Made by a program: the position numbers and the translations under genes | Part shown: piece after piece, positions 1-64,000 of the stretch | Layout of the letters: each line of letters begins with the position of its first letter | Position numbering within the stretch: position 1 is the stretch's first letter | Origin: Clostridia bacterium | Lineage (GTDB): Bacteria; Bacillota; Clostridia; Christensenellales; UBA1242 | NCBI GenBank assembly: GCA_045538455.1 | Contig: JAZSRL010000006.1 | Location: forward strand, 131,690 to 195,689 | DNA: 64,000 nucleotides | Reading direction: 5' to 3' | The notes under the pieces: model-generated | What the model saw: the letters and a program-made list of their open reading frames with translations, nothing else | Database searches by the model: none | What the model was told of the DNA's origin: nothing

Positions 1-1875
1 TTAACGAATGAAAAAACATTGCAGCGAAAAATGCGAGAAGCCATCCTGGCTTTGAAAGTCGAACAGAATTTTGGAAAAGACCAAATTATTGAATTTTATC
101 TGAACGCAATTTATTTTGGAAATAACATCTACGGAATTGCAAATGCTAGTGAATTTTATTTTGGTAAAACACCTAATGATTTATCAACCGCAGAATGCGC
201 GGGATTGGCCGGTATCATTAAAAACCCTAGCAAGTATGACCCAGTTTTAAAACATGATAAATTTAAAAATCGTGCCCATTTAATTTTACGATTAATGCAC
301 GAACAAAAATTAATTTCTGATCAAGAATTTCAAACAGCCATCGAAGACCAGTTAATAATTCAAACACCAGCAAATTTATGGTTGGGTACAAATTATCAAA
401 ATATGGCATTAAGGGAAGCTTCAAAAATTTTAAATTTAAGCGAAAGCGATATTATCAATTACGGTTATCAAATTGATACCTATTACGAACCAGATAAACA
501 ACAACTGCTCCACGAAGCAATAACCAACCCAGAATACAATTTAGCGGGTGAAAAATTTGCAATGCTATCGTCGATTAACGGGCAAGTTCAAGCACTGTGG
601 ACTTCTACACCGACATTGTTAAATGCACGCCGTAATTTTGGTAGTGTAATGAAACCACTTTTGGTTTATGCACCAGCCTTAGAACTTGGTGTTATTCAAC
701 CAGCAACTTTAATTGATGATAGCCCACTCATTGACTCCGATTTTAATCCACAAAATTCGGACGACAATTATCATGGCATAGTAAGTGCACGCGAAGCTTT
801 AATGCGCAGTTACAATATCCCTGCGGTTAAAATCTTAAGTGCGACAACCATTGAACAAGCGACACAAATTGCGAATAAAATGGGTTTCAATTTGCAAGAT
901 GAAAATCTATCGATGGCACTTGGTAATACTAAACAAGGAAATACTTTTTTGGAACTTGCGGGCGGCTACCAAACAATTGCAAACCAAGGCAAATACACAC
1001 CAACAAGATTTATTCGCAGTATCCGCGACCGCAACGGCAATACGGTTTACTTCGATTTAACAAATAAATACAACTATGCACCACAAGTAGTAACTGCCGA
1101 TACGGCATACTTGTTGACCGACATGTTAATCCAAACAGCACAGAAAGGAACGGCTCGTAAATTAGCAAATGTTGACACCGAAATTGCCGCGAAAACCGGA
1201 ACAACAGAACGCGCCAACACAAACACCAATACTGATGCGACTTTGGTATCTTATACACCAGAAAATGTACTGATAGTTTGGCAAGGCAATGCCAGCATGA
1301 AACCAGAAAATGATTTACCACAAGGAGCCACTGGTGGCGGTCGTTTGGCCAATGCTGCAAAACAAATTCACATGACAATTGCTACACCTAACCAGGAGTT
1401 CTCCCGACCTAGTTCGGTAAAAACTGTAAGTTTGGACAAATTGGATTATACTAACGGAGTCATTAACTTAGCTAATGCTGCAACTCCAGAGTACGAAACC
1501 ATAACAGATTTATTTTCAGCGCGCTACCAACCCAACAATGTGTCGAAAAATTACTTAATCACAACTCCAACGGTTATTGATGGACGAATCACAGACCAAA
1601 ACGCTGCAGAAATTTGGTTCGAAGTTTTACCCCACCAAACTTATGAAATATACAAAAATAATATATTACAAGCCGTCATTAATCAAAAATCAGGAGTTCA
1701 GACTTTTACCGATAAAAATCCGCAACAATATAATTGTTATCATGTAGTTGCCAGTTTAAACGGCGAACAAAAAATTTCCAGCAATCAAGTTACACTTTAC
1801 TTACCATGCGAAAATATTTTATCGATTAACGCTGGTAATGCAGTTGAAAATAAGCGTGTTCCATGGTATTTTTAA
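1..1875 (+). CDS. Class A (bifunctional) penicillin-binding protein, 5'-truncated by the window edge
   Basis: The frame is open from nt 1 (LTNEKTLQRKMREA...). It carries the C-terminal part of a GT51 glycosyltransferase domain ('IIEFYLNAIYFG', 'AGIIKNPSKYDP'). Transpeptidase motifs are SxxK 'SVMK', SxN 'SYN' and 'KTGTT'. A beta-rich C-terminal extension follows. Confidence 0.85.
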   Translation, partial: LTNEKTLQRKMREAILALKVEQNFGKDQIIEFYLNAIYFGNNIYGIANASEFYFGKTPNDLSTAECAGLAGIIKNPSKYDPVLKHDKFKNRAHLILRLMHEQKLISDQEFQTAIEDQLIIQTPANLWLGTNYQNMALREASKILNLSESDIINYGYQIDTYYEPDKQQLLHEAITNPEYNLAGEKFAMLSSINGQVQALWTSTPTLLNARRNFGSVMKPLLVYAPALELGVIQPATLIDDSPLIDSDFNPQNSDDNYHGIVSAREALMRSYNIPAVKILSATTIEQATQIANKMGFNLQDENLSMALGNTKQGNTFLELAGGYQTIANQGKYTPTRFIRSIRDRNGNTVYFDLTNKYNYAPQVVTADTAYLLTDMLIQTAQKGTARKLANVDTEIAAKTGTTERANTNTNTDATLVSYTPENVLIVWQGNASMKPENDLPQGATGGGRLANAAKQIHMTIATPNQEFSRPSSVKTVSLDKLDYTNGVINLANAATPEYETITDLFSARYQPNNVSKNYLITTPTVIDGRITDQNAAEIWFEVLPHQTYEIYKNNILQAVINQKSGVQTFTDKNPQQYNCYHVVASLNGEQKISSNQVTLYLPCENILSINAGNAVENKRVPWYF

Positions 1876-1878
1876 GTA

Positions 1879-2523
1879 ATGGAATTTCTAAACGATGATG
1901 GTCTATTAATTGAGCAACCAGATAACTTATATAAGCTTTCCAGCGATGCTGTTGCATTAGGTAATTTTGTAAAATGTAAAAGAACGGATACGGTATTTGA
2001 TATTGGTTGCGGAACCGGCGTTTTGACTTTGTTAGTTGCCTTCAACCACAAGCCACGCGAAATAGTAAGTATTGATATTAACGCAGATGCTGTGAACCAA
2101 TGCGCAAGAAATATAAAAATTAACCAAGAAAAACTATTCACCACTCAATTCACGACATTACATGGTGATGCTAAGCAATTACATAAATTATTACCCAATA
2201 AAGATGCAAATGTAATTGTCTGCAATCCGCCCTACTTCAATACAGGCAAAAAATCCCAAAAGAATGAACACATTTCCCAAGCCCGTCATGATGACAATTT
2301 ATCGTTAGAAGATTTAGCAGTTTTGTGTACAAAAAACATAAAATATGGCGGTATGGTTTACTTTTGTTATCCTGCGAACCAAATTGCCAAAGCTATAACA
2401 ATTTTTGAAAACCAAAATTTTCGTATTAAAGAAATCAAATTACTTGCCAACAACAAAGGCGTGTACTTAGCAATTTTCCGCGCTAAAAAAGGCGGCGGAC
2501 ATCATACAACTATGCTTGTTTAA
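1879..2523 (+). CDS. SAM-dependent N6-adenine methyltransferase, TrmN6/YfiC-like
   Basis: SAM motif I 'DIGCGTGVL' and catalytic motif IV 'NPPYF'; 214 aa. Confidence 0.6.
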   Translation: MEFLNDDGLLIEQPDNLYKLSSDAVALGNFVKCKRTDTVFDIGCGTGVLTLLVAFNHKPREIVSIDINADAVNQCARNIKINQEKLFTTQFTTLHGDAKQLHKLLPNKDANVIVCNPPYFNTGKKSQKNEHISQARHDDNLSLEDLAVLCTKNIKYGGMVYFCYPANQIAKAITIFENQNFRIKEIKLLANNKGVYLAIFRAKKGGGHHTTMLV

Positions 2524-2938
2524 AAAAGTAGTCACGGTATGGACAAGTTTCACATTCACCGCGTCCTTGAGCGTCCACACTACAAATCTTTTTCATAGCA
2601 TGGTCAATTTCTTGTACCGCATTTTTTTGTGTTAAATGGTTTAAATTTATTACTCCACTGGCTAAAGCCACCATCTCGGATTCCGTCTGTTGAACAATAC
2701 AGGCAAAAATTTCATATTCTAAATCAATTTTATTTTGTAAATCATATTCAGTTAGATTGCCTGTAATTTTCAAAACTTTGTTCACGCCATCAATTACCAA
2801 AGACAACATAAGGTCTTTGGTTGTTAAAGAATGCTTTAAACGCAAATGAGTATTTTTCTCTTGGTCGCGTATTTCCACAAAACCAGCAACAGAACCAGCA
2901 CGGTCGTATAAAATAATGTTTTTAATTAAAACTGCCAT
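2510..2938 (-). CDS. Hypothetical 142-aa protein with a C-terminal CX9CX2C motif
   Basis: The ORF was trimmed to ATG 2938 (MAVLIKN...) because the track's longer start overlaps rsmA. The C-terminus reads 'CSVDAQGRGECETCPYRDYF'. I recognise no family. Confidence 0.45.
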   Translation of the reverse strand: MAVLIKNIILYDRAGSVAGFVEIRDQEKNTHLRLKHSLTTKDLMLSLVIDGVNKVLKITGNLTEYDLQNKIDLEYEIFACIVQQTESEMVALASGVINLNHLTQKNAVQEIDHAMKKICSVDAQGRGECETCPYRDYFFKQA

Positions 2939-2960
2939 TGCTAGATTATAACAAAAACAA

Positions 2961-3734
2961 TTATTCCCGATTGCGCGAAATTGCACTAATTTTAGCATAT
3001 TGTGTCGGAGTGACTTGTTCAGGTCGACAAGTTGGATCAACTCCAACAGTCGATAAAATTGCCAATGTCGCGTCTTTATCAATTTGTAAAGCCCCAGATA
3101 ACGCATTTAGAATAGTTTTCCGACGCGCAGCAAATATGCCCTTTAACAGTTTACTTAGTATTGAGTCATAAGGAATCCCATTTTTCTTTAAACAAATAAA
3201 TGCACTGTCGACCTTTGGACGCGGCGTGAATAGTGTACGCGGCACAGCTTGCAGAATTTTACAATCAGCTTGCAATTGACAAGTAACCGACAAAGCGCCA
3301 TAGAGGGTTGACCCAGGTTTTTCTACAATACGCTCTGCAACTTCATCCGCAATCAAAACATTTAATTCAGTACAATTTGGTAAAGCTAAAAAATGCATAA
3401 TAAGTGGTGTTGTTATATAATACGGAACATTCGCTATTAAACGGAAATTTGGCAACTGTGAAAAATCGTGTTTTAATGCATCTTCGAAAATCATGTGTGC
3501 ATTAGAGTATTTTGCTAAGCGTTTTTCTAAATGTGATTGCAAACGGCGATCTACTTCCACACTGTACAACTGACAACCGGTTTCAGCCAAAGTTTGCGTT
3601 AAAGTTCCCATGCCGGCACCTATCTCAACTACGGTATCCGTTGGTAGAACATTAAGCTTTTTTACTAAAGCATGTAAATAATCCATGTCATAGATAAAAT
3701 TCTGCCCCAAAGATTTTTTGTATTCAAATTCCAC
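2961..3734 (-). CDS. rsmA: 16S rRNA (adenine1518/1519-N6)-dimethyltransferase
   Basis: KsgA/RsmA hallmarks: 'SLGQNFI', SAM motif 'VVEIGAGMGTLT' and 'ANVPYYITTP'. Confidence 0.9.
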   Translation of the reverse strand: MEFEYKKSLGQNFIYDMDYLHALVKKLNVLPTDTVVEIGAGMGTLTQTLAETGCQLYSVEVDRRLQSHLEKRLAKYSNAHMIFEDALKHDFSQLPNFRLIANVPYYITTPLIMHFLALPNCTELNVLIADEVAERIVEKPGSTLYGALSVTCQLQADCKILQAVPRTLFTPRPKVDSAFICLKKNGIPYDSILSKLLKGIFAARRKTILNALSGALQIDKDATLAILSTVGVDPTCRPEQVTPTQYAKISAISRNRE

Positions 3735-3825
3735 TTGAACAGTATAACATGTATGTGCTAGAATAAGATAGTTTATTTTGCAGAAGATAAACTCATACCA
3801 AAGAAATACTTTTCACAAAAGAAAA

Positions 3826-3857
3826 ACAAAAAAGCAGCTGTCATTCGGCTGCTTTTT
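3826..3857 (-). terminator. Rho-independent terminator after the 3875..4756 gene
   Basis: Arms AAAGCAGC (3831-3838) and GCTGCTTT (3848-3855) flank a 9-nt loop. On the minus strand the stem is followed by UUUUUUGUUUUU. Confidence 0.7.
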
Positions 3858-3874
3858 ATTATGTTAATTTAATT

Positions 3875-4756
3875 TTAATTCGAAAGATCTTGCATCAATT
3901 TTTCAAAGAAATCTGTTTTTTCTTCAAATTCAGCTTCACTAAATTTAGGTGAATAAGCATTCTTAGCATAATTTTGAACATAAGTAACAATATTATCAAG
4001 TTCTTCGTTCGCAAAAGTGTCGATTGAACCGTCCCATCCCATACTAACTTCACCAAATGATTTAGCTGATTTCTCATGGTTAGTTGCATCAATATATCCG
4101 GAAAAAGAAGAATCTAAATTCTCTTTTGTTAAATCTGCATCATAAAGTGTTTGTTCTGCTTCTACTGCTAAAACTTCAACTCGATTAATTTTGTTTTGCT
4201 TTCCCAATAAGCTATATTGGATAAAATTGTTTTCATCATTGGCAATAACTTCACTTTCGTTATTAATGCCTAATGTTGTAAATAACATTGCCCAAGAATC
4301 TTTACTTTCGTCCGAGAAGTACAACTCTAAAACATTTCTATTAGTTGCCGAAGATATTTCACCCGCTACCGAAATAAAATCAAGAACAATTCCTTTTTGA
4401 GTTAATTCGTACATTACATACATTTGAATTGTTTCATTTCCCGTCACAAAGCATCCATTAGCTGCTTCGCTATCCGCTAACGCATATTTTGCTAAGTATA
4501 ACAGCGTCAAATATGAACTACCACCCGCGTCTGATGGTCGCACAAAGTCATATTCATAATTTTCGACTGCTGCTGTTGACAAAGAGTCATCACCTTTACA
4601 TGCTGCACATGCCATATCAACCAAAGATCTGGCCTCTGTTATTGTAATAGTATCTGTCTGATTATCTTTTTTATTTAATTCAAGCATGAATTGAACAAAG
4701 AAAACCGAAACAACTATTACACCTAAAAACATTAAAACTGACCCTAATTTTTTCAT
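3875..4756 (-). CDS. Membrane-anchored or exported protein of unknown function
   Basis: N-terminal hydrophobic segment 'LGSVLMFLGVIVVSVFFVQF'. SD AAAGGAGAA lies upstream of the ATG. I recognise no catalytic motifs. Confidence 0.6.
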   Translation of the reverse strand: MKKLGSVLMFLGVIVVSVFFVQFMLELNKKDNQTDTITITEARSLVDMACAACKGDDSLSTAAVENYEYDFVRPSDAGGSSYLTLLYLAKYALADSEAANGCFVTGNETIQMYVMYELTQKGIVLDFISVAGEISSATNRNVLELYFSDESKDSWAMLFTTLGINNESEVIANDENNFIQYSLLGKQNKINRVEVLAVEAEQTLYDADLTKENLDSSFSGYIDATNHEKSAKSFGEVSMGWDGSIDTFANEELDNIVTYVQNYAKNAYSPKFSEAEFEEKTDFFEKLMQDLSN

Positions 4757-4829
4757 TTTTTCTCCTTTTTAGTGTATATTTTAACACTATAGGAAAAAAA
4801 ATCAACTTTTTTAAAAACAAGGCTTTATT

Positions 4830-5615
4830 TTAGATTCTACTTTTTTCTGCTTTTATTTTGAAGAAACGATAAGCATTATTAGCAGTTAGAGTTTCAATTT
4901 CGGATACGGTTTTATTTAATATTTTTGCCATGACCTCTGCGGTGTAACGAATATATTGCGGCAAATTGACTTCGCTGCGTTTGGGGGTTGGCGCTAGGTA
5001 TGGCGCATCTGTTTCGATTAAAATACGATTTAGAGGTATCGCGCGCAAAGTATCATGCAGAAATGCTTTTTGTTTATATGTAATATGACCGCCGAAAGCA
5101 AAATACACATCAATTCCATTTAAATGATTTAAAAGATATTCAGCTTGTTCTGCGGTGTAACTCATACAATGTATCAAGACGCCATTTTTCAACTTTGATT
5201 TATGGGCAATTAAAACTTCGGCAGTGTCTTCCCATGAATCCCGAGAGTGAACAACTAATGGCTTTTTATACCGATCTGATAAATGAATTTGGTGGACAAA
5301 AACTTCAACTTGTTTTTCGCGTGCTGGTAAATCAGGACGATGATAATCTAAACCACATTCACCAATCGCTACAAACTTTTTAAAGTTTAAATGTTCCGCA
5401 ACAAAATTTTCCATGTCGTTCGCCGAATACATATCAGCATAAGCAGGATGAACTCCAGCCGTGCAATAAACATGTTCATGTTTTGCTGAAAATTCAAAAA
5501 TAGCGGGCAGACTTTCAAAGTCTGCCCCGATCTCAACACCAGTTAATTGACTATTAATGACATCCTTGCGCGTAATTAAACGCGGATCTGTCACATGAAA
5601 ATGAGAATCAAACAC
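4830..5615 (-). CDS. tatD: TatD-family metal-dependent hydrolase/DNase
   Basis: Motifs 'FDSHFH', 'GECGLDY', 'HSRDS' and 'ETDAPYLAP'. Confidence 0.85.
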   Translation of the reverse strand: MFDSHFHVTDPRLITRKDVINSQLTGVEIGADFESLPAIFEFSAKHEHVYCTAGVHPAYADMYSANDMENFVAEHLNFKKFVAIGECGLDYHRPDLPAREKQVEVFVHQIHLSDRYKKPLVVHSRDSWEDTAEVLIAHKSKLKNGVLIHCMSYTAEQAEYLLNHLNGIDVYFAFGGHITYKQKAFLHDTLRAIPLNRILIETDAPYLAPTPKRSEVNLPQYIRYTAEVMAKILNKTVSEIETLTANNAYRFFKIKAEKSRI

Positions 5616-5617
5616 AA

Positions 5618-6091
5618 TTACTCCGCCCGGTTAATTTTTAAAATTTTCAAAGAAATTTGACTTGCCGGAGTTTTAATTATAGCTACTTCCCCAACTTTTT
5701 TACCCAACAAGGCTTTTCCTTTTGGACTTTCGTTTGAAATATAGTTCTTTTCAATATCAAATTCCATAAAGCCAGTAATGACATAGGTTTCTTGTTTTTT
5801 TGTAGCCATGTTTTCAACTAAAACCGAAGTACCTAAATTTACTGCACTGGTATCTGCTGTTTTATATGAGAATATAGTCAAATTTTGCAAAAGCGCTTCA
5901 ACTTCTTTCACACGAATCTCCAAGTTGTTTTGAGCTTCGCGTGCCGCAGCGTATTCAGCATTTTCCTTCAAGTCACCGAACTCACGAGCTTCTTTGATTT
6001 GACGCGCGATATCGCTTCGCTTTGACATTAATTCTGCTAATTCGTCTTTTAATTTTTTTTCACCAACCATAGTTACATATCTAGTTTCCAT
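5618..6091 (-). CDS. greA: Transcription elongation factor GreA
   Basis: Coiled-coil tip 'GDLKENAEYAAAREAQ'; 157 aa; SD GAGGAGGA upstream. Confidence 0.9.
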   Translation of the reverse strand: METRYVTMVGEKKLKDELAELMSKRSDIARQIKEAREFGDLKENAEYAAAREAQNNLEIRVKEVEALLQNLTIFSYKTADTSAVNLGTSVLVENMATKKQETYVITGFMEFDIEKNYISNESPKGKALLGKKVGEVAIIKTPASQISLKILKINRAE

Positions 6092-6176
6092 TTAATCCTC
6101 CTCTTACCATGATAATGGTCATTTATTTTATTTTTTTTATCACAATTTGTCAAGTATTCTCAAAAAAAAACATCTT

Positions 6177-6545
6177 TTAAGGCATCAATAAAGTATCATA
6201 GACGCTGCAATTTAAGTAGCGTAATTTGCGTGCTAAAACATTGAGACCAGTTGCATTCGTCGGTCTTTTGTCAAAAATTTCTTTAAACTTTTCCTGTTCT
6301 TCCCAACGCTCAAACAATGTTGTCAAATTGCGCTCAATACATAGGCGTGTAATTTTTCTTTGGCGCGCAACTTTTAAATAAATAGATTTTAAATTGACAG
6401 CAAGTTCAGTATAATTTTCTGTTGCCACTTTTAACAAATCAATTAATATCGGAAAGCCAATATATTCCGATGGACAATCATATGATAATAAAAAATCACA
6501 AATACCTGTTTTAACTTTATCGCGGTCTCTTTTATCTTTCTTCAT
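6177..6545 (-). CDS. Stand-alone Spo0A C-terminal (DNA-binding effector) domain-like protein
   Basis: By-eye alignment to the B. subtilis Spo0A effector domain, from memory. 'CPSEYIGFPILIDLL' matches 'VPAHIKGYLYLREAI'. 'ITRLCIERNLTTLFERW' matches 'ASRVERAIRHAIEVAW'. 'RPTNATGLNVLARKL' matches 'KPTNSEFIAMVADKL'. There is no receiver domain. Confidence 0.6.
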   Translation of the reverse strand: MKKDKRDRDKVKTGICDFLLSYDCPSEYIGFPILIDLLKVATENYTELAVNLKSIYLKVARQRKITRLCIERNLTTLFERWEEQEKFKEIFDKRPTNATGLNVLARKLRYLNCSVYDTLLMP

Positions 6546-6564
6546 GTTTTATTTACCTTTTTAA

Positions 6565-6864
6565 TTAATATTTGGGGATTAAGTGAATATGTGCATGCAT
6601 AATTTCTTGACCTGCAACCTTGCCACAATTAACAGCTATGTTATAGCCCAAAGGTTGATGTTCTTTTTCAATTTCTTGTTTTGCTGCATTAATCAAAGAA
6701 CCTGCCGCAGACCATTCTTCTGTATTCATTTCAAAAACTGTTTCAATGTGGCGTTTCGGAATAATTAAAGCATGCCCCGGTGCTTTAGGAAATTTATCAA
6801 ATAACATATAACAATGCTCATTTTCCAGAACACAGTGTTTAGCTAAATCACAGAAAAGACACAT
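6565..6864 (-). CDS. HIT-family (histidine triad) nucleotide hydrolase
   Basis: 'HAHIHLIP' histidine triad. I moved the start to ATG 6864 (MCLFC...), which is preceded by GGAGGT at 7-nt spacing. The track start at 6879 is a GTG. Confidence 0.85.
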   Translation of the reverse strand: MCLFCDLAKHCVLENEHCYMLFDKFPKAPGHALIIPKRHIETVFEMNTEEWSAAGSLINAAKQEIEKEHQPLGYNIAVNCGKVAGQEIMHAHIHLIPKY

Positions 6865-7705
6865 ATGATGAACCTCCACAAGGTAATATTAATTTTTCTG
6901 CCGTTGGCAATCCAATTTCATATGTTTGGATTGTGTAGTGTAACCCATTCAAATTTTTTCGCAAAACATTTTCGATAACTGTCGGCTGTACAGAAGCTGT
7001 ATAGTTATTAACCAAGAAGAATAAGGGTTTGTCTGATAATAACTGCGCACAATTAGCAATTAAACCATTCAAGTTTTCTGTTAATTTCCAAACTTCACCA
7101 TTTGCACCGCGACCAAAATTCGGCGGATCCATAATAATAGCATCATATTTATGACCGCGTCGAATTTCGCGTGCAACGAATTTTTGCACATCATCAACAA
7201 TATAACGCACACTTTCAAAAGGTATGTTATTTAAATTCACATTACGCTTAGCTACATCGGTCATTCCGCGACTGGCATCAACATGAGTAACATGAGCACC
7301 TGCCTTAGCACAAGCTACAGTAGCACCACCGGTATAAGCAAATAGATTTAAGACTTTAGCATTAGGGCGTTTGCGTAAAACATCCATCACAAGATCCCAA
7401 TTCACTGCTTGTTCGGGAAATAATCCCGTATGTTTAAAATTCATCGGGCTTATGATGAATTTAAGATCTTTATACTTAATTATCCACTCGTCTGGGGTCT
7501 GCCTTAACCATTCCCAAGCACCACCGCCCGTAGCAGATCGAAGATAATGCCCAGCTATTTTAGGATATTTGGTAAAATCTAAAGATGGCTCCCAAATTGC
7601 TTGCGGATCTGGGCGCAACAAAACAATATTACCCCAACGCTCTAGTTTTTCGCCGTTACCGGTTGCTATGATTTCAAAATCACGCCAATCGGACGAGTAT
7701 TTCAT
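6848..7705 (-). CDS. Class I SAM-dependent (rRNA-type, RlmI/YwbD-like) methyltransferase
   Basis: SAM-binding 'LNLFAYTGGATVACAKAGA' and 'IIMDPPNFGRG'; 285 aa with no PUA domain. Confidence 0.7.
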   Translation of the reverse strand: MKYSSDWRDFEIIATGNGEKLERWGNIVLLRPDPQAIWEPSLDFTKYPKIAGHYLRSATGGGAWEWLRQTPDEWIIKYKDLKFIISPMNFKHTGLFPEQAVNWDLVMDVLRKRPNAKVLNLFAYTGGATVACAKAGAHVTHVDASRGMTDVAKRNVNLNNIPFESVRYIVDDVQKFVAREIRRGHKYDAIIMDPPNFGRGANGEVWKLTENLNGLIANCAQLLSDKPLFFLVNNYTASVQPTVIENVLRKNLNGLHYTIQTYEIGLPTAEKLILPCGGSSYVSFL

Positions 7706-10700
7706 TTTCCCCTGTTCCTTTTGTAATCTTCATATCGGTTGCTAAGACTTCACGCATAATGCGCGGTTGATGAGCATGTGCTGCCGTATACATTTTTTCA
7801 TCGGCAGTTTTAACTTCCAAGATAATACGGTCGGTAATATCTAGTTTTTGATTCATGCGTTCTAATTGAATGCTGCGGATTAATTCACGAGCAATTCCTT
7901 CAAGCATTAATTCATCTGTAATTATCGTATCAAGTACAACGGTAACATCATCTTCACTTGTAATAACAAAACCATCGCGCGGAGCCAATTTACGATCAAA
8001 CAAATCCGGACTCAATGAATCAAATCCAGCAATTGTTATCTTTTCACCAGCATCAAATTTTGCAACATACTCAGCCATTGCGTGTGAGCTTTGTAAAATG
8101 TTCTTTAATTCTTGAACACGATTTTTCAAAATCGCACCAGCTTTTTTAAAATTAACAGTCAAATATGCAACATTAAATTTATCATCATCTGTCACGATTT
8201 CAATATTCTTTACATTTAATTGTTCTTGAATAATTGCCGCAAACATATTGATTGTATCAACTCTATCAGACTTGACATATAATTTTGACAATGGTTGCTT
8301 AATGGCAATTTGGTTTTCGGCACGCAATGACAAACCTAAACTAATTACTTGTTTCACAAAATCTACCGCATTTAATAAATCGACTTTATGATCCTTACCT
8401 TTTAATTTGATTGGTGTTGGGTAATTTGCTAACATGACAGGTTCTTCGCCTTCGCCAAAACAATTCTCCCATAGATATTGTGAATAACTTGGTACAAGTG
8501 GTGTTAACACAATCACAACACTGCGCAAAGCATTAAACAAGCACCAGTAAGCATTCATTTTGTCTTGGTCTTCTCCATTCTTCCAATAGCGACGGCGATT
8601 AACACGAATGTAGAAATTTGAAATATCTTCTACAAAATCATCGGTTAATTTTACAACTTGATGTGTTTTAAACTCATCATACGCCGCACGCGTTGCTTGG
8701 ATATATTTATTCGTTAATTGAACTAACCATAAATCGATTGGCGCCAAGTTTTCTGGTTGATAATTTTTAACATCCGGCTTGTCTACCATTGCATAAGTAG
8801 TATAGAAAACATAAGCGTTCCAAATCGCTAATAAACGACGCTTTGCATCTTCAGCAATGCTATCACCAAAACGCATATCTAATGTTGGATTTGCACTGGC
8901 AAAGGTATAACGCAAAACATCAGTACCGTATTGTGCCGCCATATCTTCAATATAAATCTTGCGTGGTCCGGTTTTTGAGAATTTCTTACCATCTTCATCC
9001 ACCAATGTTGAGTACCCAACAACATTTTTGTATGGTGCTTCTCCGGTTAAAACAACCGACATAAACAATTGCGCATAAAACCATAAACGAATTTGCTCTT
9101 TCATTTCCAAAACCATATCGGCTTTAAATTCCCCCTTGGGTTTAGTTGAAAAAGGGGCGATACCTGCATCTAACCAACAGTCACCGACATCGGCAACACG
9201 CGAAACATGTTCATGGCATTTTTCACAGGTAATTTGTACTTCGTCAATATACGGACGATGTAAATGCGGAATTGCATCTACTTTAGTTTTATCAACAGCA
9301 CGCGCGCGTAATTCTTCACGGCTGCCGATAACATTCAAATGACCACATTTTTCACATGGATAAAACGGCAATGGCAAACCGTAGAAACGACGACGACTAA
9401 TATTCCAATCCCCCATATCTGTTAACCATTGGCGCATGGACTTACCCATAAACGCAGGAGTCCAATTAACCGTATCAGCTGCTTTCAATAAATCTTTGCG
9501 AATTCCGTCAGTGGCAATATCATAACCGGCAACTAAACGGAAAATTACATCTGTTTTACAACGCCAACAGAAAGGATAGTTGTGTGTATAATCATGATGG
9601 TAATACATCGTGTTGTTCTCGGTTAGTTTTTGGAAAACTTTTTCTTCGCAGTCAACTGTAGTTAAACCAGCTAACCATTCGAACTCATCGTAGAAAACAC
9701 CATTTTCACCAACAGGAATAATAATTGGTTTCATGTTTAATTTGGTACCTAAGGCAAAGTCTTCCGCACCGCAACCAGGAGCAATATGCACCGCACCAGA
9801 ACCATCAATTTCATCAACTTGATCCCATGCAACAATTTTATGTTCAAATTGTTGTTTAGTTAATTCTAAGAATGGTTCATAAGTTAAACCAACTAAATCA
9901 CTACCTTTAACTTTTTCAACAACTTCAATTAAATCATCACGCAATACTTTGATTCTTGTTTCACAGACGATAATTAAGTTTTCTTCACTTTTGACACGAC
10001 ACTTACAATAAGTAAATTCTGGATTAACTGCAATTGCCATATTAGCCGCCAAAGTCCATGGTGTTGTTGTCCAAACTAAAACGCGTTCATTAAGATTTTT
10101 AAGTTTAGCTTTCACATAAACCGCTTTATGAGTACGCTCTTTGTAACTACCTGTCATTTCGTGTTCGCTTAAACTGGTACCACAACGCGGACACCATGGC
10201 ATAGTTTTATAACTTTGTTTCAACATTTTTTTGTCGTTACAAACTTTTAAAAAGTTCCATATTGCTGTAATGTTTTGATCCGAATTGGTAATATAACTAC
10301 GATCCCAATCACCTAACTGTTCGATAATTTGACTTTGTTTTGTTTGATGATCTTTGAAGAAATTGACACGCTCAATGCATTTCTCAGTGAACTTATCCAT
10401 GCCATAGTCAACGATGTCTTTTTTACTTTTTAGACCAAGTAATTTCTCAACTTCGACTTCAACCCACATACCCTGAGCGTCAAAACCCCATACATAATCA
10501 ACTTCCTTACCAATTAAAGAATTATAGCGATTGTACGCATCTTTTAAAGTACGACCCCAACCATGATGCAAACACATAGGTGCATTGGCAGTTATTGGAC
10601 CATCTAAAAAGTTATATTTGGGTTTTCCTTTATTCTTGGCTTTAACCCTTACCAAAATATCTGCTGGCTCGTAATTGTGACTAAAATCAAAAACAGTAGT

Positions 10701-10712
10701 TTCTTTTTTCAT
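7680..10712 (-). CDS. ileS: Isoleucyl-tRNA synthetase (type-2-like)
   Basis: A 1010-aa class I aaRS. The HIGH region reads 'GPITANAPMCLHHGWGR'. 'FDAQGMWVEVEVEK' and 'WCPRCGTSLSEHE' are present, and the KMSKS equivalent is 'KFSKTG'. Confidence 0.85.
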   Translation of the reverse strand: MKKETTVFDFSHNYEPADILVRVKAKNKGKPKYNFLDGPITANAPMCLHHGWGRTLKDAYNRYNSLIGKEVDYVWGFDAQGMWVEVEVEKLLGLKSKKDIVDYGMDKFTEKCIERVNFFKDHQTKQSQIIEQLGDWDRSYITNSDQNITAIWNFLKVCNDKKMLKQSYKTMPWCPRCGTSLSEHEMTGSYKERTHKAVYVKAKLKNLNERVLVWTTTPWTLAANMAIAVNPEFTYCKCRVKSEENLIIVCETRIKVLRDDLIEVVEKVKGSDLVGLTYEPFLELTKQQFEHKIVAWDQVDEIDGSGAVHIAPGCGAEDFALGTKLNMKPIIIPVGENGVFYDEFEWLAGLTTVDCEEKVFQKLTENNTMYYHHDYTHNYPFCWRCKTDVIFRLVAGYDIATDGIRKDLLKAADTVNWTPAFMGKSMRQWLTDMGDWNISRRRFYGLPLPFYPCEKCGHLNVIGSREELRARAVDKTKVDAIPHLHRPYIDEVQITCEKCHEHVSRVADVGDCWLDAGIAPFSTKPKGEFKADMVLEMKEQIRLWFYAQLFMSVVLTGEAPYKNVVGYSTLVDEDGKKFSKTGPRKIYIEDMAAQYGTDVLRYTFASANPTLDMRFGDSIAEDAKRRLLAIWNAYVFYTTYAMVDKPDVKNYQPENLAPIDLWLVQLTNKYIQATRAAYDEFKTHQVVKLTDDFVEDISNFYIRVNRRRYWKNGEDQDKMNAYWCLFNALRSVVIVLTPLVPSYSQYLWENCFGEGEEPVMLANYPTPIKLKGKDHKVDLLNAVDFVKQVISLGLSLRAENQIAIKQPLSKLYVKSDRVDTINMFAAIIQEQLNVKNIEIVTDDDKFNVAYLTVNFKKAGAILKNRVQELKNILQSSHAMAEYVAKFDAGEKITIAGFDSLSPDLFDRKLAPRDGFVITSEDDVTVVLDTIITDELMLEGIARELIRSIQLERMNQKLDITDRIILEVKTADEKMYTAAHAHQPRIMREVLATDMKITKGTGENEILVRLA

Positions 10713-10751
10713 AAAAATTCCTTTTATACTAATTACAAATTATCACGATTC

Positions 10752-11480
10752 TTAATAACTTTCAATAATTTTAACCAAATCAATAATATCCGCATTGGTT
10801 AAAAAGCAAACAGGTGGTTCCATCGCGGTTCCGTTTTCTGTAATCAACACACCAGCAATTTTACGGTTATTATTAAAAATTGTTAAAACTTGCTCAATAG
10901 TTACACTTTTATTTGCAATGGTAAAATGCCCAGTTTGTGGATACATATGTAAATAATCTTCAATCGATGTTTTCCGTATAAACTGATCTAAATCACATTT
11001 ATCCAAGATGCCGGCTAAATCTTCAATCAACTTACGCCAACGAACAATCCCAATAAGACAACTTCCCTTATATGCTGGAATCATTCCATGACCAGTCTTC
11101 CCTGTTTCTTTAATTAAATCATACAAGCTACGCGACGCATCAATTGTTGCTACAGGTCGCGTATGTAAAATATCAACAACAACAGGCGGAGTTGTAATTA
11201 AAGCTGCAATTTTTTCCATTAAAGTAACAACATCTAAATGTGGCTCAGCAATGACTTTATTATTGTCACTACTGTGCACTATGGCATTACGCAAACGAGC
11301 AAAAGTAATTAAGTCATTTTCGTATCCACGAACGACATGATTAAGATCCGCGCAACGGCGAATTAAATCCGAAAAAGAAATTGTCGTCTTATAGTTATAC
11401 TGAACACGCAAAGCTTTATCAATTGCGTTGTACGCATCAAGAAATCGTGCGCCTAATGATTTTGGTGTTAAATTTGACAT
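10752..11480 (-). CDS. HEPN-like (Rx4H) domain fused to a tandem CBS pair
   Basis: The N-terminal ~95-aa helical region ends in 'FARLRNAIVHS' (R-x4-H). Two CBS-like modules follow ('VATIDASRSLYDLI...LIGIVRWRKLIEDL' and 'FTIANKSVTIEQVL...VCFLTNADIIDLV'). I set the start at ATG 11480; the track start is a GTG that overlaps a TATAAT box. Confidence 0.55.
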   Translation of the reverse strand: MSNLTPKSLGARFLDAYNAIDKALRVQYNYKTTISFSDLIRRCADLNHVVRGYENDLITFARLRNAIVHSSDNNKVIAEPHLDVVTLMEKIAALITTPPVVVDILHTRPVATIDASRSLYDLIKETGKTGHGMIPAYKGSCLIGIVRWRKLIEDLAGILDKCDLDQFIRKTSIEDYLHMYPQTGHFTIANKSVTIEQVLTIFNNNRKIAGVLITENGTAMEPPVCFLTNADIIDLVKIIESY

Positions 11481-11515
11481 ATCTTTATTATACACTTATA
11501 ATTTGCTGTGAGCAA
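11474..11515. promoter_or_regulatory. Face-to-face overlapping divergent promoters (rnr on +, HEPN-CBS on -)
   Basis: Plus strand: TTGACA (11474-11479), N17, TATAAT (11497-11502), 5 nt, GTG 11508. Minus strand: TTGCTC (11515-11510), N17, TATAAT (11492-11487), 6 nt, ATG 11480. Confidence 0.55.
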
Positions 11516-13217
11516 AATAGAAAATCGACTAACTGGTGAATTAACCGTAACATTAAAAGGTTATGGTTTTGTCGATATTAACACAAAAGACAACGATCGA
11601 AGCGATGACATCTTCATTGCCAAAGAAAATTTAAACGGTGCAATCGACGGAGATATCGTTGAGATTCGTTTTAAAAAGAAGAAATTCAAAGGTCGTCCCG
11701 ATGCTGAGGTTGTGCGTGTTATTGCACATCAAACACAACCGATGACAATTGAAGGCATCATGAAGAAATATAAAATTGTGCCACAATTTCCTGCACAGGT
11801 TTTACAAGAAGCCGAACGCGTAGCCAAGAAAGACCTTTCCGATTGCATGTATAATCGCTTAGATTTACGCGAAATTCCAATTTTTACAATTGATCCGGCC
11901 GATGCACGCGACTTAGATGATGCGGTTAGTTTAACCGACAACCAAAACGGTACATTGACTTTAGGTGTGCATATAGCAGATGTTTCCGAATATGTTAAAG
12001 CCGACAGTCTTTTAGATAAAGAAGCATACCGCCGTGGAACCAGTATCTACTTTCCCGACCGTGTTATTCCAATGCTTCCCACTCAATTATCAAATGGAGT
12101 CTGTTCATTAAACCCAAACGAACCCAGATTGACTTTATCAGTGTTTATGATTTTGGATGCTAATTACAATATGGTTGGCTATGAAATTAAGAAAACTTTA
12201 ATTCAAACTAATACGCGCTTTTCCTATGATGAAGTTCAAGATATTTTAGATGGCAATACAGATCATGCATTTAAAAATACTTTATTAAAAATGGCGGAAA
12301 TTACCCAAAAATTCGAACAAAATCGTCAAGAGCGTGGAGAAATTACATTTAATGTGCCAGAACCCAAAATTGTGTTAGATGAAAATGGACAAATCTCATC
12401 CGTATATTCACGCCCACATAAACTAAGTCACCGCATTATTGAAACATTTATGATTATGGCAAATGAAGTTGTGGCCGAACACTGTAATAAATTAAATTTA
12501 CCATTTGTTTATCGAATTCACGAAAAACCAGACCCAATCAAAGTTATCCGCTTTTTGAATACATTAAAACCATTTGAAATTAGACATCAAATTGATTTTG
12601 AAAATACAAATGGTTTTCAATACCAAGACATGCTTGACGGGATTACCGATGAAAACATGAAAATCATTGTTTCAAGTTTAGCACTCCGCTCCATGCAAAA
12701 AGCCAAATATGACCCAAATTGCATCGGACACTTTGCTTTGGGCGCTACCTATTATTGCCACTTTACTTCCCCAATTCGCCGTTATCCAGATTTATTAATT
12801 CACCGCATTATTAAAATGCACTTAGACAATCAATTAAATGCGCAACAAATCGGTCGAATGAAACCTTATGTTGTTGCTGCAAGTTTGCAATCATCACAAA
12901 CCGAACTTGATGCTGTGGCTGCAGAACGCGAAGTAGACGATTTAAAATGCGCAGAATATATGCAAAAACATATTGGTGAAACTTTTGAAGGCGTTGTTAA
13001 CGGCATTACAGACTTTGGTGTATTTGTTTATATTCCCGCGAACACAGCCGAAGGTTTAGTCCGTATTGAAAATTTACCAGACGACCAATATTATTTCCAT
13101 GAAGGTACCATGCAAATGCTAGGCAAGAAATCCAAAATCCGTATCGGCGACCCTATTAAAGTTACCGTCATTGGTGTCAATTTACACAAGTGCAAAATTG
13201 AATTTACAGCAAAATAA
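11508..13217 (+). CDS. rnr: RNase R / RNase II-family 3'-5' exoribonuclease (short form)
   Basis: RNB catalytic motif 'FTIDPADARDLDDAVS' and a C-terminal S1 domain ('FEGVVNGITDFGVFVYI'). The protein is 569 aa. GTG is the only available start. Confidence 0.85.
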   Translation: MSKIENRLTGELTVTLKGYGFVDINTKDNDRSDDIFIAKENLNGAIDGDIVEIRFKKKKFKGRPDAEVVRVIAHQTQPMTIEGIMKKYKIVPQFPAQVLQEAERVAKKDLSDCMYNRLDLREIPIFTIDPADARDLDDAVSLTDNQNGTLTLGVHIADVSEYVKADSLLDKEAYRRGTSIYFPDRVIPMLPTQLSNGVCSLNPNEPRLTLSVFMILDANYNMVGYEIKKTLIQTNTRFSYDEVQDILDGNTDHAFKNTLLKMAEITQKFEQNRQERGEITFNVPEPKIVLDENGQISSVYSRPHKLSHRIIETFMIMANEVVAEHCNKLNLPFVYRIHEKPDPIKVIRFLNTLKPFEIRHQIDFENTNGFQYQDMLDGITDENMKIIVSSLALRSMQKAKYDPNCIGHFALGATYYCHFTSPIRRYPDLLIHRIIKMHLDNQLNAQQIGRMKPYVVAASLQSSQTELDAVAAEREVDDLKCAEYMQKHIGETFEGVVNGITDFGVFVYIPANTAEGLVRIENLPDDQYYFHEGTMQMLGKKSKIRIGDPIKVTVIGVNLHKCKIEFTAK

Positions 13218-13218
13218 C

Positions 13219-13255
13219 AAAAATAGAGTTAATTTTCTAACTCTATTTTTGTTTT
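13219..13255. terminator. Bidirectional rho-independent terminator between convergent rnr and the lipoprotein gene
   Basis: Arms AAAAATAGAGTT (13219-13230) and AACTCTATTTTT (13239-13250) flank an 8-nt loop. T-runs follow on both strands. Confidence 0.75.
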
Positions 13256-14225
13256 AATTAGACATGAAATTTATAGTTAATTCATATGTTTTACCATCAG
13301 ATTCTACGGTATTAATGACACTATAATACGTCATAATCCATGTGGTACTTTTGTCTAAAACACAAAGTTGATGACCACTCCAAAAAATAGGAATCTCAAT
13401 AAAATAACTACCTAATTCACATTTAACATCAAATACAAAAGAATCTTCAGTAAGTTTTGTAATATTAGTTGTATAAGCAACCTCACCACCTGAAAGTTGT
13501 ATATTACCAATCGCATATTCATATACAACACTGGCGCTATCTTCCATGTCGCTCAGCGATGGAACTAACTTACTTACAGAAACAAATTCCGAAGATGTTA
13601 AAATCTGTTCCAAATTATCTTCAAAAACTTCTATCTGGGAACTATCAACAAGATAGTAAAAATACCCTGCAAAACTATTACAAGCTGTGTAAATAGTCTG
13701 TTTCGGATTTATGATATCTTCAAGTTTTATTTGAATGGTTTGCTCTTTCGAGTAAGGCTTTCCGTCCATTTCCCAATGTGTAAAATCGGAATCGCCAGCT
13801 GTCATTGTAATATTTTTACCATCAAACTCAACTGCCGCATTTTCAACGATAATCGGAATAAAAACCGCAGTTATAATTTTATTCTCTATTGCGGGAAAAC
13901 TTTCCAATCTACTATATTTATTACTCGAACCCTGAATATAATCTCCATCTACACCTAAAATCATTCCATCACCATCTACTTCCCAATGGCTAAACATACA
14001 ACCTTCTTTAGGAAGTGCTTCTATATAAACCTTTTCATTGTCAAAATAATTACCACTACCTGAAGCAGTTCCCCATTCAAGATTATTTGATTTTACAGTT
14101 ATCGATCTAACTTCACTTGTTTCACGTGAAGGCAAAAAACTGCAGGCACTAAAGATAAAAGAACTACTGATACATAAAACTAAGACAAAGATTGTACATA
14201 AAAATTTTTTAACATTTATTTTCAT
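13254..14225 (-). CDS. Lipoprotein with InlB-B-repeat/Flg_new-like modules
   Basis: Signal peptide plus lipobox 'IFSAC'. 'GTASGSGNYFDNEKVYIEALPKEGCMFSHWEVDG' and 'FTHWEMDG' resemble divergent InlB B-repeat modules, from memory. SD AAGGA upstream. Confidence 0.65.
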   Translation of the reverse strand: MKINVKKFLCTIFVLVLCISSSFIFSACSFLPSRETSEVRSITVKSNNLEWGTASGSGNYFDNEKVYIEALPKEGCMFSHWEVDGDGMILGVDGDYIQGSSNKYSRLESFPAIENKIITAVFIPIIVENAAVEFDGKNITMTAGDSDFTHWEMDGKPYSKEQTIQIKLEDIINPKQTIYTACNSFAGYFYYLVDSSQIEVFEDNLEQILTSSEFVSVSKLVPSLSDMEDSASVVYEYAIGNIQLSGGEVAYTTNITKLTEDSFVFDVKCELGSYFIEIPIFWSGHQLCVLDKSTTWIMTYYSVINTVESDGKTYELTINFMSN

Positions 14226-14252
14226 AATTATTCCTTTTTCTTAAAGTATACA

Positions 14253-14278
14253 ATTATAAAAAAAAAAACATTTGTCAA
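14253..14278 (-). promoter_or_regulatory. Candidate lipoprotein promoter with a T11 tract in a 14-nt spacer
   Basis: Minus strand: TTGACA (14278-14273), AATG plus T-run, TATAAT (14258-14253). The plus strand shows A11 at 14258-14268. The spacer is only 14 nt at this tract length. Confidence 0.4.
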
Positions 14279-14293
14279 TAAATTATACACATT

Positions 14294-14321
14294 AAAAACA
14301 CATCAGTATTGATGTGTTTTT
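14294..14321 (-). terminator. Rho-independent terminator after the secG-like gene
   Basis: Arms ACACATC (14298-14304) and GATGTGT (14311-14317) flank a 6-nt loop. A/T runs flank the stem. Confidence 0.65.
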
Positions 14322-14354
14322 AATGCTTATTGAAATGAAATCTTTTTATTAAAT

Positions 14355-14678
14355 TTAAGCAGCAGCGCCAGACATATTGAAGATACCGAACAAGATGAAG
14401 AAGATAATCGTTAAGACAGCAATTGAAACTGCACAAACGATAATCAAGTTACGGATACGGCCAAGATTATTTTTATTACGATTCTTGGTGTAATAACTTT
14501 CACTTGCTCCGGTAATAGCATTGTTGCCGCTTGCAGAATCCGATGGTGATACCAAAATACCAATAATCATCACAATACTTAATAAACTAATTAAGCCGAT
14601 GATAATTCCTTGGATAATTGGAAAGCTATCAGCAATCCATTTTGGCATATTTGTTGGTGCTAATAAATTATTTAACAT
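14355..14678 (-). CDS. secG: Probable preprotein translocase subunit SecG
   Basis: Two TM helices flank a Gly/Ser loop. '[26 protein letters not shown]...[13 protein letters not shown]' aligns by eye with B. subtilis SecG 'VVLLQSSKSAGLSGAISGGAEQLFG...LHRITVVLAV'. Confidence 0.55.
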
Positions 14679-17600
14679 TTTTGTACCCTACATTTTGATA
14701 AAATTTCATACCAGTTCCGGCTGGGATTAACTTACCAAAGATAACATTTTCTTTGAGACCTTGTAAGTAGTCAACTTTGTTTTTAACCGCAGCATCGACC
14801 AATACAGAACTGGTTTCTTGGAAGGAAGCCGCCGACAAGAAGCTGTCAGTGCGTAAAGCAGCTTTAGTAATTGACAACAAGACACGCGTTGCTCGCGCAG
14901 GACGCTTACCTTCGTTAATTGCCAACAAGTTCTTATGTTCAAATTCAATAACATTAACGACTGAACCAATTTGGAAGTCGGTATCACCTGCATCTTCAAT
15001 TTTAACTTTTTTCAACATTTGTCTTACAATGATTTCCAAGTGTTTATTGTTAATTGAAATATCTTGTGTTTTATAAACCTTGATAATTTCAGTAATTAAG
15101 TAATCTTGCACGGCTTTGATACCTTTATTACGCAAAATATCGTGTGGATTGAAGACACCTTCGGTCAAAGCTGAACCTGGCTCTACGACATCACCTTTCT
15201 TAGCAATAACTTTCATACTTGCTGGGATTAAGTATGGAACTTCTTTGCCTTCATTTGTTTTAATAACAACTTCAACGCGCTTTTCAACTTGGTTAACAGC
15301 AATAATTGTACCACCGACATCACTAACCAACGCAACACCCTTTGGTACGCGTGCTTCCAAGATTTCTTCGACACGAGGCAAACCTTCGGTAATGTTGGAC
15401 ATAGCAATACCACCACTGTGTTTGGTACGCATGGTTAACTGTGTACCAGGTTCACCAATAGATTGTGCAGCAATAATACCAACAGGTTCACCAACACTAA
15501 CTAATCCATGTCCGCTCATATCGCGACCATAACATTTTGCACAAATACCATGCTTACATTTACAGGTCAAGACGCTACGAACTTCGACTTCTTTAATACC
15601 AATTGCTTCAATATAATCCGCAACATCATCGGTAATCATTGTATCAGCAGGCACCAAAACTTTTTTAGTGGTTGGATCAACAATATCACGAACGGAATAA
15701 CGACCTTTAATACGGCTAGCCAAGTGTTTAACATAACCATCCATACGCAATTCGGTCATAACCATACCCTTTGGTTTTTCACCCAAAGTTGCGAAACAGT
15801 CTTTTTCTGTAACAATAACATCTTGTGCGACATCAACCAAACGACGAGTTAAGTAACCAGCATCTGATGTTTTCAAAGCGGTATCAGCCAAACCTTTACG
15901 ACCACCACGAGATGACAAGAAGTATTCTAACGGCGACAATCCCAAACGATAGCAGCCTTTAGTTGGAACGTCTTCTTTACGACCAGAAACGTTAGCAATA
16001 ATACCACGCATACCAGACAACTGCATAATCTGTTTATTAGAACCACGCGCACCAGATGTAGCCATCATACGAATTGGATTGGTTTGACCTAAGACACTAA
16101 TAACATCATTTTGAATGCGGTCAGTTGCATCTTTCCATAACGCAATGTTGCGGTCTAATTTTTCATCCAAGCTCAACTCACCTTCTGCATAAGCTTTTTC
16201 GATTTTCTTAACTTTTGCTTCGGTGTCTTTAATGATTTGTTCACGATCGGCAGGAATAGTTGCATCGAAAACAGACAATGAAATTGAACCCAAGGTTGAA
16301 TATTTGAAACCAACAGCTTTAATCTTATCAATTGATTCACTAGTTACAGTTGCACCATGAGTTTCAAAGATTTTAACAATTAAATTATTGATATCTTTTT
16401 TAACAACTTCTTTATTGAATTCATATGCAAATTTATTTTCTGGTTTGCTGCGGTCTACAATACCAATATCTTGTGGGAAGCATTGGTTAAATAAGATGCG
16501 ACCAACAGTTGTTTCTACACGACCAAATTCTTCAACTTCATCAAGATTACCTTCGATTTCAAAGTTTGAACGACGAACTTGAATTTTTGCATGTAAATCC
16601 AACTCACCAACATTGTAAGCGTAAATAGCTTCGTTTTCATCTTTAAATACGCTACCTTCACCCTTTGCACCATCGATTTGTTGTGTCATATAATAACAAC
16701 CCAAAATAATATCCTGTGTTGGTGTAACAACAGATTTTGAGTCACTTGGTTTCAAAATGTTATTTGAAGCCAACATCAAGACACGGGCTTCAGCTTGTGC
16801 TTCTGGAGACAATGGAACATGGACAGTCATTTGGTCACCGTCGAAGTCGGCGTTGAATGCGGTACAAACTAATGGGTGTAAACGAATTGCGCGTCCATCA
16901 ACCAAGACTGGTTCGAAAGCTTGAATTGATAATTTGTGCAATGTAGGTTGACGGTTTAACAAAACTGGATGATCGCGGACAACTTCTTCCAAGATATCCC
17001 AAACTTGTGGTTTTTCACGCTCAATTAAGCGTTTTGCACTACGGCTGTGGTGAGCCAATCCCATATCAACCAATTTTTTCATAACGAATGGTTTGAAAAG
17101 TTCCAAAGCCATTTCTTTTGGTAAACCAACTTGGTAGTGTTTTAATTCTGGACCAACAACGATAACAGTACGGCCCGAATAGTCCACGCGCTTACCTAAC
17201 AAGTTGTTACGGAAACGACCCTGTTTACCACGCAAACCTTCTGCCAAAGATTTCAATGGACGACCTTTTGCACCTTGAACAGGTTTACCACGACGACCAT
17301 TATCAATCAAAGCATCAACAGCTTCTTGCAACATGCGTTTTTCGTTACGAATAATAACTTCTGGAGCACCTAAAGAAATTAATTTTTTCAAACGATTGTT
17401 ACGGTTAATAACACGACGATACAAATCGTTAACATCTGTCGTAGCGAAACGACCACCATCAATTTGAACCATAGGACGCAATTCCGGTGGAGTAACTGGC
17501 AACACATCCAAGACCATCCATTCTGGACGACTGCCGCTGTTTTTGAATGATTCAAGTAAATCTAAGCGTTTAATTGCTTTTTCGCGTTTAGTACCTTTAC

Positions 17601-18195
17601 CCTTCGCGATGATTTCATTACACTCTTTAATTTCTTTATCTAAATCGAGTGAAGCCAACATAGTTTTGATTGCTTCAGCACCCATACCAGATTTAAAAGA
17701 TTCGGTACCAAATTTTTCCCATGCTTCGTGCAATTCTCGGTCAGATAAGATTTGTCCATATGATAAAGTAGTTTTACCTGGATCAGTTACAACGAAGGAA
17801 ACAAAATAAATAACTTGTTCCAAATTTTTGATAGTCATATTCAACAAAGTTCCGATCTTTGACATAATACCCTTGAAGTACCATATATGAACTACTGGAG
17901 CAGCCAATTCAATATGTCCCATGCGTTCACGGCGTACGATAGAGCGAGTAACCTCAACACCGCACTTATCACAGACAGTACCTTTGTAGCGGATTAATTT
18001 ATATTTTCCGCAAGAACATTGCCAGTCTTTTTTAGGCCCGAAAATACGCTCGCAGAACAAACCGTCTTTTTCAGGTTTTTGGGTATGATAGTTAATGGTT
18101 TTTGGTTTTGTAACTTCACCATGACTCCATTCCCTAATTTTGTCTGGGCTGGCGATACCAATCTTTAAACTTTCAAAATTATTTAATTCAAACAT
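14668..18195 (-). CDS. rpoC: DNA-directed RNA polymerase subunit beta'
   Basis: 'NADFDGDQM' catalytic loop, N-terminal zinc motif 'CSCGKYK...CDKCGVEV', 1175 aa. Confidence 0.97.
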
Positions 18196-18209
18196 TTTCC
18201 TTCTCCTTA

Positions 18210-21200
18210 TTATTCCTCAAACAAATTTTCGATATCGAACATTTCTAAATCTTTTTCAGCTGGCTCTTCAATTAATTCTTCATCAAATTTAATTTCTGCT
18301 TCCTCTGCTTCTTGATTCTCTGCATCATTATTTGCCAACATTTCAGTATCGTCAACTCCGGTATCAATTTTTTCTAATTCAACTTCTTTCTTGTCAGCTG
18401 TGTAAATACCTACATCGAAACCAAGACCTTGTAATTCACGAATCATAACCTTACTTGCTTCTGGAATTCCCGGTTCTGGTAATTTTGTACCATTAACGAT
18501 TGCCACATATGTTTTTGTACGACCTTGAACATCGTCAGATTTTACGGTTAACATTTCTTGCAAGATGTGTGCGGCACCGTAAGCTTCCAATGCCCAAACT
18601 TCCATTTCACCCATACGCTGACCACCGAATTGAGCTTTACCACCCAATGGTTGTTGTGTTACCAAACTATAAGCACCAGTTGAACGAGCATGGATTTTGG
18701 TATCAACCATGTGATGCAATTTTAACATATACATATAACCAACGGTTGTACGGTTTTGGAATGGTTCGCCAGTACGACCATCATACAATTGCATTTTACC
18801 ATCTTCGGGTAAACCGTTTTGGCGAAGTAATTCTTGGATGTCGTTTTCGTTAGCACCATTGAAAACAGGTGTTGCAACTTTCCATCCTAATGTCTTAGCG
18901 ACTAAACCTAAAGAAACTTCCAACAACTGACCAATATTCAAACGAGAAGGAACACCCAATGGGTTTAAGACGATATCAACCGGTGTACCATCAGCCATAT
19001 AAGGCATATCTTCAACAGGCAAGATTTTTGATACAATACCTTTGTTACCGTGACGACCAGTCATCTTATCACCGACTTTAATGTTACGCTTTTGAGCGAT
19101 AGTAACTTTAATAACTTCGTTAACGCCAACATCCATTTCGTCATGGTTTTTACGGCTAAAGCATTCAACAGCAACAACAACACCGTCTTTACCGTTTTCT
19201 ACGCGTAATGACGCGTCACGAACTTCACGAGATTTTTCACCAAAAATTGCGCGCAATAAACGCTCTTCTGGTGTTAATTCAGATTCACCTTTTGGTGTAA
19301 CTTTACCAACCAGAATATCACCAGTACGAACAAATGAACCAACACGAACAATACCGCGTTCATCCAAGTTTGCTAATGCATCTTCACTTAAGTTTGGAAT
19401 ATCGCGAGTAATTTCTTCGTCACCCAACTTAGTTGTACGAACTTTACATTCTTTCAAGTGCAACGCAATAGAAGTAAATTTATCTTCTTTAACAACTCTT
19501 TCGGAAATCAAGATTGCATCTTCGAAGTTATACCCTTCCCAGTTCATGTAAGCAACGCACATATTTTTACCAATTGCCAATTCACCATTATTGGTTGCAT
19601 AACCATCGGTAATAACTTCTCCCGCTTTAACTTTGTCGCCTTTACGAACAATAGGTTTTTGGTTAATACATGCTTCTTCGTTGTAACGAGTAAATTTGGT
19701 TAATTTATAAAAATCATGTTCATGATTATCATCGCGCTCAATAACGATTTGGTCTGCTGTTACAGAAACAACTGTACCATTTGCTTTGGCTGTTAACATC
19801 ACATTGCTATCCAAAGCAGCACGATATTCCAAACCTGTTGCAACCAATGGAGCTTCAGTACGAATTAACGAAACTGCTTGGCGTTGCATATTTGAACCCA
19901 ACAATGCACGACCCGTATCATCATTATTCAAGAAAGGAATCAATGCCGTTGCCAATGAAATAAACTGACGAGGACTTGCGTCAACATAATCAACGCTTTC
20001 ACGAGGCATATCCAAAACCACATCGCGATGACGACAAGTAACAAATTCACGAGCCAAGCGACCGTCTTCGGTCAATGGTTCGGTACCTTGTGCGACATAG
20101 AATGCATCTTCTTCATCAGCTGTCAAATAATCAACAATGTCGGTAACCTTACCAGTAGCTTTATCGACACGACGCAATGGAGCGGTAATAAAACCATATT
20201 CATTAATGCGTGCGTACATAGCCAAGCTGTTAACCAAACCAATTGATTGACCTTCTGGTGTTTCAACCGCACAAAGACGACTGTTATGGGTATAGTGCAA
20301 GTCACGAACTTCACTGGTTGCGCGTTCTTTAACAATACCACCTGGACCAACAGCTGTAATTTTGCGTTTTTGCGTAATCTCTGTTAACGGATTATTAGTA
20401 TCCATCACATGTGATAATTGAGATACAGCACAGAAGTCACGCAATGAACGAGTAATTGCTTTTGCGTTAATAATGTTCAATGGATTAATTGCCTTACTGT
20501 TAATTTCCATTGTTTGCATGGTTTCGCGCATATTGTTGCGTAATTTCAACATACCATCTTTAAAGTGACGAGCCATTAAGTCACCAACGGTATTCAAACG
20601 ACGATTACCTAAGTGGTCGATGTTATCTTCGTAACCTACTCCATCACTCATATTTAATAAATAAGAAACAGATGCAATAATATCATCACGATGTAAGTGA
20701 CGCATTACCAAATCCTTCGCATTTTCTTTAACAGCTTTAATCTTTTCAGCTTTGGTTGTTTTACCTTCTAATACTTTCAATAAAGTTGGATAGTGAACCA
20801 ATTCTTTAATTCCAGTATCAAATTCAGTACAATCCAAGTAAGCATTAACATTAACACGGTTGTTACCAATAACTTGAACTGCATCACCCAATTCGTTTTT
20901 AATTGTAACAACATTAATACCAGCGTTTTGGATTTTATCCGCCATTTGTTTGTCGATTTCTGTATCATGCGGGACAACAACTTTACCGTTAATTTTAATA
21001 TCTTCTGCGGCAATATGTTTCAAGATACGAGTACTAATACACAATTTTTTATTGAATTTATAACGACCAACAACCGCTAAGTCGTAGTTCGGGAAAGTAA
21101 AGAACATATTGTTCAAACCAGATTCCATAACATCTGCATTTGGCAATTCAGATGGACGCATTTTGCGAGATAATTCAAGCAATGCTTTTTCTTTAGAAAT

Positions 21201-21932
21201 TTCTTCGCCACCTTCATTTGATTTATCAATTGTTGCTTTCAAAACTGGATGATGAGCAAACATTTCCAATAATTCAGCATCGCTACCAATGCCCAAAGCA
21301 CGCAAGAAAGTAATCAAGTTTACCTTATTAGCCTTGTTTGGACTAACAGTAATAATATTGTTAACATCCTTGGTCATTTCAATATAAGCACCATGTGTTG
21401 GACTCATAGTACATTCAATAATGTTTCTGCCAGTTTTATGGTCTTTCGATTGATTGAAATACACACTAGGACTTTTAATAATTTGGTTAACAATAACACG
21501 AGCTACACCATTAACGATAAAATAACCACTGTCGGTCATTTGTGGAACATCACCCAAGAATACATCTTGTTCGATTACTTCGTTAGTTTTGTGACCTTCT
21601 GCGTCTTCTTTGAAAACCACGCGAACTTTAACGCGTAATGGTTTTACATACATTTGACCACGGCGCAAGCATTCCGCTTCGCTATACTTAGCGTCATCGC
21701 TAATGTAATAATCCAAGAAGTACACTTCGCACTTACCTGAATAGTCAGTAATTGGATTAAATTCATCCAATACTTCGCGAATTCCTTTTTCTAAGAAACG
21801 CTTAAAACTCTCCTTTTGAATGTCTAAAAGATATGGGACAGACAACAATTCCGGAACCTTACGAAATGTCATACGCTCCGTTTTTCCATAGGTGTCCTTA
21901 AAAAGTCCCGTCTTTTTAAGATTAACAGCCAT
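18210..21932 (-). CDS. rpoB: DNA-directed RNA polymerase subunit beta
   Basis: Rif-cluster region '[29 protein letters not shown]', plus '[14 protein letters not shown]'. The protein is 1240 aa with an acidic C-terminal tail. Confidence 0.97.
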
Positions 21933-22007
21933 CTTTACCTTCCTTATAATATATTTTTTTGCCGGGCTTTATTTCAATCCGCCCAGTCAAAATTACACAG
22001 TAGCTAA

Positions 22008-22036
22008 AAAATACCACAATTCAAAAGGAATGTCAA
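22008..22036 (-). promoter_or_regulatory. Candidate rpoB promoter
   Basis: Minus strand: TTGACA (22036-22031), N17, TGgTATTTT (-10 at 22013-22008). A leader of roughly 70 nt follows, ending in SD AAGGAAGG. Confidence 0.5.
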
Positions 22037-22102
22037 ATGGTTTTCTAAAATTAGAATTACTAATTAAGTATTGACACAGCAAGTAAAAATTCAACAAATT
22101 GG

Positions 22103-25100
22103 TTAAACTCCGCGGTTATACGCTTCGTCTTTTGGCAAGTAGCCTGTATTAATCGTCCCTTCATCTATTTTATTACCGAGACTATTGCTTGGCACATAAG
22201 TTATATCAATATCATCTAAATCAACAATTTCCCCATTTCCAATGGAAACATCATCTATATGTGGCGGAACCACAGCAACATCGTTATTTTTTCCACTTTC
22301 CGAATTGCCTACCGAGACATCTTTCATATTTAACGCGCTAAGTTTTGTTTCTGTTTCAACTTGAGTTTGAGATTGAGATTGAGATGCACTTGGTTCAGTT
22401 GCAGCACCGCTTGTGCTTGAATTTTCATTTGTTGCACTTTCAATACCGCTGGTATCTGCGCTTGCACCCGCGTTAGGCCTAATTAAATCACCGGTTTGAT
22501 CAATGTTTATTAACGCCTTTTGAATTGCGTCTACATCAGCATCAGTAAGTGTACCATTGCATAAATTTTTAAGCGCTTCTTGATAGCCAGCACCTTCACA
22601 TTCACCCGCCGCTTCAAAACGAGCCGCACTACCCAATTTACGCAGAACACCCATTGGATCTTCAACACCTGCATGCTCCAACAAATCAACAGCCTTAGCT
22701 TGTTCCGCATGAGTATACCAATCCTGTTTTACACCGTCAACATATTGACGATGATTGTTTACATCAGCTGTTTTACGAGCCGCATCGGTTAATTCGATTT
22801 TATCATTCAGAGCGTCCAACTCAGCTAAGCTTTCCGGGCTAAGCTCTCTAAGCATATCATTTTGATAACTTAGGTTGTAATTATCTTGAACAGCTCTATA
22901 GCTGCGGTAGCTGCGGTTTTTTTCATAAGTGTCCATTAATTCTTCATTATTACATAAATCTTGATATTCTTGATATCTTTTGTGATAATTTTTTTGAACA
23001 TCTTCATAGGTGCGGTTATCTTCATATATAAATTGCGTATCATCTGAAACAACTGGACTTTCCGCAGGACTTTCCGATTGACGATTAAAGATACCCTTAA
23101 ACTTATCACCAAGATTTCTAAGTTTATCACCAACATCAATAGTCGAGTCATCCCCAAACATTTCTCCAATTTTAGCACCGCCCCAGGCACCAATTTTAGC
23201 ACCGTACTTGGCACCAAGTTGACCGCCGGCAAACATTGCACCCGCCTTTCCTGCCGCATGAAGAGCGGCGCCCCAACGTTCTTTTCTATTTATGCTTTTA
23301 AAATTTTGCCCAAAGACTTTAGCTTTATTTTTTAATCCTTTTAAACCCTTTTCTACAGTTTGATTTTGTGATTGGTTGCGTTGTTTTGCGGCCGTGCGAT
23401 TTACATCATCATACCATGTTTTAACAAACACCCAAACAGCACTAACAGCACGAGCTTTTGACCCCAACACAGCATAAGTTAGTGATGTACCTAAATATGG
23501 TAAAGATTTGAGAACCATTGCGCCCGCAACTCTTCTGGCGATTTTTTTAACATCTGAAGATTTCAAATCGGAATTTTTTGATGCCTTTGCTTTTTCTTTT
23601 TTATAGGTAGACCACGCAACACGCCCCACATTAGCCACAGCCACAAAGGGAGCAAAAAATTCACCTATACCAATAGCTCTTAAAGCACTAAACACCCCAG
23701 CACCAGTCACTGACATACCAAGAGTTGTAATTACATCAGTAACTGGGTTAAACTTTTTTCCTTTATTTGCCGGTTGTTCCGCAATTTGAAGCATTTTTCC
23801 ATCTGCACCCTTTTCAATAATGCCCTTATCTGTTAAAGCTTTAAGCACAAGATTTTCGTTTGCAACCATACCTACAAAAAGCGCCTCTTTATCACCAGGT
23901 TTTTTAGCGCCTTTAGCGGCATATAATTGTTCTTTTTTTGCAATCGCATCTTCCCCATACAAAAGAGAATAAAGTCCATCAAGTTTTTGTACATTTTGGG
24001 TATAACCATAGCCAGCGACATTCGATTGAGGTTGTCCGTTAATAATTGCTTCAAGTTTTTTTTGAAAATCTGGGTCTTGATCTTTTAATTCTTTGACAGA
24101 ATTTGAAAATTCTTGAAAGCTTTCAACTTGTTTATCAATTTTTTCAAGAAAATCTTCTTTTTTTTCTTCAGGCACAATAGCATCAATTACTTTTTTCAAG
24201 CTTTCTTCATGTAATGTAACCAAAACTTCATCATCTAATTTTGACAAGACAGATTTTTTATAAATCCATTTTTTAAATTTGTTTTTCTCTCTACGGTCTT
24301 TTGCGTTGTTTTGCCCAAATTTTTTATAAGCATCACTATCAACCATGTCCGCTACCATATCAAAAGAAACAGTACCAGGATCATTATTAGTTTTATCAAT
24401 GATTAAGCCCACCAATTTTTCATCGGTAAAACTATCTTTGGTTAATAAGTTTATTATTTCATTTTTCAATTCCGCCGCTTGTGGCATATCTGCTTCGGGA
24501 TTCAAACTACGGAAAATATACTTACCAAAATCAATCGAGCACAAAGTATTCCCAAAATCATCATTAAAATAATTGTTTAAAAATTTAGCTCTCAAAGAAT
24601 ATGGGTGTATACCCTTTTTAGCCATTTTGTCAGCTTGGTTAACTGATTCAGTAAGCGCCGCTCCGGATGCATCAACATCTACAAGCTGCTCATTTGCTTG
24701 TTTCATATAATTAGTAAACTGTTCTTCATATTCTGGTCGAGTTAAACCTGATTGACCAGCCAAATACGCTTCCGTAAGCTTTTTCGCCTCTTCAATTTTA
24801 TCTTCGACAGTATGTATTTGAAACAAAGACTCAATAATTTGATTATTAAAACCATCTCTTACATCTTTATAAGAACCAAAATTATTCTCCACTTTTTTAG
24901 TTAGAAGATACACAAAGGCTTGTTCAATCTTATTGATATCATTTGTTAAGTCTTCAATATGATCTAATGGTTTTTTGGAGGTTCCCTTAAAAACAATTTC
25001 TGGTTCAGGCAACATAGCATATTGTGCGTTTACAGTTTGCGGCACATTATCCAATGCATTTAAACTTTCTTGCGGCGGCACATTATCAAATGTATTTAAA

Positions 25101-25522
25101 CTTTCTTGCGGCGACACATTATCAAATGCATTTAAACTTTCTTGCGCTTGCTGTGCATATTGTTCTGCTCTGTTTATTAAATTATCAACATTTTGTTCTC
25201 TTTTCCGTAAACCTGCAGTATCAGCTGGAACCTCATGCAATTCCGCTTCAGCCGAACTAGCAGAATCATTAGCATTCTTGATAAGTGTTTGAATATCAGA
25301 AATCTGTTGATAATTTAATCTTAAAAATTCTTCAAGACTTTCAGGTGATAAAGTGTCTCTCAACGAATTAATACGATTACTTAAACTTCTTTCAACATTC
25401 TCAATGCGTTTAGAAACATTATCAAGTCTATCGCTTGGTGTTTGATAGTTCTTGATTTTTTCATGTTCTGCTAAGAAAGCATCTAATTCTTCTTGAGTAA
25501 TATCTATGTTGTTTTCCGCCAT
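22103..25522 (-). CDS. Orphan ~1,139-aa coiled-coil, membrane-embedded, glycine-zipper protein
   Basis: Start taken at ATG 25522 (MAENNIDI...); the track start is a TTG inside the promoter. No N-terminal signal peptide. The N-terminal half is long, helical and charged. Central hydrophobic hairpins include 'VITTLGMSVTGAGVFSALRAIGIGEFFAPFVAVANVG' and 'VAGAMVLKSLPYLGTSLTYAVLG'. A glycine zipper reads 'AALHAAGKAGAMFAGGQLGAKYGAKIGAWGGAKIGEMFG'. The tail is Ser/Thr/Gln-rich. Confidence 0.7.
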   Translation of the reverse strand: MAENNIDITQEELDAFLAEHEKIKNYQTPSDRLDNVSKRIENVERSLSNRINSLRDTLSPESLEEFLRLNYQQISDIQTLIKNANDSASSAEAELHEVPADTAGLRKREQNVDNLINRAEQYAQQAQESLNAFDNVSPQESLNTFDNVPPQESLNALDNVPQTVNAQYAMLPEPEIVFKGTSKKPLDHIEDLTNDINKIEQAFVYLLTKKVENNFGSYKDVRDGFNNQIIESLFQIHTVEDKIEEAKKLTEAYLAGQSGLTRPEYEEQFTNYMKQANEQLVDVDASGAALTESVNQADKMAKKGIHPYSLRAKFLNNYFNDDFGNTLCSIDFGKYIFRSLNPEADMPQAAELKNEIINLLTKDSFTDEKLVGLIIDKTNNDPGTVSFDMVADMVDSDAYKKFGQNNAKDRREKNKFKKWIYKKSVLSKLDDEVLVTLHEESLKKVIDAIVPEEKKEDFLEKIDKQVESFQEFSNSVKELKDQDPDFQKKLEAIINGQPQSNVAGYGYTQNVQKLDGLYSLLYGEDAIAKKEQLYAAKGAKKPGDKEALFVGMVANENLVLKALTDKGIIEKGADGKMLQIAEQPANKGKKFNPVTDVITTLGMSVTGAGVFSALRAIGIGEFFAPFVAVANVGRVAWSTYKKEKAKASKNSDLKSSDVKKIARRVAGAMVLKSLPYLGTSLTYAVLGSKARAVSAVWVFVKTWYDDVNRTAAKQRNQSQNQTVEKGLKGLKNKAKVFGQNFKSINRKERWGAALHAAGKAGAMFAGGQLGAKYGAKIGAWGGAKIGEMFGDDSTIDVGDKLRNLGDKFKGIFNRQSESPAESPVVSDDTQFIYEDNRTYEDVQKNYHKRYQEYQDLCNNEELMDTYEKNRSYRSYRAVQDNYNLSYQNDMLRELSPESLAELDALNDKIELTDAARKTADVNNHRQYVDGVKQDWYTHAEQAKAVDLLEHAGVEDPMGVLRKLGSAARFEAAGECEGAGYQEALKNLCNGTLTDADVDAIQKALINIDQTGDLIRPNAGASADTSGIESATNENSSTSGAATEPSASQSQSQTQVETETKLSALNMKDVSVGNSESGKNNDVAVVPPHIDDVSIGNGEIVDLDDIDITYVPSNSLGNKIDEGTINTGYLPKDEAYNRGV
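25041..25148 (-). repeat. 3 x 36-bp in-frame tandem repeat inside the orphan gene
   Basis: Units at 25041-25076, 25077-25112 and 25113-25148 encode QESLNAFDNVSP / QESLNTFDNVPP / QESLNALDNVPQ. Confidence 0.9.
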
Positions 25523-25526
25523 ATTG

Positions 25527-25558
25527 TATTGTACAATAAGCGACAATATTGTACAATA
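25527..25558. promoter_or_regulatory. Two copies of the perfect 12-bp palindrome TATTGTACAATA, overlapping the promoter of the orphan gene
   Basis: Copies lie at 25527-25538 and 25547-25558, 20 bp start to start. On the minus strand they supply TTGTAC (-35-like) and TACAAT (-10, 25533-25528). The ATG at 25522 follows 5 nt after the -10. Confidence 0.5.
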
Positions 25559-25614
25559 CAAATTAGTAATTTTGCTAAAGTTTTTTTAGACTAAATTATT
25601 TAGCGACAATCTAT

Positions 25615-25643
25615 TTGCATTTTAATTTTTTGTGTGTTATAGT
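25615..25643 (+). promoter_or_regulatory. Candidate tRNA-Phe promoter
   Basis: TTGCAT (25615-25620), N17, TATAGT (25638-25643), 11 nt upstream of the tRNA 5' end. Confidence 0.55.
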
Positions 25644-25654
25644 ATGCGTATTAA

Positions 25655-25730
25655 GCCTTCGTAGCTCAGTCGGTAGAGCAAGGGACTGAAAATCCCTGTG
25701 TCCGTGGTTCGATTCCGCGCGAAGGCACCA
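25655..25730 (+). tRNA. tRNA-Phe (anticodon GAA), CCA encoded
   Basis: Cloverleaf folded by hand. Acceptor GCCTTCG/CGAAGGC. Anticodon arm AGGGA-CTGAAAA-TCCCT. T arm CGTGG-TTCGATT-CCGCG. 76 nt. Confidence 0.95.
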
Positions 25731-25736
25731 AACAAG

Positions 25737-25763
25737 AAGCCCTGCTCCGTGCGGGGCTTTTTT
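25737..25763 (+). terminator. Terminator after tRNA-Phe, also abutting the spmB stop codon
   Basis: A 9-bp stem AAGCCCTGC / GCGGGGCTT with a 5-nt loop, followed by a T-run. Confidence 0.7.
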
Positions 25764-26268
25764 AAAAAACACGACAAACCAAAGCAGCCAAAACAGCAGC
25801 CAGAAAAGTACAAAATAGTGCGATAGGAATGGCACAGCCAAGTTTTCTAATCTTGGTTTTTGAGAAGTAAATCGTTGCTATATAGAAGACTGTATCACTA
25901 CTTCCCGCGATGATGCTGGCAACCCTGGCGATGTAACTGTCGGGGCCATAAGCAGCGATAATATCATTATAGAGTGCAATAGAACCTGCACCGCTGAAAG
26001 GTTTTAAGAAAACAAAATGCGCAAGTTCACTGGGGACACCAAGCAAGTGAAACACGGGAGCCATAAGATCACAAAGCACGCGCAAAAGTCCAGATGCCTC
26101 AAACAATTTCACCGCTACAAGAATGGCAACAATGTATGGTAAAATATCAAAGATAAGCGCAATGGCGTCTTTAGCGCCCTTTACAAAGCCACTGTAAGCG
26201 TCTGTATGTTTGATACAAGCATATACAAAAATAAATATTATAAAGATAGGTATTATATAAAGAGCCAT
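25762..26268 (-). CDS. spmB: Spore-maturation-protein-B-like nucleoside-recognition (Gate) domain membrane protein
   Basis: A polytopic membrane protein whose N-terminus 'MALYIIPIFIIFIFVYACIK...FVKGAKDA' resembles SpmB, from memory. It is paired with the upstream SpmA-like gene through a 1-nt overlap. Confidence 0.65.
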   Translation of the reverse strand: MALYIIPIFIIFIFVYACIKHTDAYSGFVKGAKDAIALIFDILPYIVAILVAVKLFEASGLLRVLCDLMAPVFHLLGVPSELAHFVFLKPFSGAGSIALYNDIIAAYGPDSYIARVASIIAGSSDTVFYIATIYFSKTKIRKLGCAIPIALFCTFLAAVLAALVCRVF

Positions 26269-26840
26269 TACTTAGCTCCTTTTTTATGGCGACCGCAAAA
26301 AATTTTAACTAAGATTACGCCAATAATCGTCGATAATCCAGACACTATCAGAGTTGGCAAAATAATACTAGTTGGATTCGTGCTGCCGTTGGCTTGCAAG
26401 ATGCCAATGACCGTTGTCGGGATAATTTGCAAGGAAGTTGCAGCTAAAATAAACAACATAATCATGGGCGGCGAAGCTTTGGTTTGCTCCGGCTCTGCCA
26501 TACATTCAATGGCATTAATAGCCGCAGGAGTAGCTGCCCCAGATGCACCAATTAAGTTAGCGGCAATATTAGTCGCCAGGTGTGAATTAACTTCTTCGGT
26601 TTGATTACCAAAAAGAAATTTAATTGGCTTTTTTAATAATTTGGATATTTTATCAATTAGACCCGAGCGTGTTGCAATTTCAACGATTGCCATCCAAAAG
26701 ATATAAATGCCTGCCAAGGTCAAAGCCAATGACAAAGAATCCATAACGGCGTCCAAGGCAGTCGATAAAATTGCGCTAGGATTTTGAAACAAAAGCCAGA
26801 CACAGGAAGCAATCATCATCACAAAAAAAATTGCTGTCAT
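26268..26840 (-). CDS. spmA: Spore-maturation-protein-A-like nucleoside-recognition domain membrane protein
   Basis: A polytopic membrane protein. 'ALTLAGIYIFWMAIVEIATRSGLIDKISKLLKP' resembles SpmA, from memory. Confidence 0.65.
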   Translation of the reverse strand: MTAIFFVMMIASCVWLLFQNPSAILSTALDAVMDSLSLALTLAGIYIFWMAIVEIATRSGLIDKISKLLKKPIKFLFGNQTEEVNSHLATNIAANLIGASGAATPAAINAIECMAEPEQTKASPPMIMLFILAATSLQIIPTTVIGILQANGSTNPTSIILPTLIVSGLSTIIGVILVKIFCGRHKKGAK

Positions 26841-26872
26841 TTTCCATGAATATGCTTTACAATGTTTTACTT

Positions 26873-27541
26873 ATGAAATTATATGCAATTGAAGGAACGG
26901 ACGGATCTGGTAAAAAAACTCAAATAAAAAAATTATATGATTACTTTAAAGGGAAAGGGGCCGATGTTCATGTGGTATCTTTCCCTGATTACGACAGTCC
27001 AAGTTCGGGACCAATCAAAATGTACCTTTCTGGTGAATTTGGTGACGACCCAAATGTGTTAGATGCGTATCAAGCTAGCACTTTATATGCGGCTGATCGC
27101 ATTTGTAAAATGACCAAATTATTGCGCAAATTAAAACCGGATTCAATCATATTATTTGACCGTTATGTACAATCAAATATGTTACACCAAGCTGGTAAAA
27201 TTCAAGGTCGCAAAGAACGCGAAACTTTTATCCGCTGGGTCGATGATTTTGAATTTAATGTTTTAAAACTACCCCGTACTGACAAAGTTATCTTTATTGA
27301 TTTACCCGCTTCAAAAGCGATGGAATTGATTAACAAACGCGGCCAATTAAAAATCGGCGAAGAATTTGACAAAGACATTCACGAAGCGAACATGAATCAT
27401 TTAATCAATGCCTACAATGCCGGAGTCGAGGCTAGTGAAGTTTTCGGTTGGTCAAAAATCCAATGTTTAAATGAATTTGACGAAATCTTAACACCAGACG
27501 AAATTCACGAAAAAATTAAAAAAGCATTGGAGCTTGAATGA
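26873..27541 (+). CDS. tmk: Thymidylate (dTMP) kinase
   Basis: P-loop 'EGTDGSGKKTQ' and 'FPDYDSPSSGPIKMYLSGEFG'. I moved the start to ATG 26873 (MKLYAIEG). Synteny with holB follows. Confidence 0.75.
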   Translation: MKLYAIEGTDGSGKKTQIKKLYDYFKGKGADVHVVSFPDYDSPSSGPIKMYLSGEFGDDPNVLDAYQASTLYAADRICKMTKLLRKLKPDSIILFDRYVQSNMLHQAGKIQGRKERETFIRWVDDFEFNVLKLPRTDKVIFIDLPASKAMELINKRGQLKIGEEFDKDIHEANMNHLINAYNAGVEASEVFGWSKIQCLNEFDEILTPDEIHEKIKKALELE

Positions 27542-28194
27542 ATTATTTAATTATTACTAACGATCCAGTTAGCACCGAAAAAGCTGTTTTAGAACATGCA
27601 AAGACATATAATCCAAGCGATGTATTTTGGGTAAAAAAATCTGAAGACAAAAAAGAAATCACAGTTGATGTAATCAATAACATGATTGACCAATTCAATT
27701 TAGCATCGGTCTCTGGTAAAAAGTTATTTATTGTTTTTCAAGCAGAATTAATGAACAGTAACGCCCAAAACAAGTTATTAAAAACCATTGAAGAAGCCAC
27801 TGACACAACCGTGCTTTTCTTGTGTCAAAATTTAGACCGTATTTTATCAACCATTCGCAGTCGCTGTATTATCCATTATCACAATACTCATGATAACCAA
27901 ACATTAAAATTAATGGCGGCAAACAATCCGGATTATACTGCGATCACCAGCGCTGCTCGACAATTAATTAATGCAACCAGAATTGAAACCGCAATGAATT
28001 ATTTACCTGTTTTGGCGAAACCAGAAAACTTAACACTTGCACTAGATGCGCTTAATCGCGAACTTGCAACAGCTGAATTATCAACAAACAAGAAACTTGC
28101 TGCTTATCATGCGTTAGCAAAAATTCAAAGAAACATAGCTTCAAATTGCAATGCGACAAATGCATTTGATTTGCTATTAATCGCATTATTTTAA
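27538..28194 (+). CDS. holB: DNA polymerase III delta' subunit-like protein (short)
   Basis: 'NAQNKLLKTIEE' and 'LSTIRSRC' clamp-loader motifs; ATGA overlap with tmk. It is only 218 aa with no P-loop. Confidence 0.6.
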   Translation: MNYLIITNDPVSTEKAVLEHAKTYNPSDVFWVKKSEDKKEITVDVINNMIDQFNLASVSGKKLFIVFQAELMNSNAQNKLLKTIEEATDTTVLFLCQNLDRILSTIRSRCIIHYHNTHDNQTLKLMAANNPDYTAITSAARQLINATRIETAMNYLPVLAKPENLTLALDALNRELATAELSTNKKLAAYHALAKIQRNIASNCNATNAFDLLLIALF

Positions 28195-28547
28195 TAAAAA
28201 CAATTTTCCAGAAATTCAATTTGTCCATCGGTAATTTCGATGACATCAAACGAGACAAGACAATCGTTTTCTAAACCATTTTGCAATAAAAAATATTTTG
28301 CTGTTTGGCGAATGTGCCGCTGTTTATTTGCATTAACGGCATAGCGACCCGGCACTAAATCACGAGAACGGTTTTTTACTTCAATAAAATGTAAGGCTTC
28401 ACCCTGCCGCGCAATGATATCGATTTCACCAAAACGACAACGGTAATTGCGTTTTATAATTTTAAAATTTTGTTCACGACAAAAGCGGCTCGCAATGTCT
28501 TCACCATATTCACCGAACTCTTGATTGAAAGTTTGTTTACCCGTCAT
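28191..28547 (-). CDS. yraN: YraN-family (UPF0102) endonuclease-like protein
   Basis: 'GEDIASRF...YRCRFGEIDIIARQGEALHFIEVKNR' is the characteristic YraN core. Confidence 0.75.
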   Translation of the reverse strand: MTGKQTFNQEFGEYGEDIASRFCREQNFKIIKRNYRCRFGEIDIIARQGEALHFIEVKNRSRDLVPGRYAVNANKQRHIRQTAKYFLLQNGLENDCLVSFDVIEITDGQIEFLENCFY

Positions 28548-29386
28548 AGCAATTCGTCCAAATTAAATTTACCAATCTTTCCTTCGCGATATTCTGTTAA
28601 AATCATTTTTGCCGCGCGCCGAACATCTAAGACCCCACCCCGCAAAATACAGCCACGCTTTTTCGCAATTTCTTCAAAAGAAGTAACACCAAAACGGCTT
28701 AAAACGGCTTCTGGTTGTAATTTAGTTAAATCCGCAAGAAGTGATTGACTTAATGCAATAGTGTCTACTATATCATCTTTAATCGAGCCAACATATGCCA
28801 AATTACGCGCAACTTGTTGATTTGTAAAAGATGGCCACAGTGTTCCTGGAGTATCAAGCAACCAAAGATTATCTGTTATTGATACCCATTGTTTTGTGCG
28901 CGTTACACCCGGACGATTTCCTGTTTGCGTCTTGCCCTTGTTTGTCATATTATTAATGAATGTTGATTTTCCGCAATTTGTAACGCCAATCACGGCTACA
29001 CGCAAAGTCTTAGTAATCCCATGTGCTAGTTTAGCTTTAATGCGTTCGGCTAACAATTTTTGTAAAGCATTAATAACCGATTGTGTTCCACCACTCTTTA
29101 CAGAATTGCGTGTAATCACATCATACGGGGTTTTTAATTGTAACGATTGAATAAATTTTTCCTTTACACCATTGGGCGCCAAATCGATTTTATTTAAGAC
29201 AAACAAGACCGGTTTACGCCCCACAAAATCATCGAACTGTGGGTTAATACAGGAGCGCGCACAACGCGCATCAACGACATAAACAATTGCATCACAGTTT
29301 TTTAATTCTGCATCAATCATTTTTAAAGTTTGGGCCATGTGTCCTGGGAACCAGTTGATATTAACTTTTGACATTGGGTTTTCCAT
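28544..29386 (-). CDS. rbgA: Ribosome biogenesis GTPase A (YlqF/RbgA)
   Basis: 'INWFPGHM', circularly permuted G motifs 'LNKIDL' then 'GVTNCGKSTFIN', and 'DTPG'. Confidence 0.85.
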   Translation of the reverse strand: MENPMSKVNINWFPGHMAQTLKMIDAELKNCDAIVYVVDARCARSCINPQFDDFVGRKPVLFVLNKIDLAPNGVKEKFIQSLQLKTPYDVITRNSVKSGGTQSVINALQKLLAERIKAKLAHGITKTLRVAVIGVTNCGKSTFINNMTNKGKTQTGNRPGVTRTKQWVSITDNLWLLDTPGTLWPSFTNQQVARNLAYVGSIKDDIVDTIALSQSLLADLTKLQPEAVLSRFGVTSFEEIAKKRGCILRGGVLDVRRAAKMILTEYREGKIGKFNLDELL

Positions 29387-29424
29387 CTTTGTATGATATC
29401 ACAAATATTAAAAATAGAAATCTA

Positions 29425-30528
29425 TTATTTCACAAATAATTTTTTAATCAATGGCAAACGATACAAAATCATACTTGTAAGCAATGACATAATCATGGCA
29501 TATAAAAAGAAAATAAATTCAACTACGATTGTTGGGAATATTATAATATCTATTTTTAGATTTAACAAAAGTTCAAGCCAAAAAGGATGAATAAGATAAA
29601 TACCTAAACTATATTTAGATATACAATTAATAATCTTATTATTCTTTATTTTTAATTTACCACTAGAAAACATTTTAAAAATCATCATTGATTCTAAAAT
29701 CATAAACATATCTAATTGATCTGAAACATTAAAACAGCAAGCAATTACAAAAAATATTACACCTATAATCCCGCATATATAAATATATTTATCCTTAATT
29801 AGATCAGTATAAGTTAAATAATAACCGACTAAATAAATGAAAACAAATTTATCTACATTGGCAAAGGTAAAAATATAAATATTAAAATAGTCATTAATCG
29901 TAGGTATAACACAAGTAGTTACAAATAATAACAATAACACAAATAAAGCAGTCTTTTTATCCGCGTGATTAACAAAAATTCGCAAAACAGGAGTTAAAAT
30001 ATATAATCCAATCAAAATGACTAAATACCACAAATGACTTCCATCATTTAAAATTAAATCCTTACAACTTTGAAAAATTACTTTTGGTAATTTCGTAACA
30101 AAATCAAAAAAGTTTTTAAAATTTAAAGAATAAAGATTACTTGATAAACAATAAATAAAACCAAATAAAGCACCCAAGCACATTATTCTAAAGATATAAG
30201 TTATAATCTTTTTAAGACTAACTTCTCGTTTTGGGTTTAGCAATAAGCATCCCGAAATCATAATAAAAACAGGAACAGCAAATAAGCAAAATGGATATAA
30301 AAAAACCTTATTTAATAAAGACCCTACTGAGTTAGGTGAAACAATACAACAACCAATGACATGATTCAACACAACCGCCATGCACGCTATTGCGCGTAAG
30401 ACGACAATCCACTCAATTCTCTGGTTCGCTAAACCCTTAAGCTCGGGAATAGGTTGTACAGAAATTGACGATGATTCCTCTACTCTGTCATCATTATTTT
30501 CAGTTTGGCCAATTTGGTCAACGCCCAT
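29425..30528 (-). CDS. Membrane acyltransferase, AT3 (OafA/OatA-like) family, paralogue 1
   Basis: AT3 N-terminal signature 'RIEWIVVLRAIACMAVVLNH' followed by about 10 TM segments; 367 aa. Confidence 0.75.
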   Translation of the reverse strand: MGVDQIGQTENNDDRVEESSSISVQPIPELKGLANQRIEWIVVLRAIACMAVVLNHVIGCCIVSPNSVGSLLNKVFLYPFCLFAVPVFIMISGCLLLNPKREVSLKKIITYIFRIMCLGALFGFIYCLSSNLYSLNFKNFFDFVTKLPKVIFQSCKDLILNDGSHLWYLVILIGLYILTPVLRIFVNHADKKTALFVLLLLFVTTCVIPTINDYFNIYIFTFANVDKFVFIYLVGYYLTYTDLIKDKYIYICGIIGVIFFVIACCFNVSDQLDMFMILESMMIFKMFSSGKLKIKNNKIINCISKYSLGIYLIHPFWLELLLNLKIDIIIFPTIVVEFIFFLYAMIMSLLTSMILYRLPLIKKLFVK

Positions 30529-30536
30529 ACAGGATT

Positions 30537-30565
30537 AACATACAAAAAAAGAAAAAAAATTGCAA
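30537..30565 (-). promoter_or_regulatory. Candidate promoter of acyltransferase 1 with a homopolymeric spacer
   Basis: Minus strand: TTGCAA (30565-30560), a 17-nt spacer T8-C-T7-G (30559-30543), TATGTT (30542-30537), 8 nt, ATG 30528. No SD. Confidence 0.45.
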
Positions 30566-30604
30566 GTACAAAAAAATGTTACAAAAATTAAGGATAGAAA
30601 TATT

Positions 30605-31773
30605 TTATTTTGTGAACAATTTTTTGATTAATGGTAACCGGTACAGAATCATACTTGTTAATAAAGACATTACTAATGTAAAAGCAAAAACCATAAACTC
30701 ACCAATAAATATTGGCAATAGTGTAAAGTGGATTTTAGCAACTTTTAAGACATGTAACCAAAATATATTTGTCGCGTAAATGCCAAGGCTATACTTAGCA
30801 ATACAATTAAAGAATGAATTATTTTTGATCTTGATTTTATGACTTAAAAACACCTTTAATATCATCATTGATTCAAGCACCATAAACACATCTAATGGAT
30901 GGGAAACTCCAAAATAACAACCAATCAAATAAAAAATTACTCCAACTACACCGCCGATATAAATTAACTTACTATTTATAAAATCAGTATTAGTAATATA
31001 ATAACCGACTAAATACATAAATACAACACTACTTAACTCGGTAACCGGAACAATTTCAAAATTAAAATAATTATTAATTGTAGGAATAATACAAGTTGTT
31101 ACAAACAAAATAATTAGAACACAACGAGCTGTTTTACGATCAGCAAATTCCGTAAACTTTCTTAATATTGGAGTTAAAATATATAAACTAATTAACATGG
31201 GTAAATACCAAAGCCAAGGCGCAAAAGTGTATAAATTTCCCTGCATTAAACCGTTAAAGAACTTTAAAAAACTTTGATATATCCATTTTTTCAAATTTTC
31301 AAAATTGCGCAAACTATTGAATGTTAAGTCATGCGCAAAACAATAGCCCAACCACAAAACAACAAATAAAATTATAATTTTAATTATATATTTAATGATT
31401 TTATTGATTGTTGTGTTCCTTTTGGGATCCAACAACAGCGTTCCAGAAATCATAATGAAACAAGGAACAGCGAAGCGGATTAAAGGCTGTAAAATTATTT
31501 CGTTAATAACTGAACGAACCACTCCATATTTATGGAAATCAATATATTGAATATATGCAACATAACAATCAATAATATGAATTACAATTATTGCCATACA
31601 TGCGAACGCACGGAGAATGACAATCCATTCAATCCGTTCGTTAGATGGTGTTCCTTTTAATTCAGGAATCGGTTTAATGGTATTGTGATTTGCATCAGAT
31701 GATTTTTCCTGCTTTGTATAGGGGGGGGGGTAAATTCATTCGCTGAATGATCTGTCGTTTCATCTGCTTTCAT
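30605..31773 (-). CDS. Membrane acyltransferase, AT3 family, paralogue 2; reading frame broken at a G10 tract (candidate phase-variable gene, OFF as written)
   Basis: The track ORF 30605..31597 starts mid-motif at '...CMAIIVIH'. The same frame upstream encodes 'IKPIPELKGTPSNERIEWIVILRAFAC', which matches paralogue 1 'VQPIPELKGLANQRIEWIVVLRAIAC'. ATG 31773 (MKADETTDHSANEF) runs into G10 (31721-31730) and is out of frame, hitting a stop at 31657-31659. G11 or G8 would give one ORF of ~389 aa. Confidence 0.7.
31721..31730 (-). repeat. Homopolymeric G10 (C10 on the coding strand) tract in the 5' coding region of acyltransferase 2
   Basis: Read directly as ...gtata GGGGGGGGGG taaatt... It is the longest G/C run I noticed in this AT-rich window. 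Confidence 0.95.
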
Positions 31774-31779
31774 GCTTTA

Positions 31780-31808
31780 TTTATATAATAATCAACACGA
31801 GAAAGCAA
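31780..31808 (-). promoter_or_regulatory. Candidate promoter of acyltransferase 2
   Basis: Minus strand: TTGCTT (31808-31803), N17, TATAAA (31785-31780), 6 nt, ATG 31773. No SD. Confidence 0.45.
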
Positions 31809-31825
31809 ATACAAATTTGCTAAAT

Positions 31826-32488
31826 TCAATCTTGTTTCGGAACAAATTTTTCGGTTACGAGGGTGCTAGCTTCATCTTTCCATTTTTGAATGGCGGCGTG
31901 GTTTCCCGAAAATAAAACTTCCGGAACTGAGACACCGTGCCATACGCGCGGGCGCGTATATTGTGGATATTCAAGTTTACCATCGGTGTAACTTTCGCTA
32001 ATTAGACTATCCTTATTAATCACTCCGTCAACATAACGCGACACAGAATCGACCAGAACCATTGCCGGAATTTCCCCACCGGTTAAAACGAACTTCCCAA
32101 TCGAAATAACTTCATCAAAGCACATATCAATTACGCGTTGGTCTACGCCTTCATAATGACCACACAATACAATAATATGTTCATATTGTGCTAACTCGAC
32201 AACACGGTCTTGATTAAGAATAGGCGCTGCCGGAGTCATAAAGACGCGATGCGCTTTGTGCTCTGGGTCAATGGCTTGCAAGCAATCATAAATTGGTTGA
32301 CATGACAAAACCAACCCTGCCCCTGGTGAGTATGAATGGTCATCGACTTTGCGATGTTTGTCCGTTGAATATTCACGAAAGTTAACGACTTCAATTTGCA
32401 GTTTCCCCGCCTTCGAAGCACGCCCTAGAATACTTGTTTGCAATGGAACAAACATTTCTGGAAACAAAGAAAGAATCGTCCAACGCAT
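31826..32488 (-). CDS. trmD: tRNA (guanine37-N1)-methyltransferase
   Basis: 'MRWTILSLFPEMF' N-terminus and 'DKHRKVDDHSYSPGAGLVL' (a divergent form of DDxPYGGGxGM). Sits in rimM-trmD synteny. Confidence 0.8.
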   Translation of the reverse strand: MRWTILSLFPEMFVPLQTSILGRASKAGKLQIEVVNFREYSTDKHRKVDDHSYSPGAGLVLSCQPIYDCLQAIDPEHKAHRVFMTPAAPILNQDRVVELAQYEHIIVLCGHYEGVDQRVIDMCFDEVISIGKFVLTGGEIPAMVLVDSVSRYVDGVINKDSLISESYTDGKLEYPQYTRPRVWHGVSVPEVLFSGNHAAIQKWKDEASTLVTEKFVPKQD

Positions 32489-32979
32489 TAGACCAACTCC
32501 GATTCAAGCGCATTCGGGGTTAAAACTAAAGTACGCGTTGTAACATTTGTTTCCAAGATAAAATCGTCTTCATTTGGAATTAAGACAAATTCTTTTCCCG
32601 TAATTGCAATTTCGAAAAAATCACCGGCTCCATAATTTTCAACAGACACCACGGTACCGACTTTCTTGCCTAAATGTACAACATCAAAGCCGATTAATTC
32701 GCTGGATAAAATTTCGTTATCTTGTAAACACAAATCAGACTCTTCGACCATCACTGTTTGATTGCGAAGCTTGTCTGCTTTTTCAAAACTATCAATACCA
32801 ACTAAGCGCAAATATGCAAACCCGTTTTGCACACTACCACGCTCAACTTTGTATGTCTGATTATTCAAGGATACTGTTGTTAAGTTATTAAAAATTTCGG
32901 TATGATTATATGTCATACCCACCTTAATTTCGCCTTGTAAACCACGCGGCTTTAATACAGTACCAATAGCAACTAACAT
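32488..32979 (-). CDS. rimM: 16S rRNA processing protein RimM
   Basis: 'LVAIGTVLKPRGLQGEIKV' N-terminal signature, followed by a PRC-barrel-like C-terminus. Confidence 0.8.
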   Translation of the reverse strand: MLVAIGTVLKPRGLQGEIKVGMTYNHTEIFNNLTTVSLNNQTYKVERGSVQNGFAYLRLVGIDSFEKADKLRNQTVMVEESDLCLQDNEILSSELIGFDVVHLGKKVGTVVSVENYGAGDFFEIAITGKEFVLIPNEDDFILETNVTTRTLVLTPNALESELV

Positions 32980-34715
32980 TACTTAAATTCCTTAATTTGT
33001 TTGGTAATCATTGCTATAAAGGCATCTAATGGCATTTGGCCCAAATCTTGGCCTTCACGAGTACGAACTGCAACCGTGTTCGTTTCTTGTTCTTTGGCAC
33101 CGATAATGAGGCTATATGGAATCTTTTTCAATGTTGCTTCACGAATCTTTAAGCCAATTTTTTCGTTACGCAAGTCTGTTACCGAACGAATATTTGCAGC
33201 CAATAAAGCTTGATTTATTTGGTCACAATATTCATCTTGGGCATTTGTAATGTTCATGATACGAACTTGGGTTGGAGACAACCATACAGGTAAGGCACCC
33301 ATCGTTTTTTCGATCAACATTGCTAATGTACGCTCATAGCAACCAATCGAAGAACGATGAATTAAATATGGTTTTGCTTTTTTACCGTTTTCATCAATAT
33401 AAGTCAATCCGAAGCGTTCTGCCAAAGCAAAGTCTAATTGAATCGTAAACAAAGTATCTTCTTTACCATAAGTATTCTTTGCTTGGATATCAATCTTAGG
33501 ACCATAGAAAGCTGCTTCACCATCTGCTTCAATAAATTTCAAATTGTTGCGCGTTAAAGCATTACGGATTTCATTTTGACTCCATTCCCATGCTTCCGGT
33601 AAATCAATGTATTTTTCTTTGTTGGCTGGATCCCATTTTGAAAGACGAATACTTACATCATCTTTCATATTAAGAACGCCTAAGAAATAACTAGTTAATT
33701 CCATACATTCATCTACAACTTGTTGAATCTGGTCTGGACGAACAATAATATGTCCGTCACTCAATGTGTACTCACGCAAACGAATTAAGCCGTGCATTTC
33801 ACCACTGTTTTCATTACGGAATTGTTTTGCTGTTTCTGCATATCGAATTGGCAAATCTTTATAAGAGCGCAATTCGCTGCGATACAATAAAATATGCATT
33901 GGGCAAGTCATAGGACGCAATGCCATTAAACTTTCATCCAAGACCTCATCACCAATTAAGAACATTGAATCTTTATAGTGTTGCCAGTGACCACTAACTT
34001 TGTACATATCACTCTTTGCAAACGAAGGTGTTTTAACATGTAAGTATCCACGACGAATTTCTTCATCTTCGACAAAGCGTTGCATAGTACGCAAAATTGT
34101 TGCTCCGGCAGGCGTAAACAATGGTAAACCTTGACCAACTAATTCGGAAGAAACATAGTAACCTAATTCACGACAAATTTTATTGTGGTCGCGTTTTTTA
34201 ACTTCTTCCTGCCATAAGTTATATGCTTCCAATTCACTCTTGCTTGCAAATGCGACACCATAAATACGGGTCAACATTTTATTCTTTTCATCTCCACGCC
34301 AATAAGCACCAGTAATTTGTGTTAATTTAAAGGCTTTAATTTTCTTAACATACTCTACATGTGGCCCAGCACATAAATCGGTAAAGTTACCAATGGTGTA
34401 CATCGTAATTGTTTGCCCTCTTGGAATTTCTTGTAACAATTCGGCTTTATAAATTTCTTTGTTTTTATTTATTAGGCGAGAAGCTTCGGTACGCGTTACT
34501 TCTTTTCGTTCTACTTTAAAATTTTCTTTAATAATACGCGACATTTCAGCTTCAATTTTCACCAAATCTTCATCTTTGATTGGCGTTGCAAAATCAAAAT
34601 CATAATAGAAGCCCGAATCTGTTGCTGGACCAATTGCCAATTTCGTATTCGGGTAAATGTTTTTTACTGCATACGCTAAAATGTGTGCTGCCGTATGATT
34701 TAATATTTTATCCAT
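32979..34715 (-). CDS. thrS: Threonyl-tRNA synthetase lacking the N-terminal TGS domain
   Basis: The editing domain starts at once ('NHTAAHILAYAVKNIYPNTKLAIGPATDSGFYYDFD'). Class II core motifs follow ('RDHNKICRELG', 'MTCPMH', 'FRNENSGEMHGLIRLREYT'). The start is set at ATG 34715, 7 nt after TGcTATAAT. Confidence 0.9.
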   Translation of the reverse strand: MDKILNHTAAHILAYAVKNIYPNTKLAIGPATDSGFYYDFDFATPIKDEDLVKIEAEMSRIIKENFKVERKEVTRTEASRLINKNKEIYKAELLQEIPRGQTITMYTIGNFTDLCAGPHVEYVKKIKAFKLTQITGAYWRGDEKNKMLTRIYGVAFASKSELEAYNLWQEEVKKRDHNKICRELGYYVSSELVGQGLPLFTPAGATILRTMQRFVEDEEIRRGYLHVKTPSFAKSDMYKVSGHWQHYKDSMFLIGDEVLDESLMALRPMTCPMHILLYRSELRSYKDLPIRYAETAKQFRNENSGEMHGLIRLREYTLSDGHIIVRPDQIQQVVDECMELTSYFLGVLNMKDDVSIRLSKWDPANKEKYIDLPEAWEWSQNEIRNALTRNNLKFIEADGEAAFYGPKIDIQAKNTYGKEDTLFTIQLDFALAERFGLTYIDENGKKAKPYLIHRSSIGCYERTLAMLIEKTMGALPVWLSPTQVRIMNITNAQDEYCDQINQALLAANIRSVTDLRNEKIGLKIREATLKKIPYSLIIGAKEQETNTVAVRTREGQDLGQMPLDAFIAMITKQIKEFK

Positions 34716-34722
34716 AATGGTC

Positions 34723-34751
34723 ATTATAGCACGAATAATAAATAAATCAAA
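34723..34751 (-). promoter_or_regulatory. Candidate thrS promoter (leaderless layout)
   Basis: Minus strand: TTTGAT (34751-34746), N17, TGcTATAAT (-10 at 34728-34723), GACCATT (7 nt), ATG 34715. Confidence 0.5.
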
Positions 34752-34812
34752 TAGCAAAAAATTTGGCAAGTAATTTAGGATAAATAATCTTGATTATTAA
34801 TAAACTAAGATT

Positions 34813-35484
34813 ATGAAGATTTCTACCGATGAACGATTTCGAAATTGTTTAGAACATTTGGCACAAAAATTTAATTGCAAAATAAAAATATGCGATAAGC
34901 GTTATGTTTTGAATTTAAAACCCTGTATTGACCACTATCAAGTTTTCGATTGTATTGTTGAACAAATAGTTACCGCTATGAAAGCCTTTTATTTAGAAAG
35001 CAAATTAAAAATCAAAAACAAGACTTTAAATAAAGTACTGGTGAATTATGACAAGAAATCTGACATTATTATTGCTGCCTCTTTATTTAATTTAACACCG
35101 GAAACTTTATTGGATTCAATTTATGACTTTCGGTTAAGTCGACTAAAATTCCGCTGGAATGAAGTGATACAACTTGTAAACGAAAATTATCCACAATTAA
35201 CACAAAAAGTTGTTTTTAATGAATTGCTTCGCTTTTTAATTATTAATATGGATTATCGAATGTCCGAAGCGCACATCATAACTGTCAATAAACATCCCCA
35301 AATTTGTGATAAAAAATTAAATCCGCTGCCCCACACTGACGAAGATATTATTAATTCATTAATCGACATTGCTCCACGCCAAATTGTAATTCATACTGAC
35401 AATTATCTCAACAAAGAGGTAATCGATCGTATCGAAAATTTCTTTCCAAACTGCATTTGCATTGAATACAACGCAGTGCTATAA
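34813..35484 (+). CDS. Hypothetical protein (223 aa)
   Basis: A long ORF divergent from thrS. I recognise no motif. Its position next to thrS recalls B. subtilis ytxC, but I cannot support homology. Confidence 0.5.
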   Translation: MKISTDERFRNCLEHLAQKFNCKIKICDKRYVLNLKPCIDHYQVFDCIVEQIVTAMKAFYLESKLKIKNKTLNKVLVNYDKKSDIIIAASLFNLTPETLLDSIYDFRLSRLKFRWNEVIQLVNENYPQLTQKVVFNELLRFLIINMDYRMSEAHIITVNKHPQICDKKLNPLPHTDEDIINSLIDIAPRQIVIHTDNYLNKEVIDRIENFFPNCICIEYNAVL

Positions 35485-35485
35485 T
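35457..35485 (+). promoter_or_regulatory. Candidate internal promoter for ricT (leaderless layout)
   Basis: TTGCAT (35457-35462), N17, TGcTATAAT (-10 at 35480-35485), 5 nt, ATG 35491. It lies in the 3' end of the upstream ORF. Confidence 0.5.
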
Positions 35486-35490
35486 AAGCC

Positions 35491-36120
35491 ATGAAAACTT
35501 ATCATGTAAGAGTCTTTGACCAAACACAAACAACTAAGTTTGATAGCGAAATTGAGGATTTAAAACCCAATGATTATGTAATTGTTGAGACGCCTACAGG
35601 CGCAGAATGGGGTGTGGTTGCAAACGAAGGAACATTAAAGAAAAGCCACGAATCCAACCATGCGCAAATTTTCCGCCGCGCAACAGCAAAAGACCAAAGC
35701 CAAATTAACCTGCTTTTGAAGTCGGCTCAGTTTGCAAAAGAAAAAGCCATCGATATGGCCGCGCAATTAAAATTAGATATGAAAATTATGTCCGCACACT
35801 ATACTCTCGATGCCAGCAAAGTTTTAATTAACTTTTCGGCAGAACAAAGAGTTGACTTCCGTGAACTGGTACGCAATTTAGCTGGTGCCCTGCGCACACG
35901 CATTGAACTTCACCAAGTTGGTGCACGCGACGAAGTAAAAGCGACCGGCGCTTTGGGCGTTTGCGGACAAGAATGTTGCTGCAAAAGATTCTGTCATAGC
36001 TACCCTGATGTTTCTATTAAAATGGCGAAACAACAAAATTTATCTTTAACACCAGAAAAAATTAATGGCATCTGTGGACGCTTAAAATGTTGCTTGTCAT
36101 ATGAAAGTGATAAATGTTAA
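35491..36120 (+). CDS. ricT: PSP1-domain protein RicT/YaaT
   Basis: 'YVIVETPTGAEWGVV', 'RVDFRELVRNLAGALRTRIELHQVGARDE' and the Cys cluster 'CGQECCCKRF...CGRLKCCLSYE'. Confidence 0.75.
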   Translation: MKTYHVRVFDQTQTTKFDSEIEDLKPNDYVIVETPTGAEWGVVANEGTLKKSHESNHAQIFRRATAKDQSQINLLLKSAQFAKEKAIDMAAQLKLDMKIMSAHYTLDASKVLINFSAEQRVDFRELVRNLAGALRTRIELHQVGARDEVKATGALGVCGQECCCKRFCHSYPDVSIKMAKQQNLSLTPEKINGICGRLKCCLSYESDKC

Positions 36121-36154
36121 AATAAACTAGAAGAAGCAAAAGGAGTAAACTAAC

Positions 36155-36631
36155 ATGAGATGTCCAAATTGTGGTTCACGCGATAATAAAGTTGTCGACA
36201 GTCGTACTAATGATAATTCAAATTCAATTCGCCGTCGTCGCGAATGTTTAAAATGCAGTAAGCGCTTTACTAGTTATGAAACAATTGAGCGCGTATCTTT
36301 ATTAGTAATTAAAAATGACGGTAGTCGTCAATCTTTTGATTCACAAAAAATTAAAAATAGCATTATGGCAGCCACTGGTAAGCGCCCCGTATCAATGAAA
36401 CAAATTGATAACATCGTAGAAAGTATTGAAATGCAAATTGCAAATACCGCTATGGGCGACCAACAAGAAATTGCCAGCAGCATTATCGGCGACATGGTTA
36501 TGGAAGAATTGAAAAAAATTGATGAAGTTGCTTACATTCGTTTTGCAGCAGTATATCGTCAATTTAAAGATGTTTCAACATTTGTTAATTTCGTAAAAGA
36601 ATTTGAAAAAGAAATCGCAAAGAAAATTTAA
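36155..36631 (+). CDS. nrdR: Transcriptional repressor NrdR
   Basis: Zn ribbon 'MRCPNCGSRDNKVVDSR...RRRRECLKCSKRFTSYE' plus an ATP-cone. SD AAAGGAG upstream. Confidence 0.9.
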   Translation: MRCPNCGSRDNKVVDSRTNDNSNSIRRRRECLKCSKRFTSYETIERVSLLVIKNDGSRQSFDSQKIKNSIMAATGKRPVSMKQIDNIVESIEMQIANTAMGDQQEIASSIIGDMVMEELKKIDEVAYIRFAAVYRQFKDVSTFVNFVKEFEKEIAKKI

Positions 36632-37677
36632 CTTTGCGATTTTTCTTTTAGTTCTGCCAAGCGGAGTGCTTCCACCATTTCCGTTATTTCTCCGTCCACA
36701 AATTTAGTAAGGTTGTATTCGGTGCGATTTATGCGATGGTCAGTTACTCTGCCTTGTGGATAATTATATGTGCGAATCCGTTCACTACGGTCACCCGTAC
36801 CCACTTGTTCATGTCGTGCAGAAGCGTATTTTGCATCTTCTAAACTTTGGTAATAATGTGCCAATTTAGATACAAGTACAGTCATCGCTTTTTCACGGTT
36901 AGCTAATTGGCTACGCCCATCTTGACAGGTAACAACCATATTAGTTGGTAAATGTGTTATACGAATAGCACTTTCGGTCTTGTTAATATGTTGACCGCCC
37001 GCACCAGATGCACGGTAGACATCAATGCGCAAATCTTTTTCATCAATTTGAAAGTCAACAGTTGTTGCTTCGGGTAAAACAGCCACTGTCGCGGTTGAAG
37101 TATGGATGCGACCTTGTGATTCTGTTTCTGGAACGCGTTGTACGCGATGAACACCGCTTTCAAATTTAAACTTTGAGAAAGCACCTTCCCCCTTTACCAT
37201 AAATGTAACATTCTTCACCCCGCCAATACCATTCTCTTCAATATCGGTAATTTCAATTTGAAAACCAAGGCTTGTGGCATACAACGAATACATACGCAGT
37301 AACACGGCTGCAAACAAACACGCTTCGTCACCACCAGCCGCAGGACGAATTTCAATAATAACATTTGCATCATCGCGTTCGTCTTTTGGGGTCAAAAGTA
37401 ATTGTAATTCTTGTTGGGTTTGTTCCAATAGTTTCTGGTTTTCTGCAATTTCTTCTTTGGCTAATTCAGCTAATTCTGGATCCGTTATTGCCTGTGCAGT
37501 TGCAATATCATTCACAAGTTTTTGATACTTGCGATATGTATCAATCGTTGGCGCCAATTTTGACGCTTCTTTGGAAATTTGTGAATAACGCGTAAAATCA
37601 TTAAAAACTTCTGGTAAAGTTAATTGCTCTAACAGTTGCATATATTTTGCTTCTAAAACACTTACTTCTTCAAACAT
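36628..37677 (-). CDS. prfA: Peptide chain release factor 1
   Basis: 'GGQHINKTESAIRITHLPT' (GGQ) and 'RVPETESQGRIHTSTATVAVLPE' (an RF1-type PxT region). prmC lies immediately upstream. Confidence 0.9.
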   Translation of the reverse strand: MFEEVSVLEAKYMQLLEQLTLPEVFNDFTRYSQISKEASKLAPTIDTYRKYQKLVNDIATAQAITDPELAELAKEEIAENQKLLEQTQQELQLLLTPKDERDDANVIIEIRPAAGGDEACLFAAVLLRMYSLYATSLGFQIEITDIEENGIGGVKNVTFMVKGEGAFSKFKFESGVHRVQRVPETESQGRIHTSTATVAVLPEATTVDFQIDEKDLRIDVYRASGAGGQHINKTESAIRITHLPTNMVVTCQDGRSQLANREKAMTVLVSKLAHYYQSLEDAKYASARHEQVGTGDRSERIRTYNYPQGRVTDHRINRTEYNLTKFVDGEITEMVEALRLAELKEKSQS

Positions 37678-38519
37678 TATACTCTTATTGTAACCACTCT
37701 ATCGTGATTTGCCAAATCTTTATATATACTTACACTGTGATATCCCATTTGCAATGCAATTTTTTCCACATCTTTTGCCTGGTCAAAACCAATTTCAAAT
37801 AATATCATTCCGTTTGTGTGTAAATTTTTGCGAGCGGTAGCCAAAATACGACGGTAAAAATATAGTCCATCAATGCCACCGTCAAGAGCCATACGCGGCT
37901 CCTGCAGAGTAAGTGGATCTTCAACTCCAATATCCATTGTGCGCACATAAGGTGGATTACAAACAATAATATCAAATCTTCCATTGACAGCTTCCAGCAA
38001 ATTACTATGAACAAAATTAATATCTGAATTATGTAATGCCGCATTTTTGGCAGCTACATCTAAAGCTGCTTCACTATAATCCACAGAAGTAATTTCATAT
38101 CGCAAACTTTTTTCGCGTTGCGAAAGCCAATCACATAAATAAGATAAAGAGATACCAATAATACCTGACCCACAACATAAATCCAAAATTCGATACGGTG
38201 TGTGCTCATGTCCAAGTACAGAGTCTGCAATAATTTTCTTCTCTGTTAATTCAACCAAAACTTCTGTATCGTGCCGTGGTACTAATACATCCTTCGTCAC
38301 CAAAAACTTGCGATTATAAAAATATGTACTCCCAAGCAAATATGCCAAAGGAGTACCACTTTTGTATTGATTAATTATTTTAATAGTTTGTTCAGCAATT
38401 GTATCGCTTATATCTTTAACTAAAAAAACATTAGTGCGTTCTGCTTCTAACAAATGACACAAGACTTGGATAGTGGCTTCTTGCTCACCAGTTTGCGCAA
38501 TTAACTGTGCTAATTTCAT
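37677..38519 (-). CDS. prmC: Release-factor glutamine N5-methyltransferase
   Basis: '[11 protein letters not shown]' SAM motif and 'IVCNPPYV'; adjacent to prfA. Confidence 0.8.
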
Positions 38520-38725
38520 TTTGTTTGTGCATAACGCTTATTAAATTTGTCAACACGACCTGCTGTATCGACAATTTTTTGTTTACCCGTGTAAAATGGG
38601 TGACATTTTGAACAAATATCAATTTTTACAACACTACCTTCTTTGGTAGTTCCACATGTAAATTTGTTACCGCAAGCACATTCAAATTCGGTTTCGTGAT
38701 AATTAGGATGAATATTTTCTTTCAT
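38516..38725 (-). CDS. rpmE: 50S ribosomal protein L31
   Basis: '[23 protein letters not shown]...[12 protein letters not shown]'. The start is set at ATG 38725, 7 nt after a -10 box. Confidence 0.9.
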
Positions 38726-38732
38726 AAAGGAA

Positions 38733-38761
38733 ATATTATCACGATTAATAAAACTTGTCAA
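38733..38761 (-). promoter_or_regulatory. Candidate rpmE promoter (leaderless layout)
   Basis: Minus strand: TTGACA (38761-38756), N17, TGaTAATAT (-10 at 38738-38733), TTCCTTT (7 nt), ATG 38725. It lies in the murC 3' end. Confidence 0.55.
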
Positions 38762-40095
38762 TCAAATGTTGTAAAACTTGTATTACGCAAAAATTCACCA
38801 CTCACAACATCACCAGCACCACATAAGATGATTGCATCATATGATGGCGCTTGTTTTTGTAAATAATCCCCCAATTTTTCTGGACTGGCTAAATATTTTG
38901 CATGTACATGACGGCTTAAATCCAACGCACGACCGCCAACGATTGGCTTCCCTCTGGCAGCATAAGTTTTGTACAAAACTAAGTGTGGCACTTTTTCAAG
39001 CACATCAATAAAATCTTGCCACAATGATATGGTACGCGTATATGTATGCGGCTGGAAAACAAACAAATATTTATGATATAAACTATTTGCGGTTCGGATT
39101 GTAGCCAAAAGTTCACGCGGATGATGAGCATAATCTAAAACGACTGATGTGCGACCGATACGAGCAAATTGCTGGAAACGCCGTGCAACGCCATTAAAAT
39201 TTGCAATTGCTTGTCTTATCGATGTTAGATCAATTTTTTGCACCAAACCGCAGGTAATCGCTGCTAAGGCGTTTAACACATTATGCAAACCTGGAACATG
39301 AATTCTAAAACGCGGGATACGATAAAAACTTACTAATACTTTGGAATTAATCACAAGATCAAAACTATAACCGCCACCTGCTAAAACTTGCAGATTTTTG
39401 GTGTGAACATCACCTTCATAAAGTCCAAAAGTAATCGTGCGTTGTTTACCACGCAAAAGCATACTGTTACGATCTGATGCTTGTTTTATGAGTATTTCAC
39501 TCTGTTCTGCAAATTGCCCAAAACAATGCTTAATCTCATCTAAATCACGATAACAATCTAAATGGTCGGCATCGACATTCGTAACAACAGCAATATACGG
39601 CTTTAACTGCAAGAAACTTTTTCTAAATTCACATGCCTCTGTAATGAACCATTGTTTCTCGCCTATGTGTAAATTATCTCGAATGCCGTTATGGATTGTA
39701 GGATATAGCTTTCCTTGTTCAAATACAGCACCAATCATAGCTGTTGTAGAACTTTTGCCATGGCAACCAGCAACAGCAACCAAATGTCGATATTTGCGTG
39801 AAATTTGAGCCAATAAAACTTCCCGAAAAATAATTTTGATACCATGCTTTTTGGCATACACAAGTTCTGGGTTATCATCAACAATGGCTCCATTAATTAC
39901 TAGATAATCCACTTTTTCATGCAACAAGTTTTTTGCCGTATGACCTATGTAGACAGGAATACCCATTTCAATTAATTCCTGCGTATTTGTAGAGGATACC
40001 GTATCACTGCCCGCCACTTTTTTTCCTTGAACGCACAATAATTTTGCCAAGGCCGACATAGATACGCCACCGATACCAACAAAAAAATAACGCAC
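38758..40095 (-). CDS. murC: UDP-N-acetylmuramate--L-alanine ligase
   Basis: '[16 protein letters not shown]' and the Mur ligase P-loop '[14 protein letters not shown]'; GTG start. Confidence 0.85.
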
Positions 40096-40149
40096 AATTT
40101 TATATATGCGTTATTTTTGAATGCTGCTATTTATTTAATTACGATTAAA

Positions 40150-40467
40150 TTACAATAAACCCATTGTTTTTGCAACTTTAACAGCGCGAGCTAATTCTCT
40201 TTGATGAGCGGCGCACAAACCTGTTTGACGGCGAGGAAAAATCTTTCCGCCTTCTGAAATATATTTTTTCAAACGAGGATCTTTGTAGTCAATATACAAA
40301 GAGCGTTTTGCTTCGTCTTTTTCCATGCAGAAAGAACAAATGCGGCGTTTTTGTCTAGGTGCACGCTTTTCTTTGCGTTCTTCAACTTCCCCAGTATTTT
40401 TCTTCGCTTTGTTTTCTTGACGACTCAATTCTTCGATAACTTCGCGAGTTGATAAATTTTCTCCCAT
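40150..40467 (-). CDS. rpsR: 30S ribosomal protein S18 (N-terminally extended)
   Basis: '[48 protein letters not shown]'; SD AAAGGAGAA. Confidence 0.9.
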
Positions 40468-40482
40468 AATTTCTCCTTTTAA

Positions 40483-40872
40483 TTAAAATGGCAATGAATC
40501 GTCAGCAATTGGCTTCATTTCAACATTATTAGTTTGGTCATAACTATTGCCGGGATTATCGCCTTTGCGATCTAAGAATTCAACAGCATCTGCTGTAACT
40601 TCAACAGAAGTTCTTTTATTGCCTTCTTTATCTTCATAATTACGGATTTGAATGTCACCACTAATGGCTACTTTACTACCTTTCTTAATGAATTTAGCGC
40701 AGTTTTCGCCCAACATTCTCCAAGCGGTAATGTTATAAAAATCAGTTTCTTGATTGCCGCCAACGCGACGATTAACCGCAATACCAAATTTACAAACACT
40801 GGCACCAGAAGCACCAACAGTCGACAATTCAGGATCACGCGTCAAATTACCAACTAAAAAAACTTTATTCAT
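40483..40872 (-). CDS. ssb: Single-stranded DNA-binding protein
   Basis: 'MNKVFLVGNLTRDPEL' OB fold and an acidic tip ending 'DDSLPF'. Sits in rpsF-ssb-rpsR synteny. Confidence 0.9.
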   Translation of the reverse strand: MNKVFLVGNLTRDPELSTVGASGASVCKFGIAVNRRVGGNQETDFYNITAWRMLGENCAKFIKKGSKVAISGDIQIRNYEDKEGNKRTSVEVTADAVEFLDRKGDNPGNSYDQTNNVEMKPIADDSLPF

Positions 40873-40878
40873 GGTAAA

Positions 40879-41250
40879 TTATTCTCCTTCTTTAACTTCT
40901 TTGGATTCTTTTTCACGCATTTCTTTTTTTGCCAAATACTCTTCACGAGCCTTAGCACGATTTTGCTTGCGAATAACATCTTGTGCTAACATAATGTCTG
41001 TTTTAGCAATAAACAGATAACGATTAATACCTTCAGTAATATTCATCATAGCTGTCATTTTTGCAGGAACATCAGATGCTGCACGGAAATTTAATAAATA
41101 GTAAAAACCATATTTTTTTTGTCCCATTTTTTCAACGGTAGTTTCTTCACCTGCCATTTTTTTGAAACGGGCGATTAAGTCTTCACGCTTAGTTTCATTA
41201 AGTTTCGCGTCTACAACGATCATACATTCGTACGCCATTTGTTTTTCCAT
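40879..41250 (-). CDS. rpsF: 30S ribosomal protein S6
   Basis: 'YECMIVVDAKLNETKREDLIARFKKM'; SD AAAGGAGGT upstream of ATG 41250. Confidence 0.85.
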   Translation of the reverse strand: MEKQMAYECMIVVDAKLNETKREDLIARFKKMAGEETTVEKMGQKKYGFYYLLNFRAASDVPAKMTAMMNITEGINRYLFIAKTDIMLAQDVIRKQNRAKAREEYLAKKEMREKESKEVKEGE

Positions 41251-41351
41251 TTTTACCTCCTTTTATGGTCTAACGCCTACACCACAAAGATGTAGGAAAA
41301 AGATATAAAACATATTACATTATTTTTTCCAAAAAAGCAACCATAAATATC

Positions 41352-41380
41352 TTGCGTTATTTAAAGTTATTTGTTATGCT
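41352..41380 (+). promoter_or_regulatory. Candidate promoter of the CAU tRNA
   Basis: TTGCGT (41352-41357), N17, TATGCT (41375-41380), 8 nt before the tRNA 5' end. Confidence 0.5.
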
Positions 41381-41388
41381 ATGATTAC

Positions 41389-41464
41389 GGCGATGTAGCA
41401 CAGCGGTTAATGCACCGAGTTCATACCCCGGGTATCGCTGGTTCGATTCCAGCCATCGCCACCA
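41389..41464 (+). tRNA. tRNA with CAU anticodon (elongator Met, or Ile2 if lysidinylated), CCA encoded
   Basis: Hand-folded cloverleaf. Acceptor GGCGATG/CATCGCC, with G1:C72, so not an initiator. Anticodon arm CCGAG-TTCATAC-CCCGG, with one A:C mismatch. T arm GCTGG-TTCGATT-CCAGC. Confidence 0.85.
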
Positions 41465-41468
41465 AACT

Positions 41469-42242
41469 TCACTTTAAGCACCGAACGATTTCGGTGCTTA
41501 TTTCATTTTTAGATAACCATTCTTCTAAATCTTTTTCGTAAAAAACATAATTATTATAATTTGTAACAACAAACTCAGTTGGCTGTTTACGATCAACAAG
41601 CCTATAAGCTTCCCATAAACTAGTGGATGTAAGAACAGCACAACGAATTATTTTACCAACTTTAGAATTATAGATAAATTTATCATAGTATAAAGTTTGC
41701 TTATATTCCCAATTAATTTGAATTAACATTATTATTGCAAACGCTATCCACCACCAATTAAAAATTATAACACTACAAAATAATACCCCACTAAACAAGA
41801 TATTAGATAATATCAAAACTATTTTTGAAGAAACAAACTGTGATAAAATTTTGCCACCATCAAGTGGATAAATTGGTAAAAGATTTATTACACCAACCAA
41901 AAAATTTGCAACAACTAAATATTCTAAATAGATAAAAATCACTGGGAAAAGCCAAACCATGACACCAAAGCACATGCTAAAAATCAAACTACCCAATGGT
42001 CCAGCTAAATAAATACAAGTTTTTTGGTAATTGGATAAGATTCTTGATTTTACCTTTAAAACACCGCCAAACGGTGTTAAAGTAATGCACTTTGTACTTA
42101 CTCCAAAATGTTTCGCCACAAACGAATGGATCAATTCGTGTAAAACCACAGCTACAACCAATGCAATAAAATAAGCGGTTGTTGCAAAAAAAATTGCAAC
42201 TAATCCGGCTATGATAAACAAAGGGTGAATTTTAAATCGCAC
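41469..42242 (-). CDS. Site-2 (M50-family, SpoIVFB-like) intramembrane metalloprotease
   Basis: 'HELIHSFVAKHFG' (HExxH in a TM helix) and 'NLLPIYPLDGGKIL' (NxxPxxxxDG). Polytopic, with a soluble C-terminal domain. Confidence 0.75.
   Translation of the reverse strand: MRFKIHPLFIIAGLVAIFFATTAYFIALVVAVVLHELIHSFVAKHFGVSTKCITLTPFGGVLKVKSRILSNYQKTCIYLAGPLGSLIFSMCFGVMVWLFPVIFIYLEYLVVANFLVGVINLLPIYPLDGGKILSQFVSSKIVLILSNILFSGVLFCSVIIFNWWWIAFAIIMLIQINWEYKQTLYYDKFIYNSKVGKIIRCAVLTSTSLWEAYRLVDRKQPTEFVVTNYNNYVFYEKDLEEWLSKNEISTEIVRCLK
41475..41510 (+). terminator. Terminator after the CAU tRNA (overlaps the 3' end of the M50 protease ORF)
   Basis: An 11-bp stem TAAGCACCGAA / TTCGGTGCTTA with loop CGAT, then TTTCATTTTT. 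Confidence 0.7.
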
Positions 42243-42251
42243 AATTAATAA

Positions 42252-43076
42252 TTATGCGTCTGCAGCTAAACTTAGAAATAATTGAGGTTTATCTAATAAA
42301 GCACCCGCACCAAGCAGAGTTGAATTTTCCGCATCGGTAGCAATCATTGTTTGTAATTGCAGGTTCCAATAAACTGCTTCAGTTAAACCACGAATGTCCG
42401 CGCCAGCACCACCAAAGACGACACCTGTGTTGATAATTTGACGCATAACATCAGCACTGGTCTGCGGCAACAAATGATTAATCGCCCCGATAATTTGCGA
42501 ATAAATAGGATAAATAACCTCACGAACTTGCTCTGCCTTAAGAATAAAATCTGGAAATTTAACATACCTAGTGTCATTTTTCAACAAAGAGGCAACATCG
42601 CGAAAAATTCCACATGCAGTCTCATAACTAATGTCAACATTGTATTTATTTGCAACTAAATCAATAATTGCATTCACACAGGTATCGGTTCCAACATCTA
42701 GAATGCCACTATATAAAATCTTTTTTCCTAAAATTATTGCTAAATCAGTCGCAGTCTCGCCAATCACGACAGACATAACAGGAACTTGTTCGGTGAAAGG
42801 ATAAGTAAAATATGACGCCAAAGCAATTGTTGGTTGTAAATAAATCAAGTCAGAAAAACCCGCATCATACAAAATAGCTTTTTCCCCAGCCAAGCGTTCC
42901 TCTGTTTCACCACAAGCAGCAACAACAGCTATTTTCCTTTGCTCATGATCGGACAAAACTTTTTTGATTTTCTTCCTTAAATCACTGTCAACTTCCTCAT
43001 TAAAAATGATGCCCAGACCGCGTTTATAAAGTCTGAGACAATCATTATTAAAATTTGCAACAATTTCGATAGGCAC
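42252..43076 (-). CDS. Divergent, shortened MreB/actin-fold protein with degenerate nucleotide-binding motifs
   Basis: By-eye alignment to MreB. 'IEIVANFNNDCLRLYKRGLGIIFNEE' matches '[25 protein letters not shown]'. 'MSVVIGETATDLAII' matches 'MVVDIGGGTTEVAVI'. 'GVVFGGAGADIRGLTEAV' matches 'GIVLTGGGALLRGLDKLL'. 274 aa. Confidence 0.5.
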   Translation of the reverse strand: MPIEIVANFNNDCLRLYKRGLGIIFNEEVDSDLRKKIKKVLSDHEQRKIAVVAACGETEERLAGEKAILYDAGFSDLIYLQPTIALASYFTYPFTEQVPVMSVVIGETATDLAIILGKKILYSGILDVGTDTCVNAIIDLVANKYNVDISYETACGIFRDVASLLKNDTRYVKFPDFILKAEQVREVIYPIYSQIIGAINHLLPQTSADVMRQIINTGVVFGGAGADIRGLTEAVYWNLQLQTMIATDAENSTLLGAGALLDKPQLFLSLAADA

Positions 43077-43111
43077 AAAACATTATACCTAAACCAAAAA
43101 GAAATAGCAAC

Positions 43112-43516
43112 TTATCTTTTTGAAAATTGTGGAGCGCGACGAGCACCTTTCAAGCCATATTTTTTGCGTTCTTTCATACGCGGGTCACGAGTTAAGAACC
43201 CAGCTTTTTTCAATTCAGCTTTAAAATTAGCGTCTTCTTTAACCAAAGCGCGTGCAATACCATGACGAATTGCACCAGCTTGACCAGTCAAACCGCCACC
43301 GTTGACATTAACGATAGCATCAAAAGTATTAAGATCCAACAAAGCAAAAGGTTGGTTAACTGTTAAACGCATAAAACCGTCACCAAAATATTCTTCCAAT
43401 GGTTTATCATTAACGATAACTTTACCGGTACCTTTAACCAAACGCACACGCGCAACACTAGATTTACGACGCCCTGTACCCAAAGTTTGAGCTACTGCAT
43501 TTTTCTTTATTGCCAT
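43112..43516 (-). CDS. rpsI: 30S ribosomal protein S9
   Basis: '[12 protein letters not shown]' and the C-terminus '[17 protein letters not shown]'. Confidence 0.95.
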
Positions 43517-43518
43517 AA

Positions 43519-43971
43519 TTAATTTGCCTTCCCTTTAATATCAATTTTGCGCGGTTGTTGAGCTTCATGTGGATGTTCCGCTTCGTTATATACTTTTAAT
43601 TTTTTAAACATTTCGCGTCCCAAAGAGTTTTTTGGCAACATACCTTTAATTGCATGCTCAATTACCCATGCAGGATTTTTACGCATAGCTTCTTTTGCTT
43701 GTGTGTATTTGTCGCCGCCAACATAACCACTGTAACGGAAATAATATTTATCGGTCATTTTTTTACCGGTAAATACAGCTTTTGATGCATTAACGATGAT
43801 GACATAATCACCTGCATCACTGTGTGGCGTATAAGTAGGCTTGTGTTTGCCGCGTAAAATTAAAGCCACGCGACTGCAAAGACGACCAACTGGCAAACCA
43901 GTAGCGTCTACCACTAACCATTCACGCTTTGTATTTTGTTTGTCTGCAAAAAATGTTTTCTGTGTTATCAT
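43519..43971 (-). CDS. rplM: 50S ribosomal protein L13
   Basis: '[47 protein letters not shown]'. The start is set at ATG 43971 (MITQKTFF). Confidence 0.95.
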
Positions 43972-43979
43972 ATTTAACA

Positions 43980-44008
43980 AATATAACAGCTCATGCGCAT
44001 TTTGTCAA
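43980..44008 (-). promoter_or_regulatory. Candidate rplM promoter (leaderless layout)
   Basis: Minus strand: TTGACA (44008-44003), N17, TATATT (43985-43980), 8 nt, ATG 43971. Confidence 0.55.
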
Positions 44009-44067
44009 ATACTATTTATTTTTCTAAAAAGACTAACTTATTTAAGTTTACAACAAAAAATATAATA

Positions 44068-45540
44068 CTAACTCACTCGTTTACCGAGTTTGGAACAAAC
44101 TAAGAAAAGCACGAGTGCAAATCCAACAACAACCATTAAAGGGACAAAATCAATAATAGATTTTGATGTTGGCATAGAATCTCTTTTAGTAATAACCGCT
44201 TCAACACCTGCATGAGTCCAACCAACCTCATAGTTAGTCCCCTCAATTCTATACCAAAGCGTATAAGTTCCTGGGGTTTTTGCTGTAACGGCTTGAATAT
44301 TTTCATAACCAATCACAGAATCATCTGGCTGTTCACCACTTGTACAATAATAATAAATTGTACCTTCTCCAGTGGTAATATTACCAGTACCATTAAATAC
44401 AGAAATATTAGAACCCGTGTAAGATGTATCTGCACCTTCTATAGTTCCTTTTTCAAATACAGGTAATGCTCTTTCTATTGTTGCCGTTATACCGGTAGGC
44501 GTCCATGTAATATCGGCATAATTATCACAACTATGCATTCGGTAATATAACATATATTCTCCCGCATCAGCCTCTTTAATATCGGCAATATTCAAATAAC
44601 CAATTTTGTTTGGATGAGGTTCGGTCGTACTAGCATAATAAAGAATACGGTGATTTAAACATTCATCTGGACCAATTGCTTCTCCGGTAAACAATTGTTG
44701 CTTACTTCCATTGTATGGTTCGATAGAATTTGAGGCTTGCAAAGTACCAGTCTTCAAATATCCTGTTGGTTTGGCAATTGTAGTCGAGATGCCCATGTAG
44801 GTAATATCTGATGCTTCGAAATATTCATTACCTTCTATCCAGCACCATAGATAATATGTACCCTCATCTGCTTTTTTTAGATTATCTATATCAGTCTCAA
44901 AAACATCTTGAATTGGTGTCCCAGGCATATACGGAGCGTAAGTACCACTCGTATGTGCATAATAATAAATTGTTCCAACTTTAGGCAGACCAGATGCTCT
45001 CCCATAAAAGAGAACATGCTCTTCACCGTCATAAGTAATCGGCCCCATCGAACCCAACCATCCGTTACTTGGTACTGCTTTACCAATTGTTACAGTTGTA
45101 GTGCCAATTTTTACAGGTTGATAATAAACAGTATAGCCGTCGTAATCAATGTAATATATCCTAAAATAGATATCATATGACCCCATTTCAACTAAAAACA
45201 TATAATCATTTTGTTCCCGCCAATCACCATCTTCGTTAATTCGAAACTGAATATAATACCCAGAATTACCAGTACTTGAACTTAAAGTCTTTGCCACACC
45301 CTTAGACCTAAAAAGGTTTAAAGGATATCCAGTATAAGGTATGGTTTCATAAATAGTCGGCAAATCATTCATAAAATCACTTGATGACCGATCTTCTTCG
45401 CGAAAATCTTCAGCATTGTAATTATTAACAGCACTTGAAATTTCAACATCAAAATGAGCTAATATAAAAGGTGCAACCGTAAAAATAGTAAACAAAACCA
45501 AAAATAAAAACACAGTTGTCATTGAAATTTGTTTTTTCAT
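44068..45540 (-). CDS. 490-aa membrane-anchored surface protein, mini-paralogue of the giant repeat protein
   Basis: N-terminal signal/TM 'TTVFLFLVLFTIFTVAPFILA'. Four to five repeats carry the same signature as the giant gene ('GTYYLWCWIEGNEYFEASD', 'GEYMLYYRMHSCDNYADITW', 'GTYTLWYRIEGTNYEVGW'). C-terminal TM 'FVPLMVVVGFALVLFLVC' plus a basic tail. Confidence 0.75.
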   Translation of the reverse strand: MKKQISMTTVFLFLVLFTIFTVAPFILAHFDVEISSAVNNYNAEDFREEDRSSSDFMNDLPTIYETIPYTGYPLNLFRSKGVAKTLSSSTGNSGYYIQFRINEDGDWREQNDYMFLVEMGSYDIYFRIYYIDYDGYTVYYQPVKIGTTTVTIGKAVPSNGWLGSMGPITYDGEEHVLFYGRASGLPKVGTIYYYAHTSGTYAPYMPGTPIQDVFETDIDNLKKADEGTYYLWCWIEGNEYFEASDITYMGISTTIAKPTGYLKTGTLQASNSIEPYNGSKQQLFTGEAIGPDECLNHRILYYASTTEPHPNKIGYLNIADIKEADAGEYMLYYRMHSCDNYADITWTPTGITATIERALPVFEKGTIEGADTSYTGSNISVFNGTGNITTGEGTIYYYCTSGEQPDDSVIGYENIQAVTAKTPGTYTLWYRIEGTNYEVGWTHAGVEAVITKRDSMPTSKSIIDFVPLMVVVGFALVLFLVCSKLGKRVS

Positions 45541-45547
45541 ATAATAA

Positions 45548-45576
45548 TATTTATCATAGGAAGAAAATTATGTAAA
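45548..45576 (-). promoter_or_regulatory. Candidate promoter of the 490-aa gene
   Basis: Minus strand: TTTACA (45576-45571), N17 ending TATGA, TAAATA (45553-45548), 7 nt, ATG 45540. It shares the 11-mer TATGATAAATA with the giant-gene promoter. Confidence 0.45.
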
Positions 45577-45589
45577 GACTTATTATTTT

Positions 45590-45621
45590 TTACAAAAAAA
45601 ACAACCACTTTCGTGGTTGTC
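45590..45621 (-). terminator. Rho-independent terminator after the giant gene
   Basis: Minus-strand RNA: GACAACCAC-GAAA-GUGGUUGU followed by U8. Confidence 0.8.
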
Positions 45622-45628
45622 TTTTCCC

Positions 45629-48600
45629 TTATCTTCTTCTCTTGCGGATAATCATGTAGATTATGATCATCGCTGCTGAGACTGCTACTCCGACACCTAT
45701 GATGACAAACATTGTTCCATTTGTGTTTGTTGACTTTTCTATTTCTGGCTCGGGTTCCGGTTCAGGCTCTGGCTTGGGTTCCGGTTCTTCTGCTTTCTCT
45801 TCTAAACTATAATTAAAGACTCCGGATTCTACTTTACTACTATCTAATGTTTCTGCGTTATTCAATTCGTTCCATGCTTCAAAATTTTCTAAGTATGTTT
45901 GTAGTGTGTTGTAGTCCAATCCAGATAATGCCATGTATGCGCTCGCTCCATTCGCAACTTTACCAGAACTGTGTACCTCTTCGTTGTCCTTGTTATAGAA
46001 TTTACATTCAATATAATCACTTGCGTCTTCGTTCAACAATGCTACAAATACTATGTCGCGTGTTGCCGTCATTCCAAACTCGTATGGCATGTTTTCGTCT
46101 TCTGTATACCAGCCTAAAATGTAACCACCAAAGATTTCTGCCAAGTCGTTCCCGTCTTTGTCTACATTTACTTGTGGTAAGATTATCAAGTCGCCTTCTT
46201 TTATTAATTGACCACCTTGACTTGAGTCTTCGCTTGTGTTGTACCAGCTTCCATCTCGCGCTACTGCATAACGGTTTGTTCCATTATCTATGATCCATTC
46301 CACTCTATATATTGTTTCGTCTATCGCAAAATATTGTGCATATAACACTACTGTTTCGTTGTCGGTATAAGTCATGCTTCCATTTCCATAGTGTTTACCA
46401 CTTCCTGTTATTGAATCATTCCAACCGTTTGTTATTAATTCTATTTCGTTTTCTGTTGTTTTCGTATATGTATTTTCTTTTAAGGTTAAATCAATACCAT
46501 GCCATTTCCAGTCTTCTTCTATTGTTCCTTCCCCACCGTTTGCATCATATGTTATTTTGTATAATTCGTACACATACAAGTAAGTTGTTTCTTCGATTAA
46601 TCCTTGGTTAATTGCTGTTTGGTTTACTATCTCACTGCTCAACAGTATGCTTAATTTTGTTGCTTCTGCTAATGTTTCACTGCTCATATAGAAATATCCA
46701 GCACTTACTACTTCAACACGAATCAGCGCATTATCATTCGCTTCACTTACATCAGTTATGCCAAGTGTTAATTTTCCATTCTTTGCTACTGTTCCTTCTA
46801 CTCTGAATACTGCTGTTTCGTATGTCGTTGCGCCGTCTAAATCAACCCATGCTCTTACTGTTGGGAACCCATGTTGAGCGTTATAATCTCCCATTACGAT
46901 TTCAACAACTCGATTGCGTTTTACAATATAAGTACTGTATTCACCTGTTTGTTCGAAATCATAGAAGTTAGCGTCATCATTTGGAGCTGTTAATTTCAAT
47001 TTAAATTCATATGTTCCTAATTCTGCATTTTCCAATGCACCTGCTTCCCAAGGAGTCCATCCTTCTGTTCCACTCTTGCGATAGAAGTATTGAATGTGAT
47101 CTGCAATTTCTTCATTCATAAATGGATATGAGCCATTAATGTATGTCATTTCTCCATCTTCATAAACCGCTTTCAAGGTGTTTTCCCCAAAGGTCAGTTT
47201 ATTTATTGTTATCGTTATGAGTAATGGTGTTGAGCGTCCATCGCTTTCACATACTTCATTTGGTACAAATGTGAATATCGTATCATTGTAATTAATTCTG
47301 TAGTACACATTATATGTGCCGGTATTTTTCAACTCTAACACTGGACGATACACATTTCCATCTAGGCTATATTCAAAGAATGGTGCATTTTCAGTTAAAT
47401 TTCCTTCGTCTGTTGACAACTCAGCACCTTCAAAGATAATTTCTTGTGATTCGCCTGTGTACATCATTTGTTTTGATTGTGGTCGACTTACAACTGACAA
47501 TGTATAGCTTTCTACTACTATTTCTAATTTTTCACCAGTTGTATTATCTTCTGTACCAACAAAGTTATAATTTTCACTTGTGTGAACTCTGTACCAAATT
47601 GTATAATTTCCAGCTTTATCTGCTTCTGGCATATCTTTTTGCCATGTGCGTTGACCTACTTCTGGTGCATCAAGTGTATATTCGACATATAATTCTTCAT
47701 TTTCAGTTGCAGTCAACACACCCGCTTCTATCAATGGAATGTTATAACCTGGATATTTCAAACCTGTTTTTGCGGTTGGTCTTTGTTCCCATTGAACATC
47801 ACAGCTGGTAATTTCTACTGTCAATGTTTTTGCTTCAGATTCTACAAAGTTTCCTGTTGTAGATGCTGTTACATAATATGTTATTTCATATGTTCCTACA
47901 TTTTGTTTTCCTGGTAATGCTGCATCATTCAACCATACATGCTTGTTTTCAGATTGGTTAAATGAATAACTGTATTTTATATTTGGTGCATCATTGTAGA
48001 AGAATACGATTTGAGAACCTTCTAAGCCAGCACCGCGATCACCTTCTATGCTTGCCAATGCTCCGAATGTTATCAAGTCTTGGATCGTTCCATTGTAAGT
48101 TAATTCTTCTTTTGCTTCTGGTACTGCACTTAAGCCTATTCCTTCTATATCAGCTGCAACTTTAGCTATTTCTACATCTGCAGTAAATTCTGTAAGTTCC
48201 CAGTTGTTATTTTCAGCATCTGCTTCAATATAGTAATAAATTTCGTATACTTTTGCATCTGTTGCTTTTAATTCTTCTATGTCAACAGTTAATATTTCTT
48301 CAGCTATGATTGCATATTTTACAACTAAACCTGTTGCTTCAATATATTCTCCATTTACTGCACGGAATTTAATAATTGGTGCGCTTTCTACCAAGTTTTG
48401 TTCTGTTCCGGTGTATTTTAAACCAGTTTTAACAATCAAATTCTCTTCTAAACAAATATCAGCTTGACCAATATTAATTGTCTTATAATGTTTTGCCTTA
48501 AATGCGTTGAAGTTTTTACTTTCATTTTCTACACGAACCCAAAGGTAATAATCACCAGCGTTTGTTCCTTCTAGTTCATTTATATCTTCAACCCAAGTTG

Positions 48601-51600
48601 TTGGTGCTGTTATCGTGTCTTCACTTAAACCCCATTCGCAGACAAGGTCTGGATTTAATTCGTGAGTATTTAAGTTTATACCATTATTGTCTAATGTAAT
48701 TGTAGTTTTTCCGTCAATGAATGTTGCTAACGATTGTGCTTGCCCAATATAAACTAATCCCTCGTTTTCACTAATTCCAATATTACTTAAACTTAATGTA
48801 GCTTTGAAAATTTGTGCAAATTCTTCTTCAGAATAAAGTTTTACATAATCATTTATATTTTTTTGGTTTGTAACTGAATTGGATTTAGTTGTTACTTTAA
48901 TCCATATGTAATATTTATCCGCATCGCGTGCTTCCAAATCCGCAATCTCAGATACATAACTTGCTGGTTGAATTTCTGGGTTGTTTGAATATCCGTATTC
49001 AACAGATTCAACATTTTCAGCATTTAAAGTGTTTCCATTAATATTTTGGACTACTTCTGTTGTAATTAAGTCTTGGTTTTGTCCATTGTATGTCAATGCT
49101 TGGTTAATGTTTATGCCACTTAATTCTATGTTGTCTCCTGTCGCTGGTGTAATTGTAACTTTTGCGACATATTTACGATCGATACTTGTGTGGTTTTCTC
49201 CTGCTTCAAACGCAACCCAAATATAATAAGTACCGGCATTTAATTCTGTTACTTCACTTAAATTGTACGCACGGTCTTCTTTAGTGGTACCTTCGGTTGT
49301 AAATTCATCTCTGTCTCCGCTAATGTAGTATTTGACAGTACCTAAATTACCTTCCAAATCTGTACCATTTCCCATTTGTAGTTTCGGCGCAGATGTAATT
49401 AAGCGAACTTCTTCACCTGTGTATACCAAGTCGTCTTCTTTGGCAATACCCAATCCTACAATATTTAATTTGAGTCCATCAATGCGTGTAATTTCTGTCA
49501 AACTGTCGCCTAATACTGGCACAATATAATCAGTAGATTGGTCAATATTTGTGGTTGTTGTTAACCATACAAATAATTGGTATTTTCCAACTTGCGTTTC
49601 TTTTGCGTCCGCAAGACTGCCATACCATGTTGAAGTCTTTGTCGGTTCGAACTCACCTTCGCCTACAAAACAATATTTAATGTCAGTTATTTCTTTATCA
49701 GTAATTTCTTTGTTGGTTGTTGGAATAATTGCAATTAATTCACCTGCTGCTATTGCTTGTTCATCGCCTGAAAACTCTTTTGGAGTTGCATTAATACCTG
49801 AAAGTTTAATATCCGAATGTTTTGCCGGTGCGATAATTGCTGCATAGTTTGTAAAGGCAACTACTTCACTCTCAATACAACTTCCGTCTTCAACTTTTAC
49901 AAACACAATTAAGTAATATGTGTCCGCGTTCGTTTGTTTCAGTGTTTTGTAATCAGTACTCCAACCATTTGCAATCAAATCACCTTCAATGGACGGATAT
50001 ACAGATGCATCATCACTTAAATAGTAGTATGGTGTATACGCATAATCTTCATTTGGTACTACTTTGTATTGACTGGTTTCTGCACTATTTGGAACGCTTA
50101 CTTTTAGAGCAAAGCCACTAATCAATGCTTGACCTTCAGCATTAAAGCGTAAATCTTCAATTACTGTCACTGTCGATTGGTCATATTTTTGTTCAGATGC
50201 CAAATTAATCTTAATTGCGTAGTTTTTGTTGTAACAAACTGGATCAATACCTTTGTGGTTCTTACCACTATCATCTACGCGTACCCAAATATAATAACTA
50301 CCTACTTTGCGTGCTTTCAGGTCTGCGAAGTTTGGTGTCCAGCAATCTTCTTCAATTGCCGGTGCTTCTGTATTTGAACTTGTCAATGCGTAGTAAATTT
50401 TACCCATTGTTTGACTTTCGGCACCAGTCGAATATTTTATACTTGTTCCGTTGATTGTGTAATCCAACGCAGCTTCTAAGAATGTATGATCCGCTGCATT
50501 GTAATCATATTCGTGTTCTTTTGTCCATGTACATGCTTGCATGGTAATTTCCGCACGCTGAATTTTAACTGTAATACTACTTGGCGATACCGCACTTTCG
50601 TTTTGACTAGCCGCAACATAACGATACCATAATGTGTATTCTCCTGCGTCTTTTTGACTTGCTAAGTTATCAAATGAAACATAATTTGCGTCGGTATTCC
50701 ATGCATACTCTAATTCACGATTTTCTTCTCCAATTATAGCAAAACCTTTTGTAATCAATTCGCTTGCTGTTCTTGATTCTCCATTGTAAATCACATCATT
50801 AGATTGCGGGATAATTGCTGTCGCATCTTGTGGATAAATTGTTACCTCATAATATGGATAACCTGTACTTGGTTGTGATTCCGCAACGAACGATCCATCA
50901 CTCGTAGCTGCACCGCGATAGTAAATTTTATAGGTACCTGCAGTAGTCGGACAAACTGCGTCACCATAAGCCGAGAAGGTTGTACCATTTAATGAATATT
51001 CCACCGCTGGCGAAATTTGCGCACTTGGTATAATCAAGTCTACCGGTGAACCATTGGCAACTAATCTATCTGTTTTCTTTTGTGGTTGTAAGTTACTGTC
51101 AACAAATGAACTTGCCGCCACAATTTTTGCAGTTTTATTGGTATTAATTGTTGTCGCCAAATTAACATTTTTGTCGTTAATGGTAACCTTTACCCATAAG
51201 TAATACGCTGACTTCACTGCTGTCGCCTCTGCAGCCGCAATTGTATCTACCCAACCACTTGTGCTTGCGGTTATTCCTGAACTCTGATCCGAAATTAAAT
51301 ATTGATAAGATACTGTGCCGTTATATGCTGCACCATTGAAGTTAATACTTGGTATTGTCGATGTCGCATCAAACAATGCTTGACTCTTCGCTATGTATGT
51401 TCTTGCCGAAGTCGAGAAGTCATATTTGAAAACCGAACCATTACTGCTCTTGGCGGTGGCAATATCCTCACTTTTCAATGTAACTTCGTTTGTACCTAAA
51501 CTGGTTATTTGCGTAATTTTGAATTTAGGAACAACCACATTACTTTCGTAAGAGTAACGGTAATGTGTTGAACCCGCTTTGACATTGTCTCCACCCGTCC

Positions 51601-54600
51601 ATTTTACCCAAATATAATAGGTAGTACCACAATCTTTAATGCCCAACTGACCTATTGCATCAATACTATAATAACTGGTTGATGCTTCCGTTTCAGTACC
51701 GACCGCGAACGACAAGGTACCAAATTCGTCGGATGTAATTTGGGCATTGTTTACGGTAGCCGTCGGTGTTTCCGATTTGGTTGCTAATGTATATGCACCG
51801 TTTTTAAATGGTTTACTGAAAACATGACTTGTATCTGGTGTGCCCCAGTTGCTGAATGACAAACCCGTAAATTCCAAGTTCGCATCCAATGCAGTGTACT
51901 TGTTAACTTGCAATGTCCCATAAATCTCACCGTTCGATGCCGCAACAGTCGGGCTGGCATCCCATTTCACCCATAAATAGTACGGTGTATCCTTCGCCGC
52001 GGTGACTTCAAGCGTACTTAAATCTTCTGTCCATGATGATGATGATGGTTTAGTTGTTGCATCGTTTGTAAAAGCATAATAGGTGGTTCCCAAGTCAACT
52101 TTTTCTGTTGCCTTAGCGGCACCAGTCGCCAATTTATATGGACTGCCGCTGTAAGTAACTGTACCGGCTCTAATGTCTGATGTCGCGCCCGTCATAGTCA
52201 AACCATCCAAAGTTACATCGTCAAAACCAGCAACGGTAAAGCTGTCGCCCAAGAATGTGGATCCGGTTGTCAGGTTTGCGTGTTGAAGAACTCTGAACCA
52301 TAAATACCATGTTGTCGCTTGGTTAACAGTTTCCTCTTTAATTGCCGCATTCAAAGCCTCTGCATTCAAAGCCTCTGCCGTGGTATATGGTTTATATCCA
52401 CTACTTGGCGCTGTCGAAGCTGTCGTCAAAATATATTGCAATTGATTGGTATTGTTTGTCTCGCCGTTTAATGAAAGTTGTTTGGTGGTAATACCATTAT
52501 CTGTGTCAATACCACAAACTTTTAAATCCACAGCCACGCTTGAATATGGCGTACATACCGCATTGGCATTTAATTTTAAAGAAGTATTATATGTCAAACC
52601 ACTGACCGTCACATTGTCAGGTGTCGCAGCAATTTGATTAATCCTTGTCGTACCAATTTCCTTATAACTTTCTTGCGTGCTGTATTGATAAACTGCAGTA
52701 CCTGTTACATTTTTTAATGTCCATTTTGCATAAACTTTAATTGTCGCAGCGGAAGTGCCAGTAAAAGAACTATAGTTACTATACTCATTTACCAATGTAC
52801 GACCATCAATATATGTCCTTACCACCTTATACATAACATCAAAATGTGATGTTGGTGCGGTGGATGTTAAGGTTGGCGCTTGGGCAAATACAGCATGGCT
52901 TTGTCCATCGTAGTTACATTCCCCTGCCAAATTCGGGGTGATTGACAAACTTGCTTTGCCAATGGTTGCGTAGACATCCGCATTGTTTGCGTCCTTAACT
53001 ATCGCCCAGCTCGTGCCGCTACAGTTTGCCGACTCGGTCAAGCGATACCATAAAAAGTATTTGATTTGTTCGGTTGCGGATGTCCAACCGTCTTGGGCTT
53101 GCAACGCCGACAAATCCGTGGTGACCGTGCTGGATATTGGCGCCGTCGCCGACGCAAGTGTGGAATATCCGTATTCAATGGATTGACCCACAGATGTACC
53201 GTCATAGATGTGTCCAGCACCAGTAAACAGTGTTAGACCTTCACCGGTATAAAACAAATTTGTCTTTGCTGTTAACACCGATGACCCTTTGTTATCTAAT
53301 TTTGGTGTTGACATTTCAATCGTGGCCGCAACAGGACCCGACCAAGATGTGTGGTTGTCATAATTTGCACTGCCGTTAAAACGATACCAACAATAATAGG
53401 TACCAAAATTTGTACGCGTCAAGGTTTCTACATCCTCAACACCGGTCACAGTCGATGCTGGTGCAGCGTTTTCGTCGGTTACATAGTACTCTATGTGACC
53501 GTCGGTTACGGCTACATTATCGCTATCTAATGCAACTTTTGAACCTGTAAACAAAATTTGTGCGCTATTGGTAAATGGCATCAAATTCGGATGCGCCGTA
53601 ATTGTACCAGTTCCTTCTTTAGTTATATTAACAGTTGCGCGTGCCATGGTTGCACGAAGATTCGAATATACCCACCCAGTTGTTGCTGCACAGTTAGTCG
53701 TACCATTTTGTTGATACCACAAGTAAAACTCACCCGTTCCAACATTTGTTGATACTAAATCACTAACATCTGTCTTAACATTAGCATTGGTCACAGCAAC
53801 GGTTGGTGTAGCTGAAGTACCCGTCACATAATAATAAATTGTATCACCATCACCCGTACTGTTTGCCGCCGCATTTTCTACGCCTACGGCTTCGAACAAT
53901 TTTTGGGAATTTTTGTTATAGGTCAAACTTTGTGCCACAAGTGAACTGTTTGCAGTGAATGTCGGTGCGGCAAGCTTGGAAATTGTTTTGCTGAGATATG
54001 TTCCGTCGGATAATTTAACCCTCTGCGCAGGAACTGCGGTACAATAGTCGGTTGCGTCAACTTTGTACCACAAATAATAGGTACCAATTGCTTGGCCTGC
54101 TGCAAGTTTTACAGCAGAAATATCAGTTGTCCAATCGCCTGTTGCTGCGGAAGATGAACCAAGTGCGTATTGAATCTTTCCGTTACTGTCTGTATAACCA
54201 GCACCTTTAAACAAAGTCCGTGCCTCTTGAGCATTAAAATATACGGCGTCAGTTGTTGCAACATCCAAACTATCTTTTTCTAATTTACACTCGTCTTTTT
54301 TGTCAATAATAACCGATTTGGATAAATAAACTGGTGAGTCAATATGTGATGTATTTTCCGTTTTTTCATCGATACTTGATTTTGCAAAAATATAATAAGT
54401 ACCAGGTTCCTCTGCAGCAAGCGACAACACGGTACCCCATTCGCCAATTTTTGTCGCATCGCTCCATGCGCTGGATGTATTTAAACAATACACGAATTTC
54501 GACAAGTCGCCATTAGTACAAACCGCTTCCAAAGTCGAATTCGGACACACATATTGTGAACTGCCGTTCCATTCCAAACCAGTTTTAACACTAATATTTG

Positions 54601-57283
54601 AACCGTCCAATTTAGGGTCAGCTTGTGGTTTAATTATCACCGATTTATTTGCCGATTTCCATCCGGTATCTTCGTAATTACCATTCTCTGCCACCCTAAA
54701 GAGCAGATAATATGTTCCTGCATTTTTAATTTTCAATGATGTTGTTGCTTGCGCGGTATTTCCTTCCGCTGGTGTACCGTCACTGGTTGTTGCCCACCCA
54801 TAAGTAATTGCATCAGTTGCTGTGTTACCTGTTGTAACAGTTATTTTACCACTAAACGGATATCTATACTCATTATTAAAGGTATATTCAGCTTGTGCTA
54901 CAGCGCAGTTGTTAGTAAAGTCATATTGATCACCTTTGGCAATTTCATTGTAAACAGTCGAATACGCCCATTCGGTGCCGGCGTAGTTACCTTTGCCGGT
55001 AGATTTATACCACAAATACCATGGTCCCGCATTAGTTGGTTGTGCCGCAGCCGCCGAATTATAAGTTGTATTAGGGATTGTCATTACATCCGACCGAGTC
55101 GACAAACCATAAAGAATGGTACCATCACCGTATTCAAAGGCTGCTTCGTTTTTAAACAATTGCTGCGGAGAACCATTGTATTTTGCCGTAGTAGTATATT
55201 TCGCCAAATTGTTTGGTTTTAATTTTGACGCAGCCGCAGTCACTTGCACAGCAGCAAGACCAGCCTCCTCCCAAACATGGTCGTCCCAACATTGGATATC
55301 ATTTACTTTTTTACCTTCTAATTTATACCATAAGTAGTATGTACCAATATTCGCAGCTTTCACTTTTGTGATATCACTCTCTCCAGCGACAGTGGGAGCA
55401 TCTGACGCAGACTTACCGAGCGACAATGCATATTTAATCGTACCAGAACCTTTCGTGATGGTACCATTACCCTTAAATAACTGAACACCGCCCGACTTCC
55501 ATGCAACAGTGGAGCCAACCACAAAAAGTCCGGCCGCAGAAATATCGGTTGCAGCTTTATAAATTATTTTATCACCCAAACCAGATTTAGTCCACCCCAC
55601 CGCTGTATAATTCGTATTTGATTCACGACGGTAATACAAAGTGTAAGTACCCGGATATGTTACTGTCGGCAAACTGGTACTACCACCCGTGTTGGTGTCA
55701 TTTGGTTTATTTCCAGTTGTTGTCACAGCGTAATAAACGGTACCACCCACACCGCCAGCAGCTTTACCAGCAGTAAACATAGTAATACTGCTGCCCGTGT
55801 AAGATTGCTTTTGCGAAGTATAAAAAGACAAGTTGCCATCATCCAGTGTACCTGTACCTTGGGAAACGGTCGCAGTAGCGACTTCGAGCCAAGAAGTGTC
55901 ATTCCAGTTGCTGTCGCCGGTAATTTTGTACCATAAGGTATAGGTTCCAACACCTAATTCCGTGGTAATATCAGAAAGTTTTGTTACAGTTGTTGACGGT
56001 CCGGTTGCATTCGCCGCGGTCGAATAACCGTAGGTAATACTACCGCCACCAGCCAAACCATCAGACACAGTTACCGAACCCGAGAACAACGCCGCACCAG
56101 TCCCGTATGTACCGTTTGTCGCTGTCGGCTCTTTGGTAATATAACCCGGAGTTAGGTCGGATTTGGTAATAGTGAGAACTGCTGGCCAAAGTTCGAACCA
56201 AGACAATGCATTATAATTGTCATCGGCAGTTGCCATACCGTATAAATTATACGTACCAACATTGGTTGCGGTAAACGTATTTTTTATATAATCCAGTGTA
56301 AAACCCAAAGATACTTCAGGCTTAGACGTGGAAACCATGTAGTATTCAGTACCGCCAAACGCTCCAAAACTTACATACCCAGAGATCTTATGCCCGTTTG
56401 AATCATAAGCCACAGTCTTCGCCTCCCCGTATGGAGAGCTCCCCAAAACCCCATTATCGCCTTTTGACACTGTCGCGGAGAGACCTGTATAGAAAGTTCC
56501 TGTATTAAAATACGGGTTCTGCTGCACTTCACACCATAAGTAATTTGTACCGGCACCATAGGCTATTACCTCATCCTGCCTGTCATAGCGCTGCGTTGTG
56601 GCACCCGAAACACTGCTCGAGCTCGAGTGCGCGAAATATTTCACGTAGCCCGCCAATTCAGCCCAATTCTCAGTAAACCCGCCTGAGCCAGTAAACAAAG
56701 TGGGGCCGTTTCTCGTGAAAGGCTTCAAATCAGGGCACATCTTCAGATTACTTTTCGCAGTCCCCCCCGGCAAAGACACTCCACTAATACTTCCCTTGCT
56801 CACTGTTACCGTGCCGATATTCTTCCATTCAGAATACCGAGAATAAGCACTCCAACTATCGCTACTACCTGGCGTAATATGGTATATTAATCGGTATTGA
56901 ACCGTAGTTGTAGTACCGATTCCAAAAAGTCCCCAGTTACCCGTATTGCCTGCGAACGTAGACACAGGGGCCATCTCAATACCCCCATAAACTGTTCTAT
57001 ATTGGACTGTAAAAAGACCCGATTCCGGATTTGGGGCCGTTTTAATAGGATTTGTAGAGTAACCATTATAAGTAATCGAACTATAAACCTCGGGGGTATT
57101 AGTGATATATTTAGACGGATTAAAATTATTGCCAGGATCGGCAGCCTTTAAATTGGAAATTTCGTAGTTGGTTAATTGTTTAATTCCAAACAAATTTGCC
57201 GCGAACGGAAAAGCAGCCACCGCCGCCAAGACCGCGATTAAAACAAAGATAGTCGATTTTAATTTATTCCCCAATTTCCCCAT
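45629..57283 (-). CDS. Giant (3,884-aa) membrane-anchored surface repeat protein, putative adhesin
   Basis: One uninterrupted 11,655-nt ORF. N-terminal signal/TM 'IFVLIAVLAAVAAFPFAA'. I counted about 30 occurrences of a repeat signature such as 'GTYTLWYKITGDSNWNDTSW', 'GTYYLWYKVDATDY', 'GTYYIWVAFEAGENH' and 'GNYTIWYRVHTSENYNF', spaced roughly 100 aa apart. Near the C-terminus are two Listeria-Bacteroides-type repeats ('YKITYDANGGEG...GWNDS...VLYAQY'), then an (EP)n linker, a TM helix and 'RKRRR'. Confidence 0.85.
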   Translation of the reverse strand: MGKLGNKLKSTIFVLIAVLAAVAAFPFAANLFGIKQLTNYEISNLKAADPGNNFNPSKYITNTPEVYSSITYNGYSTNPIKTAPNPESGLFTVQYRTVYGGIEMAPVSTFAGNTGNWGLFGIGTTTTVQYRLIYHITPGSSDSWSAYSRYSEWKNIGTVTVSKGSISGVSLPGGTAKSNLKMCPDLKPFTRNGPTLFTGSGGFTENWAELAGYVKYFAHSSSSSVSGATTQRYDRQDEVIAYGAGTNYLWCEVQQNPYFNTGTFYTGLSATVSKGDNGVLGSSPYGEAKTVAYDSNGHKISGYVSFGAFGGTEYYMVSTSKPEVSLGFTLDYIKNTFTATNVGTYNLYGMATADDNYNALSWFELWPAVLTITKSDLTPGYITKEPTATNGTYGTGAALFSGSVTVSDGLAGGGSITYGYSTAANATGPSTTVTKLSDITTELGVGTYTLWYKITGDSNWNDTSWLEVATATVSQGTGTLDDGNLSFYTSQKQSYTGSSITMFTAGKAAGGVGGTVYYAVTTTGNKPNDTNTGGSTSLPTVTYPGTYTLYYRRESNTNYTAVGWTKSGLGDKIIYKAATDISAAGLFVVGSTVAWKSGGVQLFKGNGTITKGSGTIKYALSLGKSASDAPTVAGESDITKVKAANIGTYYLWYKLEGKKVNDIQCWDDHVWEEAGLAAVQVTAAASKLKPNNLAKYTTTAKYNGSPQQLFKNEAAFEYGDGTILYGLSTRSDVMTIPNTTYNSAAAAQPTNAGPWYLWYKSTGKGNYAGTEWAYSTVYNEIAKGDQYDFTNNCAVAQAEYTFNNEYRYPFSGKITVTTGNTATDAITYGWATTSDGTPAEGNTAQATTSLKIKNAGTYYLLFRVAENGNYEDTGWKSANKSVIIKPQADPKLDGSNISVKTGLEWNGSSQYVCPNSTLEAVCTNGDLSKFVYCLNTSSAWSDATKIGEWGTVLSLAAEEPGTYYIFAKSSIDEKTENTSHIDSPVYLSKSVIIDKKDECKLEKDSLDVATTDAVYFNAQEARTLFKGAGYTDSNGKIQYALGSSSAATGDWTTDISAVKLAAGQAIGTYYLWYKVDATDYCTAVPAQRVKLSDGTYLSKTISKLAAPTFTANSSLVAQSLTYNKNSQKLFEAVGVENAAANSTGDGDTIYYYVTGTSATPTVAVTNANVKTDVSDLVSTNVGTGEFYLWYQQNGTTNCAATTGWVYSNLRATMARATVNITKEGTGTITAHPNLMPFTNSAQILFTGSKVALDSDNVAVTDGHIEYYVTDENAAPASTVTGVEDVETLTRTNFGTYYCWYRFNGSANYDNHTSWSGPVAATIEMSTPKLDNKGSSVLTAKTNLFYTGEGLTLFTGAGHIYDGTSVGQSIEYGYSTLASATAPISSTVTTDLSALQAQDGWTSATEQIKYFLWYRLTESANCSGTSWAIVKDANNADVYATIGKASLSITPNLAGECNYDGQSHAVFAQAPTLTSTAPTSHFDVMYKVVRTYIDGRTLVNEYSNYSSFTGTSAATIKVYAKWTLKNVTGTAVYQYSTQESYKEIGTTRINQIAATPDNVTVSGLTYNTSLKLNANAVCTPYSSVAVDLKVCGIDTDNGITTKQLSLNGETNNTNQLQYILTTASTAPSSGYKPYTTAEALNAEALNAAIKEETVNQATTWYLWFRVLQHANLTTGSTFLGDSFTVAGFDDVTLDGLTMTGATSDIRAGTVTYSGSPYKLATGAAKATEKVDLGTTYYAFTNDATTKPSSSSWTEDLSTLEVTAAKDTPYYLWVKWDASPTVAASNGEIYGTLQVNKYTALDANLEFTGLSFSNWGTPDTSHVFSKPFKNGAYTLATKSETPTATVNNAQITSDEFGTLSFAVGTETEASTSYYSIDAIGQLGIKDCGTTYYIWVKWTGGDNVKAGSTHYRYSYESNVVVPKFKITQITSLGTNEVTLKSEDIATAKSSNGSVFKYDFSTSARTYIAKSQALFDATSTIPSINFNGAAYNGTVSYQYLISDQSSGITASTSGWVDTIAAAEATAVKSAYYLWVKVTINDKNVNLATTINTNKTAKIVAASSFVDSNLQPQKKTDRLVANGSPVDLIIPSAQISPAVEYSLNGTTFSAYGDAVCPTTAGTYKIYYRGAATSDGSFVAESQPSTGYPYYEVTIYPQDATAIIPQSNDVIYNGESRTASELITKGFAIIGEENRELEYAWNTDANYVSFDNLASQKDAGEYTLWYRYVAASQNESAVSPSSITVKIQRAEITMQACTWTKEHEYDYNAADHTFLEAALDYTINGTSIKYSTGAESQTMGKIYYALTSSNTEAPAIEEDCWTPNFADLKARKVGSYYIWVRVDDSGKNHKGIDPVCYNKNYAIKINLASEQKYDQSTVTVIEDLRFNAEGQALISGFALKVSVPNSAETSQYKVVPNEDYAYTPYYYLSDDASVYPSIEGDLIANGWSTDYKTLKQTNADTYYLIVFVKVEDGSCIESEVVAFTNYAAIIAPAKHSDIKLSGINATPKEFSGDEQAIAAGELIAIIPTTNKEITDKEITDIKYCFVGEGEFEPTKTSTWYGSLADAKETQVGKYQLFVWLTTTTNIDQSTDYIVPVLGDSLTEITRIDGLKLNIVGLGIAKEDDLVYTGEEVRLITSAPKLQMGNGTDLEGNLGTVKYYISGDRDEFTTEGTTKEDRAYNLSEVTELNAGTYYIWVAFEAGENHTSIDRKYVAKVTITPATGDNIELSGININQALTYNGQNQDLITTEVVQNINGNTLNAENVESVEYGYSNNPEIQPASYVSEIADLEARDADKYYIWIKVTTKSNSVTNQKNINDYVKLYSEEEFAQIFKATLSLSNIGISENEGLVYIGQAQSLATFIDGKTTITLDNNGINLNTHELNPDLVCEWGLSEDTITAPTTWVEDINELEGTNAGDYYLWVRVENESKNFNAFKAKHYKTINIGQADICLEENLIVKTGLKYTGTEQNLVESAPIIKFRAVNGEYIEATGLVVKYAIIAEEILTVDIEELKATDAKVYEIYYYIEADAENNNWELTEFTADVEIAKVAADIEGIGLSAVPEAKEELTYNGTIQDLITFGALASIEGDRGAGLEGSQIVFFYNDAPNIKYSYSFNQSENKHVWLNDAALPGKQNVGTYEITYYVTASTTGNFVESEAKTLTVEITSCDVQWEQRPTAKTGLKYPGYNIPLIEAGVLTATENEELYVEYTLDAPEVGQRTWQKDMPEADKAGNYTIWYRVHTSENYNFVGTEDNTTGEKLEIVVESYTLSVVSRPQSKQMMYTGESQEIIFEGAELSTDEGNLTENAPFFEYSLDGNVYRPVLELKNTGTYNVYYRINYNDTIFTFVPNEVCESDGRSTPLLITITINKLTFGENTLKAVYEDGEMTYINGSYPFMNEEIADHIQYFYRKSGTEGWTPWEAGALENAELGTYEFKLKLTAPNDDANFYDFEQTGEYSTYIVKRNRVVEIVMGDYNAQHGFPTVRAWVDLDGATTYETAVFRVEGTVAKNGKLTLGITDVSEANDNALIRVEVVSAGYFYMSSETLAEATKLSILLSSEIVNQTAINQGLIEETTYLYVYELYKITYDANGGEGTIEEDWKWHGIDLTLKENTYTKTTENEIELITNGWNDSITGSGKHYGNGSMTYTDNETVVLYAQYFAIDETIYRVEWIIDNGTNRYAVARDGSWYNTSEDSSQGGQLIKEGDLIILPQVNVDKDGNDLAEIFGGYILGWYTEDENMPYEFGMTATRDIVFVALLNEDASDYIECKFYNKDNEEVHSSGKVANGASAYMALSGLDYNTLQTYLENFEAWNELNNAETLDSSKVESGVFNYSLEEKAEEPEPKPEPEPEPEPEIEKSTNTNGTMFVIIGVGVAVSAAMIIIYMIIRKRRR
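46035..46561 (-). other. Listeria-Bacteroides (Flg_new)-type repeat region of the giant protein
   Basis: 'YKITYDANGGEGTIEE...TNGWNDSITGSGKHYGNGSMTYTDNETVVLYAQY' and '...GGYILGWYTEDENMPYEFGMTATRDIVFVALL' match the remembered pattern xFDxNGG...GYxFxGW...LYAxW. Confidence 0.5.
56762..56768 (-). repeat. G7 (coding strand) homopolymer in the 5' part of the giant ORF
   Basis: The plus strand reads tCCCCCCCgg. The coding strand reads TTG CCG GGG GGG ACT (LPGGT), at about codon 173. It is currently in frame. Confidence 0.9.
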
Positions 57284-57292
57284 AATACCTAT

Positions 57293-57321
57293 TATTTATC
57301 ATATTAACGAAATAATGTAAA
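57293..57321 (-). promoter_or_regulatory. Candidate promoter of the giant gene (inside the mtaB-like 3' end)
   Basis: Minus strand: TTTACA (57321-57316), N17 ending TATGA, TAAATA (57298-57293), ATAGGTATT (9 nt), ATG 57283. Confidence 0.45.
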
Positions 57322-58326
57322 ACGGATTTTGTCGAATCGTGCGGTGACGATATGATTAGGAATAGGTTTCATTTTCGCGGCCGGCGTACCGGTACGCGGA
57401 GAATACGGAAAGATGTGCACATGGTCCAATTTTAAGGTTTGAAGATAGTTTAATGTCGTTTCAAAATCGGCTTGAGTTTCGGTTGGGAAGCCCACAATTA
57501 AGTCAGTGCCGAATGTAGCGTTTTTAAACGCTGCACGCAGAGAGGCAATGATTTCCGCGTACTGCGCAGTCGTATAATGACGGTTCATAGCTGCAAGTAC
57601 AGCGTCACTGCCCGATTGTAAACAAATATGAAAATGTGGCACAAAGTGAGTACACTGCCGCAGTGTGTCAATTAACTGCGGGGTCATCATGGGCGGTTCC
57701 AGACTGGAAATCTCCCACGCAATACCGCAAGCGTCAACAGCGCGACACAGCTCATCAAAATGCGGATAGTAACACAAATTAATGCCGCACAGTACCACGG
57801 AAGTTACATGCGAACCTTGGGCTTTAATTTCGGCAACGACTTCATCAATCGGACGATACGACAATTTATTTCGCAGGTGCGGAATAATACAATAGGTACA
57901 AAAATTTTGGCAGCCATCTTGAACCTTGATAAACGCTTTTTCGCGGCGGTGATGCACGGTCACGGCATCGGTGACTCGGGACTGCCCCGCTTTGATTTTA
58001 TCCGCGATTTCCAGTGCCACCATTTCCGGTGTCTTACGACCAAAGGCGCAACCCATGCCAACCAAGATAGCCTGTGGGTGATATTTCTTTATCTTAGAAA
58101 CGCCGTAACGGGACTTCTTTTCCGCCATACTGGTCACCGCACATGAATTTACCACAAAACCCGCAGCGTGCGGCAGACGCGAAATGGCGCCGTCTGTGAC
58201 CATCTGATTTGGGATACCCATGGCGTCCAGTTGCGAGGCTACGGCTTCACTTTCGTAATAATTAACTTTACAACCGTAAGTGATAATGTAGACTAACGGT
58301 GCTTGACTTTGCATATCAAACAGCAT
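57304..58326 (-). CDS. Radical-SAM methylthiotransferase (MtaB/MiaB family), apparently lacking the TRAM domain
   Basis: MTTase N-domain 'YIITYGCKVNYYESEA' and radical-SAM cluster 'VQDGCQNFCTYCIIPHLRN'. The ORF ends at 340 aa, where family members normally continue into a 60-70-aa TRAM domain. Confidence 0.7.
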   Translation of the reverse strand: MLFDMQSQAPLVYIITYGCKVNYYESEAVASQLDAMGIPNQMVTDGAISRLPHAAGFVVNSCAVTSMAEKKSRYGVSKIKKYHPQAILVGMGCAFGRKTPEMVALEIADKIKAGQSRVTDAVTVHHRREKAFIKVQDGCQNFCTYCIIPHLRNKLSYRPIDEVVAEIKAQGSHVTSVVLCGINLCYYPHFDELCRAVDACGIAWEISSLEPPMMTPQLIDTLRQCTHFVPHFHICLQSGSDAVLAAMNRHYTTAQYAEIIASLRAAFKNATFGTDLIVGFPTETQADFETTLNYLQTLKLDHVHIFPYSPRTGTPAAKMKPIPNHIVTARFDKIRFTLFR

Positions 58327-58369
58327 ATACTATCACCATTATTTTGTAAATTAAAAGCGGGGTGAGAAA

Positions 58370-58567
58370 ATGAGTCAAGTTATCGTTGGCGAAAACGAAA
58401 GTTTGGAAAACGCTTTAAAGCGCTTCAAACGCAAAGTTCAAAAAGACGGTATTATCGCTGATATGAAGCGTAAAGAAGAATATGTAAAACCAAGCGTTGC
58501 CCGTAAATTGAAAAGCGCTAATGCTCGCAAACGCGCACACAAAGAAGCTCGTGGCGGAAAAATTTAA
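58370..58567 (+). CDS. rpsU: 30S ribosomal protein S21
   Basis: '[48 protein letters not shown]'; SD GGGGTGAG. Confidence 0.9.
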
Positions 58568-58586
58568 TGCACTACATTTCTTCAAT

Positions 58587-58622
58587 AAAAAAAAGACTGC
58601 TTGATTTGGCAGTCTTTTTTGT
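58587..58622. terminator. Bidirectional terminator between convergent rpsU and rny
   Basis: Stem GACTGC (58595-58600) / GCAGTC (58609-58614), extended by A/T pairs, with T-runs on both strands. Confidence 0.75.
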
Positions 58623-58637
58623 TGTCTTTTTAACCGT

Positions 58638-60197
58638 TTATTTAGCCGTTTCAATGGCACGCGTTTCACGGATAACATTGACTTTGATTTGGCCTGGGTA
58701 TTGTAAATTGTTTTCAATTTCTTTCGCAATTTCTTTCGCCATGAACAAAGCTTGGCTATCAGAAACTTCGTCTGGCTTAACAATGACACGGACTTCGCGA
58801 CCAGCCGAAATTGCATAACATTTATCCACGCCACTCTTAGCTTTACAAATATCTTCCAAGTCGTGCAAGCGTTTAATATAGTTTTCCAAGTTTTCACGAC
58901 GGGCACCCGGACGAGACGAACTGATAGCATCGGCAACTTGCACAATCACTGCTTCGACCGAATGATATGGGACATCGCCATGGTGGGCTTCGATACAGTG
59001 AATTACAGCTTCACTTTCTTTGCAGCGTCTTGCCAATTCCACACCAATTGAAACATGGGTTCCTTCGACTTCGTGGTCAGTAGCTTTACCAATGTCGTGT
59101 AACAAACCTGCACGGCGGCAGACTTGTTCGTTGGCACCTAATTCAACCGCTAACATACCGGCAAGCAATGAAACTTCCACGCTGTGCTTCAAAACATTTT
59201 GGCCATAACTGTAACGGAATTTTAAACGCCCCAAGTGCTTAATAATTTCCATCGGCAAGCCATTGACTTTAGCATCGTAAGCGGCATGCTCACCCACATT
59301 CTTACAATTTTGCTCCATGTCTTTTTTGGTACGCTCAACAATTTCTTCGATACGCGCCGGATTAACACGGCCGTCCATAATTAATTTTTCCAATGCTAAA
59401 CGCGCAACTTCGCGGCGGTATGGATCAAACGAAGAAACAGTAATCACATCTGGCGTATCATCAATAATCAAGTCGACACCAGTTGCGGCTTCAATTGAAC
59501 GAATGTTACGACCTTCTTTACCAATCAAACGACCTTTGATTTCGTCACCAGAAATGGTAACCGAAGATGTGGTAATTTCGTTGCTGGTATCCGTAGAAAG
59601 TCGTTGTACTGCGTTTGTAATAATTTCACGAGCTTTACTGTCCGCATTTTCTTTCGCGTCCTCTTCAATTTCACGAATCATTTTTGCAGCATCAGCTTTA
59701 GCTTCGTCAGTCAAATTCTCAATGATTAATTTTTTGGCTTCGGTTTTAGTTAAACCCGAAATTTTTTCCAATTGGCTGACAGCATCGGCTTTGGTTTTTT
59801 CAATAGCTTCCAAATTGTTTTGAACTTGTTTTTTGGTTTCTTCAATTTGGCCGCGTAATTTTTCCAAAGCCAATTCTTTGTTTTCCAAATTTTCTTCGCG
59901 TTTACCAATTTGTTCTTCGCGCGTAAAAATATGAGATTCCATGCGTTGAATTTCCGCACGGCGTTCTCTAATTTCATTATCGCATTCGACTTTTAATTTG
60001 TGTGCTTCTTCCTTGGCTTCTAACAAGGCTTCCTTTTTCACCGTGGCAGCTTCGCTAATCGCTTTCTTTGCCAATTCACTGGCTGCAAGACGATTCTTTT
60101 TCATTGTATTAGATTGGAGTATATAACATAAGAACCAACCGATACCCGCACCTAATACCAGACCCACGATGAGTAGGATAATTGCTAATCCATTCAT
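58638..60197 (-). CDS. rny: Ribonuclease Y
   Basis: N-terminal TM, coiled coil, KH domain ('GRLIGKEGRNIRSIE') and HD domain ('GLLHDIGKA'). SD AAAGGAGAA. Confidence 0.92.
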   Translation of the reverse strand: MNGLAIILLIVGLVLGAGIGWFLCYILQSNTMKKNRLAASELAKKAISEAATVKKEALLEAKEEAHKLKVECDNEIRERRAEIQRMESHIFTREEQIGKREENLENKELALEKLRGQIEETKKQVQNNLEAIEKTKADAVSQLEKISGLTKTEAKKLIIENLTDEAKADAAKMIREIEEDAKENADSKAREIITNAVQRLSTDTSNEITTSSVTISGDEIKGRLIGKEGRNIRSIEAATGVDLIIDDTPDVITVSSFDPYRREVARLALEKLIMDGRVNPARIEEIVERTKKDMEQNCKNVGEHAAYDAKVNGLPMEIIKHLGRLKFRYSYGQNVLKHSVEVSLLAGMLAVELGANEQVCRRAGLLHDIGKATDHEVEGTHVSIGVELARRCKESEAVIHCIEAHHGDVPYHSVEAVIVQVADAISSSRPGARRENLENYIKRLHDLEDICKAKSGVDKCYAISAGREVRVIVKPDEVSDSQALFMAKEIAKEIENNLQYPGQIKVNVIRETRAIETAK

Positions 60198-60256
60198 CGT
60201 TATTTTCTCCTTTACTTTTTATTAAGTATGTCTCATTATACATTTTGGAGGTGTAT

Positions 60257-60838
60257 ATGTCAAAACATATTCCCAATATCATAACTATTATTCGTATTGC
60301 ACTTTTGCCGTTTGTCTTCTTTTTTTATCTGACAGACTTTGTGCCTTACAGCCAATTCATTGCCATCGCAATTTTCTTGGTTGCCGCAGGTACCGATTTC
60401 TTAGACGGCATGATTGCACGCAAGTATAATTTGGTTTCCAATATTGGAAAATTACTTGACCCGATTGCAGACAAAATGCTGTATTATACTGGTCTCTTCT
60501 TAATCATTGTGACAAACATTTTACCAATTTGGGCATGCGTTATCATCTATATGATTAACCTTTGCCGTGATTTCGCCATTGACTGTTTACGCATGATTGC
60601 TGCTACCAAAGGTTCCGTGTTGGCAGCTAATGTATTCGGCAAGATTAAGACCATCATCGCGTTTGTTGCTACGCCATGGGTTTTATTACAAGGCTGCATT
60701 TCAACGAATTGGGCCGGTTTTACGGCGTTTGCAATCATCGGCTTTGTTTTAATGGCCGCTCAAACATTCTTTTGTCTATTATCTGGGATTATTTATTTAG
60801 CACAAAACCGCAAAGTTTTATCCGATACTAAAGCGTAG
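60257..60838 (+). CDS. pgsA: CDP-diacylglycerol--glycerol-3-phosphate 3-phosphatidyltransferase
   Basis: 'PNIITIIRIALLP' and the CDP-alcohol motif 'DFLDGMIARKYNLVSNIGKLLDPIADK'. The start is moved to ATG 60257, behind GGAGGTG. Confidence 0.85.
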   Translation: MSKHIPNIITIIRIALLPFVFFFYLTDFVPYSQFIAIAIFLVAAGTDFLDGMIARKYNLVSNIGKLLDPIADKMLYYTGLFLIIVTNILPIWACVIIYMINLCRDFAIDCLRMIAATKGSVLAANVFGKIKTIIAFVATPWVLLQGCISTNWAGFTAFAIIGFVLMAAQTFFCLLSGIIYLAQNRKVLSDTKA

Positions 60839-62912
60839 TATCAACACTTACATTGACTTCTAATTTCACAGGCAAGTGGACGGTATTCTCCATTTGCCTT
60901 TTTACTATTTCACTTACGATTTCGACTTCATCTTCCACACAATCAAAGACTAATTCATCATGAATTTGTAAAACCATTAAACTTTTCAAACCGCGTTCGG
61001 TCATTTCTTTGTCGATGTTAATCATAGCTTTTTTAATAATATCTGCCGCACTACCTTGCATTGGCATATTCATTGCTGCACGAGTTGCAAAAGCAACCAC
61101 ATTGTTGTTGTTCGCGTACAATTCAGGTATATAACGACGACGACCAAACATTGTCGATATGTAGCCGTTTTGTTTTGCACTGGACACACATTGATCCAAG
61201 AACGCTTTTACTTTCGGAAAGGTCGTAAAATAATTTTTAATAACTGCTGCAGCTTCATGAAATCCACAATGTAAATCTTTAGCTAAACCAAATGATGATA
61301 TACCATATATAATACCAAAATTAACCGTCTTGGCTTCACGACGACGATTAGCATCACCAAACAACTTTTCCGCAGTTTCACGATGAATATCAGCACCACT
61401 GTTAAACCCTTTAATTAGACTTTCTTCACCAGACAATGCCGCTAATAAACGCAATTCAATTTGTGAATAATCGGCGGACAAAATTTTACCATTCTCAAAA
61501 CGCGAAACAAAGACTTGACGAAATTTCGCACTATCTGTTTTGCGTTGTGGTATGTTTTGCAAATTTGGTTCACTTGATGACAAACGCCCTGTTGCTGTTT
61601 TGTCAACATTAAAAGTAGTGTGGATTAACCCTTCTAAATCAACGGCATTACCATAGCCGCGCACATAGGTCGAATACAATTTATACTTGCCGCGATATTC
61701 CAAAACCTTAGCCGCTAATGGCACAGTCGGCGCTAACTGTGTCAATACTTCTTCATTGGTCGAATAACCGGTTTTAGTTTTCTTGGTTAAGTTTACGCCT
61801 AGCTTGCGTTGCAAGACATCACTCAATTCTTGCGTAGATTTGATATTAAAAGTTTCACCAGCCAAAGCAAAAATCTCGGCTTCCAAACTGGCAATTTCAT
61901 TTTCCAATAGTGCACCTAAGGCGTTTAAAGCCGCTACATCAACTTTAATCCCGTTAATCGACATTTTACTTAAGACCGGCAACACGGCAGCATCTAATGC
62001 CTTGCTTTCGTCTTTAACATCGCCAAACAATGGTGGCACCGGTTTAACAACAGTTGCACCACTAACCCATATATCACGGCGTAACAAACTTTTAAATCCA
62101 GCCTGTTCAAACTTCTTTTTGACATTATCGTCAAATGGAAAAACAAAAGGACAATCAGCAAGTGAAAATTCAATCGGAACATCACAATTAATAGCTGCAA
62201 GTTTTTTTGACATTTCAACTTGCTCAACACAGTCATTAATTTTTTTATTTGCCGCCGATTCAATCACGGATTCAACCGAACCATACTTTTGAATTAAGGC
62301 TACCGCGGTTTTTTCACCAACACCAGCAGCACCAGGGATATTATCACTCTTGTCACCCATCAAGGCTTTTACATCAATTAATTGAGATGGTGTTAAACCG
62401 TATTCTTTTTGGATACGATCCACTGTCCACACATCTAAATTAGTAACTCCTGTCTTTGTTAAATGCAATTCCACATTGGGAGCAACCAACTGTAATCCAT
62501 CGCGGTCAGCAGTTAAATTGATAACCATTGCATCTTTAATTTGTTTTGCGATTGTACCAATAATATCATCGGCTTCATAACCAGCACATTGATAAATTTT
62601 CACTTGCATCGCTTGCAAGATGTCTTTTAATTGATCAAATTGAACAGCCAAATCATCTGGCATCTTGTGACGGTTAGCTTTGTATTGTTGATACATTTTA
62701 TGACGGAAAGTTGGTTGACGCATATCAAAAGCCACGCACACATATTTAACTTTCAAATCCGTAGCGGCTTTGATAAACATATTAAGAAACCCGTAAACAG
62801 CATTTGTTGGCATACCACCAAAACTCAATTCACCGATTTCACCACGCCCACCAAAAGCATAATACGCACGGTTTAACAAACTATTACCATCAATAACTAA
62901 TATTTTATCCAC
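60828..62912 (-). CDS. polA: DNA polymerase I, compact form (5' nuclease plus polymerase, no 3'-5' exonuclease-like domain)
   Basis: 5'-nuclease 'ILVIDGNSLLNRAYYA' and 'LMGDKSDNIPG'. Polymerase motifs are 'DYSQIELRLLAALSG', 'RREAKTVNFGIIYG' and 'QIHDELVF'. It is only 694 aa, and the polymerase thumb region follows the nuclease after about 25 aa. Confidence 0.9.
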   Translation of the reverse strand: MDKILVIDGNSLLNRAYYAFGGRGEIGELSFGGMPTNAVYGFLNMFIKAATDLKVKYVCVAFDMRQPTFRHKMYQQYKANRHKMPDDLAVQFDQLKDILQAMQVKIYQCAGYEADDIIGTIAKQIKDAMVINLTADRDGLQLVAPNVELHLTKTGVTNLDVWTVDRIQKEYGLTPSQLIDVKALMGDKSDNIPGAAGVGEKTAVALIQKYGSVESVIESAANKKINDCVEQVEMSKKLAAINCDVPIEFSLADCPFVFPFDDNVKKKFEQAGFKSLLRRDIWVSGATVVKPVPPLFGDVKDESKALDAAVLPVLSKMSINGIKVDVAALNALGALLENEIASLEAEIFALAGETFNIKSTQELSDVLQRKLGVNLTKKTKTGYSTNEEVLTQLAPTVPLAAKVLEYRGKYKLYSTYVRGYGNAVDLEGLIHTTFNVDKTATGRLSSSEPNLQNIPQRKTDSAKFRQVFVSRFENGKILSADYSQIELRLLAALSGEESLIKGFNSGADIHRETAEKLFGDANRRREAKTVNFGIIYGISSFGLAKDLHCGFHEAAAVIKNYFTTFPKVKAFLDQCVSSAKQNGYISTMFGRRRYIPELYANNNNVVAFATRAAMNMPMQGSAADIIKKAMINIDKEMTERGLKSLMVLQIHDELVFDCVEDEVEIVSEIVKRQMENTVHLPVKLEVNVSVDTTL

Positions 62913-62930
62913 ATTGTTAGTATAGCATAA

Positions 62931-63311
62931 TTACACAACTTCGACATCTTTATTTCTCATACGAATTAAAACCGCCGAAATCACACCGACCAAAGTTTCA
63001 AACAGCAAATCACTTAACGCTCCCAGATTAATAATAAATTGGCCATCTAAAAGAGAAAAAATCAAGAAAGTAATTACCATATAAAAAATACCGACTAAAC
63101 CACCGTACAACCAACCCTTACTTCTTGCCGGTTGCAATGCGATCAACACAGCAACAAAAATGGCAAGTACTTTCACAACCTGCATCACAGGAGAAATTAC
63201 ACTATTGCTTAATCCTGCGACTTGCACAATAAATGCAAAAACTAAAACAAAAAGGAGTGTTGCAATAACTGCACATAACACTCCTTTAAACATACTTTTT
63301 ACCATGGCCAT
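62931..63311 (-). CDS. Small 4-TM membrane protein of unknown function
   Basis: Hydrophobic segments 'GVLCAVIATLLFVLVFAFIV', 'VVKVLAIFVAVLIAL', 'LVGIFYMVITFLIFSLL' and 'LFETLVGVISAVLI'. I am not sure of any family. Confidence 0.5.
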   Translation of the reverse strand: MAMVKSMFKGVLCAVIATLLFVLVFAFIVQVAGLSNSVISPVMQVVKVLAIFVAVLIALQPARSKGWLYGGLVGIFYMVITFLIFSLLDGQFIINLGALSDLLFETLVGVISAVLIRMRNKDVEVV

Positions 63312-63332
63312 TTATATGCCAATTTTTTTTGA

Positions 63333-63581
63333 TTATTCTACTGAGCAGAATTTTTTGTTATTTGCTTTACGAGTAAATTTAACGACACCCGCTTTTTTTG
63401 CAAATAAAGTATGGTCATGACCACAACCTACATTGTCACCGGGTTTTACATCTGTGCCGCGTTGACGAACAATAATAGCACCTGCTTTAGCCATTTGACC
63501 GTCAGCAATCTTCACGCCTAAGCGTTTCGAATTACTGTCTCTTCCATTGGCGGTTGAGCCGCCCCCTTTATGATGAGCCAT
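63333..63581 (-). CDS. rpmA: 50S ribosomal protein L27 (no N-terminal propeptide)
   Basis: '[24 protein letters not shown]...' begins directly at the mature-type N-terminus. Confidence 0.95.
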
Positions 63582-63583
63582 AC

Positions 63584-63874
63584 TTAGTTATCTCCTCCGA
63601 TTTTAATTTTTGTATAAGGTTGACGATGACCATATTTTTTGCGTACATTATTTTTTGGTTTGTATTTAAAACCATTGATTTTGTCACCTTTACCATGTTC
63701 CACGATGGTGGCTGTTACTTTACCAGGTTTAGTTTCAATCTTACCATTTTCATAAGACATAACTGTAGGCACAACAACTTTGTCGCCAACATTGCCGTCG
63801 ATTTTTTCAACGATAACTTCGTCGCCTGGTTGCACGCGATATTGTTTACCACCTTGCATAATAATTGCGTTCAT
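63584..63874 (-). CDS. rplU: 50S ribosomal protein L21
   Basis: '[25 protein letters not shown]'. The start is set at ATG 63874; the track start is a TTG inside the -35 box. Confidence 0.9.
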
Positions 63875-63881
63875 AACGAAC

Positions 63882-63910
63882 ATGATAAAACAAAAAGTCA
63901 TTTTTGTCAA
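63882..63910 (-). promoter_or_regulatory. Candidate rplU-rpmA promoter (leaderless layout)
   Basis: Minus strand: TTGACA (63910-63905), N17, TATCAT (63887-63882), GTTCGTT (7 nt), ATG 63874. Confidence 0.55.
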
Positions 63911-64000
63911 TCATAAATTACATGTTCAAAATCATTATATTATACCTTCGTCCGCAGTTAAATATGACTTCATATTACTTAAAACTTTGCGCTCAATCCG

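What the first reader, a model, noticed from the sequence alone, without database searches (positions are those of the whole stretch)
22103..25522. An orphan ~1,139-aa protein combines a cytoplasmic coiled coil, central membrane hairpins, a glycine zipper and a low-complexity tail
Seen in sequence:
- There is no signal peptide.
- About 600 aa of charged, helical, heptad-looking sequence includes a 3x12-aa repeat.
- Two hydrophobic hairpin-like regions follow ('VITTLGMSVTGAGVFSALRAIGIGEFFAPFVAVANVG' and 'VAGAMVLKSLPYLGTSLTYAVLGSKARAVSAVWVFV').
- A GxxxG/A-rich amphipathic stretch follows ('AALHAAGKAGAMFAGGQLGAKYGAKIGAWGGAKIGEMFG').
- Next is a Tyr/Asn/Arg-rich segment ('YEDNRTYEDVQKNYHKRYQEYQD...NRSYRSYRAVQDNYNLSYQND').
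- The tail is S/T/Q-rich.
- I recognise no enzymatic or known domain motif.
- The gene is monocistronic, wedged between the rpoB promoter and tRNA-Phe, and preceded by a twin-palindrome operator-like site.

Inference: it may be a large membrane-associated scaffold or membrane-remodelling or pore-forming protein. Glycine zippers are typical of membrane-inserting and channel-forming proteins. This is the best candidate here for a truly uncharacterised function, but the role is entirely open.
Basis: partly seen in the sequence, partly recalled or inferred. Interest (0 to 1): 0.55.

Follow-up and report, generated by a model that had tools for sequence, protein, structure and literature searches.

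The report
Hypervariable mosaic orphan protein beside rpoB
This is a real, intact gene for a large protein found only in a small group of uncultured gut Clostridia; it has no known relatives and evolves far faster than its neighbours by shuffling segments between variants, and its function is still unknown.

Summary
Pfam, NCBIfam, PHROGs, PADLOC, PDB sequences and Foldseek (PDB, viral models) all give no significant match. A profile search of 1.84 billion representative proteins finds only 28 relatives. All share one architecture: an optional variable helical N-terminus, a new roughly 280-aa all-alpha domain, two Gly/Ala/Ser-rich helical hairpins, a glycine zipper, a new roughly 120-aa C-terminal domain, and a tail of allele-specific short repeats.

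The main new result is evolutionary. In genomes whose RpoB and RpoC are 96-97% identical, and whose other neighbours are 73-94% identical, this protein is only 28-42% identical. It is visibly mosaic: segments assort independently and dS varies from 0.04 to 0.58 within the gene. The core is under purifying selection (dN/dS about 0.3), so it is a working gene.

The "membrane hairpins" are only marginally hydrophobic and may not be classical transmembrane helices. The "operator" palindrome is not conserved and overlaps a conserved sigma-A-type promoter placed for a leaderless mRNA. Linkage to rpoB is lost in distant relatives.

Best guess, at low confidence: a self-associating scaffold on the inner face of the membrane. 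The main rival is a conditional membrane-perforating conflict protein.

The parts
22103..25522 (-). CDS of the 1139-aa family protein (stop codon included)
   Evidence: the start is supported by the MA- start of all relatives; dN/dS is below 1 in the core
25528..25555 (-). sigma-A-type promoter-like site (TGTACA-16-TACAAT). The -10 box ends 5 nt before the ATG and there is no Shine-Dalgarno, so the mRNA is probably leaderless.
   Evidence: A -10-like box 0-8 nt (5-6 in most loci) upstream of the ATG, 17 nt after a TTGnnn hexamer by my reading, recurs in 10 of 11 loci, including distant ones in other contexts
   Evidence: Only 12 of 15 positions pair in L002, and the repeat is absent from L003, L004, L008, L009 and L011
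24623..25522 (-). aa 1-300: hypervariable helical, low-complexity N-terminal region. It is dispensable: P0027 lacks it.
   Evidence: (first AF2 model: helices, pLDDT 60-89 for aa 30-140)
25039..25146 (-). 36-nt x3 tandem repeat encoding QESLNxFDNVxP x3 (aa 127-162)
23768..24610 (-). aa 305-585: conserved all-alpha globular domain (about 14 helices) with no known relative
   Evidence: (pLDDT 80-96)
23603..23752 (-). aa 591-640: HP1, a Gly/Ala/Ser/Thr/Val-rich helical hairpin with a conserved central Pro/Gly turn
   Evidence: median best KD window 1.69; Hessa sum +1.1 to +6.7
23387..23557 (-). aa 656-712: HP2, a Lys-studded amphipathic/hydrophobic hairpin with a conserved P-Y and Arg. The HP1-HP2 loop is net positive in all members.
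23153..23287 (-). aa 746-790: glycine zipper (small-xxx-small, about 13 overlapping motifs). It contains a 24-nt x2.2 tandem repeat (23166-23217) whose copy number differs between alleles.
22844..23026 (-). aa 833-893: duplicated Tyr/Asn/Arg-rich segment, present or absent depending on the allele
22478..22843 (-). aa 894-1015: conserved C-terminal domain (helices plus a beta-hairpin), the best-conserved module, with no known relative
   Evidence: (pLDDT 85-95)
22106..22477 (-). aa 1016-1139: S/T/Q-rich tail with degenerate repeats (VSVGN / VSIGN). In relatives the tail is an array of 3-6 allele-specific short motifs.
25655..25730 (+). divergent tRNA-Phe(GAA), which flanks the gene in relatives of the clade
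22008..22036 (-). rpoB's own promoter-like site (TTGACA-17-TATTTT, with TG), inside a flank that is conserved across loci

Best explanation
The gene encodes a lineage-specific, vertically inherited protein that is expressed in vegetative cells from its own sigma-A-type promoter, probably as a leaderless mRNA.

Proposed mechanism (inferred):
- The protein stays in the cytoplasm.
- It attaches to, or dips into, the inner face of the cell membrane through two Gly/Ala/Ser-rich helical hairpins whose flanks are Lys/Arg- and Trp/Tyr-rich.
- It self-associates through those hairpins and the adjacent glycine-zipper helix.
- It presents two novel folded alpha domains, plus a variable N-terminal helical arm and a C-terminal array of short repeated peptide motifs, as docking surfaces for partners.
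- In short, it would be a membrane-proximal scaffold or organiser.

Its sequence diversifies quickly because alleles exchange segments by recombination and because the arm and the tail are under little or no purifying selection.

Shown: the gene is real and intact, the architecture is conserved, it lies outside known families, it is hypervariable and mosaic, and the promoter layout is conserved.

Inferred: membrane association, topology, oligomerisation and the scaffold role.
For: - A real gene under selection. Intact ORFs of about 850-1380 aa carry the same module order in about 25 relatives. dN/dS is 0.18-0.57 in the core, hairpins and C-domain.
- Vertical inheritance. The gene holds the same slot (Gate-Gate-tRNA-Phe / gene / rpoB-rpoC) in six of the related loci that were read. 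It also sits in housekeeping contexts in distant relatives. It has no phage, plasmid or defence signatures.
- Cytoplasmic side. There is no signal peptide, and the N-terminal half is acidic. The loop between HP1 and HP2 is net +2 to +7 in all 28 members scored, and Trp/Tyr residues lie next to Lys-rich flanks.
- Hairpins. HP1 is about 45 hydrophobic residues with a conserved central Pro/Gly turn. Small residues are conserved in the consensus (G/A/S spacing), and AF2 builds helix-turn-helix there.
- Docking surfaces. Two domains are modelled at pLDDT 80-96. In 17 of 26 tails, 7-mers repeated at 6 of 7 identity or better reach a count that none of 50 shuffles reaches.
- Vegetative expression. 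A TTGnnn-17-TAnAAT layout with the -10 box 0-8 nt (5-6 in most loci) before the ATG is found in 10 of 11 loci.
Against: - By a Hessa-type insertion-energy sum the hairpins score +1 to +7 kcal/mol. That is no better than the most hydrophobic stretches of soluble proteins in this genome such as ThrS and IleS, whereas true TM helices here score -0.5 to -5.4.
- AF2 confidence in this region is low, pLDDT 30-68. The helices could be buried in a soluble oligomer or insert only conditionally.
- A housekeeping scaffold would not be expected to show dN above the neighbouring gene's dS (0.09-0.21 against rpoB dS 0.067), nor 28-42% identity where neighbours are 73-97% identical.
- No partner, localisation or expression data exist.
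Confidence: 0.33

Rival explanations
1. A conditional membrane-perforating conflict protein. This could be a single-gene abortive-infection or anti-phage sensor-effector, or an intracellular toxin-like factor. It would normally be soluble and auto-inhibited by its folded domains. On a trigger sensed by the variable arm or tail, the marginally hydrophobic hairpins and the glycine zipper would insert into the membrane and form a pore.
For: - Marginal hydrophobicity plus a glycine zipper is what is seen in proteins that switch from soluble to membrane-inserted, such as the T7SS toxins TelE and EsxX (10.1101/2022.09.07.506920, PMC12744356), and not in co-translationally inserted TM proteins.
- Extreme divergence, mosaic alleles, dN above the background dS, and dN/dS of about 1.2 in the arm and tail fit an arms race.
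- The gene sits beside a tRNA gene whose flanks carry different insertions in different relatives.
Against: - The gene is always present, single-copy and syntenic across relatives whose housekeeping proteins are only 50-75% identical. That is unusual for defence or toxin genes.
- There is no PADLOC hit, no immunity-like neighbour, and no LXG or other secretion domain.
- The promoter looks constitutive.
- No window of the gene shows dN/dS clearly above 1.
Confidence: 0.22
2. A soluble cytoplasmic structural or oligomeric protein. The Gly/Ala/Ser-rich helices would form the buried core of a homo-oligomeric helical bundle or filament, with no membrane involved.
For: - Hessa-type sums are in the range of soluble proteins.
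- The protein is all-helical by prediction.
- Conserved small residues fit tight helix packing.
- There is no signal peptide.
Against: - Lys/Arg-rich flanks with Trp/Tyr at helix ends, and a positive loop in all members, are typical of membrane interfaces.
- HP1 reaches Kyte-Doolittle 1.7-2.2 in many members.
- AF2 does not pack these helices against the folded domains; pLDDT there is low.
Confidence: 0.2
3. A cell-surface, spore-coat or other exported structural protein that leaves the cytoplasm by a non-classical route. Its variability would then be driven by phages or the host.
For: - The evolutionary pattern (hypervariable ends, mosaic alleles) resembles that of surface antigens.
- It has Tyr-rich and S/T/Q-rich segments.
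- The organism carries sporulation-associated genes nearby: SpmA/B-like Gate proteins, YtxC and PSP1.
Against: - There is no signal peptide and no secretion-system domain.
- The promoter is sigma-A-like, not sigma-E- or sigma-K-like.
- The basic flanks of the hairpins predict that both large halves stay in the cytoplasm.
Confidence: 0.1
4. A factor linked to RNA polymerase, for example a membrane tether or regulator of RNAP. The idea comes from its position directly upstream of rpoBC and from a GreA-like N-terminus in one relative.
For: - The gene is adjacent to rpoB, with no detected terminator, in the window and in the relatives of the clade that were read.
- P0021 has a Pfam GreA_GreB_N match with E 6.5e-8.
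Against: - The linkage is lost in distant members: P0031 and P0029 lie elsewhere.
- rpoB has its own conserved promoter.
- The GreA-like stretch occurs in 1 of 31 members. In my phmmer alignment to E. coli GreA it covers only about aa 8-40, and my pattern search found no GreA-type acidic tip motif. It lies in a swapped N-terminal segment of an allele that also carries an in-frame stop.
- The window protein itself gives no GreA hit at E<=1.
Confidence: 0.05
5. A domesticated relic of a phage tail tape-measure protein.
For: - It shares the general look of a tape measure: long, helical, with central Gly-rich hydrophobic segments.
- Tape-measure proteins dominate the non-significant Foldseek hits in the viral library, best E 0.015.
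Against: - Neither the window protein (Pfam, NCBIfam, PHROGs) nor any of the 31 members (Pfam, PHROGs) gives a tape-measure HMM hit.
- tblastn against 50,697 phage records gives nothing.
- TM-scores are at or below 0.1.
- The neighbourhood is housekeeping in every locus.
Confidence: 0.04

Closest known systems
Glycine-zipper membrane-depolarising T7SS toxins (TelE, EsxX)
   Same: They occur in Firmicutes, lack a signal peptide, have a helical N-terminal region, and carry a small-xxx-small glycine zipper of marginal hydrophobicity. They are polymorphic (papers found).
   Different: Here there is no LXG domain, no chaperone or immunity genes, and no T7SS context. The zipper is central and is followed by about 350 aa that include a conserved folded domain. 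The gene is core-genome and syntenic.
Phage tail tape-measure proteins (e.g. TP901-1 TMP, PMC5099701)
   Same: They are long and alpha-helical, with central Gly/Ala-rich hydrophobic segments and a length that varies by repeats. They give the top, though non-significant, Foldseek hits.
   Different: There is no sequence-profile relationship, no phage context, and two globular domains that tape-measure proteins are not known to have.
Hairpin-anchored membrane organisers with Gly-rich helices (MICOS Mic10, reticulon/oleosin-type hairpins); comparison from general knowledge only
   Same: They have a hydrophobic helical hairpin with a central Pro/Gly turn and Gly-rich packing motifs, and both termini lie on the same side of the membrane.
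   Different: Those are small or eukaryotic proteins with clearly hydrophobic helices. No homology was tested or found. This is an analogy only.
Intrinsically disordered scaffold regions carrying short linear motifs (e.g. the RNase E C-terminal half); comparison from general knowledge only
   Same: They evolve fast and carry short recognition motifs embedded in low-complexity sequence, next to a membrane-binding element.
   Different: There is no catalytic domain here. The motifs are tandemly repeated and differ from allele to allele.
GreA/GreB N-terminal coiled coil (PF03449)
   Same: One relative (P0021) matches the first helix of the GreA coiled coil.
   Different: The window protein does not match. 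The match in P0021 is partial, my pattern search found no GreA-type acidic tip motif in it, and there is no GreA C-terminal domain.

Membership tests
Phage tail tape-measure protein | Match to tape-measure HMMs (Pfam PF10145, TIGR01760, or tape-measure PHROGs) | tested here: not met
   No such hit at E<=1 (Pfam, NCBIfam) or E<=0.1 (PHROGs) for the window protein. None of the 31 members hits one in Pfam at E<=0.001 or in PHROGs at E<=0.01.
Phage tail tape-measure protein | Encoded within a tail-gene cluster of a phage or prophage | tested here: not met
   The neighbours are housekeeping genes in every locus. tblastn against phage genomes gives no match.
Phage tail tape-measure protein | Structural similarity | tested here: inconclusive
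   Tape-measure proteins top the BFVD list, but with E>=0.015, probability <=0.23 and TM-score <=0.1.
T7SS LXG glycine-zipper toxins (TelE/EsxX type) | N-terminal LXG domain | tested here: not met
   No LXG hit in Pfam at E<=1 or in any of the 31 members at E<=0.001.
T7SS LXG glycine-zipper toxins (TelE/EsxX type) | Adjacent immunity or chaperone genes and a T7SS locus | tested here: not met
   The flanks are tRNA-Phe and rpoB, with no small membrane-protein gene adjacent. Whether a T7SS exists elsewhere in the genome could not be checked.
Pfam glycine-zipper families (Gly-zipper_Omp, Gly-zipper_YMGG, Rick_17kDa_Anti) | HMM match | tested here: not met
   No hit at E<=1.
GreA/GreB transcript cleavage factors | N-terminal coiled coil (PF03449) with acidic tip, plus the C-terminal GreA domain | tested here: not met
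   The window protein gives no hit. Only P0021 matches PF03449. In my phmmer alignment to E. coli GreA the match covers only about aa 8-40, and my pattern search found no GreA-type tip motif. No member has the C-terminal domain.
Classical integral membrane protein (helical hairpin, N-in/C-in) | Segments hydrophobic enough for translocon insertion | tested here: inconclusive
   The best Kyte-Doolittle 19-residue window has a median of 1.69 for HP1 and 1.31 for HP2. A Hessa-scale sum gives +1.1 to +6.7 (HP1), against -0.5 to -5.4 for control TM helices. The scale values were taken from memory and no position weighting was applied.
Classical integral membrane protein (helical hairpin, N-in/C-in) | Positive-inside charge distribution | tested here: met
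   The HP1-HP2 loop is net +2 to +7 in all 28 members scored. The window protein carries net +11 over aa 601-700 and +9 over aa 701-800.
Known anti-phage defence systems (PADLOC-DB 2.0) | HMM match to any component | tested here: not met
   0 families at E<=0.1.
Pore-forming colicin / Bcl-2-like helical bundle | Structural match of a bundle enclosing a hydrophobic hairpin, plus an immunity gene | tested here: not met
   Foldseek against PDB gives no hit with E<0.3, and there is no immunity-like neighbour. The hairpin region was modelled at low confidence, so the structural part of this test is weak.

The most novel reading that the evidence does not exclude
A new kind of core-genome conflict protein. 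One polypeptide would keep a latent membrane-perforating module (two Gly-rich hairpins plus a glycine zipper) locked between two previously unseen folds. Its sensing surfaces (the N-terminal arm and the tail of short repeated motifs) would be continually reshuffled between alleles by recombination to track phage or other intracellular adversaries. It would be inherited vertically, like a housekeeping gene, rather than carried on a defence island.
Probability: 0.15. Interest if true: 0.75.

Novelty: categorically new. Interest (0 to 1): 0.52.

Why it matters
**Unexplored protein space.** Two domains modelled with confidence (about 280 aa and about 120 aa), and the whole architecture, have no detectable relative. 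This holds for the curated family libraries, for PDB sequences and structures, and for 1.84 billion representative proteins outside this small clade.

**An unusual evolutionary pattern.** Genomes that are 96-97% identical in RpoB and RpoC differ by 60-70% in this protein. Segments recombine independently, yet the gene is always present at the same place. That combination marks an important but unknown interaction surface in an uncultured group of animal-gut Clostridia.

**If it is a conflict protein,** it would broaden the idea of where defence functions are encoded in a genome.

**If it is a scaffold,** it would be a new membrane-organising module.

Either way, expression and localisation experiments can test it.

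Tried and rejected
- **Family libraries.** Pfam, NCBIfam, PHROGs and PADLOC on the window protein, and Pfam and PHROGs on all 31 members, gave nothing significant. The single GreA_N hit was traced to one recombinant allele that is interrupted by a stop codon.
- **PDB by sequence and by profile.** Nothing was found. AopB and FtsY appeared at E of about 7 and were ignored.
- **First AF2 run (5 sequences, full length).** It was unusable, pLDDT 42. The second run, on aa 296-1020 with 31 sequences, gave two good domains.
- **Second word-indexed homologue search, with the 31-sequence profile.** It returned only the same five proteins, so the search was wasted.
- **Operator idea.** Rejected, because the palindrome is not conserved.
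- **The missing Shine-Dalgarno as something special.** Rejected, because several other genes in the window lack an SD and have a -10-like box close to the start codon.
- **Relation to the 3884-aa giant ORF in the same window.** None was found.
- **A shared tail motif across the family.** Rejected. phi-[ST]-phi-G-[ND] occurs only in the closest five proteins, and P..[DE][YF] only in some of the others.
- **Literature search for a matching description.** Nothing was found.

Full report
**1. The observation**

The ORF lies on the minus strand. The ORF listing reports 22103-25561 from a TTG. The ATG at 25522 gives MAENNIDITQ... (1139 aa), and every full-length relative starts MA- at the homologous ATGGC.

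- An acidic N-terminus without a signal peptide.
- QESLNxFDNVxP x3 at aa 127-162, encoded by a 36-nt x3 tandem repeat at 25039-25146.
- Hydrophobic stretches at aa 597-633 and 665-700.
- A run of about 13 overlapping small-xxx-small motifs at aa 752-790, containing a 24-nt x2.2 repeat.
- A duplicated Tyr/Asn/Arg segment at aa 833-893.
- An S/T/Q-rich tail.

tRNA-Phe(GAA) lies divergently at 25655-25730. rpoB (18210-21932) and rpoC (14668-18195) follow on the same strand. A perfect 15-nt inverted repeat sits at 25524-25538 / 25547-25561.

**2. No known family**

The window protein has no significant hit in Pfam, NCBIfam, PHROGs, PADLOC or PDB sequences.

A profile of the five close homologues was searched without a word index against 1.84 billion representative proteins. 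It found only 28 proteins at E<=0.001, of which 27 were at E<=1e-10. So neither the whole protein nor any single domain recurs in another architecture at HMMER sensitivity.

A scan of 185,579 GTDB species representatives found two loci, both 'Clostridia bacterium' MAGs, one of them from water-buffalo cecum.

Scanning all 31 family members gave nothing in PHROGs. In Pfam it gave only one GreA_GreB_N hit and one marginal hit. A 31-sequence profile against PDB sequences gave nothing below E 0.8.

**3. Architecture**

Sub-profiles show the same order in essentially all members:
1. an optional variable N-terminal region;
2. a core domain (aa 305-590 of the window protein);
3. hairpin HP1;
4. a basic loop;
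5. hairpin HP2;
6. the glycine zipper;
7. an optional Tyr/Asn/Arg segment;
8. the C-terminal domain (aa 894-1015);
9. the tail.

P0027 begins directly at the core, behind its own promoter, so the N-terminal arm is dispensable.

AlphaFold2 with five sequences failed, with mean pLDDT 42. With 31 sequences on aa 296-1020 it gave:
- pLDDT 80-96 for an all-alpha domain of about 14 helices (aa 305-585);
- pLDDT 85-95 for the C-terminal domain (helices plus a beta-hairpin);
- pLDDT only 30-68 for the hairpin and zipper region.

**4. Are the hairpins transmembrane?**

HP1 is conserved as about 45 Gly/Ala/Ser/Thr/Val-rich residues around a Pro/Gly turn. On the Kyte-Doolittle scale, the median of the best 19-residue window is:

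| Segment | Median best KD window |
|---|---|
| HP1 | 1.69 |
| HP2 | 1.31 |
| Glycine zipper | 0.90 |

The HP1-HP2 loop is net positive in all 28 members scored, and Trp/Tyr residues border the Lys-rich flanks. This fits a hairpin that enters from, and returns to, the cytoplasmic side.

A simple Hessa-scale sum points the other way. (The scale values came from memory and no position weighting was applied.)

| Segment | Hessa-scale sum (kcal/mol) |
|---|---|
| HP1 | +1.1 to +6.7 |
| HP2 (median) | +6.3 |
| Glycine zipper (median) | +7.9 |
| True TM helices in this window | -0.5 to -5.4 |
| Most hydrophobic stretches of soluble proteins in this window | +4.7 to +8.3 |

The segments are therefore marginally hydrophobic. 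Peripheral, cooperative, conditional or no membrane insertion all remain possible.

**5. Expression signals**

The 15-nt inverted repeat is not conserved. Only 12 of 15 positions pair in the closest relative, and it is absent from the others.

What is conserved is a TTGnnn-17-TAnAAT promoter-like layout, by my reading of the aligned upstream sequences. Its -10 box ends 0-8 nt (5-6 in most loci) before the ATG, and there is no Shine-Dalgarno. This holds in 10 of 11 loci, including distant members in different genomic contexts. It is the layout of a leaderless mRNA made by the housekeeping sigma factor.

This is not special to this gene. Several other genes in the window also lack an SD and have a -10-like box close to the start codon.

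No terminator-like site lies between the stop codon and rpoB, and rpoB has its own conserved promoter-like site. So 'monocistronic' is unproven.

**6. Context**

In the window and in the related loci of the clade that were read, the order is Gate-Gate (SpmA/B-like), tRNA-Phe (divergent), this gene, rpoB, rpoC, and then a gene for a small protein (SecG-like in the window). In two loci a 680-aa secreted repeat protein lies between the Gate genes and tRNA-Phe.

In more distant relatives the rpoB linkage is gone:
- P0031 keeps the upstream Gate genes and tRNA-Phe, but is followed by a pgm cluster.
- P0029 lies after ftsZ-rpsO.

The gene is thus vertically inherited in housekeeping surroundings, and its adjacency to rpoB is ancestral gene order, not a universal linkage. 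The content next to tRNA-Phe varies between genomes.

**7. Evolution: the main finding**

Amino-acid identity between the window genome and the genomes of L008, L009 and L011:

| Protein(s) | Identity |
|---|---|
| RpoB, RpoC | 96-97% |
| Nine other neighbouring proteins (not all present in every locus) | 73-96% |
| This protein | 28-42%, over only part of its length |

At the DNA level the flanks align at 76-88%, but the gene aligns only in short islands.

Identity by segment is discordant between alleles:

| Allele | Segment identities to the window protein |
|---|---|
| P0002 | arm 82%, HP1 54% |
| P0003 | arm 20%, HP1 and HP2 94%, tail 87% |
| P0006 | core 41%, Tyr/Asn/Arg segment 70%, C-domain 76% |

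Comparison with the nearest genome, L002:
- rpoB has dN 0.001 and dS 0.067.
- This gene has dN 0.104 overall.
- Its dS ranges from 0.037 (tail) to 0.575 (hairpins).
- dN in several segments (0.09-0.21) exceeds rpoB's dS.
- dN/dS is about 1.2 in the arm and tail, and 0.18-0.57 in the core, hairpins and C-domain.

Codon bias in rpoB may lower its dS somewhat. Even so, the eight- to fifteen-fold spread of dS within one gene requires import of divergent segments.

Copy-number changes of tandem repeats add further variation.

In 17 of 26 tails, 7-mers repeated at 6 of 7 identity or better reach a count that none of 50 shuffles reaches. The motif differs from allele to allele, for example VPPHTQDYRTPG, DPTFGPERM.DY and NVEWA.GADQY. 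In the window protein the repeats are degenerate (VSVGN / VSIGN).

One relative (P0021) has an in-frame stop after codon 419. Its swapped N-terminal segment of about 110 aa resembles the first helix of GreA. Apart from several short fragmentary sequences whose ends were not checked, the other members are long ORFs with the full module order.

**8. Interpretation**

Firmly established:
- The gene is real and selectively maintained.
- It is restricted to one lineage.
- It lies outside known families.
- It has two new predicted domains.
- It has a conserved Gly-rich hairpin and zipper module.
- It is extremely hypervariable, by mosaic recombination.

Function is inferred only.

I rank first (about one in three) a cytoplasmic-face, membrane-associated, self-associating scaffold. 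Its arm, domains and motif-array tail would recruit partners. The grounds are vertical inheritance, a constitutive-type promoter, the charge and aromatic pattern around the hairpins, and the motif arrays.

The main rival (about one in five) is a conditional pore-former acting in intracellular conflict. It explains the marginal hydrophobicity and the evolutionary pattern better. It fits poorly with strict vertical inheritance and with the lack of defence or immunity signatures.

A soluble helical-bundle oligomer (about one in five) cannot be excluded. Surface or spore protein, RNAP-linked factor and tape-measure relic are less likely, for the reasons given under each.

**9. Comparison and novelty**

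It resembles glycine-zipper T7SS toxins, phage tape-measure proteins and hairpin-anchored membrane organisers in single features only. Every membership test that could be run failed or was inconclusive.

Interest is moderate to high. The strongest hook is a core-genome gene that diverges by 60-70% between genomes with nearly identical RNA polymerase.

Noticed in passing
window 45629-57283 (-) and 44068-45540 (-): A 3884-aa ORF has an N-terminal signal/TM segment, a C-terminal TM anchor with a basic tail and a PEPEPE spacer, and is rich in Thr, Tyr and Asn. It has no Pfam domain. The adjacent 490-aa ORF has a similar N-terminus and anchor and also has no Pfam hit. Both look like giant orphan surface proteins and are unrelated to the family studied here.
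   Followed up: partly
window, e.g. upstream of 60828-62912 (polA), 11508-13217 (RNase R) and 36628-37677 (prfA): Many genes lack a Shine-Dalgarno, and several of them have a -10-like box (e.g. TGcTATACT, TATAAT) a few nt before the start codon. Leaderless mRNAs may be common in this organism.
   Followed up: partly
L008 5499-7538; L009 7733-9775; L012 8572-9929; L002 191-1565: The flank of tRNA-Phe is a variable spot among relatives. Two genomes carry a 680-aa secreted protein made of about 12 YY.S..QYVLD..TRTW repeats (no Pfam hit). Another carries ArsR plus an ArsP-type permease. In L002 three small unknown genes take the place of the Gate genes next to the tRNA.
   Followed up: no
L007 31-1482 (protein P0021): This allele has an in-frame stop after codon 419, and homologous reading continues in the same frame. 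Its first roughly 110 aa are replaced by a segment matching the GreA N-terminal helix (Pfam E 6.5e-8). Its upstream sequence differs and is Shine-Dalgarno-like. It may be a recombinant with greA, a pseudogene, or a sequencing error.
   Followed up: partly
N-terminal regions of P0001-P0021 (window aa 8-17): A short helix-start motif phi-[TS]-Q-[ED]-E-[IVL]-D-x-[LF] (e.g. ITQEELDAF, LTQDEIDSI, LSQEEIDKL) recurs once or twice in every otherwise unalignable N-terminal arm, at varying positions.
   Followed up: no
window 18210-21932 and upstream: rpoB is not preceded by the rplJ and rplL genes (part of the usual rplKAJL ribosomal-protein cluster). It has its own conserved promoter-like site and a 5' leader of about 70 nt with a small GGGC/GCCC hairpin.
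   Followed up: no
window 14355-14678 (-): A 107-aa ORF overlaps the end of rpoC by 11 nt. It has a weak SecG-like Pfam match (E 2.4e-4, below the gathering score). A similar-sized gene follows rpoC in relatives, and the protein is 82-87% identical in three of them.
   Followed up: no

Follow-up and report, generated by a model that had tools for sequence, protein, structure and literature searches.

The 64-kb stretch of DNA analyzed here (the window) carries two AT3 acyltransferase genes, which sit with short gaps between trmD and rbgA. Paralogue 1 (29425–30528, minus strand), which encodes 367 aa and is intact, lies 76 nt downstream of paralogue 2 on the same strand. The AT3 reading frame of paralogue 2 (30605–31735, minus strand; ...YTKQEKSSDANHNTIKPIPELKGTPSNERIEWIVILRAFACMAIIVIH...) comprises 376 codons and a stop codon (30605–30607), is bounded just upstream by a TGA (31736–31738), and contains the whole PF01757 domain. 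This frame is −1 relative to the frame of the ATG at 31773.

The gene order trmD–AT3–rbgA is conserved in relatives without the tract described below, and many related strains have a single AT3 gene at this locus. No glycan-synthesis genes adjoin the AT3 genes, and no neighbor is informative on the acceptor. A scan of positions 29300–32100 returned promoter-like sites at chance level, which says nothing about promoters, and predicted no terminator, which is only weakly consistent with co-transcription. A TTGCTT-N17-TATAAA sequence (31808–31780), which the scan did not report, may permit a leaderless start. The Rfam search found only two tRNAs in the window. Phage and plasmid collections held no relatives of the AT3 gene, and a prophage or plasmid origin of the AT3 cassette is therefore unsupported.

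Reading frames across the poly-C tract

A run of 10 C residues on the coding strand (31721–31730, minus strand; G10 on the plus strand, GGGGGGGGGG) begins 43 nt downstream of the ATG at 31773 and occupies codons 15–18; an onset at codon 15 is typical of coding-region switches. The position and strand of the run, read directly from the window, agree with the original prediction. With C10, translation from the ATG (31771–31773, minus strand) reads MKADETTDHSANEFTPPPIQSRKNHLMQITIPLNRFLN and ends at a TAA (31657–31659) after 38 codons (ORF 31657–31773, minus strand), a premature stop that had also been predicted and is confirmed by the ORF calls. The tract is an uninterrupted G/C run inside an ORF, exceeds the 7–8 residues taken as the minimum for such repeats, and, as in phase-variable loci, toggles by its length between a full-length and a truncated product. 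It is the only G/C run of at least 8 nt in the 64-kb window, where the only other run of at least 6 nt is a C7 at 56762. Dinucleotide-preserving shuffles of the window predict only 0.01 G10 runs, and the presence of this unique tract is far beyond chance.

The length of the tract defines 3 classes of product: (i) lengths of 2 mod 3 (C8, C11, and C14) give an ORF of 388–390 aa from the ATG at 31773, with 389 aa for C11 (one C added) and 388 aa for C8 (two C removed); (ii) lengths of 1 mod 3 (C7, C10, and C13) leave a 38-aa peptide and a 330-aa remnant, with no upstream start in the AT3 frame; and (iii) lengths of 0 mod 3 (C6, C9, C12, and C15) place the AT3 frame behind a second, +1-frame ATG (31761–31763, minus strand), which would open a full-length ORF of 384–387 aa (MKRQIIQRMNLPPP...). 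The earlier statement that G11 or G8 restores the ORF is thus correct in both lengths and incomplete, because G9 and G12 also do so through the ATG at 31763. On any platform, an error of one residue in the C10 call is conceivable, and both C9 and C11 would be ON.

The ATG at 31773 and the 50 nt upstream of it are conserved in a relative with 85% nucleotide identity (L013). A further +1-frame ATG at 31739 also lies upstream of the tract. No Shine–Dalgarno sequence is recognizable ahead of either the ATG at 31773 or that at 31763. The two extra ATGs stem from the codon pairs GAT-GAA and AAT-GAA, both of which are present in L013, which has no tract. The second-frame starts may therefore be accidental, and the ATG at 31763 is best treated as a putative start.

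TrmD makes m1G37, which suppresses +1 frameshifts at CCC-C. A tie between the adjacency of trmD and CCC-C frameshifting was rejected because the gene order is conserved without the tract and the frame would not be recovered by one +1 shift. The position of trmD next to the C-tract is probably a coincidence.

The AT3 protein and the 330-aa remnant

The restored protein matches the Pfam family PF01757 (Acyl_transf_3) over nearly the entire profile (positions 2–326 of 326; E value 1.7e-27; 96.8 bits, cut-off 31), and the match covers residues 49–379 of the restored ORF. This full-length match bears out the proposed AT3 identity. The protein has no SGNH domain in Pfam and is thus a stand-alone AT3 protein. 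Along its full length, it shares 47.6% identity with the neighboring paralogue (29425–30528); this identity, together with the Pfam match, upholds the earlier view that the adjacent frame is AT3-like and collinear with that paralogue. The intact paralogue next door could make paralogue 2 dispensable. In the AF2 model (pLDDT 77.5, pTM 0.78), residues 46–389 form long helices packed in a bundle, which fits a polytopic protein of approximately 10 transmembrane helices (TMHs), with TMH1 at residues 46–76. By contrast, the N-tail (residues 1–45) is poorly conserved and modeled with low confidence, and should therefore tolerate a varying number of prolines. NCBIfam contained no family or equivalog for the protein, a PDB sequence search gave no match, and a Foldseek search of the AF2 model against the PDB retrieved nothing beyond spurious matches to GPCR and MFS proteins (E > 0.1). 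There was no characterized close homologue among the homology matches.

In the restored protein, the R-X10-H motif of TMH1 (RAFACMAIIVIH; 31577–31612, minus strand) has its Arg at 31610–31612 and its His at 31577–31579; these residues, R56 and H67, do not vary among 15 homologues. The R/K-X10-H motif is essential in OafA and OafB (PMC7448272, PMC9833829), and the OafA mutants R14A and H25A are inactive, with R14A keeping 0.07% activity (PMC7448272). The FFXISG-type motif of TMH2 is present as CFIMISG, in which F, I, S, and G are invariant, and the SXXXY motif of TMH9 is present as SLGIY (motifs as in PMC7448272 and PMC9833829). The RXXR motif near TMH3 is absent in its strict form: the corresponding loop, DPKRNTT, has the K-R pair but no second Arg at +3. 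Because RXXR is strongly, though not universally, conserved among AT3 proteins (PMC7448272), its absence does not exclude membership of the family. In addition, the tract-bearing allele has an Asn (30767–30769) in its GIYxxH sequence where all 24 of the 24 homologues matching SxxSxGIYxxH have a His, and the activity of this allele may therefore be altered or lost.

The R/K-X10-H motif is complete in the restored frame only. The 330-aa remnant ORF starts at Met 31597 (31595–31597), which lies within TMH1 between the invariant Arg and His, five codons past the Arg. Since a start at this Met removes the invariant Arg, the remnant should be inactive, and the 330-aa "gene" called here is not to be taken as a functional enzyme in annotation.

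The tract allele in related strains

The same allele was found in only one other strain, which we designate strain A (SAMN15830051, ERZ28019117) and which is represented by 2 separate assemblies, L001 (JAFYKU010000111.1; MAG RGIG7181, from water-buffalo caecum) and L002. Both assemblies have a C14 tract and an intact 390-aa ORF; the strain A annotation includes this 390-aa product, which starts from the counterpart of the ATG at 31773 (MBR4419205.1). The 2 assemblies are 99.98% identical and were not accepted as independent observations of C14. The comparison of tract length thus consists of two independent strains only, with one ON (C14) and one OFF (C10) observation.

The two strains share a block of 1,302 bp without a single substitution (30559–31860, minus strand), the nearest mismatches being at 31861 and 30558. 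The block takes in the final 35 nt of trmD, then the leader and all of AT3 paralogue 2, and extends 46 nt into the downstream spacer; its flanks are 81%–97% identical to strain A (3%–19% divergence). The only differences inside the block are 2 indels, that is to say, the tract itself (C10 versus C14) and a T7 run in the spacer that separates the AT3 paralogues (30570–30576, minus strand), which is T6 in strain A. The repeat number therefore differs between these two strains while the surrounding sequence is the same. A 4-nt difference in the tract against zero substitutions in 1,302 bp indicates that the tract changes much faster than by point mutation. Judged from this block, the AT3 allele appears to have moved recently between strains whose flanks have diverged by approximately 6%.

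In L013, the tract site is occupied by ACCCAGCCCTGT, which is in frame (ACC CAG CCC TGT) and equal in length to the C8 state. In none of the relatives examined other than strain A did the AT3 region contain a G/C run of at least 6 nt. The interrupted, non-repetitive sequence of L013 shows that the tract is a recent gain. The original prediction had held that an interrupted tract in relatives would speak against a switch. Strain A has an in-frame C14 tract, and an interrupted one was found only in a different species-level lineage, which does not refute the switch. Flank-pattern and protein-guided scans of JGI metagenome contigs found no further copies of the tract allele, and a scan of GTDB genomes returned only the two sources already known.

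A probable poly-C contingency locus and its alternatives

The locus is best explained, with a probability of approximately 60%, as a contingency locus, in which a homopolymer (poly-C) lies within the 5′ coding region of a gene for a stand-alone AT3 acyltransferase. In keeping with this, a T-run in a promoter spacer elsewhere in the window likewise varies between relatives. Slipped-strand mispairing in replication would alter the length of the tract, presumably in a reversible manner and possibly at a high rate. At lengths of 2 mod 3, translation from the ATG at 31773 would proceed through a disordered cytoplasmic N-tail with 2–4 prolines into the 10-helix AT3 domain, and the enzyme would be made. 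At lengths of 1 mod 3, as in the C10 state here, translation would stop after 38 codons; the sole downstream start, Met 31597, lies in the middle of TMH1, and its product, which lacks the essential Arg, would yield no active enzyme. At lengths of 0 mod 3, the ATG at 31763 could yield a full-length enzyme with a different tail and possibly at a different level. The presumed reaction of the enzyme is the transfer, through the membrane, of an acyl group (most likely acetyl, donated by acetyl-CoA) to a glycan of the cell envelope, and the switch would then give subpopulations with and without this envelope modification. The gene has short gaps and no predicted terminator around it, and a frame switch at the level of translation would vary the AT3 gene while sparing the housekeeping neighbors trmD and rbgA, with which it may be co-transcribed. 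The original prediction of phase-variable surface acylation is supported by the AT3 gene, by the break exactly at the tract, and by the in-frame C14 of another strain; the rest of it is a proposal.

The C10 could instead be a homopolymer error of sequencing or assembly, in which case the true length would be in frame (C11 or C9), the gene would simply be expressed, and the OFF state would be an artifact. Long G/C homopolymers are the hardest sites on every platform, and a one-base error in either direction turns an ON length into C10. We nevertheless regard such an error as unlikely. The difference from strain A is 4 nt, not 1. Over the 12.4 kb shared with strain A, there are, scaffold gap apart, five indels, of which only that in the tract breaks a frame; the other four comprise one in-frame 3-nt indel in paralogue 1 and 3 indels outside called genes. 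In addition, all the other long ORFs of the window remain open through A8/T8 runs, and ORFs of 1,010–3,884 aa are intact through A8/T8 and G7 runs, which indicates that the assembly is not generally error-prone at homopolymers; a general error of this type was rejected on these grounds. Even if C10 were a miscall, the lengths would differ between the strains (C11 versus C14), and the tract would still be unstable.

Recent non-adaptive pseudogenization, in which a redundant paralogue, burdened by a tract liable to mutate, would be on course for loss instead of switching reversibly, is distinctly unlikely. It would be in keeping with the intact paralogue 76 nt downstream, with the single AT3 gene of many related strains, and with the Asn that replaces the family-invariant His. 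However, apart from the tract, the gene shows zero lesions or substitutions relative to the intact allele, and the tract of strain A, starting from an ancestor equivalent to C8, lengthened to C14 without leaving the frame. Moreover, the recent spread of the allele between strains with flanks approximately 6% apart suggests that it is useful.

Recoding at the C run, by which a −1 ribosomal frameshift or transcriptional slippage would restore the frame and yield some full-length enzyme from C10, is very unlikely. On a C run, perfect re-pairing of tRNA-Pro is possible in every frame, ribosomes stall at successive prolines, and CCC-C is a known frameshift-prone site, whereas slippage of RNA polymerase is documented mainly for A/T runs. 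The out-of-frame layout is not conserved, since strain A (C14) and L013 (no tract) are both in frame. No stimulatory structure was found in the 96 nt from the tract onward (MFE −8.7 kcal/mol, z = −1.21, equaled by 22 of 200 shuffles), and Rfam gave no match at the tract. Finally, the alternative raised with the original prediction, that translation normally starts at Met 31597 to give a functional 330-aa product, with the upstream ATG and the tract as a mere leader, is hardly credible: although this Met is the first ATG/GTG/TTG that the sequenced AT3 frame offers and the 330-aa product was predicted by a gene caller, it falls in the middle of TMH1 (residues 46–76 of the AF2 model), behind the Arg without which OafA retains only 0.07% activity (R14A; PMC7448272), every motif-bearing homologue begins upstream of this Arg, and in both L013 and strain A the frame upstream has been kept as coding sequence.

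Known AT3 switches and wider meaning

As a probable poly-C contingency locus, the gene resembles AT3 genes that are known to be switched by repeats, namely pglI with a poly-G tract (PMC10425976) and oafA (PMC9558356). Neisseria PglI, a pilin-glycan O-acetyltransferase, also has an AT3 domain and a coding-region poly-G/C switch (PMC10425976), and its ON/OFF state differs between close isolates (PMC10425976, PMC9558356). Unlike the present stand-alone AT3 protein of an uncultured Clostridia MAG lineage, PglI is an AT3–SGNH fusion of a Gram-negative pathogen with a known substrate, and no close sequence relationship between pglI and paralogue 2 was detectable. The Haemophilus influenzae LOS O-acetyltransferase OafA is likewise an AT3 protein with repeat-mediated phase-variable expression, and its gene was first seen frameshifted in the reference genome and then intact in other strains (PMC9558356); by contrast, its repeat is a tetranucleotide rather than a homopolymer, the organism is Gram-negative, and the substrate (heptose III of LOS) is known. 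The Streptococcus pneumoniae capsule O-acetyltransferases WcjE, WciG, and WciZ are stand-alone AT3 proteins of a Gram-positive bacterium that are variably inactivated between isolates, which alters a surface antigen (PMC9558356). Their genes lie in capsule loci and their inactivation is often irreversible, whereas the present gene lies between trmD and rbgA. In wciZ, serotype 15B switches to 15C through a TA repeat.

Oac of Shigella phage Sf6 and other AT3-only O-antigen acetyltransferases are similar in being domain-only proteins of approximately 330–390 aa with 10 TM helices and in having the R/K-X10-H and F-x-x-I-S-G motifs (PMC7448272). Sf6 Oac differs in being phage-borne and in having no repeat switch, and the present protein differs from this type in having PKRN in place of a strict RXXR. 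In Haemophilus lic1A-type switches, start codons lie in two frames upstream of the repeat. The present locus similarly has ATGs in two of the three frames upstream of the tract, although the second ATG here is a candidate start only and may be accidental.

A more far-reaching interpretation, which we hold only tentatively and consider improbable in full, is that the tract switches between two isoforms or expression levels and a null state on a recently moved 1.3-kb AT3 cassette that is part of a repeat-based set of phase-variable surface genes. With ATGs in two of three frames, the number of C residues could decide which of two N-terminal variants, or of two levels of expression, is produced, or whether none is. 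The cassette would have entered a recombination hotspot, trmD–[AT3]n–rbgA, in an apparent housekeeping operon. Elsewhere in the window, a T-run at 14258–14268, located in the promoter spacer of a surface protein whose promoter has perfect hexamers, varies between relatives; together with the tract, this run would indicate that an uncultured Clostridia lineage of the ruminant gut possesses a repeat-based set of surface genes subject to phase variation. To our knowledge, repeat-based phase variation of surface genes is essentially undescribed for uncultured ruminant-gut Clostridia.

The concept of the contingency locus is well established, and the value of the present locus is incremental. The tract length can be read from metagenomic reads and is thus a practical marker of ON and OFF subpopulations. 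Mucosal pathogens evade antibody and phage by stochastic surface variation. If the switch is real, this uncultured ruminant-gut Clostridia lineage would vary the acylation of its cell envelope stochastically; the most plausible consequence would be an adjustment of how phages adsorb or of how the host or lytic enzymes recognize the cell.

Tract length and reading frames of AT3 paralogue 2

On the coding (-) strand, AT3 paralogue 2 (30605–31773) opens with the start codon ATG (31773–31771), continues from AAA GCA GAT to AAT GAA TTT and then reads A-C10-TATACAAAG..., with the C10 run at 31730–31721 (G10 on the + strand). In the C10 state, ATG 31773 gives a 38-aa peptide terminated at a TAA (31657–31659), and the −1 frame stays open between 31735 and a stop at 30605–30607. 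Re-reading of the sequence bore out every coordinate and translation of the original prediction at the tract locus. Its statement that G11 or G8 restores the ORF was right but incomplete: C11 and C8 join the −1 frame to ATG 31773 and give 389 and 388 aa, respectively, but lengths of 0 mod 3 restore the ORF too, from ATG 31763. The expected count of G10 runs per window was 0.01 in dinucleotide-preserving shuffles, and the only other G/C run of at least 6 in the 64-kb window is a C7 at 56762. That run (G7 on the coding strand) lies in an intact ORF of 3,884 aa (45629–57283, -); neither this ORF nor one of 1,152 aa (22103–25561, -) matched a Pfam family at E ≤ 1e-5.

Upstream ATGs occur in 2 of the 3 frames: 31773 in frame 0, and 31763 (31761–31763, -) and 31739 (31737–31739, -) in frame +1. 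Accordingly, (i) tract lengths of 2 mod 3 give 388–390 aa from ATG 31773; (ii) lengths of 0 mod 3 give 384–387 aa from ATG 31763, with a distinct 13-residue tail (MKRQIIQRMNLPPP...); and (iii) lengths of 1 mod 3 (C7, C10, and C13) are the only ones without any upstream start. Because C10 belongs to this last class, the window is in the single null frame, and gain or loss of one base reopens the full ORF. The +1-frame ATGs arise from GAT-GAA and AAT-GAA codon pairs, which are also found in the tract-less relative L013, and thus may be accidental.

No Shine-Dalgarno sequence precedes ATG 31773 or ATG 31763, whereas about half of the window ORFs have one. A TTGCTT-N17-TATAAA element (31780–31808, -) lies upstream of ATG 31773, its end 6 nt away from this codon; L013 is almost identical over the 50 nt that precede the ATG. 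By our own reading (the promoter scan did not list it), the TTGCTT-N17-TATAAA element could be the promoter of an mRNA with no leader or a very short one, which would be consistent with the missing Shine-Dalgarno sequence.

The AT3 cassette in strain A and other relatives

A protein search matched MBR4419205.1 (P0001; 390 aa, 'MAG: Clostridia bacterium'), which is 100% identical with one extra proline (TPPPP). Its contig (L001, JAFYKU010000111.1) belongs to MAG RGIG7181 from water-buffalo caecum. The same position carries C14 with identical flanks in L001 and in a second assembly, L002; the two are 99.98% identical and hence stand for a single strain (strain A), on whose tract length two assemblies agree. 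The split of trmD into two ORFs in L002 (about 5640–6303) was rejected as a frameshift, its cause being a run of N at a scaffold gap.

Comparison of the window with strain A revealed 0 substitutions over 31860–30559 (1,302 bp), a block that contains the end of trmD, AT3 paralogue 2, and part of the spacer. The DNA flanking it is 81–97% identical, about 93.7% overall. Within the block, the two sequences differ only by 4 nt in the tract and at a run (30570–30576; T7 in the window, T6 in strain A) in the T-rich spacer of 76 nt that separates the AT3 genes. Because a block free of substitutions lies in such divergent flanks, the cassette was probably exchanged between the two lineages very recently, or recently acquired by both from the same source. 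The block resembles a gene cassette exchanged not long ago; a chimeric metagenome assembly keeps some residual probability, but both the tract and the T-run have other lengths than in strain A. Since the putative exchange, the tract length has changed and roughly 1,290 other positions have not, the pattern that a hypermutable repeat would be expected to leave.

The relative L013 (GCA_045538225.1; about 85% nucleotide identity) has a single orthologous AT3 (70% amino acid identity). At the tract site it reads ACC CAG CCC TGT; this stretch is in frame with the same ATG, the region upstream is conserved, and the length equals that of the C8 state. Accordingly, the tract arose by substitution (CCCAGCCC to C8) followed by expansion. 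In the other relatives examined, no G/C run of at least 6 was found anywhere in the AT3 region.

Throughout the clade, the genes keep the order thrS-rimM-trmD-[AT3]-rbgA-yraN; the AT3 genes number one or two and share only 45–70% identity between lineages. In the related contigs L003–L012, the single AT3 (6001–7116 in L003) is a hybrid, with 95% identity to protein P0003 over the first 60 aa and 98% identity to window paralogue 1 over the remainder. Such a structure points to tandem AT3 paralogues having recombined in the conserved TMH1 segment, and the trmD-rbgA site is thus a hotspot at which AT3 cassettes are exchanged and fused. The intergenic gaps are 52, 76, and 38 nt, and a terminator scan at the AT3 locus found no terminator-like sites, which is compatible with co-transcription of AT3 with the housekeeping genes. 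No relatives of the AT3 gene were found in the phage or plasmid collections searched, and no neighbouring gene identifies the acceptor substrate.

The AT3 protein and alternative explanations of C10

An assembly error at the tract is an unlikely source of C10, albeit one that carries some weight: any platform may miscall a 10–11-nt G/C run by one base, and the adjoining lengths, C9 and C11, are both ON. Evidence against general errors in the assembly is that only five indels, leaving out the N-filled scaffold gap in L002, occur in the 12.4 kb common to the window and strain A: (i) the tract (31721–31730); (ii) the T7/T6 run (30570–30576); (iii) a 3-nt indel in paralogue 1 that keeps the frame; (iv) a 1-nt intergenic indel; and (v) a 6-nt indel at about 25707, inside a tRNA-Phe gene. 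The window is also dense in intact ORFs, up to 3,884 aa, that span A8/T8 and G7 runs, and even after a one-base miscall the tract length would not match that of strain A.

A full-length match to Pfam PF01757 (Acyl_transf_3) was obtained with the restored protein (E 1.7e-27; 96.8 bits, cut-off 31), which shares 47.6% identity with the intact paralogue 1 (29425–30528) across its entire length. Non-adaptive decay of paralogue 2 as a redundant copy is less probable than a miscall. It would fit the Asn of GIYATN (AAT, 30767–30769), which replaces the family-invariant His of GIYxxH (24 of 24 homologues matching SxxSxGIYxxH) by a single C-to-A change from CAT/CAC, also present in strain A; however, this His is not one of the only four residues invariant across all characterised AT3 proteins (PMC7448272). 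Recoding at the C run is very improbable: the out-of-frame arrangement is not conserved, strain A and L013 being in frame, and RNA folding against shuffles revealed no stimulatory structure at the tract.

R56 and H67 (numbered as in the 390-aa form), invariant in an alignment of 15 homologues, constitute the R-X10-H motif of TMH1 (residues 46–76 in the AlphaFold model; pLDDT 77.5, pTM 0.78). This motif is described as common to all characterised bacterial AT3 proteins (PMC7448272; PMC9833829), and OafA mutants retain 0.07% (R14A) and 0.33% (H25A) activity (PMC7448272). Met 31597, from which the 330-aa remnant ORF starts, is residue 61, and its product would be devoid of half of TMH1 and the essential Arg; that it is the functional start is scarcely credible, as it separates R56 from H67 inside the predicted helix and every motif-carrying homologue starts upstream of the Arg.

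Proposed switch and known repeat-switched AT3 systems

We propose that slipped-strand mispairing at the poly-C run would turn translation of a stand-alone AT3 acyltransferase on and off. A glycan of the envelope would be acylated in ON cells but not in the OFF state, to which the window sequence corresponds. The variable prolines fall in an N-terminal tail that is poorly conserved in the alignment and of low confidence in the AlphaFold model, so that in-frame length changes would be tolerated.

Elsewhere in the window, a T11 run (14258–14268, -) lies between a perfect TTGACA and TATAAT, upstream of an ORF (13254–14225) whose 323-aa product contains an InlB B-repeat (PF18998). The TTGACA-TATAAT spacer is 14 nt in the window, 16 nt (T13) in the related locus L022, and 18 nt in L021, where T9 is accompanied by a duplication of 4 nt (GACA). 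This run is a second candidate repeat switch, of the promoter-spacer type, at a surface-related gene, and modestly raises the prior for repeat switches in the window lineage.

Repeat-switched AT3 genes are already established (PMC10425976; PMC9558356). Neisseria pglI, which has a polyG tract (PMC10425976), encodes an AT3-SGNH protein; Haemophilus influenzae oafA, a phase-variable gene, was initially observed in frameshifted form in strain Rd; and pneumococcal stand-alone AT3 genes show variable inactivation (PMC9558356). The window gene would work in the manner of these genes. It belongs to the AT3 family and has the sequence features of a repeat contingency locus; we therefore designate it a putative repeat contingency AT3 locus, of a kind already known, in an uncultured ruminant-gut Clostridia lineage.

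Follow-up and report, generated by a model that had tools for sequence, protein, structure and literature searches.

Introduction

Giant surface proteins govern what uncultured gut anaerobes attach to and how visible they are to phages and hosts, and most of them are annotated as 'hypothetical'. Among the closest described systems is Ebh, whose rod consists of alpha-helical FIVAR/GA and DUF1542 repeats. Ebh and Embp are very large secreted proteins with an N-terminal signal and a long tandem-repeat rod, and Ebh carries a C-terminal membrane-spanning anchor in place of an LPXTG motif (PMC4856396). The function of Ebh is described as unknown, it interferes with clumping by steric hindrance, and work cited in the same paper ties it to cell size and complement resistance (PMC4856396); adhesion is debated against steric or envelope roles, and the same question arises for the protein described here. 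Other systems extend a distal region on chains of beta-sandwich domains of ~100 aa, as do SiiE, LapA/MpIBP and the stalks of phage Hoc, and as we propose below. The Gram-positive pilin shaft subunits SpaA, PitA, Spy0128 and BcpA, and Cna B domains, are a further point of comparison. Finally, the Listeria-Bacteroides repeat (Flg_new), represented by the B-repeat of InlB, is reported to have a beta-grasp-like fold.

Here we analyse a giant gene in a 64,000-nucleotide stretch of DNA (the window) from a rumen/cecum Clostridia bacterium. Its product is a known kind of giant bacterial surface protein with an uncatalogued module, and a new kind of system is not revealed. It has the Ebh-type architecture of an N-terminal signal, tandem repeats, a single C-terminal transmembrane (TM) helix and a positively charged tail. 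However, it is unrelated to Ebh in sequence: its repeats are predicted to be all-beta and match no Pfam model, and the Pfam families FIVAR, GA and DUF1542 have no match in it.

A giant reading frame in a conserved chromosomal slot

The minus strand of the window, on which all features given below lie, carries a single ATG-initiated ORF at 45629..57283 that encodes 3,884 aa (423.5 kDa, pI 4.6), in agreement with the one 11.7-kb frame of the first-pass annotation. The same protein is found at 100% identity as P0152 on an NCBI contig of 235,895 bp. That the ORF might be chimeric, a collapsed assembly or a pseudogene in decay has to be considered, since misassembly is common for giant repetitive genes and in the closest related metagenome-assembled genome (MAG) found, RGIG7181, the gene is split across short contigs. 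However, the longest DNA-level repeat inside the gene measures 39 nt, separate assemblies cover 83% of it collinearly (aa 1-1263, 1879-3073 and 3118-3884), orthologues from other projects, 3,237-4,946 aa in length, are collinear with it, and its dN/dS is below 1. Because long DNA repeats are lacking, independent assemblies agree and collinear orthologues occupy the same slot in three other assemblies, an artefact is extremely improbable, and the giant protein is, by these comparisons, genuine and vertically inherited.

The slot itself, in which the giant gene lies between a MiaB-like radical-SAM gene and rplM-rpsI, is the same in L002, L005 and L007, and for L006, from which only the downstream flank was retrieved, that flank matches. 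The wider neighbourhood, with rny, rplM-rpsI, an mreB-like gene and an M50 peptidase, is conserved in the four related assemblies examined. Between the giant protein and its orthologues there is one collinear alignment of 2,800-3,500 aa, in which individual repeats keep their positional orthology even though identity drops to ~31%. In the related uncultured assemblies examined, one subfamily of 3,000-5,000-aa proteins has therefore been passed on at a fixed position of the chromosome. Genes for RNase Y, MurC and sporulation sigma factors suggest that the host is a Gram-positive-type cell with a single membrane.

An array of divergent repeats of ~110 aa

With a profile Hidden Markov Model (HMM) of the repeat, 27 copies pass i-E < 1e-3; they span aa 184 to 3361 with an average period of ~110 aa, and ~5 further degenerate copies were found (aa 67-154, two within aa 1443-1696, and aa 3365-3443). 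The main array comprises 25 significant domains (47201..56179, aa 369-3361) and is interrupted by the degenerate stretch at 52196-52957 (aa 1443-1696). Because the HMM is self-derived, having been trained on the giant protein's own copies, three independent checks are of importance. A strict regular expression for the GTYxLWYK core has 16 matches, whereas 1,000 shuffled sequences gave 0.017 on average and never more than 1. The other two, described in the next section, are the matches of the repeat profile to 3,107 unrelated database proteins and its profile-profile link to a widespread ~90-aa version. The consensus, 'Y-x-G-x4-L-x2-G ... I-x-Y ... GTYYLWY ... N', contains the two accompanying motifs noted previously, 'Y(N/T)G..Q.L(F)' and 'I(K/E)Y(Y)', and the previous count of about 30 repeats spaced by roughly 100 aa is borne out as well. 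Copies share ~22-25% identity at the protein level, and DNA-level matches between them are restricted to motif-sized stretches of 20-39 nt, which indicates, as proposed before, that the array is not the result of a recent amplification.

The repeat belongs to a large family distinct from MBG

An exhaustive profile search with the repeat recovered 3,107 cluster representatives at E <= 1e-3, 922 of them at E <= 1e-10. A word-indexed search with three repeats gave no match, and with the repeat alignment it returned one 216-aa fragment only. The relatives contain a widespread extracellular repeat of ~90 aa with the signature 'YxGxxQxL...GTYxVWYKVxGDxNH', and hhalign aligns the profile of the giant protein's repeat to that of the ~90-aa version over 86 columns with a probability of 99.4% (E 5e-21). 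By profile comparison, then, the ~110-aa repeat is a lengthened form of this ~90-aa module. The tails of some relatives are SLH-like (ATRAQAAQMLKNF) or T9SS-like (GVYIxNGKKVVIK), as judged from the tail sequences alone, and other relatives have Pfam-confirmed dockerin or BspA-type LRR domains; it is from these features that the extracellular nature of the repeat domain follows. A candidate assignment of relatives to CopC was rejected, as the scores only summed weak stretches, of which none ('0 stretches') passes alone.

In Pfam-A and NCBIfam no model matches any copy of the ~110-aa repeat, which answers the Pfam search proposed in the first-pass annotation, and none covers the ~90-aa module. 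The literature searched yielded no description of the ~110-aa repeat or of the giant-protein subfamily. Our analysis thus delimits a repeat family comprising at least 3,107 cluster representatives, whose tails or domains point to several anchoring types; neither Pfam nor NCBIfam models this family, and no structure of it is solved.

The repeat had been likened to the 'MBG'-type modules of giant adhesins. The resemblance is tempting: MBG_2 (PF18676) is of a similar size class, short motifs (Y-(N/D)-G, then aGtY, then NY) follow one another in similar order, 'aGtY' and 'NY' being shared, and both occur in large surface proteins, at times in the same one. However, MBG, MBG_2 and MBG_3 (PF17883, PF18676 and PF18887) have no Pfam match in the whole protein at E <= 1, and none of 22 single repeat copies matches the MBG-family models even at E <= 10, while the same Pfam library readily detects MBG_2 in the relatives P0084 (173.6 bits) and P0132. 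When compared by hhalign to an alignment of genuine MBG_2 domains, the only MBG family compared in this way, the ~110-aa and ~90-aa profiles score probabilities of 0.9% and 2.4%, respectively, which makes them separate families at the profile level. Moreover, distant relatives, P0084 among them, carry the repeat module and MBG_2 next to each other as separate domains, and the MBG_2 segments of P0084 are not matched by the repeat HMM. At the level of sequence profiles, the absent Pfam matches, the hhalign probabilities and the separate domains speak against the MBG assignment, which is hereby corrected, and an MBG-type giant adhesin is a highly improbable reading of the protein.

The repeat is predicted to be a small all-beta domain

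AlphaFold2 models the copy at aa 675-792 as an all-beta domain with a pLDDT of 89.6 and a pTM of 0.78, from an alignment of 27 rows of internal copies. The repeat is thus predicted, confidently for this one copy, to be a small all-beta domain. Foldseek returns no significant match for the model among solved or viral structures (best E 0.38 in the PDB and 0.15 in BFVD, TM <= 0.51), and the closest, non-significant neighbours are cadherin EC1, PKD, Hoc, the BIg domains of SiiE and the S-layer protein EA1. The model from the 27-row internal alignment and these sub-significant neighbours, with SiiE- and Hoc-type domains nearest, are the basis on which we tentatively suggest an Ig-like fold. In sequence, Ig-like phage decoration proteins give only weak echoes of the repeat, and the Pfam models Big_1, Big_2, Big_3_5, PKD and Cadherin do not match the giant protein at threshold. 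It also differs from the RTX/T1SS adhesins of the LapA/SiiE type, as it has no RTX or T1SS features: HemolysinCabind and related Pfam models have no match, and the C-terminus is a TM helix.

Membrane anchoring and the C-terminal module

Only two segments of the giant protein are hydrophobic (Kyte-Doolittle >1.6), at aa ~4-35 and ~3854-3881. The former belongs to a signal-like N-terminus (57182..57283, aa 1-34) made up of MGKLGNKLKS, a hydrophobic core and FAAN; its counterpart, 'MGNKRKAS' plus a hydrophobic stretch, is common to the orthologues, and ~22 of the 40 best-scoring relatives combine this N-terminal signal with a C-terminal helix and a basic tail. At the other end, an (EP)n linker (EEPEPKPEPEPEPEPE, aa 3832-3847, 45743..45790, also the DNA direct repeat D12) and the residues EIEKSTNTNG precede the TM helix (TMFVIIGVGVAVSAAMIIIYMII, aa 3857-3879, 45647..45715), which is followed by the putatively cytoplasmic basic tail RKRRR (45632..45646) and the stop codon (45629-45631). 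LPXTG is absent before the C-terminal helix, similar strings being found only at aa 2158, 2397 and 2520, and SLH, LysM and choline-binding anchors have no Pfam match in the protein. The first-pass annotation had read both termini, the position of the linker and the lack of these anchors in the same way. With a signal-like N-terminus, one C-terminal helix, a basic tail and no sortase motif, the sequence fits a type-I topology with a C-terminal stop-transfer anchor.

The membrane-proximal segment upstream of the linker (45791..46978, aa 3436-3831) is conserved, with 30-48% identity in 21 relatives and 98% in a further fragment, P0153. AlphaFold2 models it as a string of small beta-domains with a pTM of 0.76 and a pLDDT of 87.5, and Foldseek matches the model to SpaA, PitA, SpaC and Spy0128 (E down to 3e-6, prob 0.99, TM 0.16-0.26), more weakly to BcpA and Cna B (E 0.006-0.016), and also to tandem-ubiquitin chains. 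These last fit the beta-grasp-like fold of the InlB B-repeat. Two Listeria-Bacteroides repeats had been reported here, and two stretches resembling Flg_new are indeed seen (46328..46561, aa 3575-3652; and, weaker, 46031..46309, aa 3659-3751). However, both are below threshold, since Flg_new (PF09479) scores 21.5 bits over two stretches of a 190-aa excerpt and 17.2 bits on the 400-aa module, at a cut-off of 27. Among 23 sequences of the module, the protein's own segment and 22 relatives, five are matched by Flg_new (best E 1.3e-6). By these models the C-terminal ~400 aa are a conserved module resembling pilin-shaft-like and beta-grasp-like domains.

The pilin likeness raises the question whether the C-terminal segment could be a sorting signal, cleaved by a sortase- or rhombosortase-like enzyme at (D/E)Y..MF(V/I)ILG.G and followed by wall linkage or polymerisation. 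Within the subfamily, conservation of the helix and of the residues flanking it is unusually high ('DYxxMFVILGxG...VYxxMRKK'; the orthologues keep MF(V/I)ILG(V/L)G...VY..MRKK), and the module resembles the shafts of sortase-assembled pilins. Yet the giant protein itself has TNGTMFVIIGVG, which is without the acidic-Tyr part of the motif; neither an LPXTG-like motif near the C-terminus nor a pilin motif is present, and there is no sortase among the six Pfam-scanned flanking genes or in the related loci. Moreover, the global TM-scores to pilins are low. We consider a sorting signal very unlikely. The module also differs from pilins in being one part of a 3,884-aa monomer and not a polymerising subunit.

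A hypervariable N-terminal tip

Codon windows define a hypervariable N-terminal region (56180..57181, aa ~35-368) with 2-3 degenerate repeats, including weak repeat matches at aa 184-272 and 311-362. Within aa ~100-400, identity to RGIG7181 is 32-50%, compared to 97-99% for the flanking genes, and blastn against this MAG gives no alignment across positions 56180-57117 of the window. A diversity-generating retroelement or template repeats behind this variability were rejected, as the giant gene takes part in no long repeat, direct or inverted. The ~330-aa distal region is thereby pinpointed as a target for ligand screening and for strain typing in rumen metagenomes.

For the giant gene, dN/dS is 0.58 and 0.38, whereas rny, the radical-SAM gene and polA have values of ~0.06. 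The previous proposal of strong selection holds in that the gene is kept, its slot is conserved and its dN/dS stays below 1; however, it is among the fastest-evolving genes of the neighbourhood. It could be under diversifying or relaxed pressure, and the high dN/dS could reflect relaxed constraint instead of diversifying selection.

A model of an Ebh-like surface fibril

Taken together, the giant protein is probably a Sec-exported, type-I membrane-anchored, Ebh-like surface fibril that presents a variable N-terminal tip. In this model, the C-terminal helix and RKRRR would stop transfer and so leave the tail membrane-embedded, the cell wall would be crossed by the (EP)n linker together with the conserved C-terminal module, and the repeat array, whose small all-beta domains fit the idea of a fibre, would act as the stalk. 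At ~3.5-4 nm per Ig-like domain we estimate that the N-terminus would be held roughly 100 nm out. The N-terminal ~330 aa would be the exposed, functional and antigenic tip, whose ligand would most probably be carried by plant particles, host mucus or other cells. Pfam and NCBIfam scans recognise no ligand-binding, lectin-fold or enzymatic domain anywhere in the protein, and it is thus from its architecture that we infer an adhesin mediating attachment to a host or partner cell. Of the previously proposed 'fibre-like adhesin tethered by a stop-transfer helix', topology and the all-beta tandem array agree with the tethered fibre, whereas the adhesin has no recognised binding domain behind it.

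The same architecture could serve a non-adhesive envelope component, either a steric brush or spacer against phages, host factors or cells, or a contributor to envelope architecture or cell size, in which the tip is only an exposed antigen. Ebh, which follows the same anchoring logic, is called of unknown function and hinders clumping sterically (PMC4856396), no binding domain was detected in the giant protein, and the housekeeping neighbourhood recurs in all four related assemblies that were examined. However, gene neighbourhood by itself is weak functional evidence, and a pure spacer needs no replacement of its tip between close relatives, as is seen in the tip's divergence from RGIG7181 next to nearly identical flanks, although such divergence could also arise from immune or phage pressure if the tip is exposed. 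We regard such a component as rather unlikely, though worth serious consideration, and continue to favour the fibril with a functional tip. A bolder reading, to which we give a small chance, is that the giant protein and its orthologues make up a clade-defining envelope organelle: a permanent ~100-nm fibril coat, in which the conserved helix (MFVILGxG...VYxxMRKK), together with the pilin-like base, would engage a so far unrecognised machinery for assembly or sorting in the membrane or wall, and in which the cassette-like tip would set strain-specific recognition of partners or substrates. If this were true, the ~90-aa repeat would represent a major family of extracellular domains, uncharacterised in structure and yet to be defined.

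A small paralogue next to the giant gene

Downstream of the giant gene lies a paralogue of 490 aa (44068..45540, minus strand) with three significant repeats and one weak N-terminal match, a signal-like N-terminus, a C-terminal TM helix and a KLGKRVS tail. It is not present in the corresponding slot of L005, L006 and L007. Just past the stop codon of the giant gene, an intrinsic-terminator-like hairpin, ACAACCAC-GAAA-GTGGTTGT followed by a T-run, was read by eye on the minus strand (45592..45620; the palindrome is listed on the plus strand only), and no structured RNA was found near the gene. A 32-nt element of family D7 (57290..57321, minus strand) immediately before the start codon of the giant gene is 81% identical to positions 45545-45576, upstream of the small paralogue. 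A consensus scan did not confirm this shared element as a promoter. In L003, an independent JGI contig, the small paralogue likewise follows the giant gene, with 94.7% identity.

Architecture of the giant protein

The minus strand of the window carries at 45629-57283 a single unbroken ORF of 11.7 kb, as described in the first-pass annotation, which was made from the sequence alone. Its product (termed the giant protein) is 3,884 aa long, has a mass of 423.5 kDa and is acidic (pI 4.6). Only two segments, aa ~4-35 and aa ~3854-3881, reach membrane-helix-grade hydrophobicity, the first of which fits the previously proposed N-terminal signal/TM segment. The C-terminal helix (45647-45715, minus strand) follows an (EP)n linker (45743-45790, minus strand, exactly where it had been placed) and is itself followed by an RKRRR tail (45632-45646, minus strand). 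No LPXTG motif precedes this helix, and SLH, LysM and choline-binding models do not match the giant protein, which bears out the reported absence of such anchors. In the orthologues P0003-P0020 the helix is among the best-conserved pieces of the subfamily ((D/E)Y..MF(V/I)ILG(V/L)G ... VY(I/L).MRKK), and its conservation exceeds the needs of a passive anchor. Along the gene (window 46000-58000) GC content is 0.42-0.45 in the N-terminal half versus ~0.35 in the C-terminal third; at the protein level Thr, Ser, Gly and Ala abound in the former, Glu, Asn and Ile in the latter.

The repeats were detected with a self-derived HMM, seeded on 23 regular expression hits and rebuilt from the aligned copies. 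It recovers 27 significant (i-E < 1e-3) and ~5 degenerate copies, thus ~30 in all, which recur on average every ~110 aa. This agrees with the ~30 divergent repeats, one about every 100 aa and marked by a GTYxLWYK-type motif, noted earlier. Because the HMM is self-derived, three independent checks were made. A strict core regular expression matches the giant protein 16 times, versus 0.017 matches expected, and none of 1,000 shuffles gave more than 1. The other two are that the repeat profile recovers thousands of unrelated proteins and that it matches a generic version of the module (both below). The copies are ~22-25% identical and follow the consensus Y-x-G-x4-L-x2-G ... I-x-Y ... GTYYLWY ... 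N. Matches between repeats at the DNA level are motif-sized only (20-39 nt). The array is therefore old rather than recently amplified, as had been proposed, and its sequence is not one that readily collapses in assembly.

The repeat is a widespread domain outside Pfam and NCBIfam

Pfam-A and NCBIfam searches with the whole giant protein returned no match, and 22 single copies gave no consistent match even at E <= 10. The resemblance to 'MBG'-type modules suggested in the first-pass annotation did not hold up. In relatives such as P0084, bona fide MBG_2 domains (173.6 bits) alternate with the repeat module, and the repeat HMM does not match their MBG_2 segments. Moreover, against 18 aligned MBG_2 domains, all genuine, hhalign gives the giant protein's repeats a probability of 0.9% and the generic module, a ~90-aa version of the repeat in distant relatives, 2.4%; all that aligns is an 'aGtY' mini-motif. 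We therefore reject an MBG identity of the repeat. The repeat profile and the generic module, in contrast, match each other with 99.4% hhalign probability.

When 1.84 billion cluster representatives were searched exhaustively with HMMER, the repeat profile retrieved 3,107 proteins at E <= 1e-3, of which 922 passed 1e-10 and 173 passed 1e-30. The best ~20 matches are proteins of 3,000-4,946 aa that, like the giant protein, begin with a signal-like segment ('MGNKRKAS...') and end in a helix with a basic tail. In distant matches the ~90-aa version is joined to other anchoring parts: SLH-like or T9SS-like ends in some (judged on tail sequence alone), and dockerins, BspA-type LRRs or Big_2 in others (confirmed by Pfam). 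Thus, the module is a generic extracellular building block, apparently in use over several anchoring types. Pfam and NCBIfam have no model for it in the relatives either; CopC was rejected, since it reaches only summed weak scores there and no single stretch passes. The repeat is a widespread domain outside both databases and without a solved structure.

AlphaFold2, run on the copy at aa 675-792 with an alignment of 27 copies from the giant protein and a small paralogue, predicts an all-beta domain (pLDDT 89.6, pTM 0.78). Foldseek finds no significant neighbour of this model, either in the PDB, where the best E is 0.38 and TM-scores are 0.35-0.46, or in BFVD, where the best E is 0.15 and a PKD domain reaches TM 0.51. 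The top matches, all non-significant, are without exception Ig-like, cadherin, PKD, Hoc or BIg sandwiches.

A conserved C-terminal module

The best-conserved part of the subfamily is aa 3436-3835, with 30-48% identity over 21 relatives and 32 invariant columns; the fragment P0153 is 98% identical to it. The AlphaFold2 model of this module is confident (pLDDT 87.5, pTM 0.76) and in Foldseek matches the Gram-positive pilin shafts and tip pilins SpaA (E 3e-6, prob 0.99), PitA, SpaC and Spy0128, and more weakly BcpA and Cna B (E 0.006-0.016). Linear ubiquitin chains match as well. Global TM-scores are low, as expected of multi-domain strings. The two Listeria-Bacteroides repeats annotated at the C-terminus are plausible, since Flg_new matches five of the 23 modules scanned (best E 1.3e-6), but weak, as the giant protein itself stays below threshold (21.5 and 17.2 bits versus a cut-off of 27).

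Orthologous giants occupy the same slot but diverge strongly

The giant protein is 100% identical to P0152 from an NCBI contig of 235,895 bp. Among species-representative genomes, the nearest match comes from a water-buffalo cecum MAG, 'Clostridia bacterium RGIG7181', in which the gene is broken across short contigs; together with two JGI metagenome contigs it collinearly covers aa 1-1263, 1879-3073 and 3118-3884, or 83% of the giant protein. Orthologues are found in the same slot of three other assemblies. A single giant gene is present in Logan SRR33448122 (3,440 aa) and in JGI 3300010998 (4,203 aa); in both it lies between a MiaB-like radical-SAM gene and a run of rplM, rpsI, an mreB-like gene and an M50 peptidase gene. 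In GCA_016283155.1 (JAEEMI010000025.1, 1-24694) the same rplM-rpsI-mreB-M50 run recurs in the retrieved downstream flank and is preceded by a tandem pair of giants (4,946 and 4,897 aa), nearly 30 kb of coding sequence for the family in one slot. In the Logan assembly the M50 peptidase gene and rpsF are separated by a compact Cas9 (748 aa), cas1 and cas2 (23781-27176), an insert absent from the equivalent position of the window.

Neighbouring proteins in the three assemblies are 59-95% (mostly 73-95%) identical to those of the window, the giant protein only 31-33%. Despite this low identity it aligns with its orthologues in a single collinear HSP of 2,800-3,500 residues, so the repeats retain positional orthology and do not evolve in concert. 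Compared with RGIG7181, dN/dS is ~0.06 for flanking genes versus 0.58 (aa 1-1263) and 0.38 (aa 1879-3073) for the giant gene. Over aa ~100-400 the identity of codon windows drops to 32-50%, dS is saturated and the nucleotide sequences do not align. This amounts to a cassette-like replacement of the distal tip; no DGR-like template repeat that would explain it was found.

Possible function of the giant protein

The architecture of the giant protein and its conservation are observed. In the mechanism we infer, the protein would be exported through Sec, and the C-terminal helix with RKRRR would provide stop-transfer anchoring. The pilin-like base, together with the (EP)n linker, would span the wall, ~30 beta domains would form a stalk of roughly 100 nm, and the variable N-terminal ~330 aa would form the exposed end and act in recognition or as an antigen. 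Adhesion would be the most economical function. The main rival is an Ebh-like, non-adhesive role as a shield or in the envelope. A minor rival takes the conserved helix region for a sorting signal. The earlier observation stands, and its interpretation holds in part; the MBG identity falls. Taken together, the protein is probably a giant surface fibril of tandem beta-repeats, held by an Ebh-like membrane anchor. It shows no new mechanism; its value lies in defining a repeat domain family and a syntenic, positionally orthologous giant-gene subfamily, and in a tip unlike that of the closest relative.

Surroundings of the giant gene

Directly downstream, past a terminator-like hairpin, lies the small paralogue of 490 aa (44068-45540, minus strand). 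Besides a signal-like N-terminus and a C-terminal TM helix of its own, it has three significant repeats and a weak match at the N-terminal end; aa 38-434 of the paralogue and the giant protein's aa 37-456 are collinear (22.8% identity). It recurs in an independent JGI contig (L003) and is absent from the slot in the other three assemblies. A 32-nt element (TTTACAT.AT.T...ATGATAAATA) precedes the giant gene (57290-57321) and the paralogue (45545-45576), both on the minus strand and 81% identical. Ending 4-6 nt before both start codons, it is too near for a standard promoter plus leader, and could be a shared regulatory site or reflect very short-leader transcripts. Neither the six Pfam-scanned flanking genes nor the related loci yielded a sortase, a glycosyltransferase or a gene dedicated to secretion.

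Finally, the PolA homologue (60828-62912, minus strand; 694 aa) has 5'-3' exonuclease and polymerase domains without the Pfam 3'-5' exonuclease domain, a short form conserved in related assemblies. The MiaB-like radical-SAM protein encoded beside polA has 340 aa and no TRAM-domain hit, and the MreB-like protein has 274 aa. The adjacent ORFs at 29425-30528 and 30605-31597 (minus strand; 367 and 330 aa) look like a tandem gene duplication: a stretch of 300 nt recurs between them at 72% identity and a spacing of 1,180 nt.
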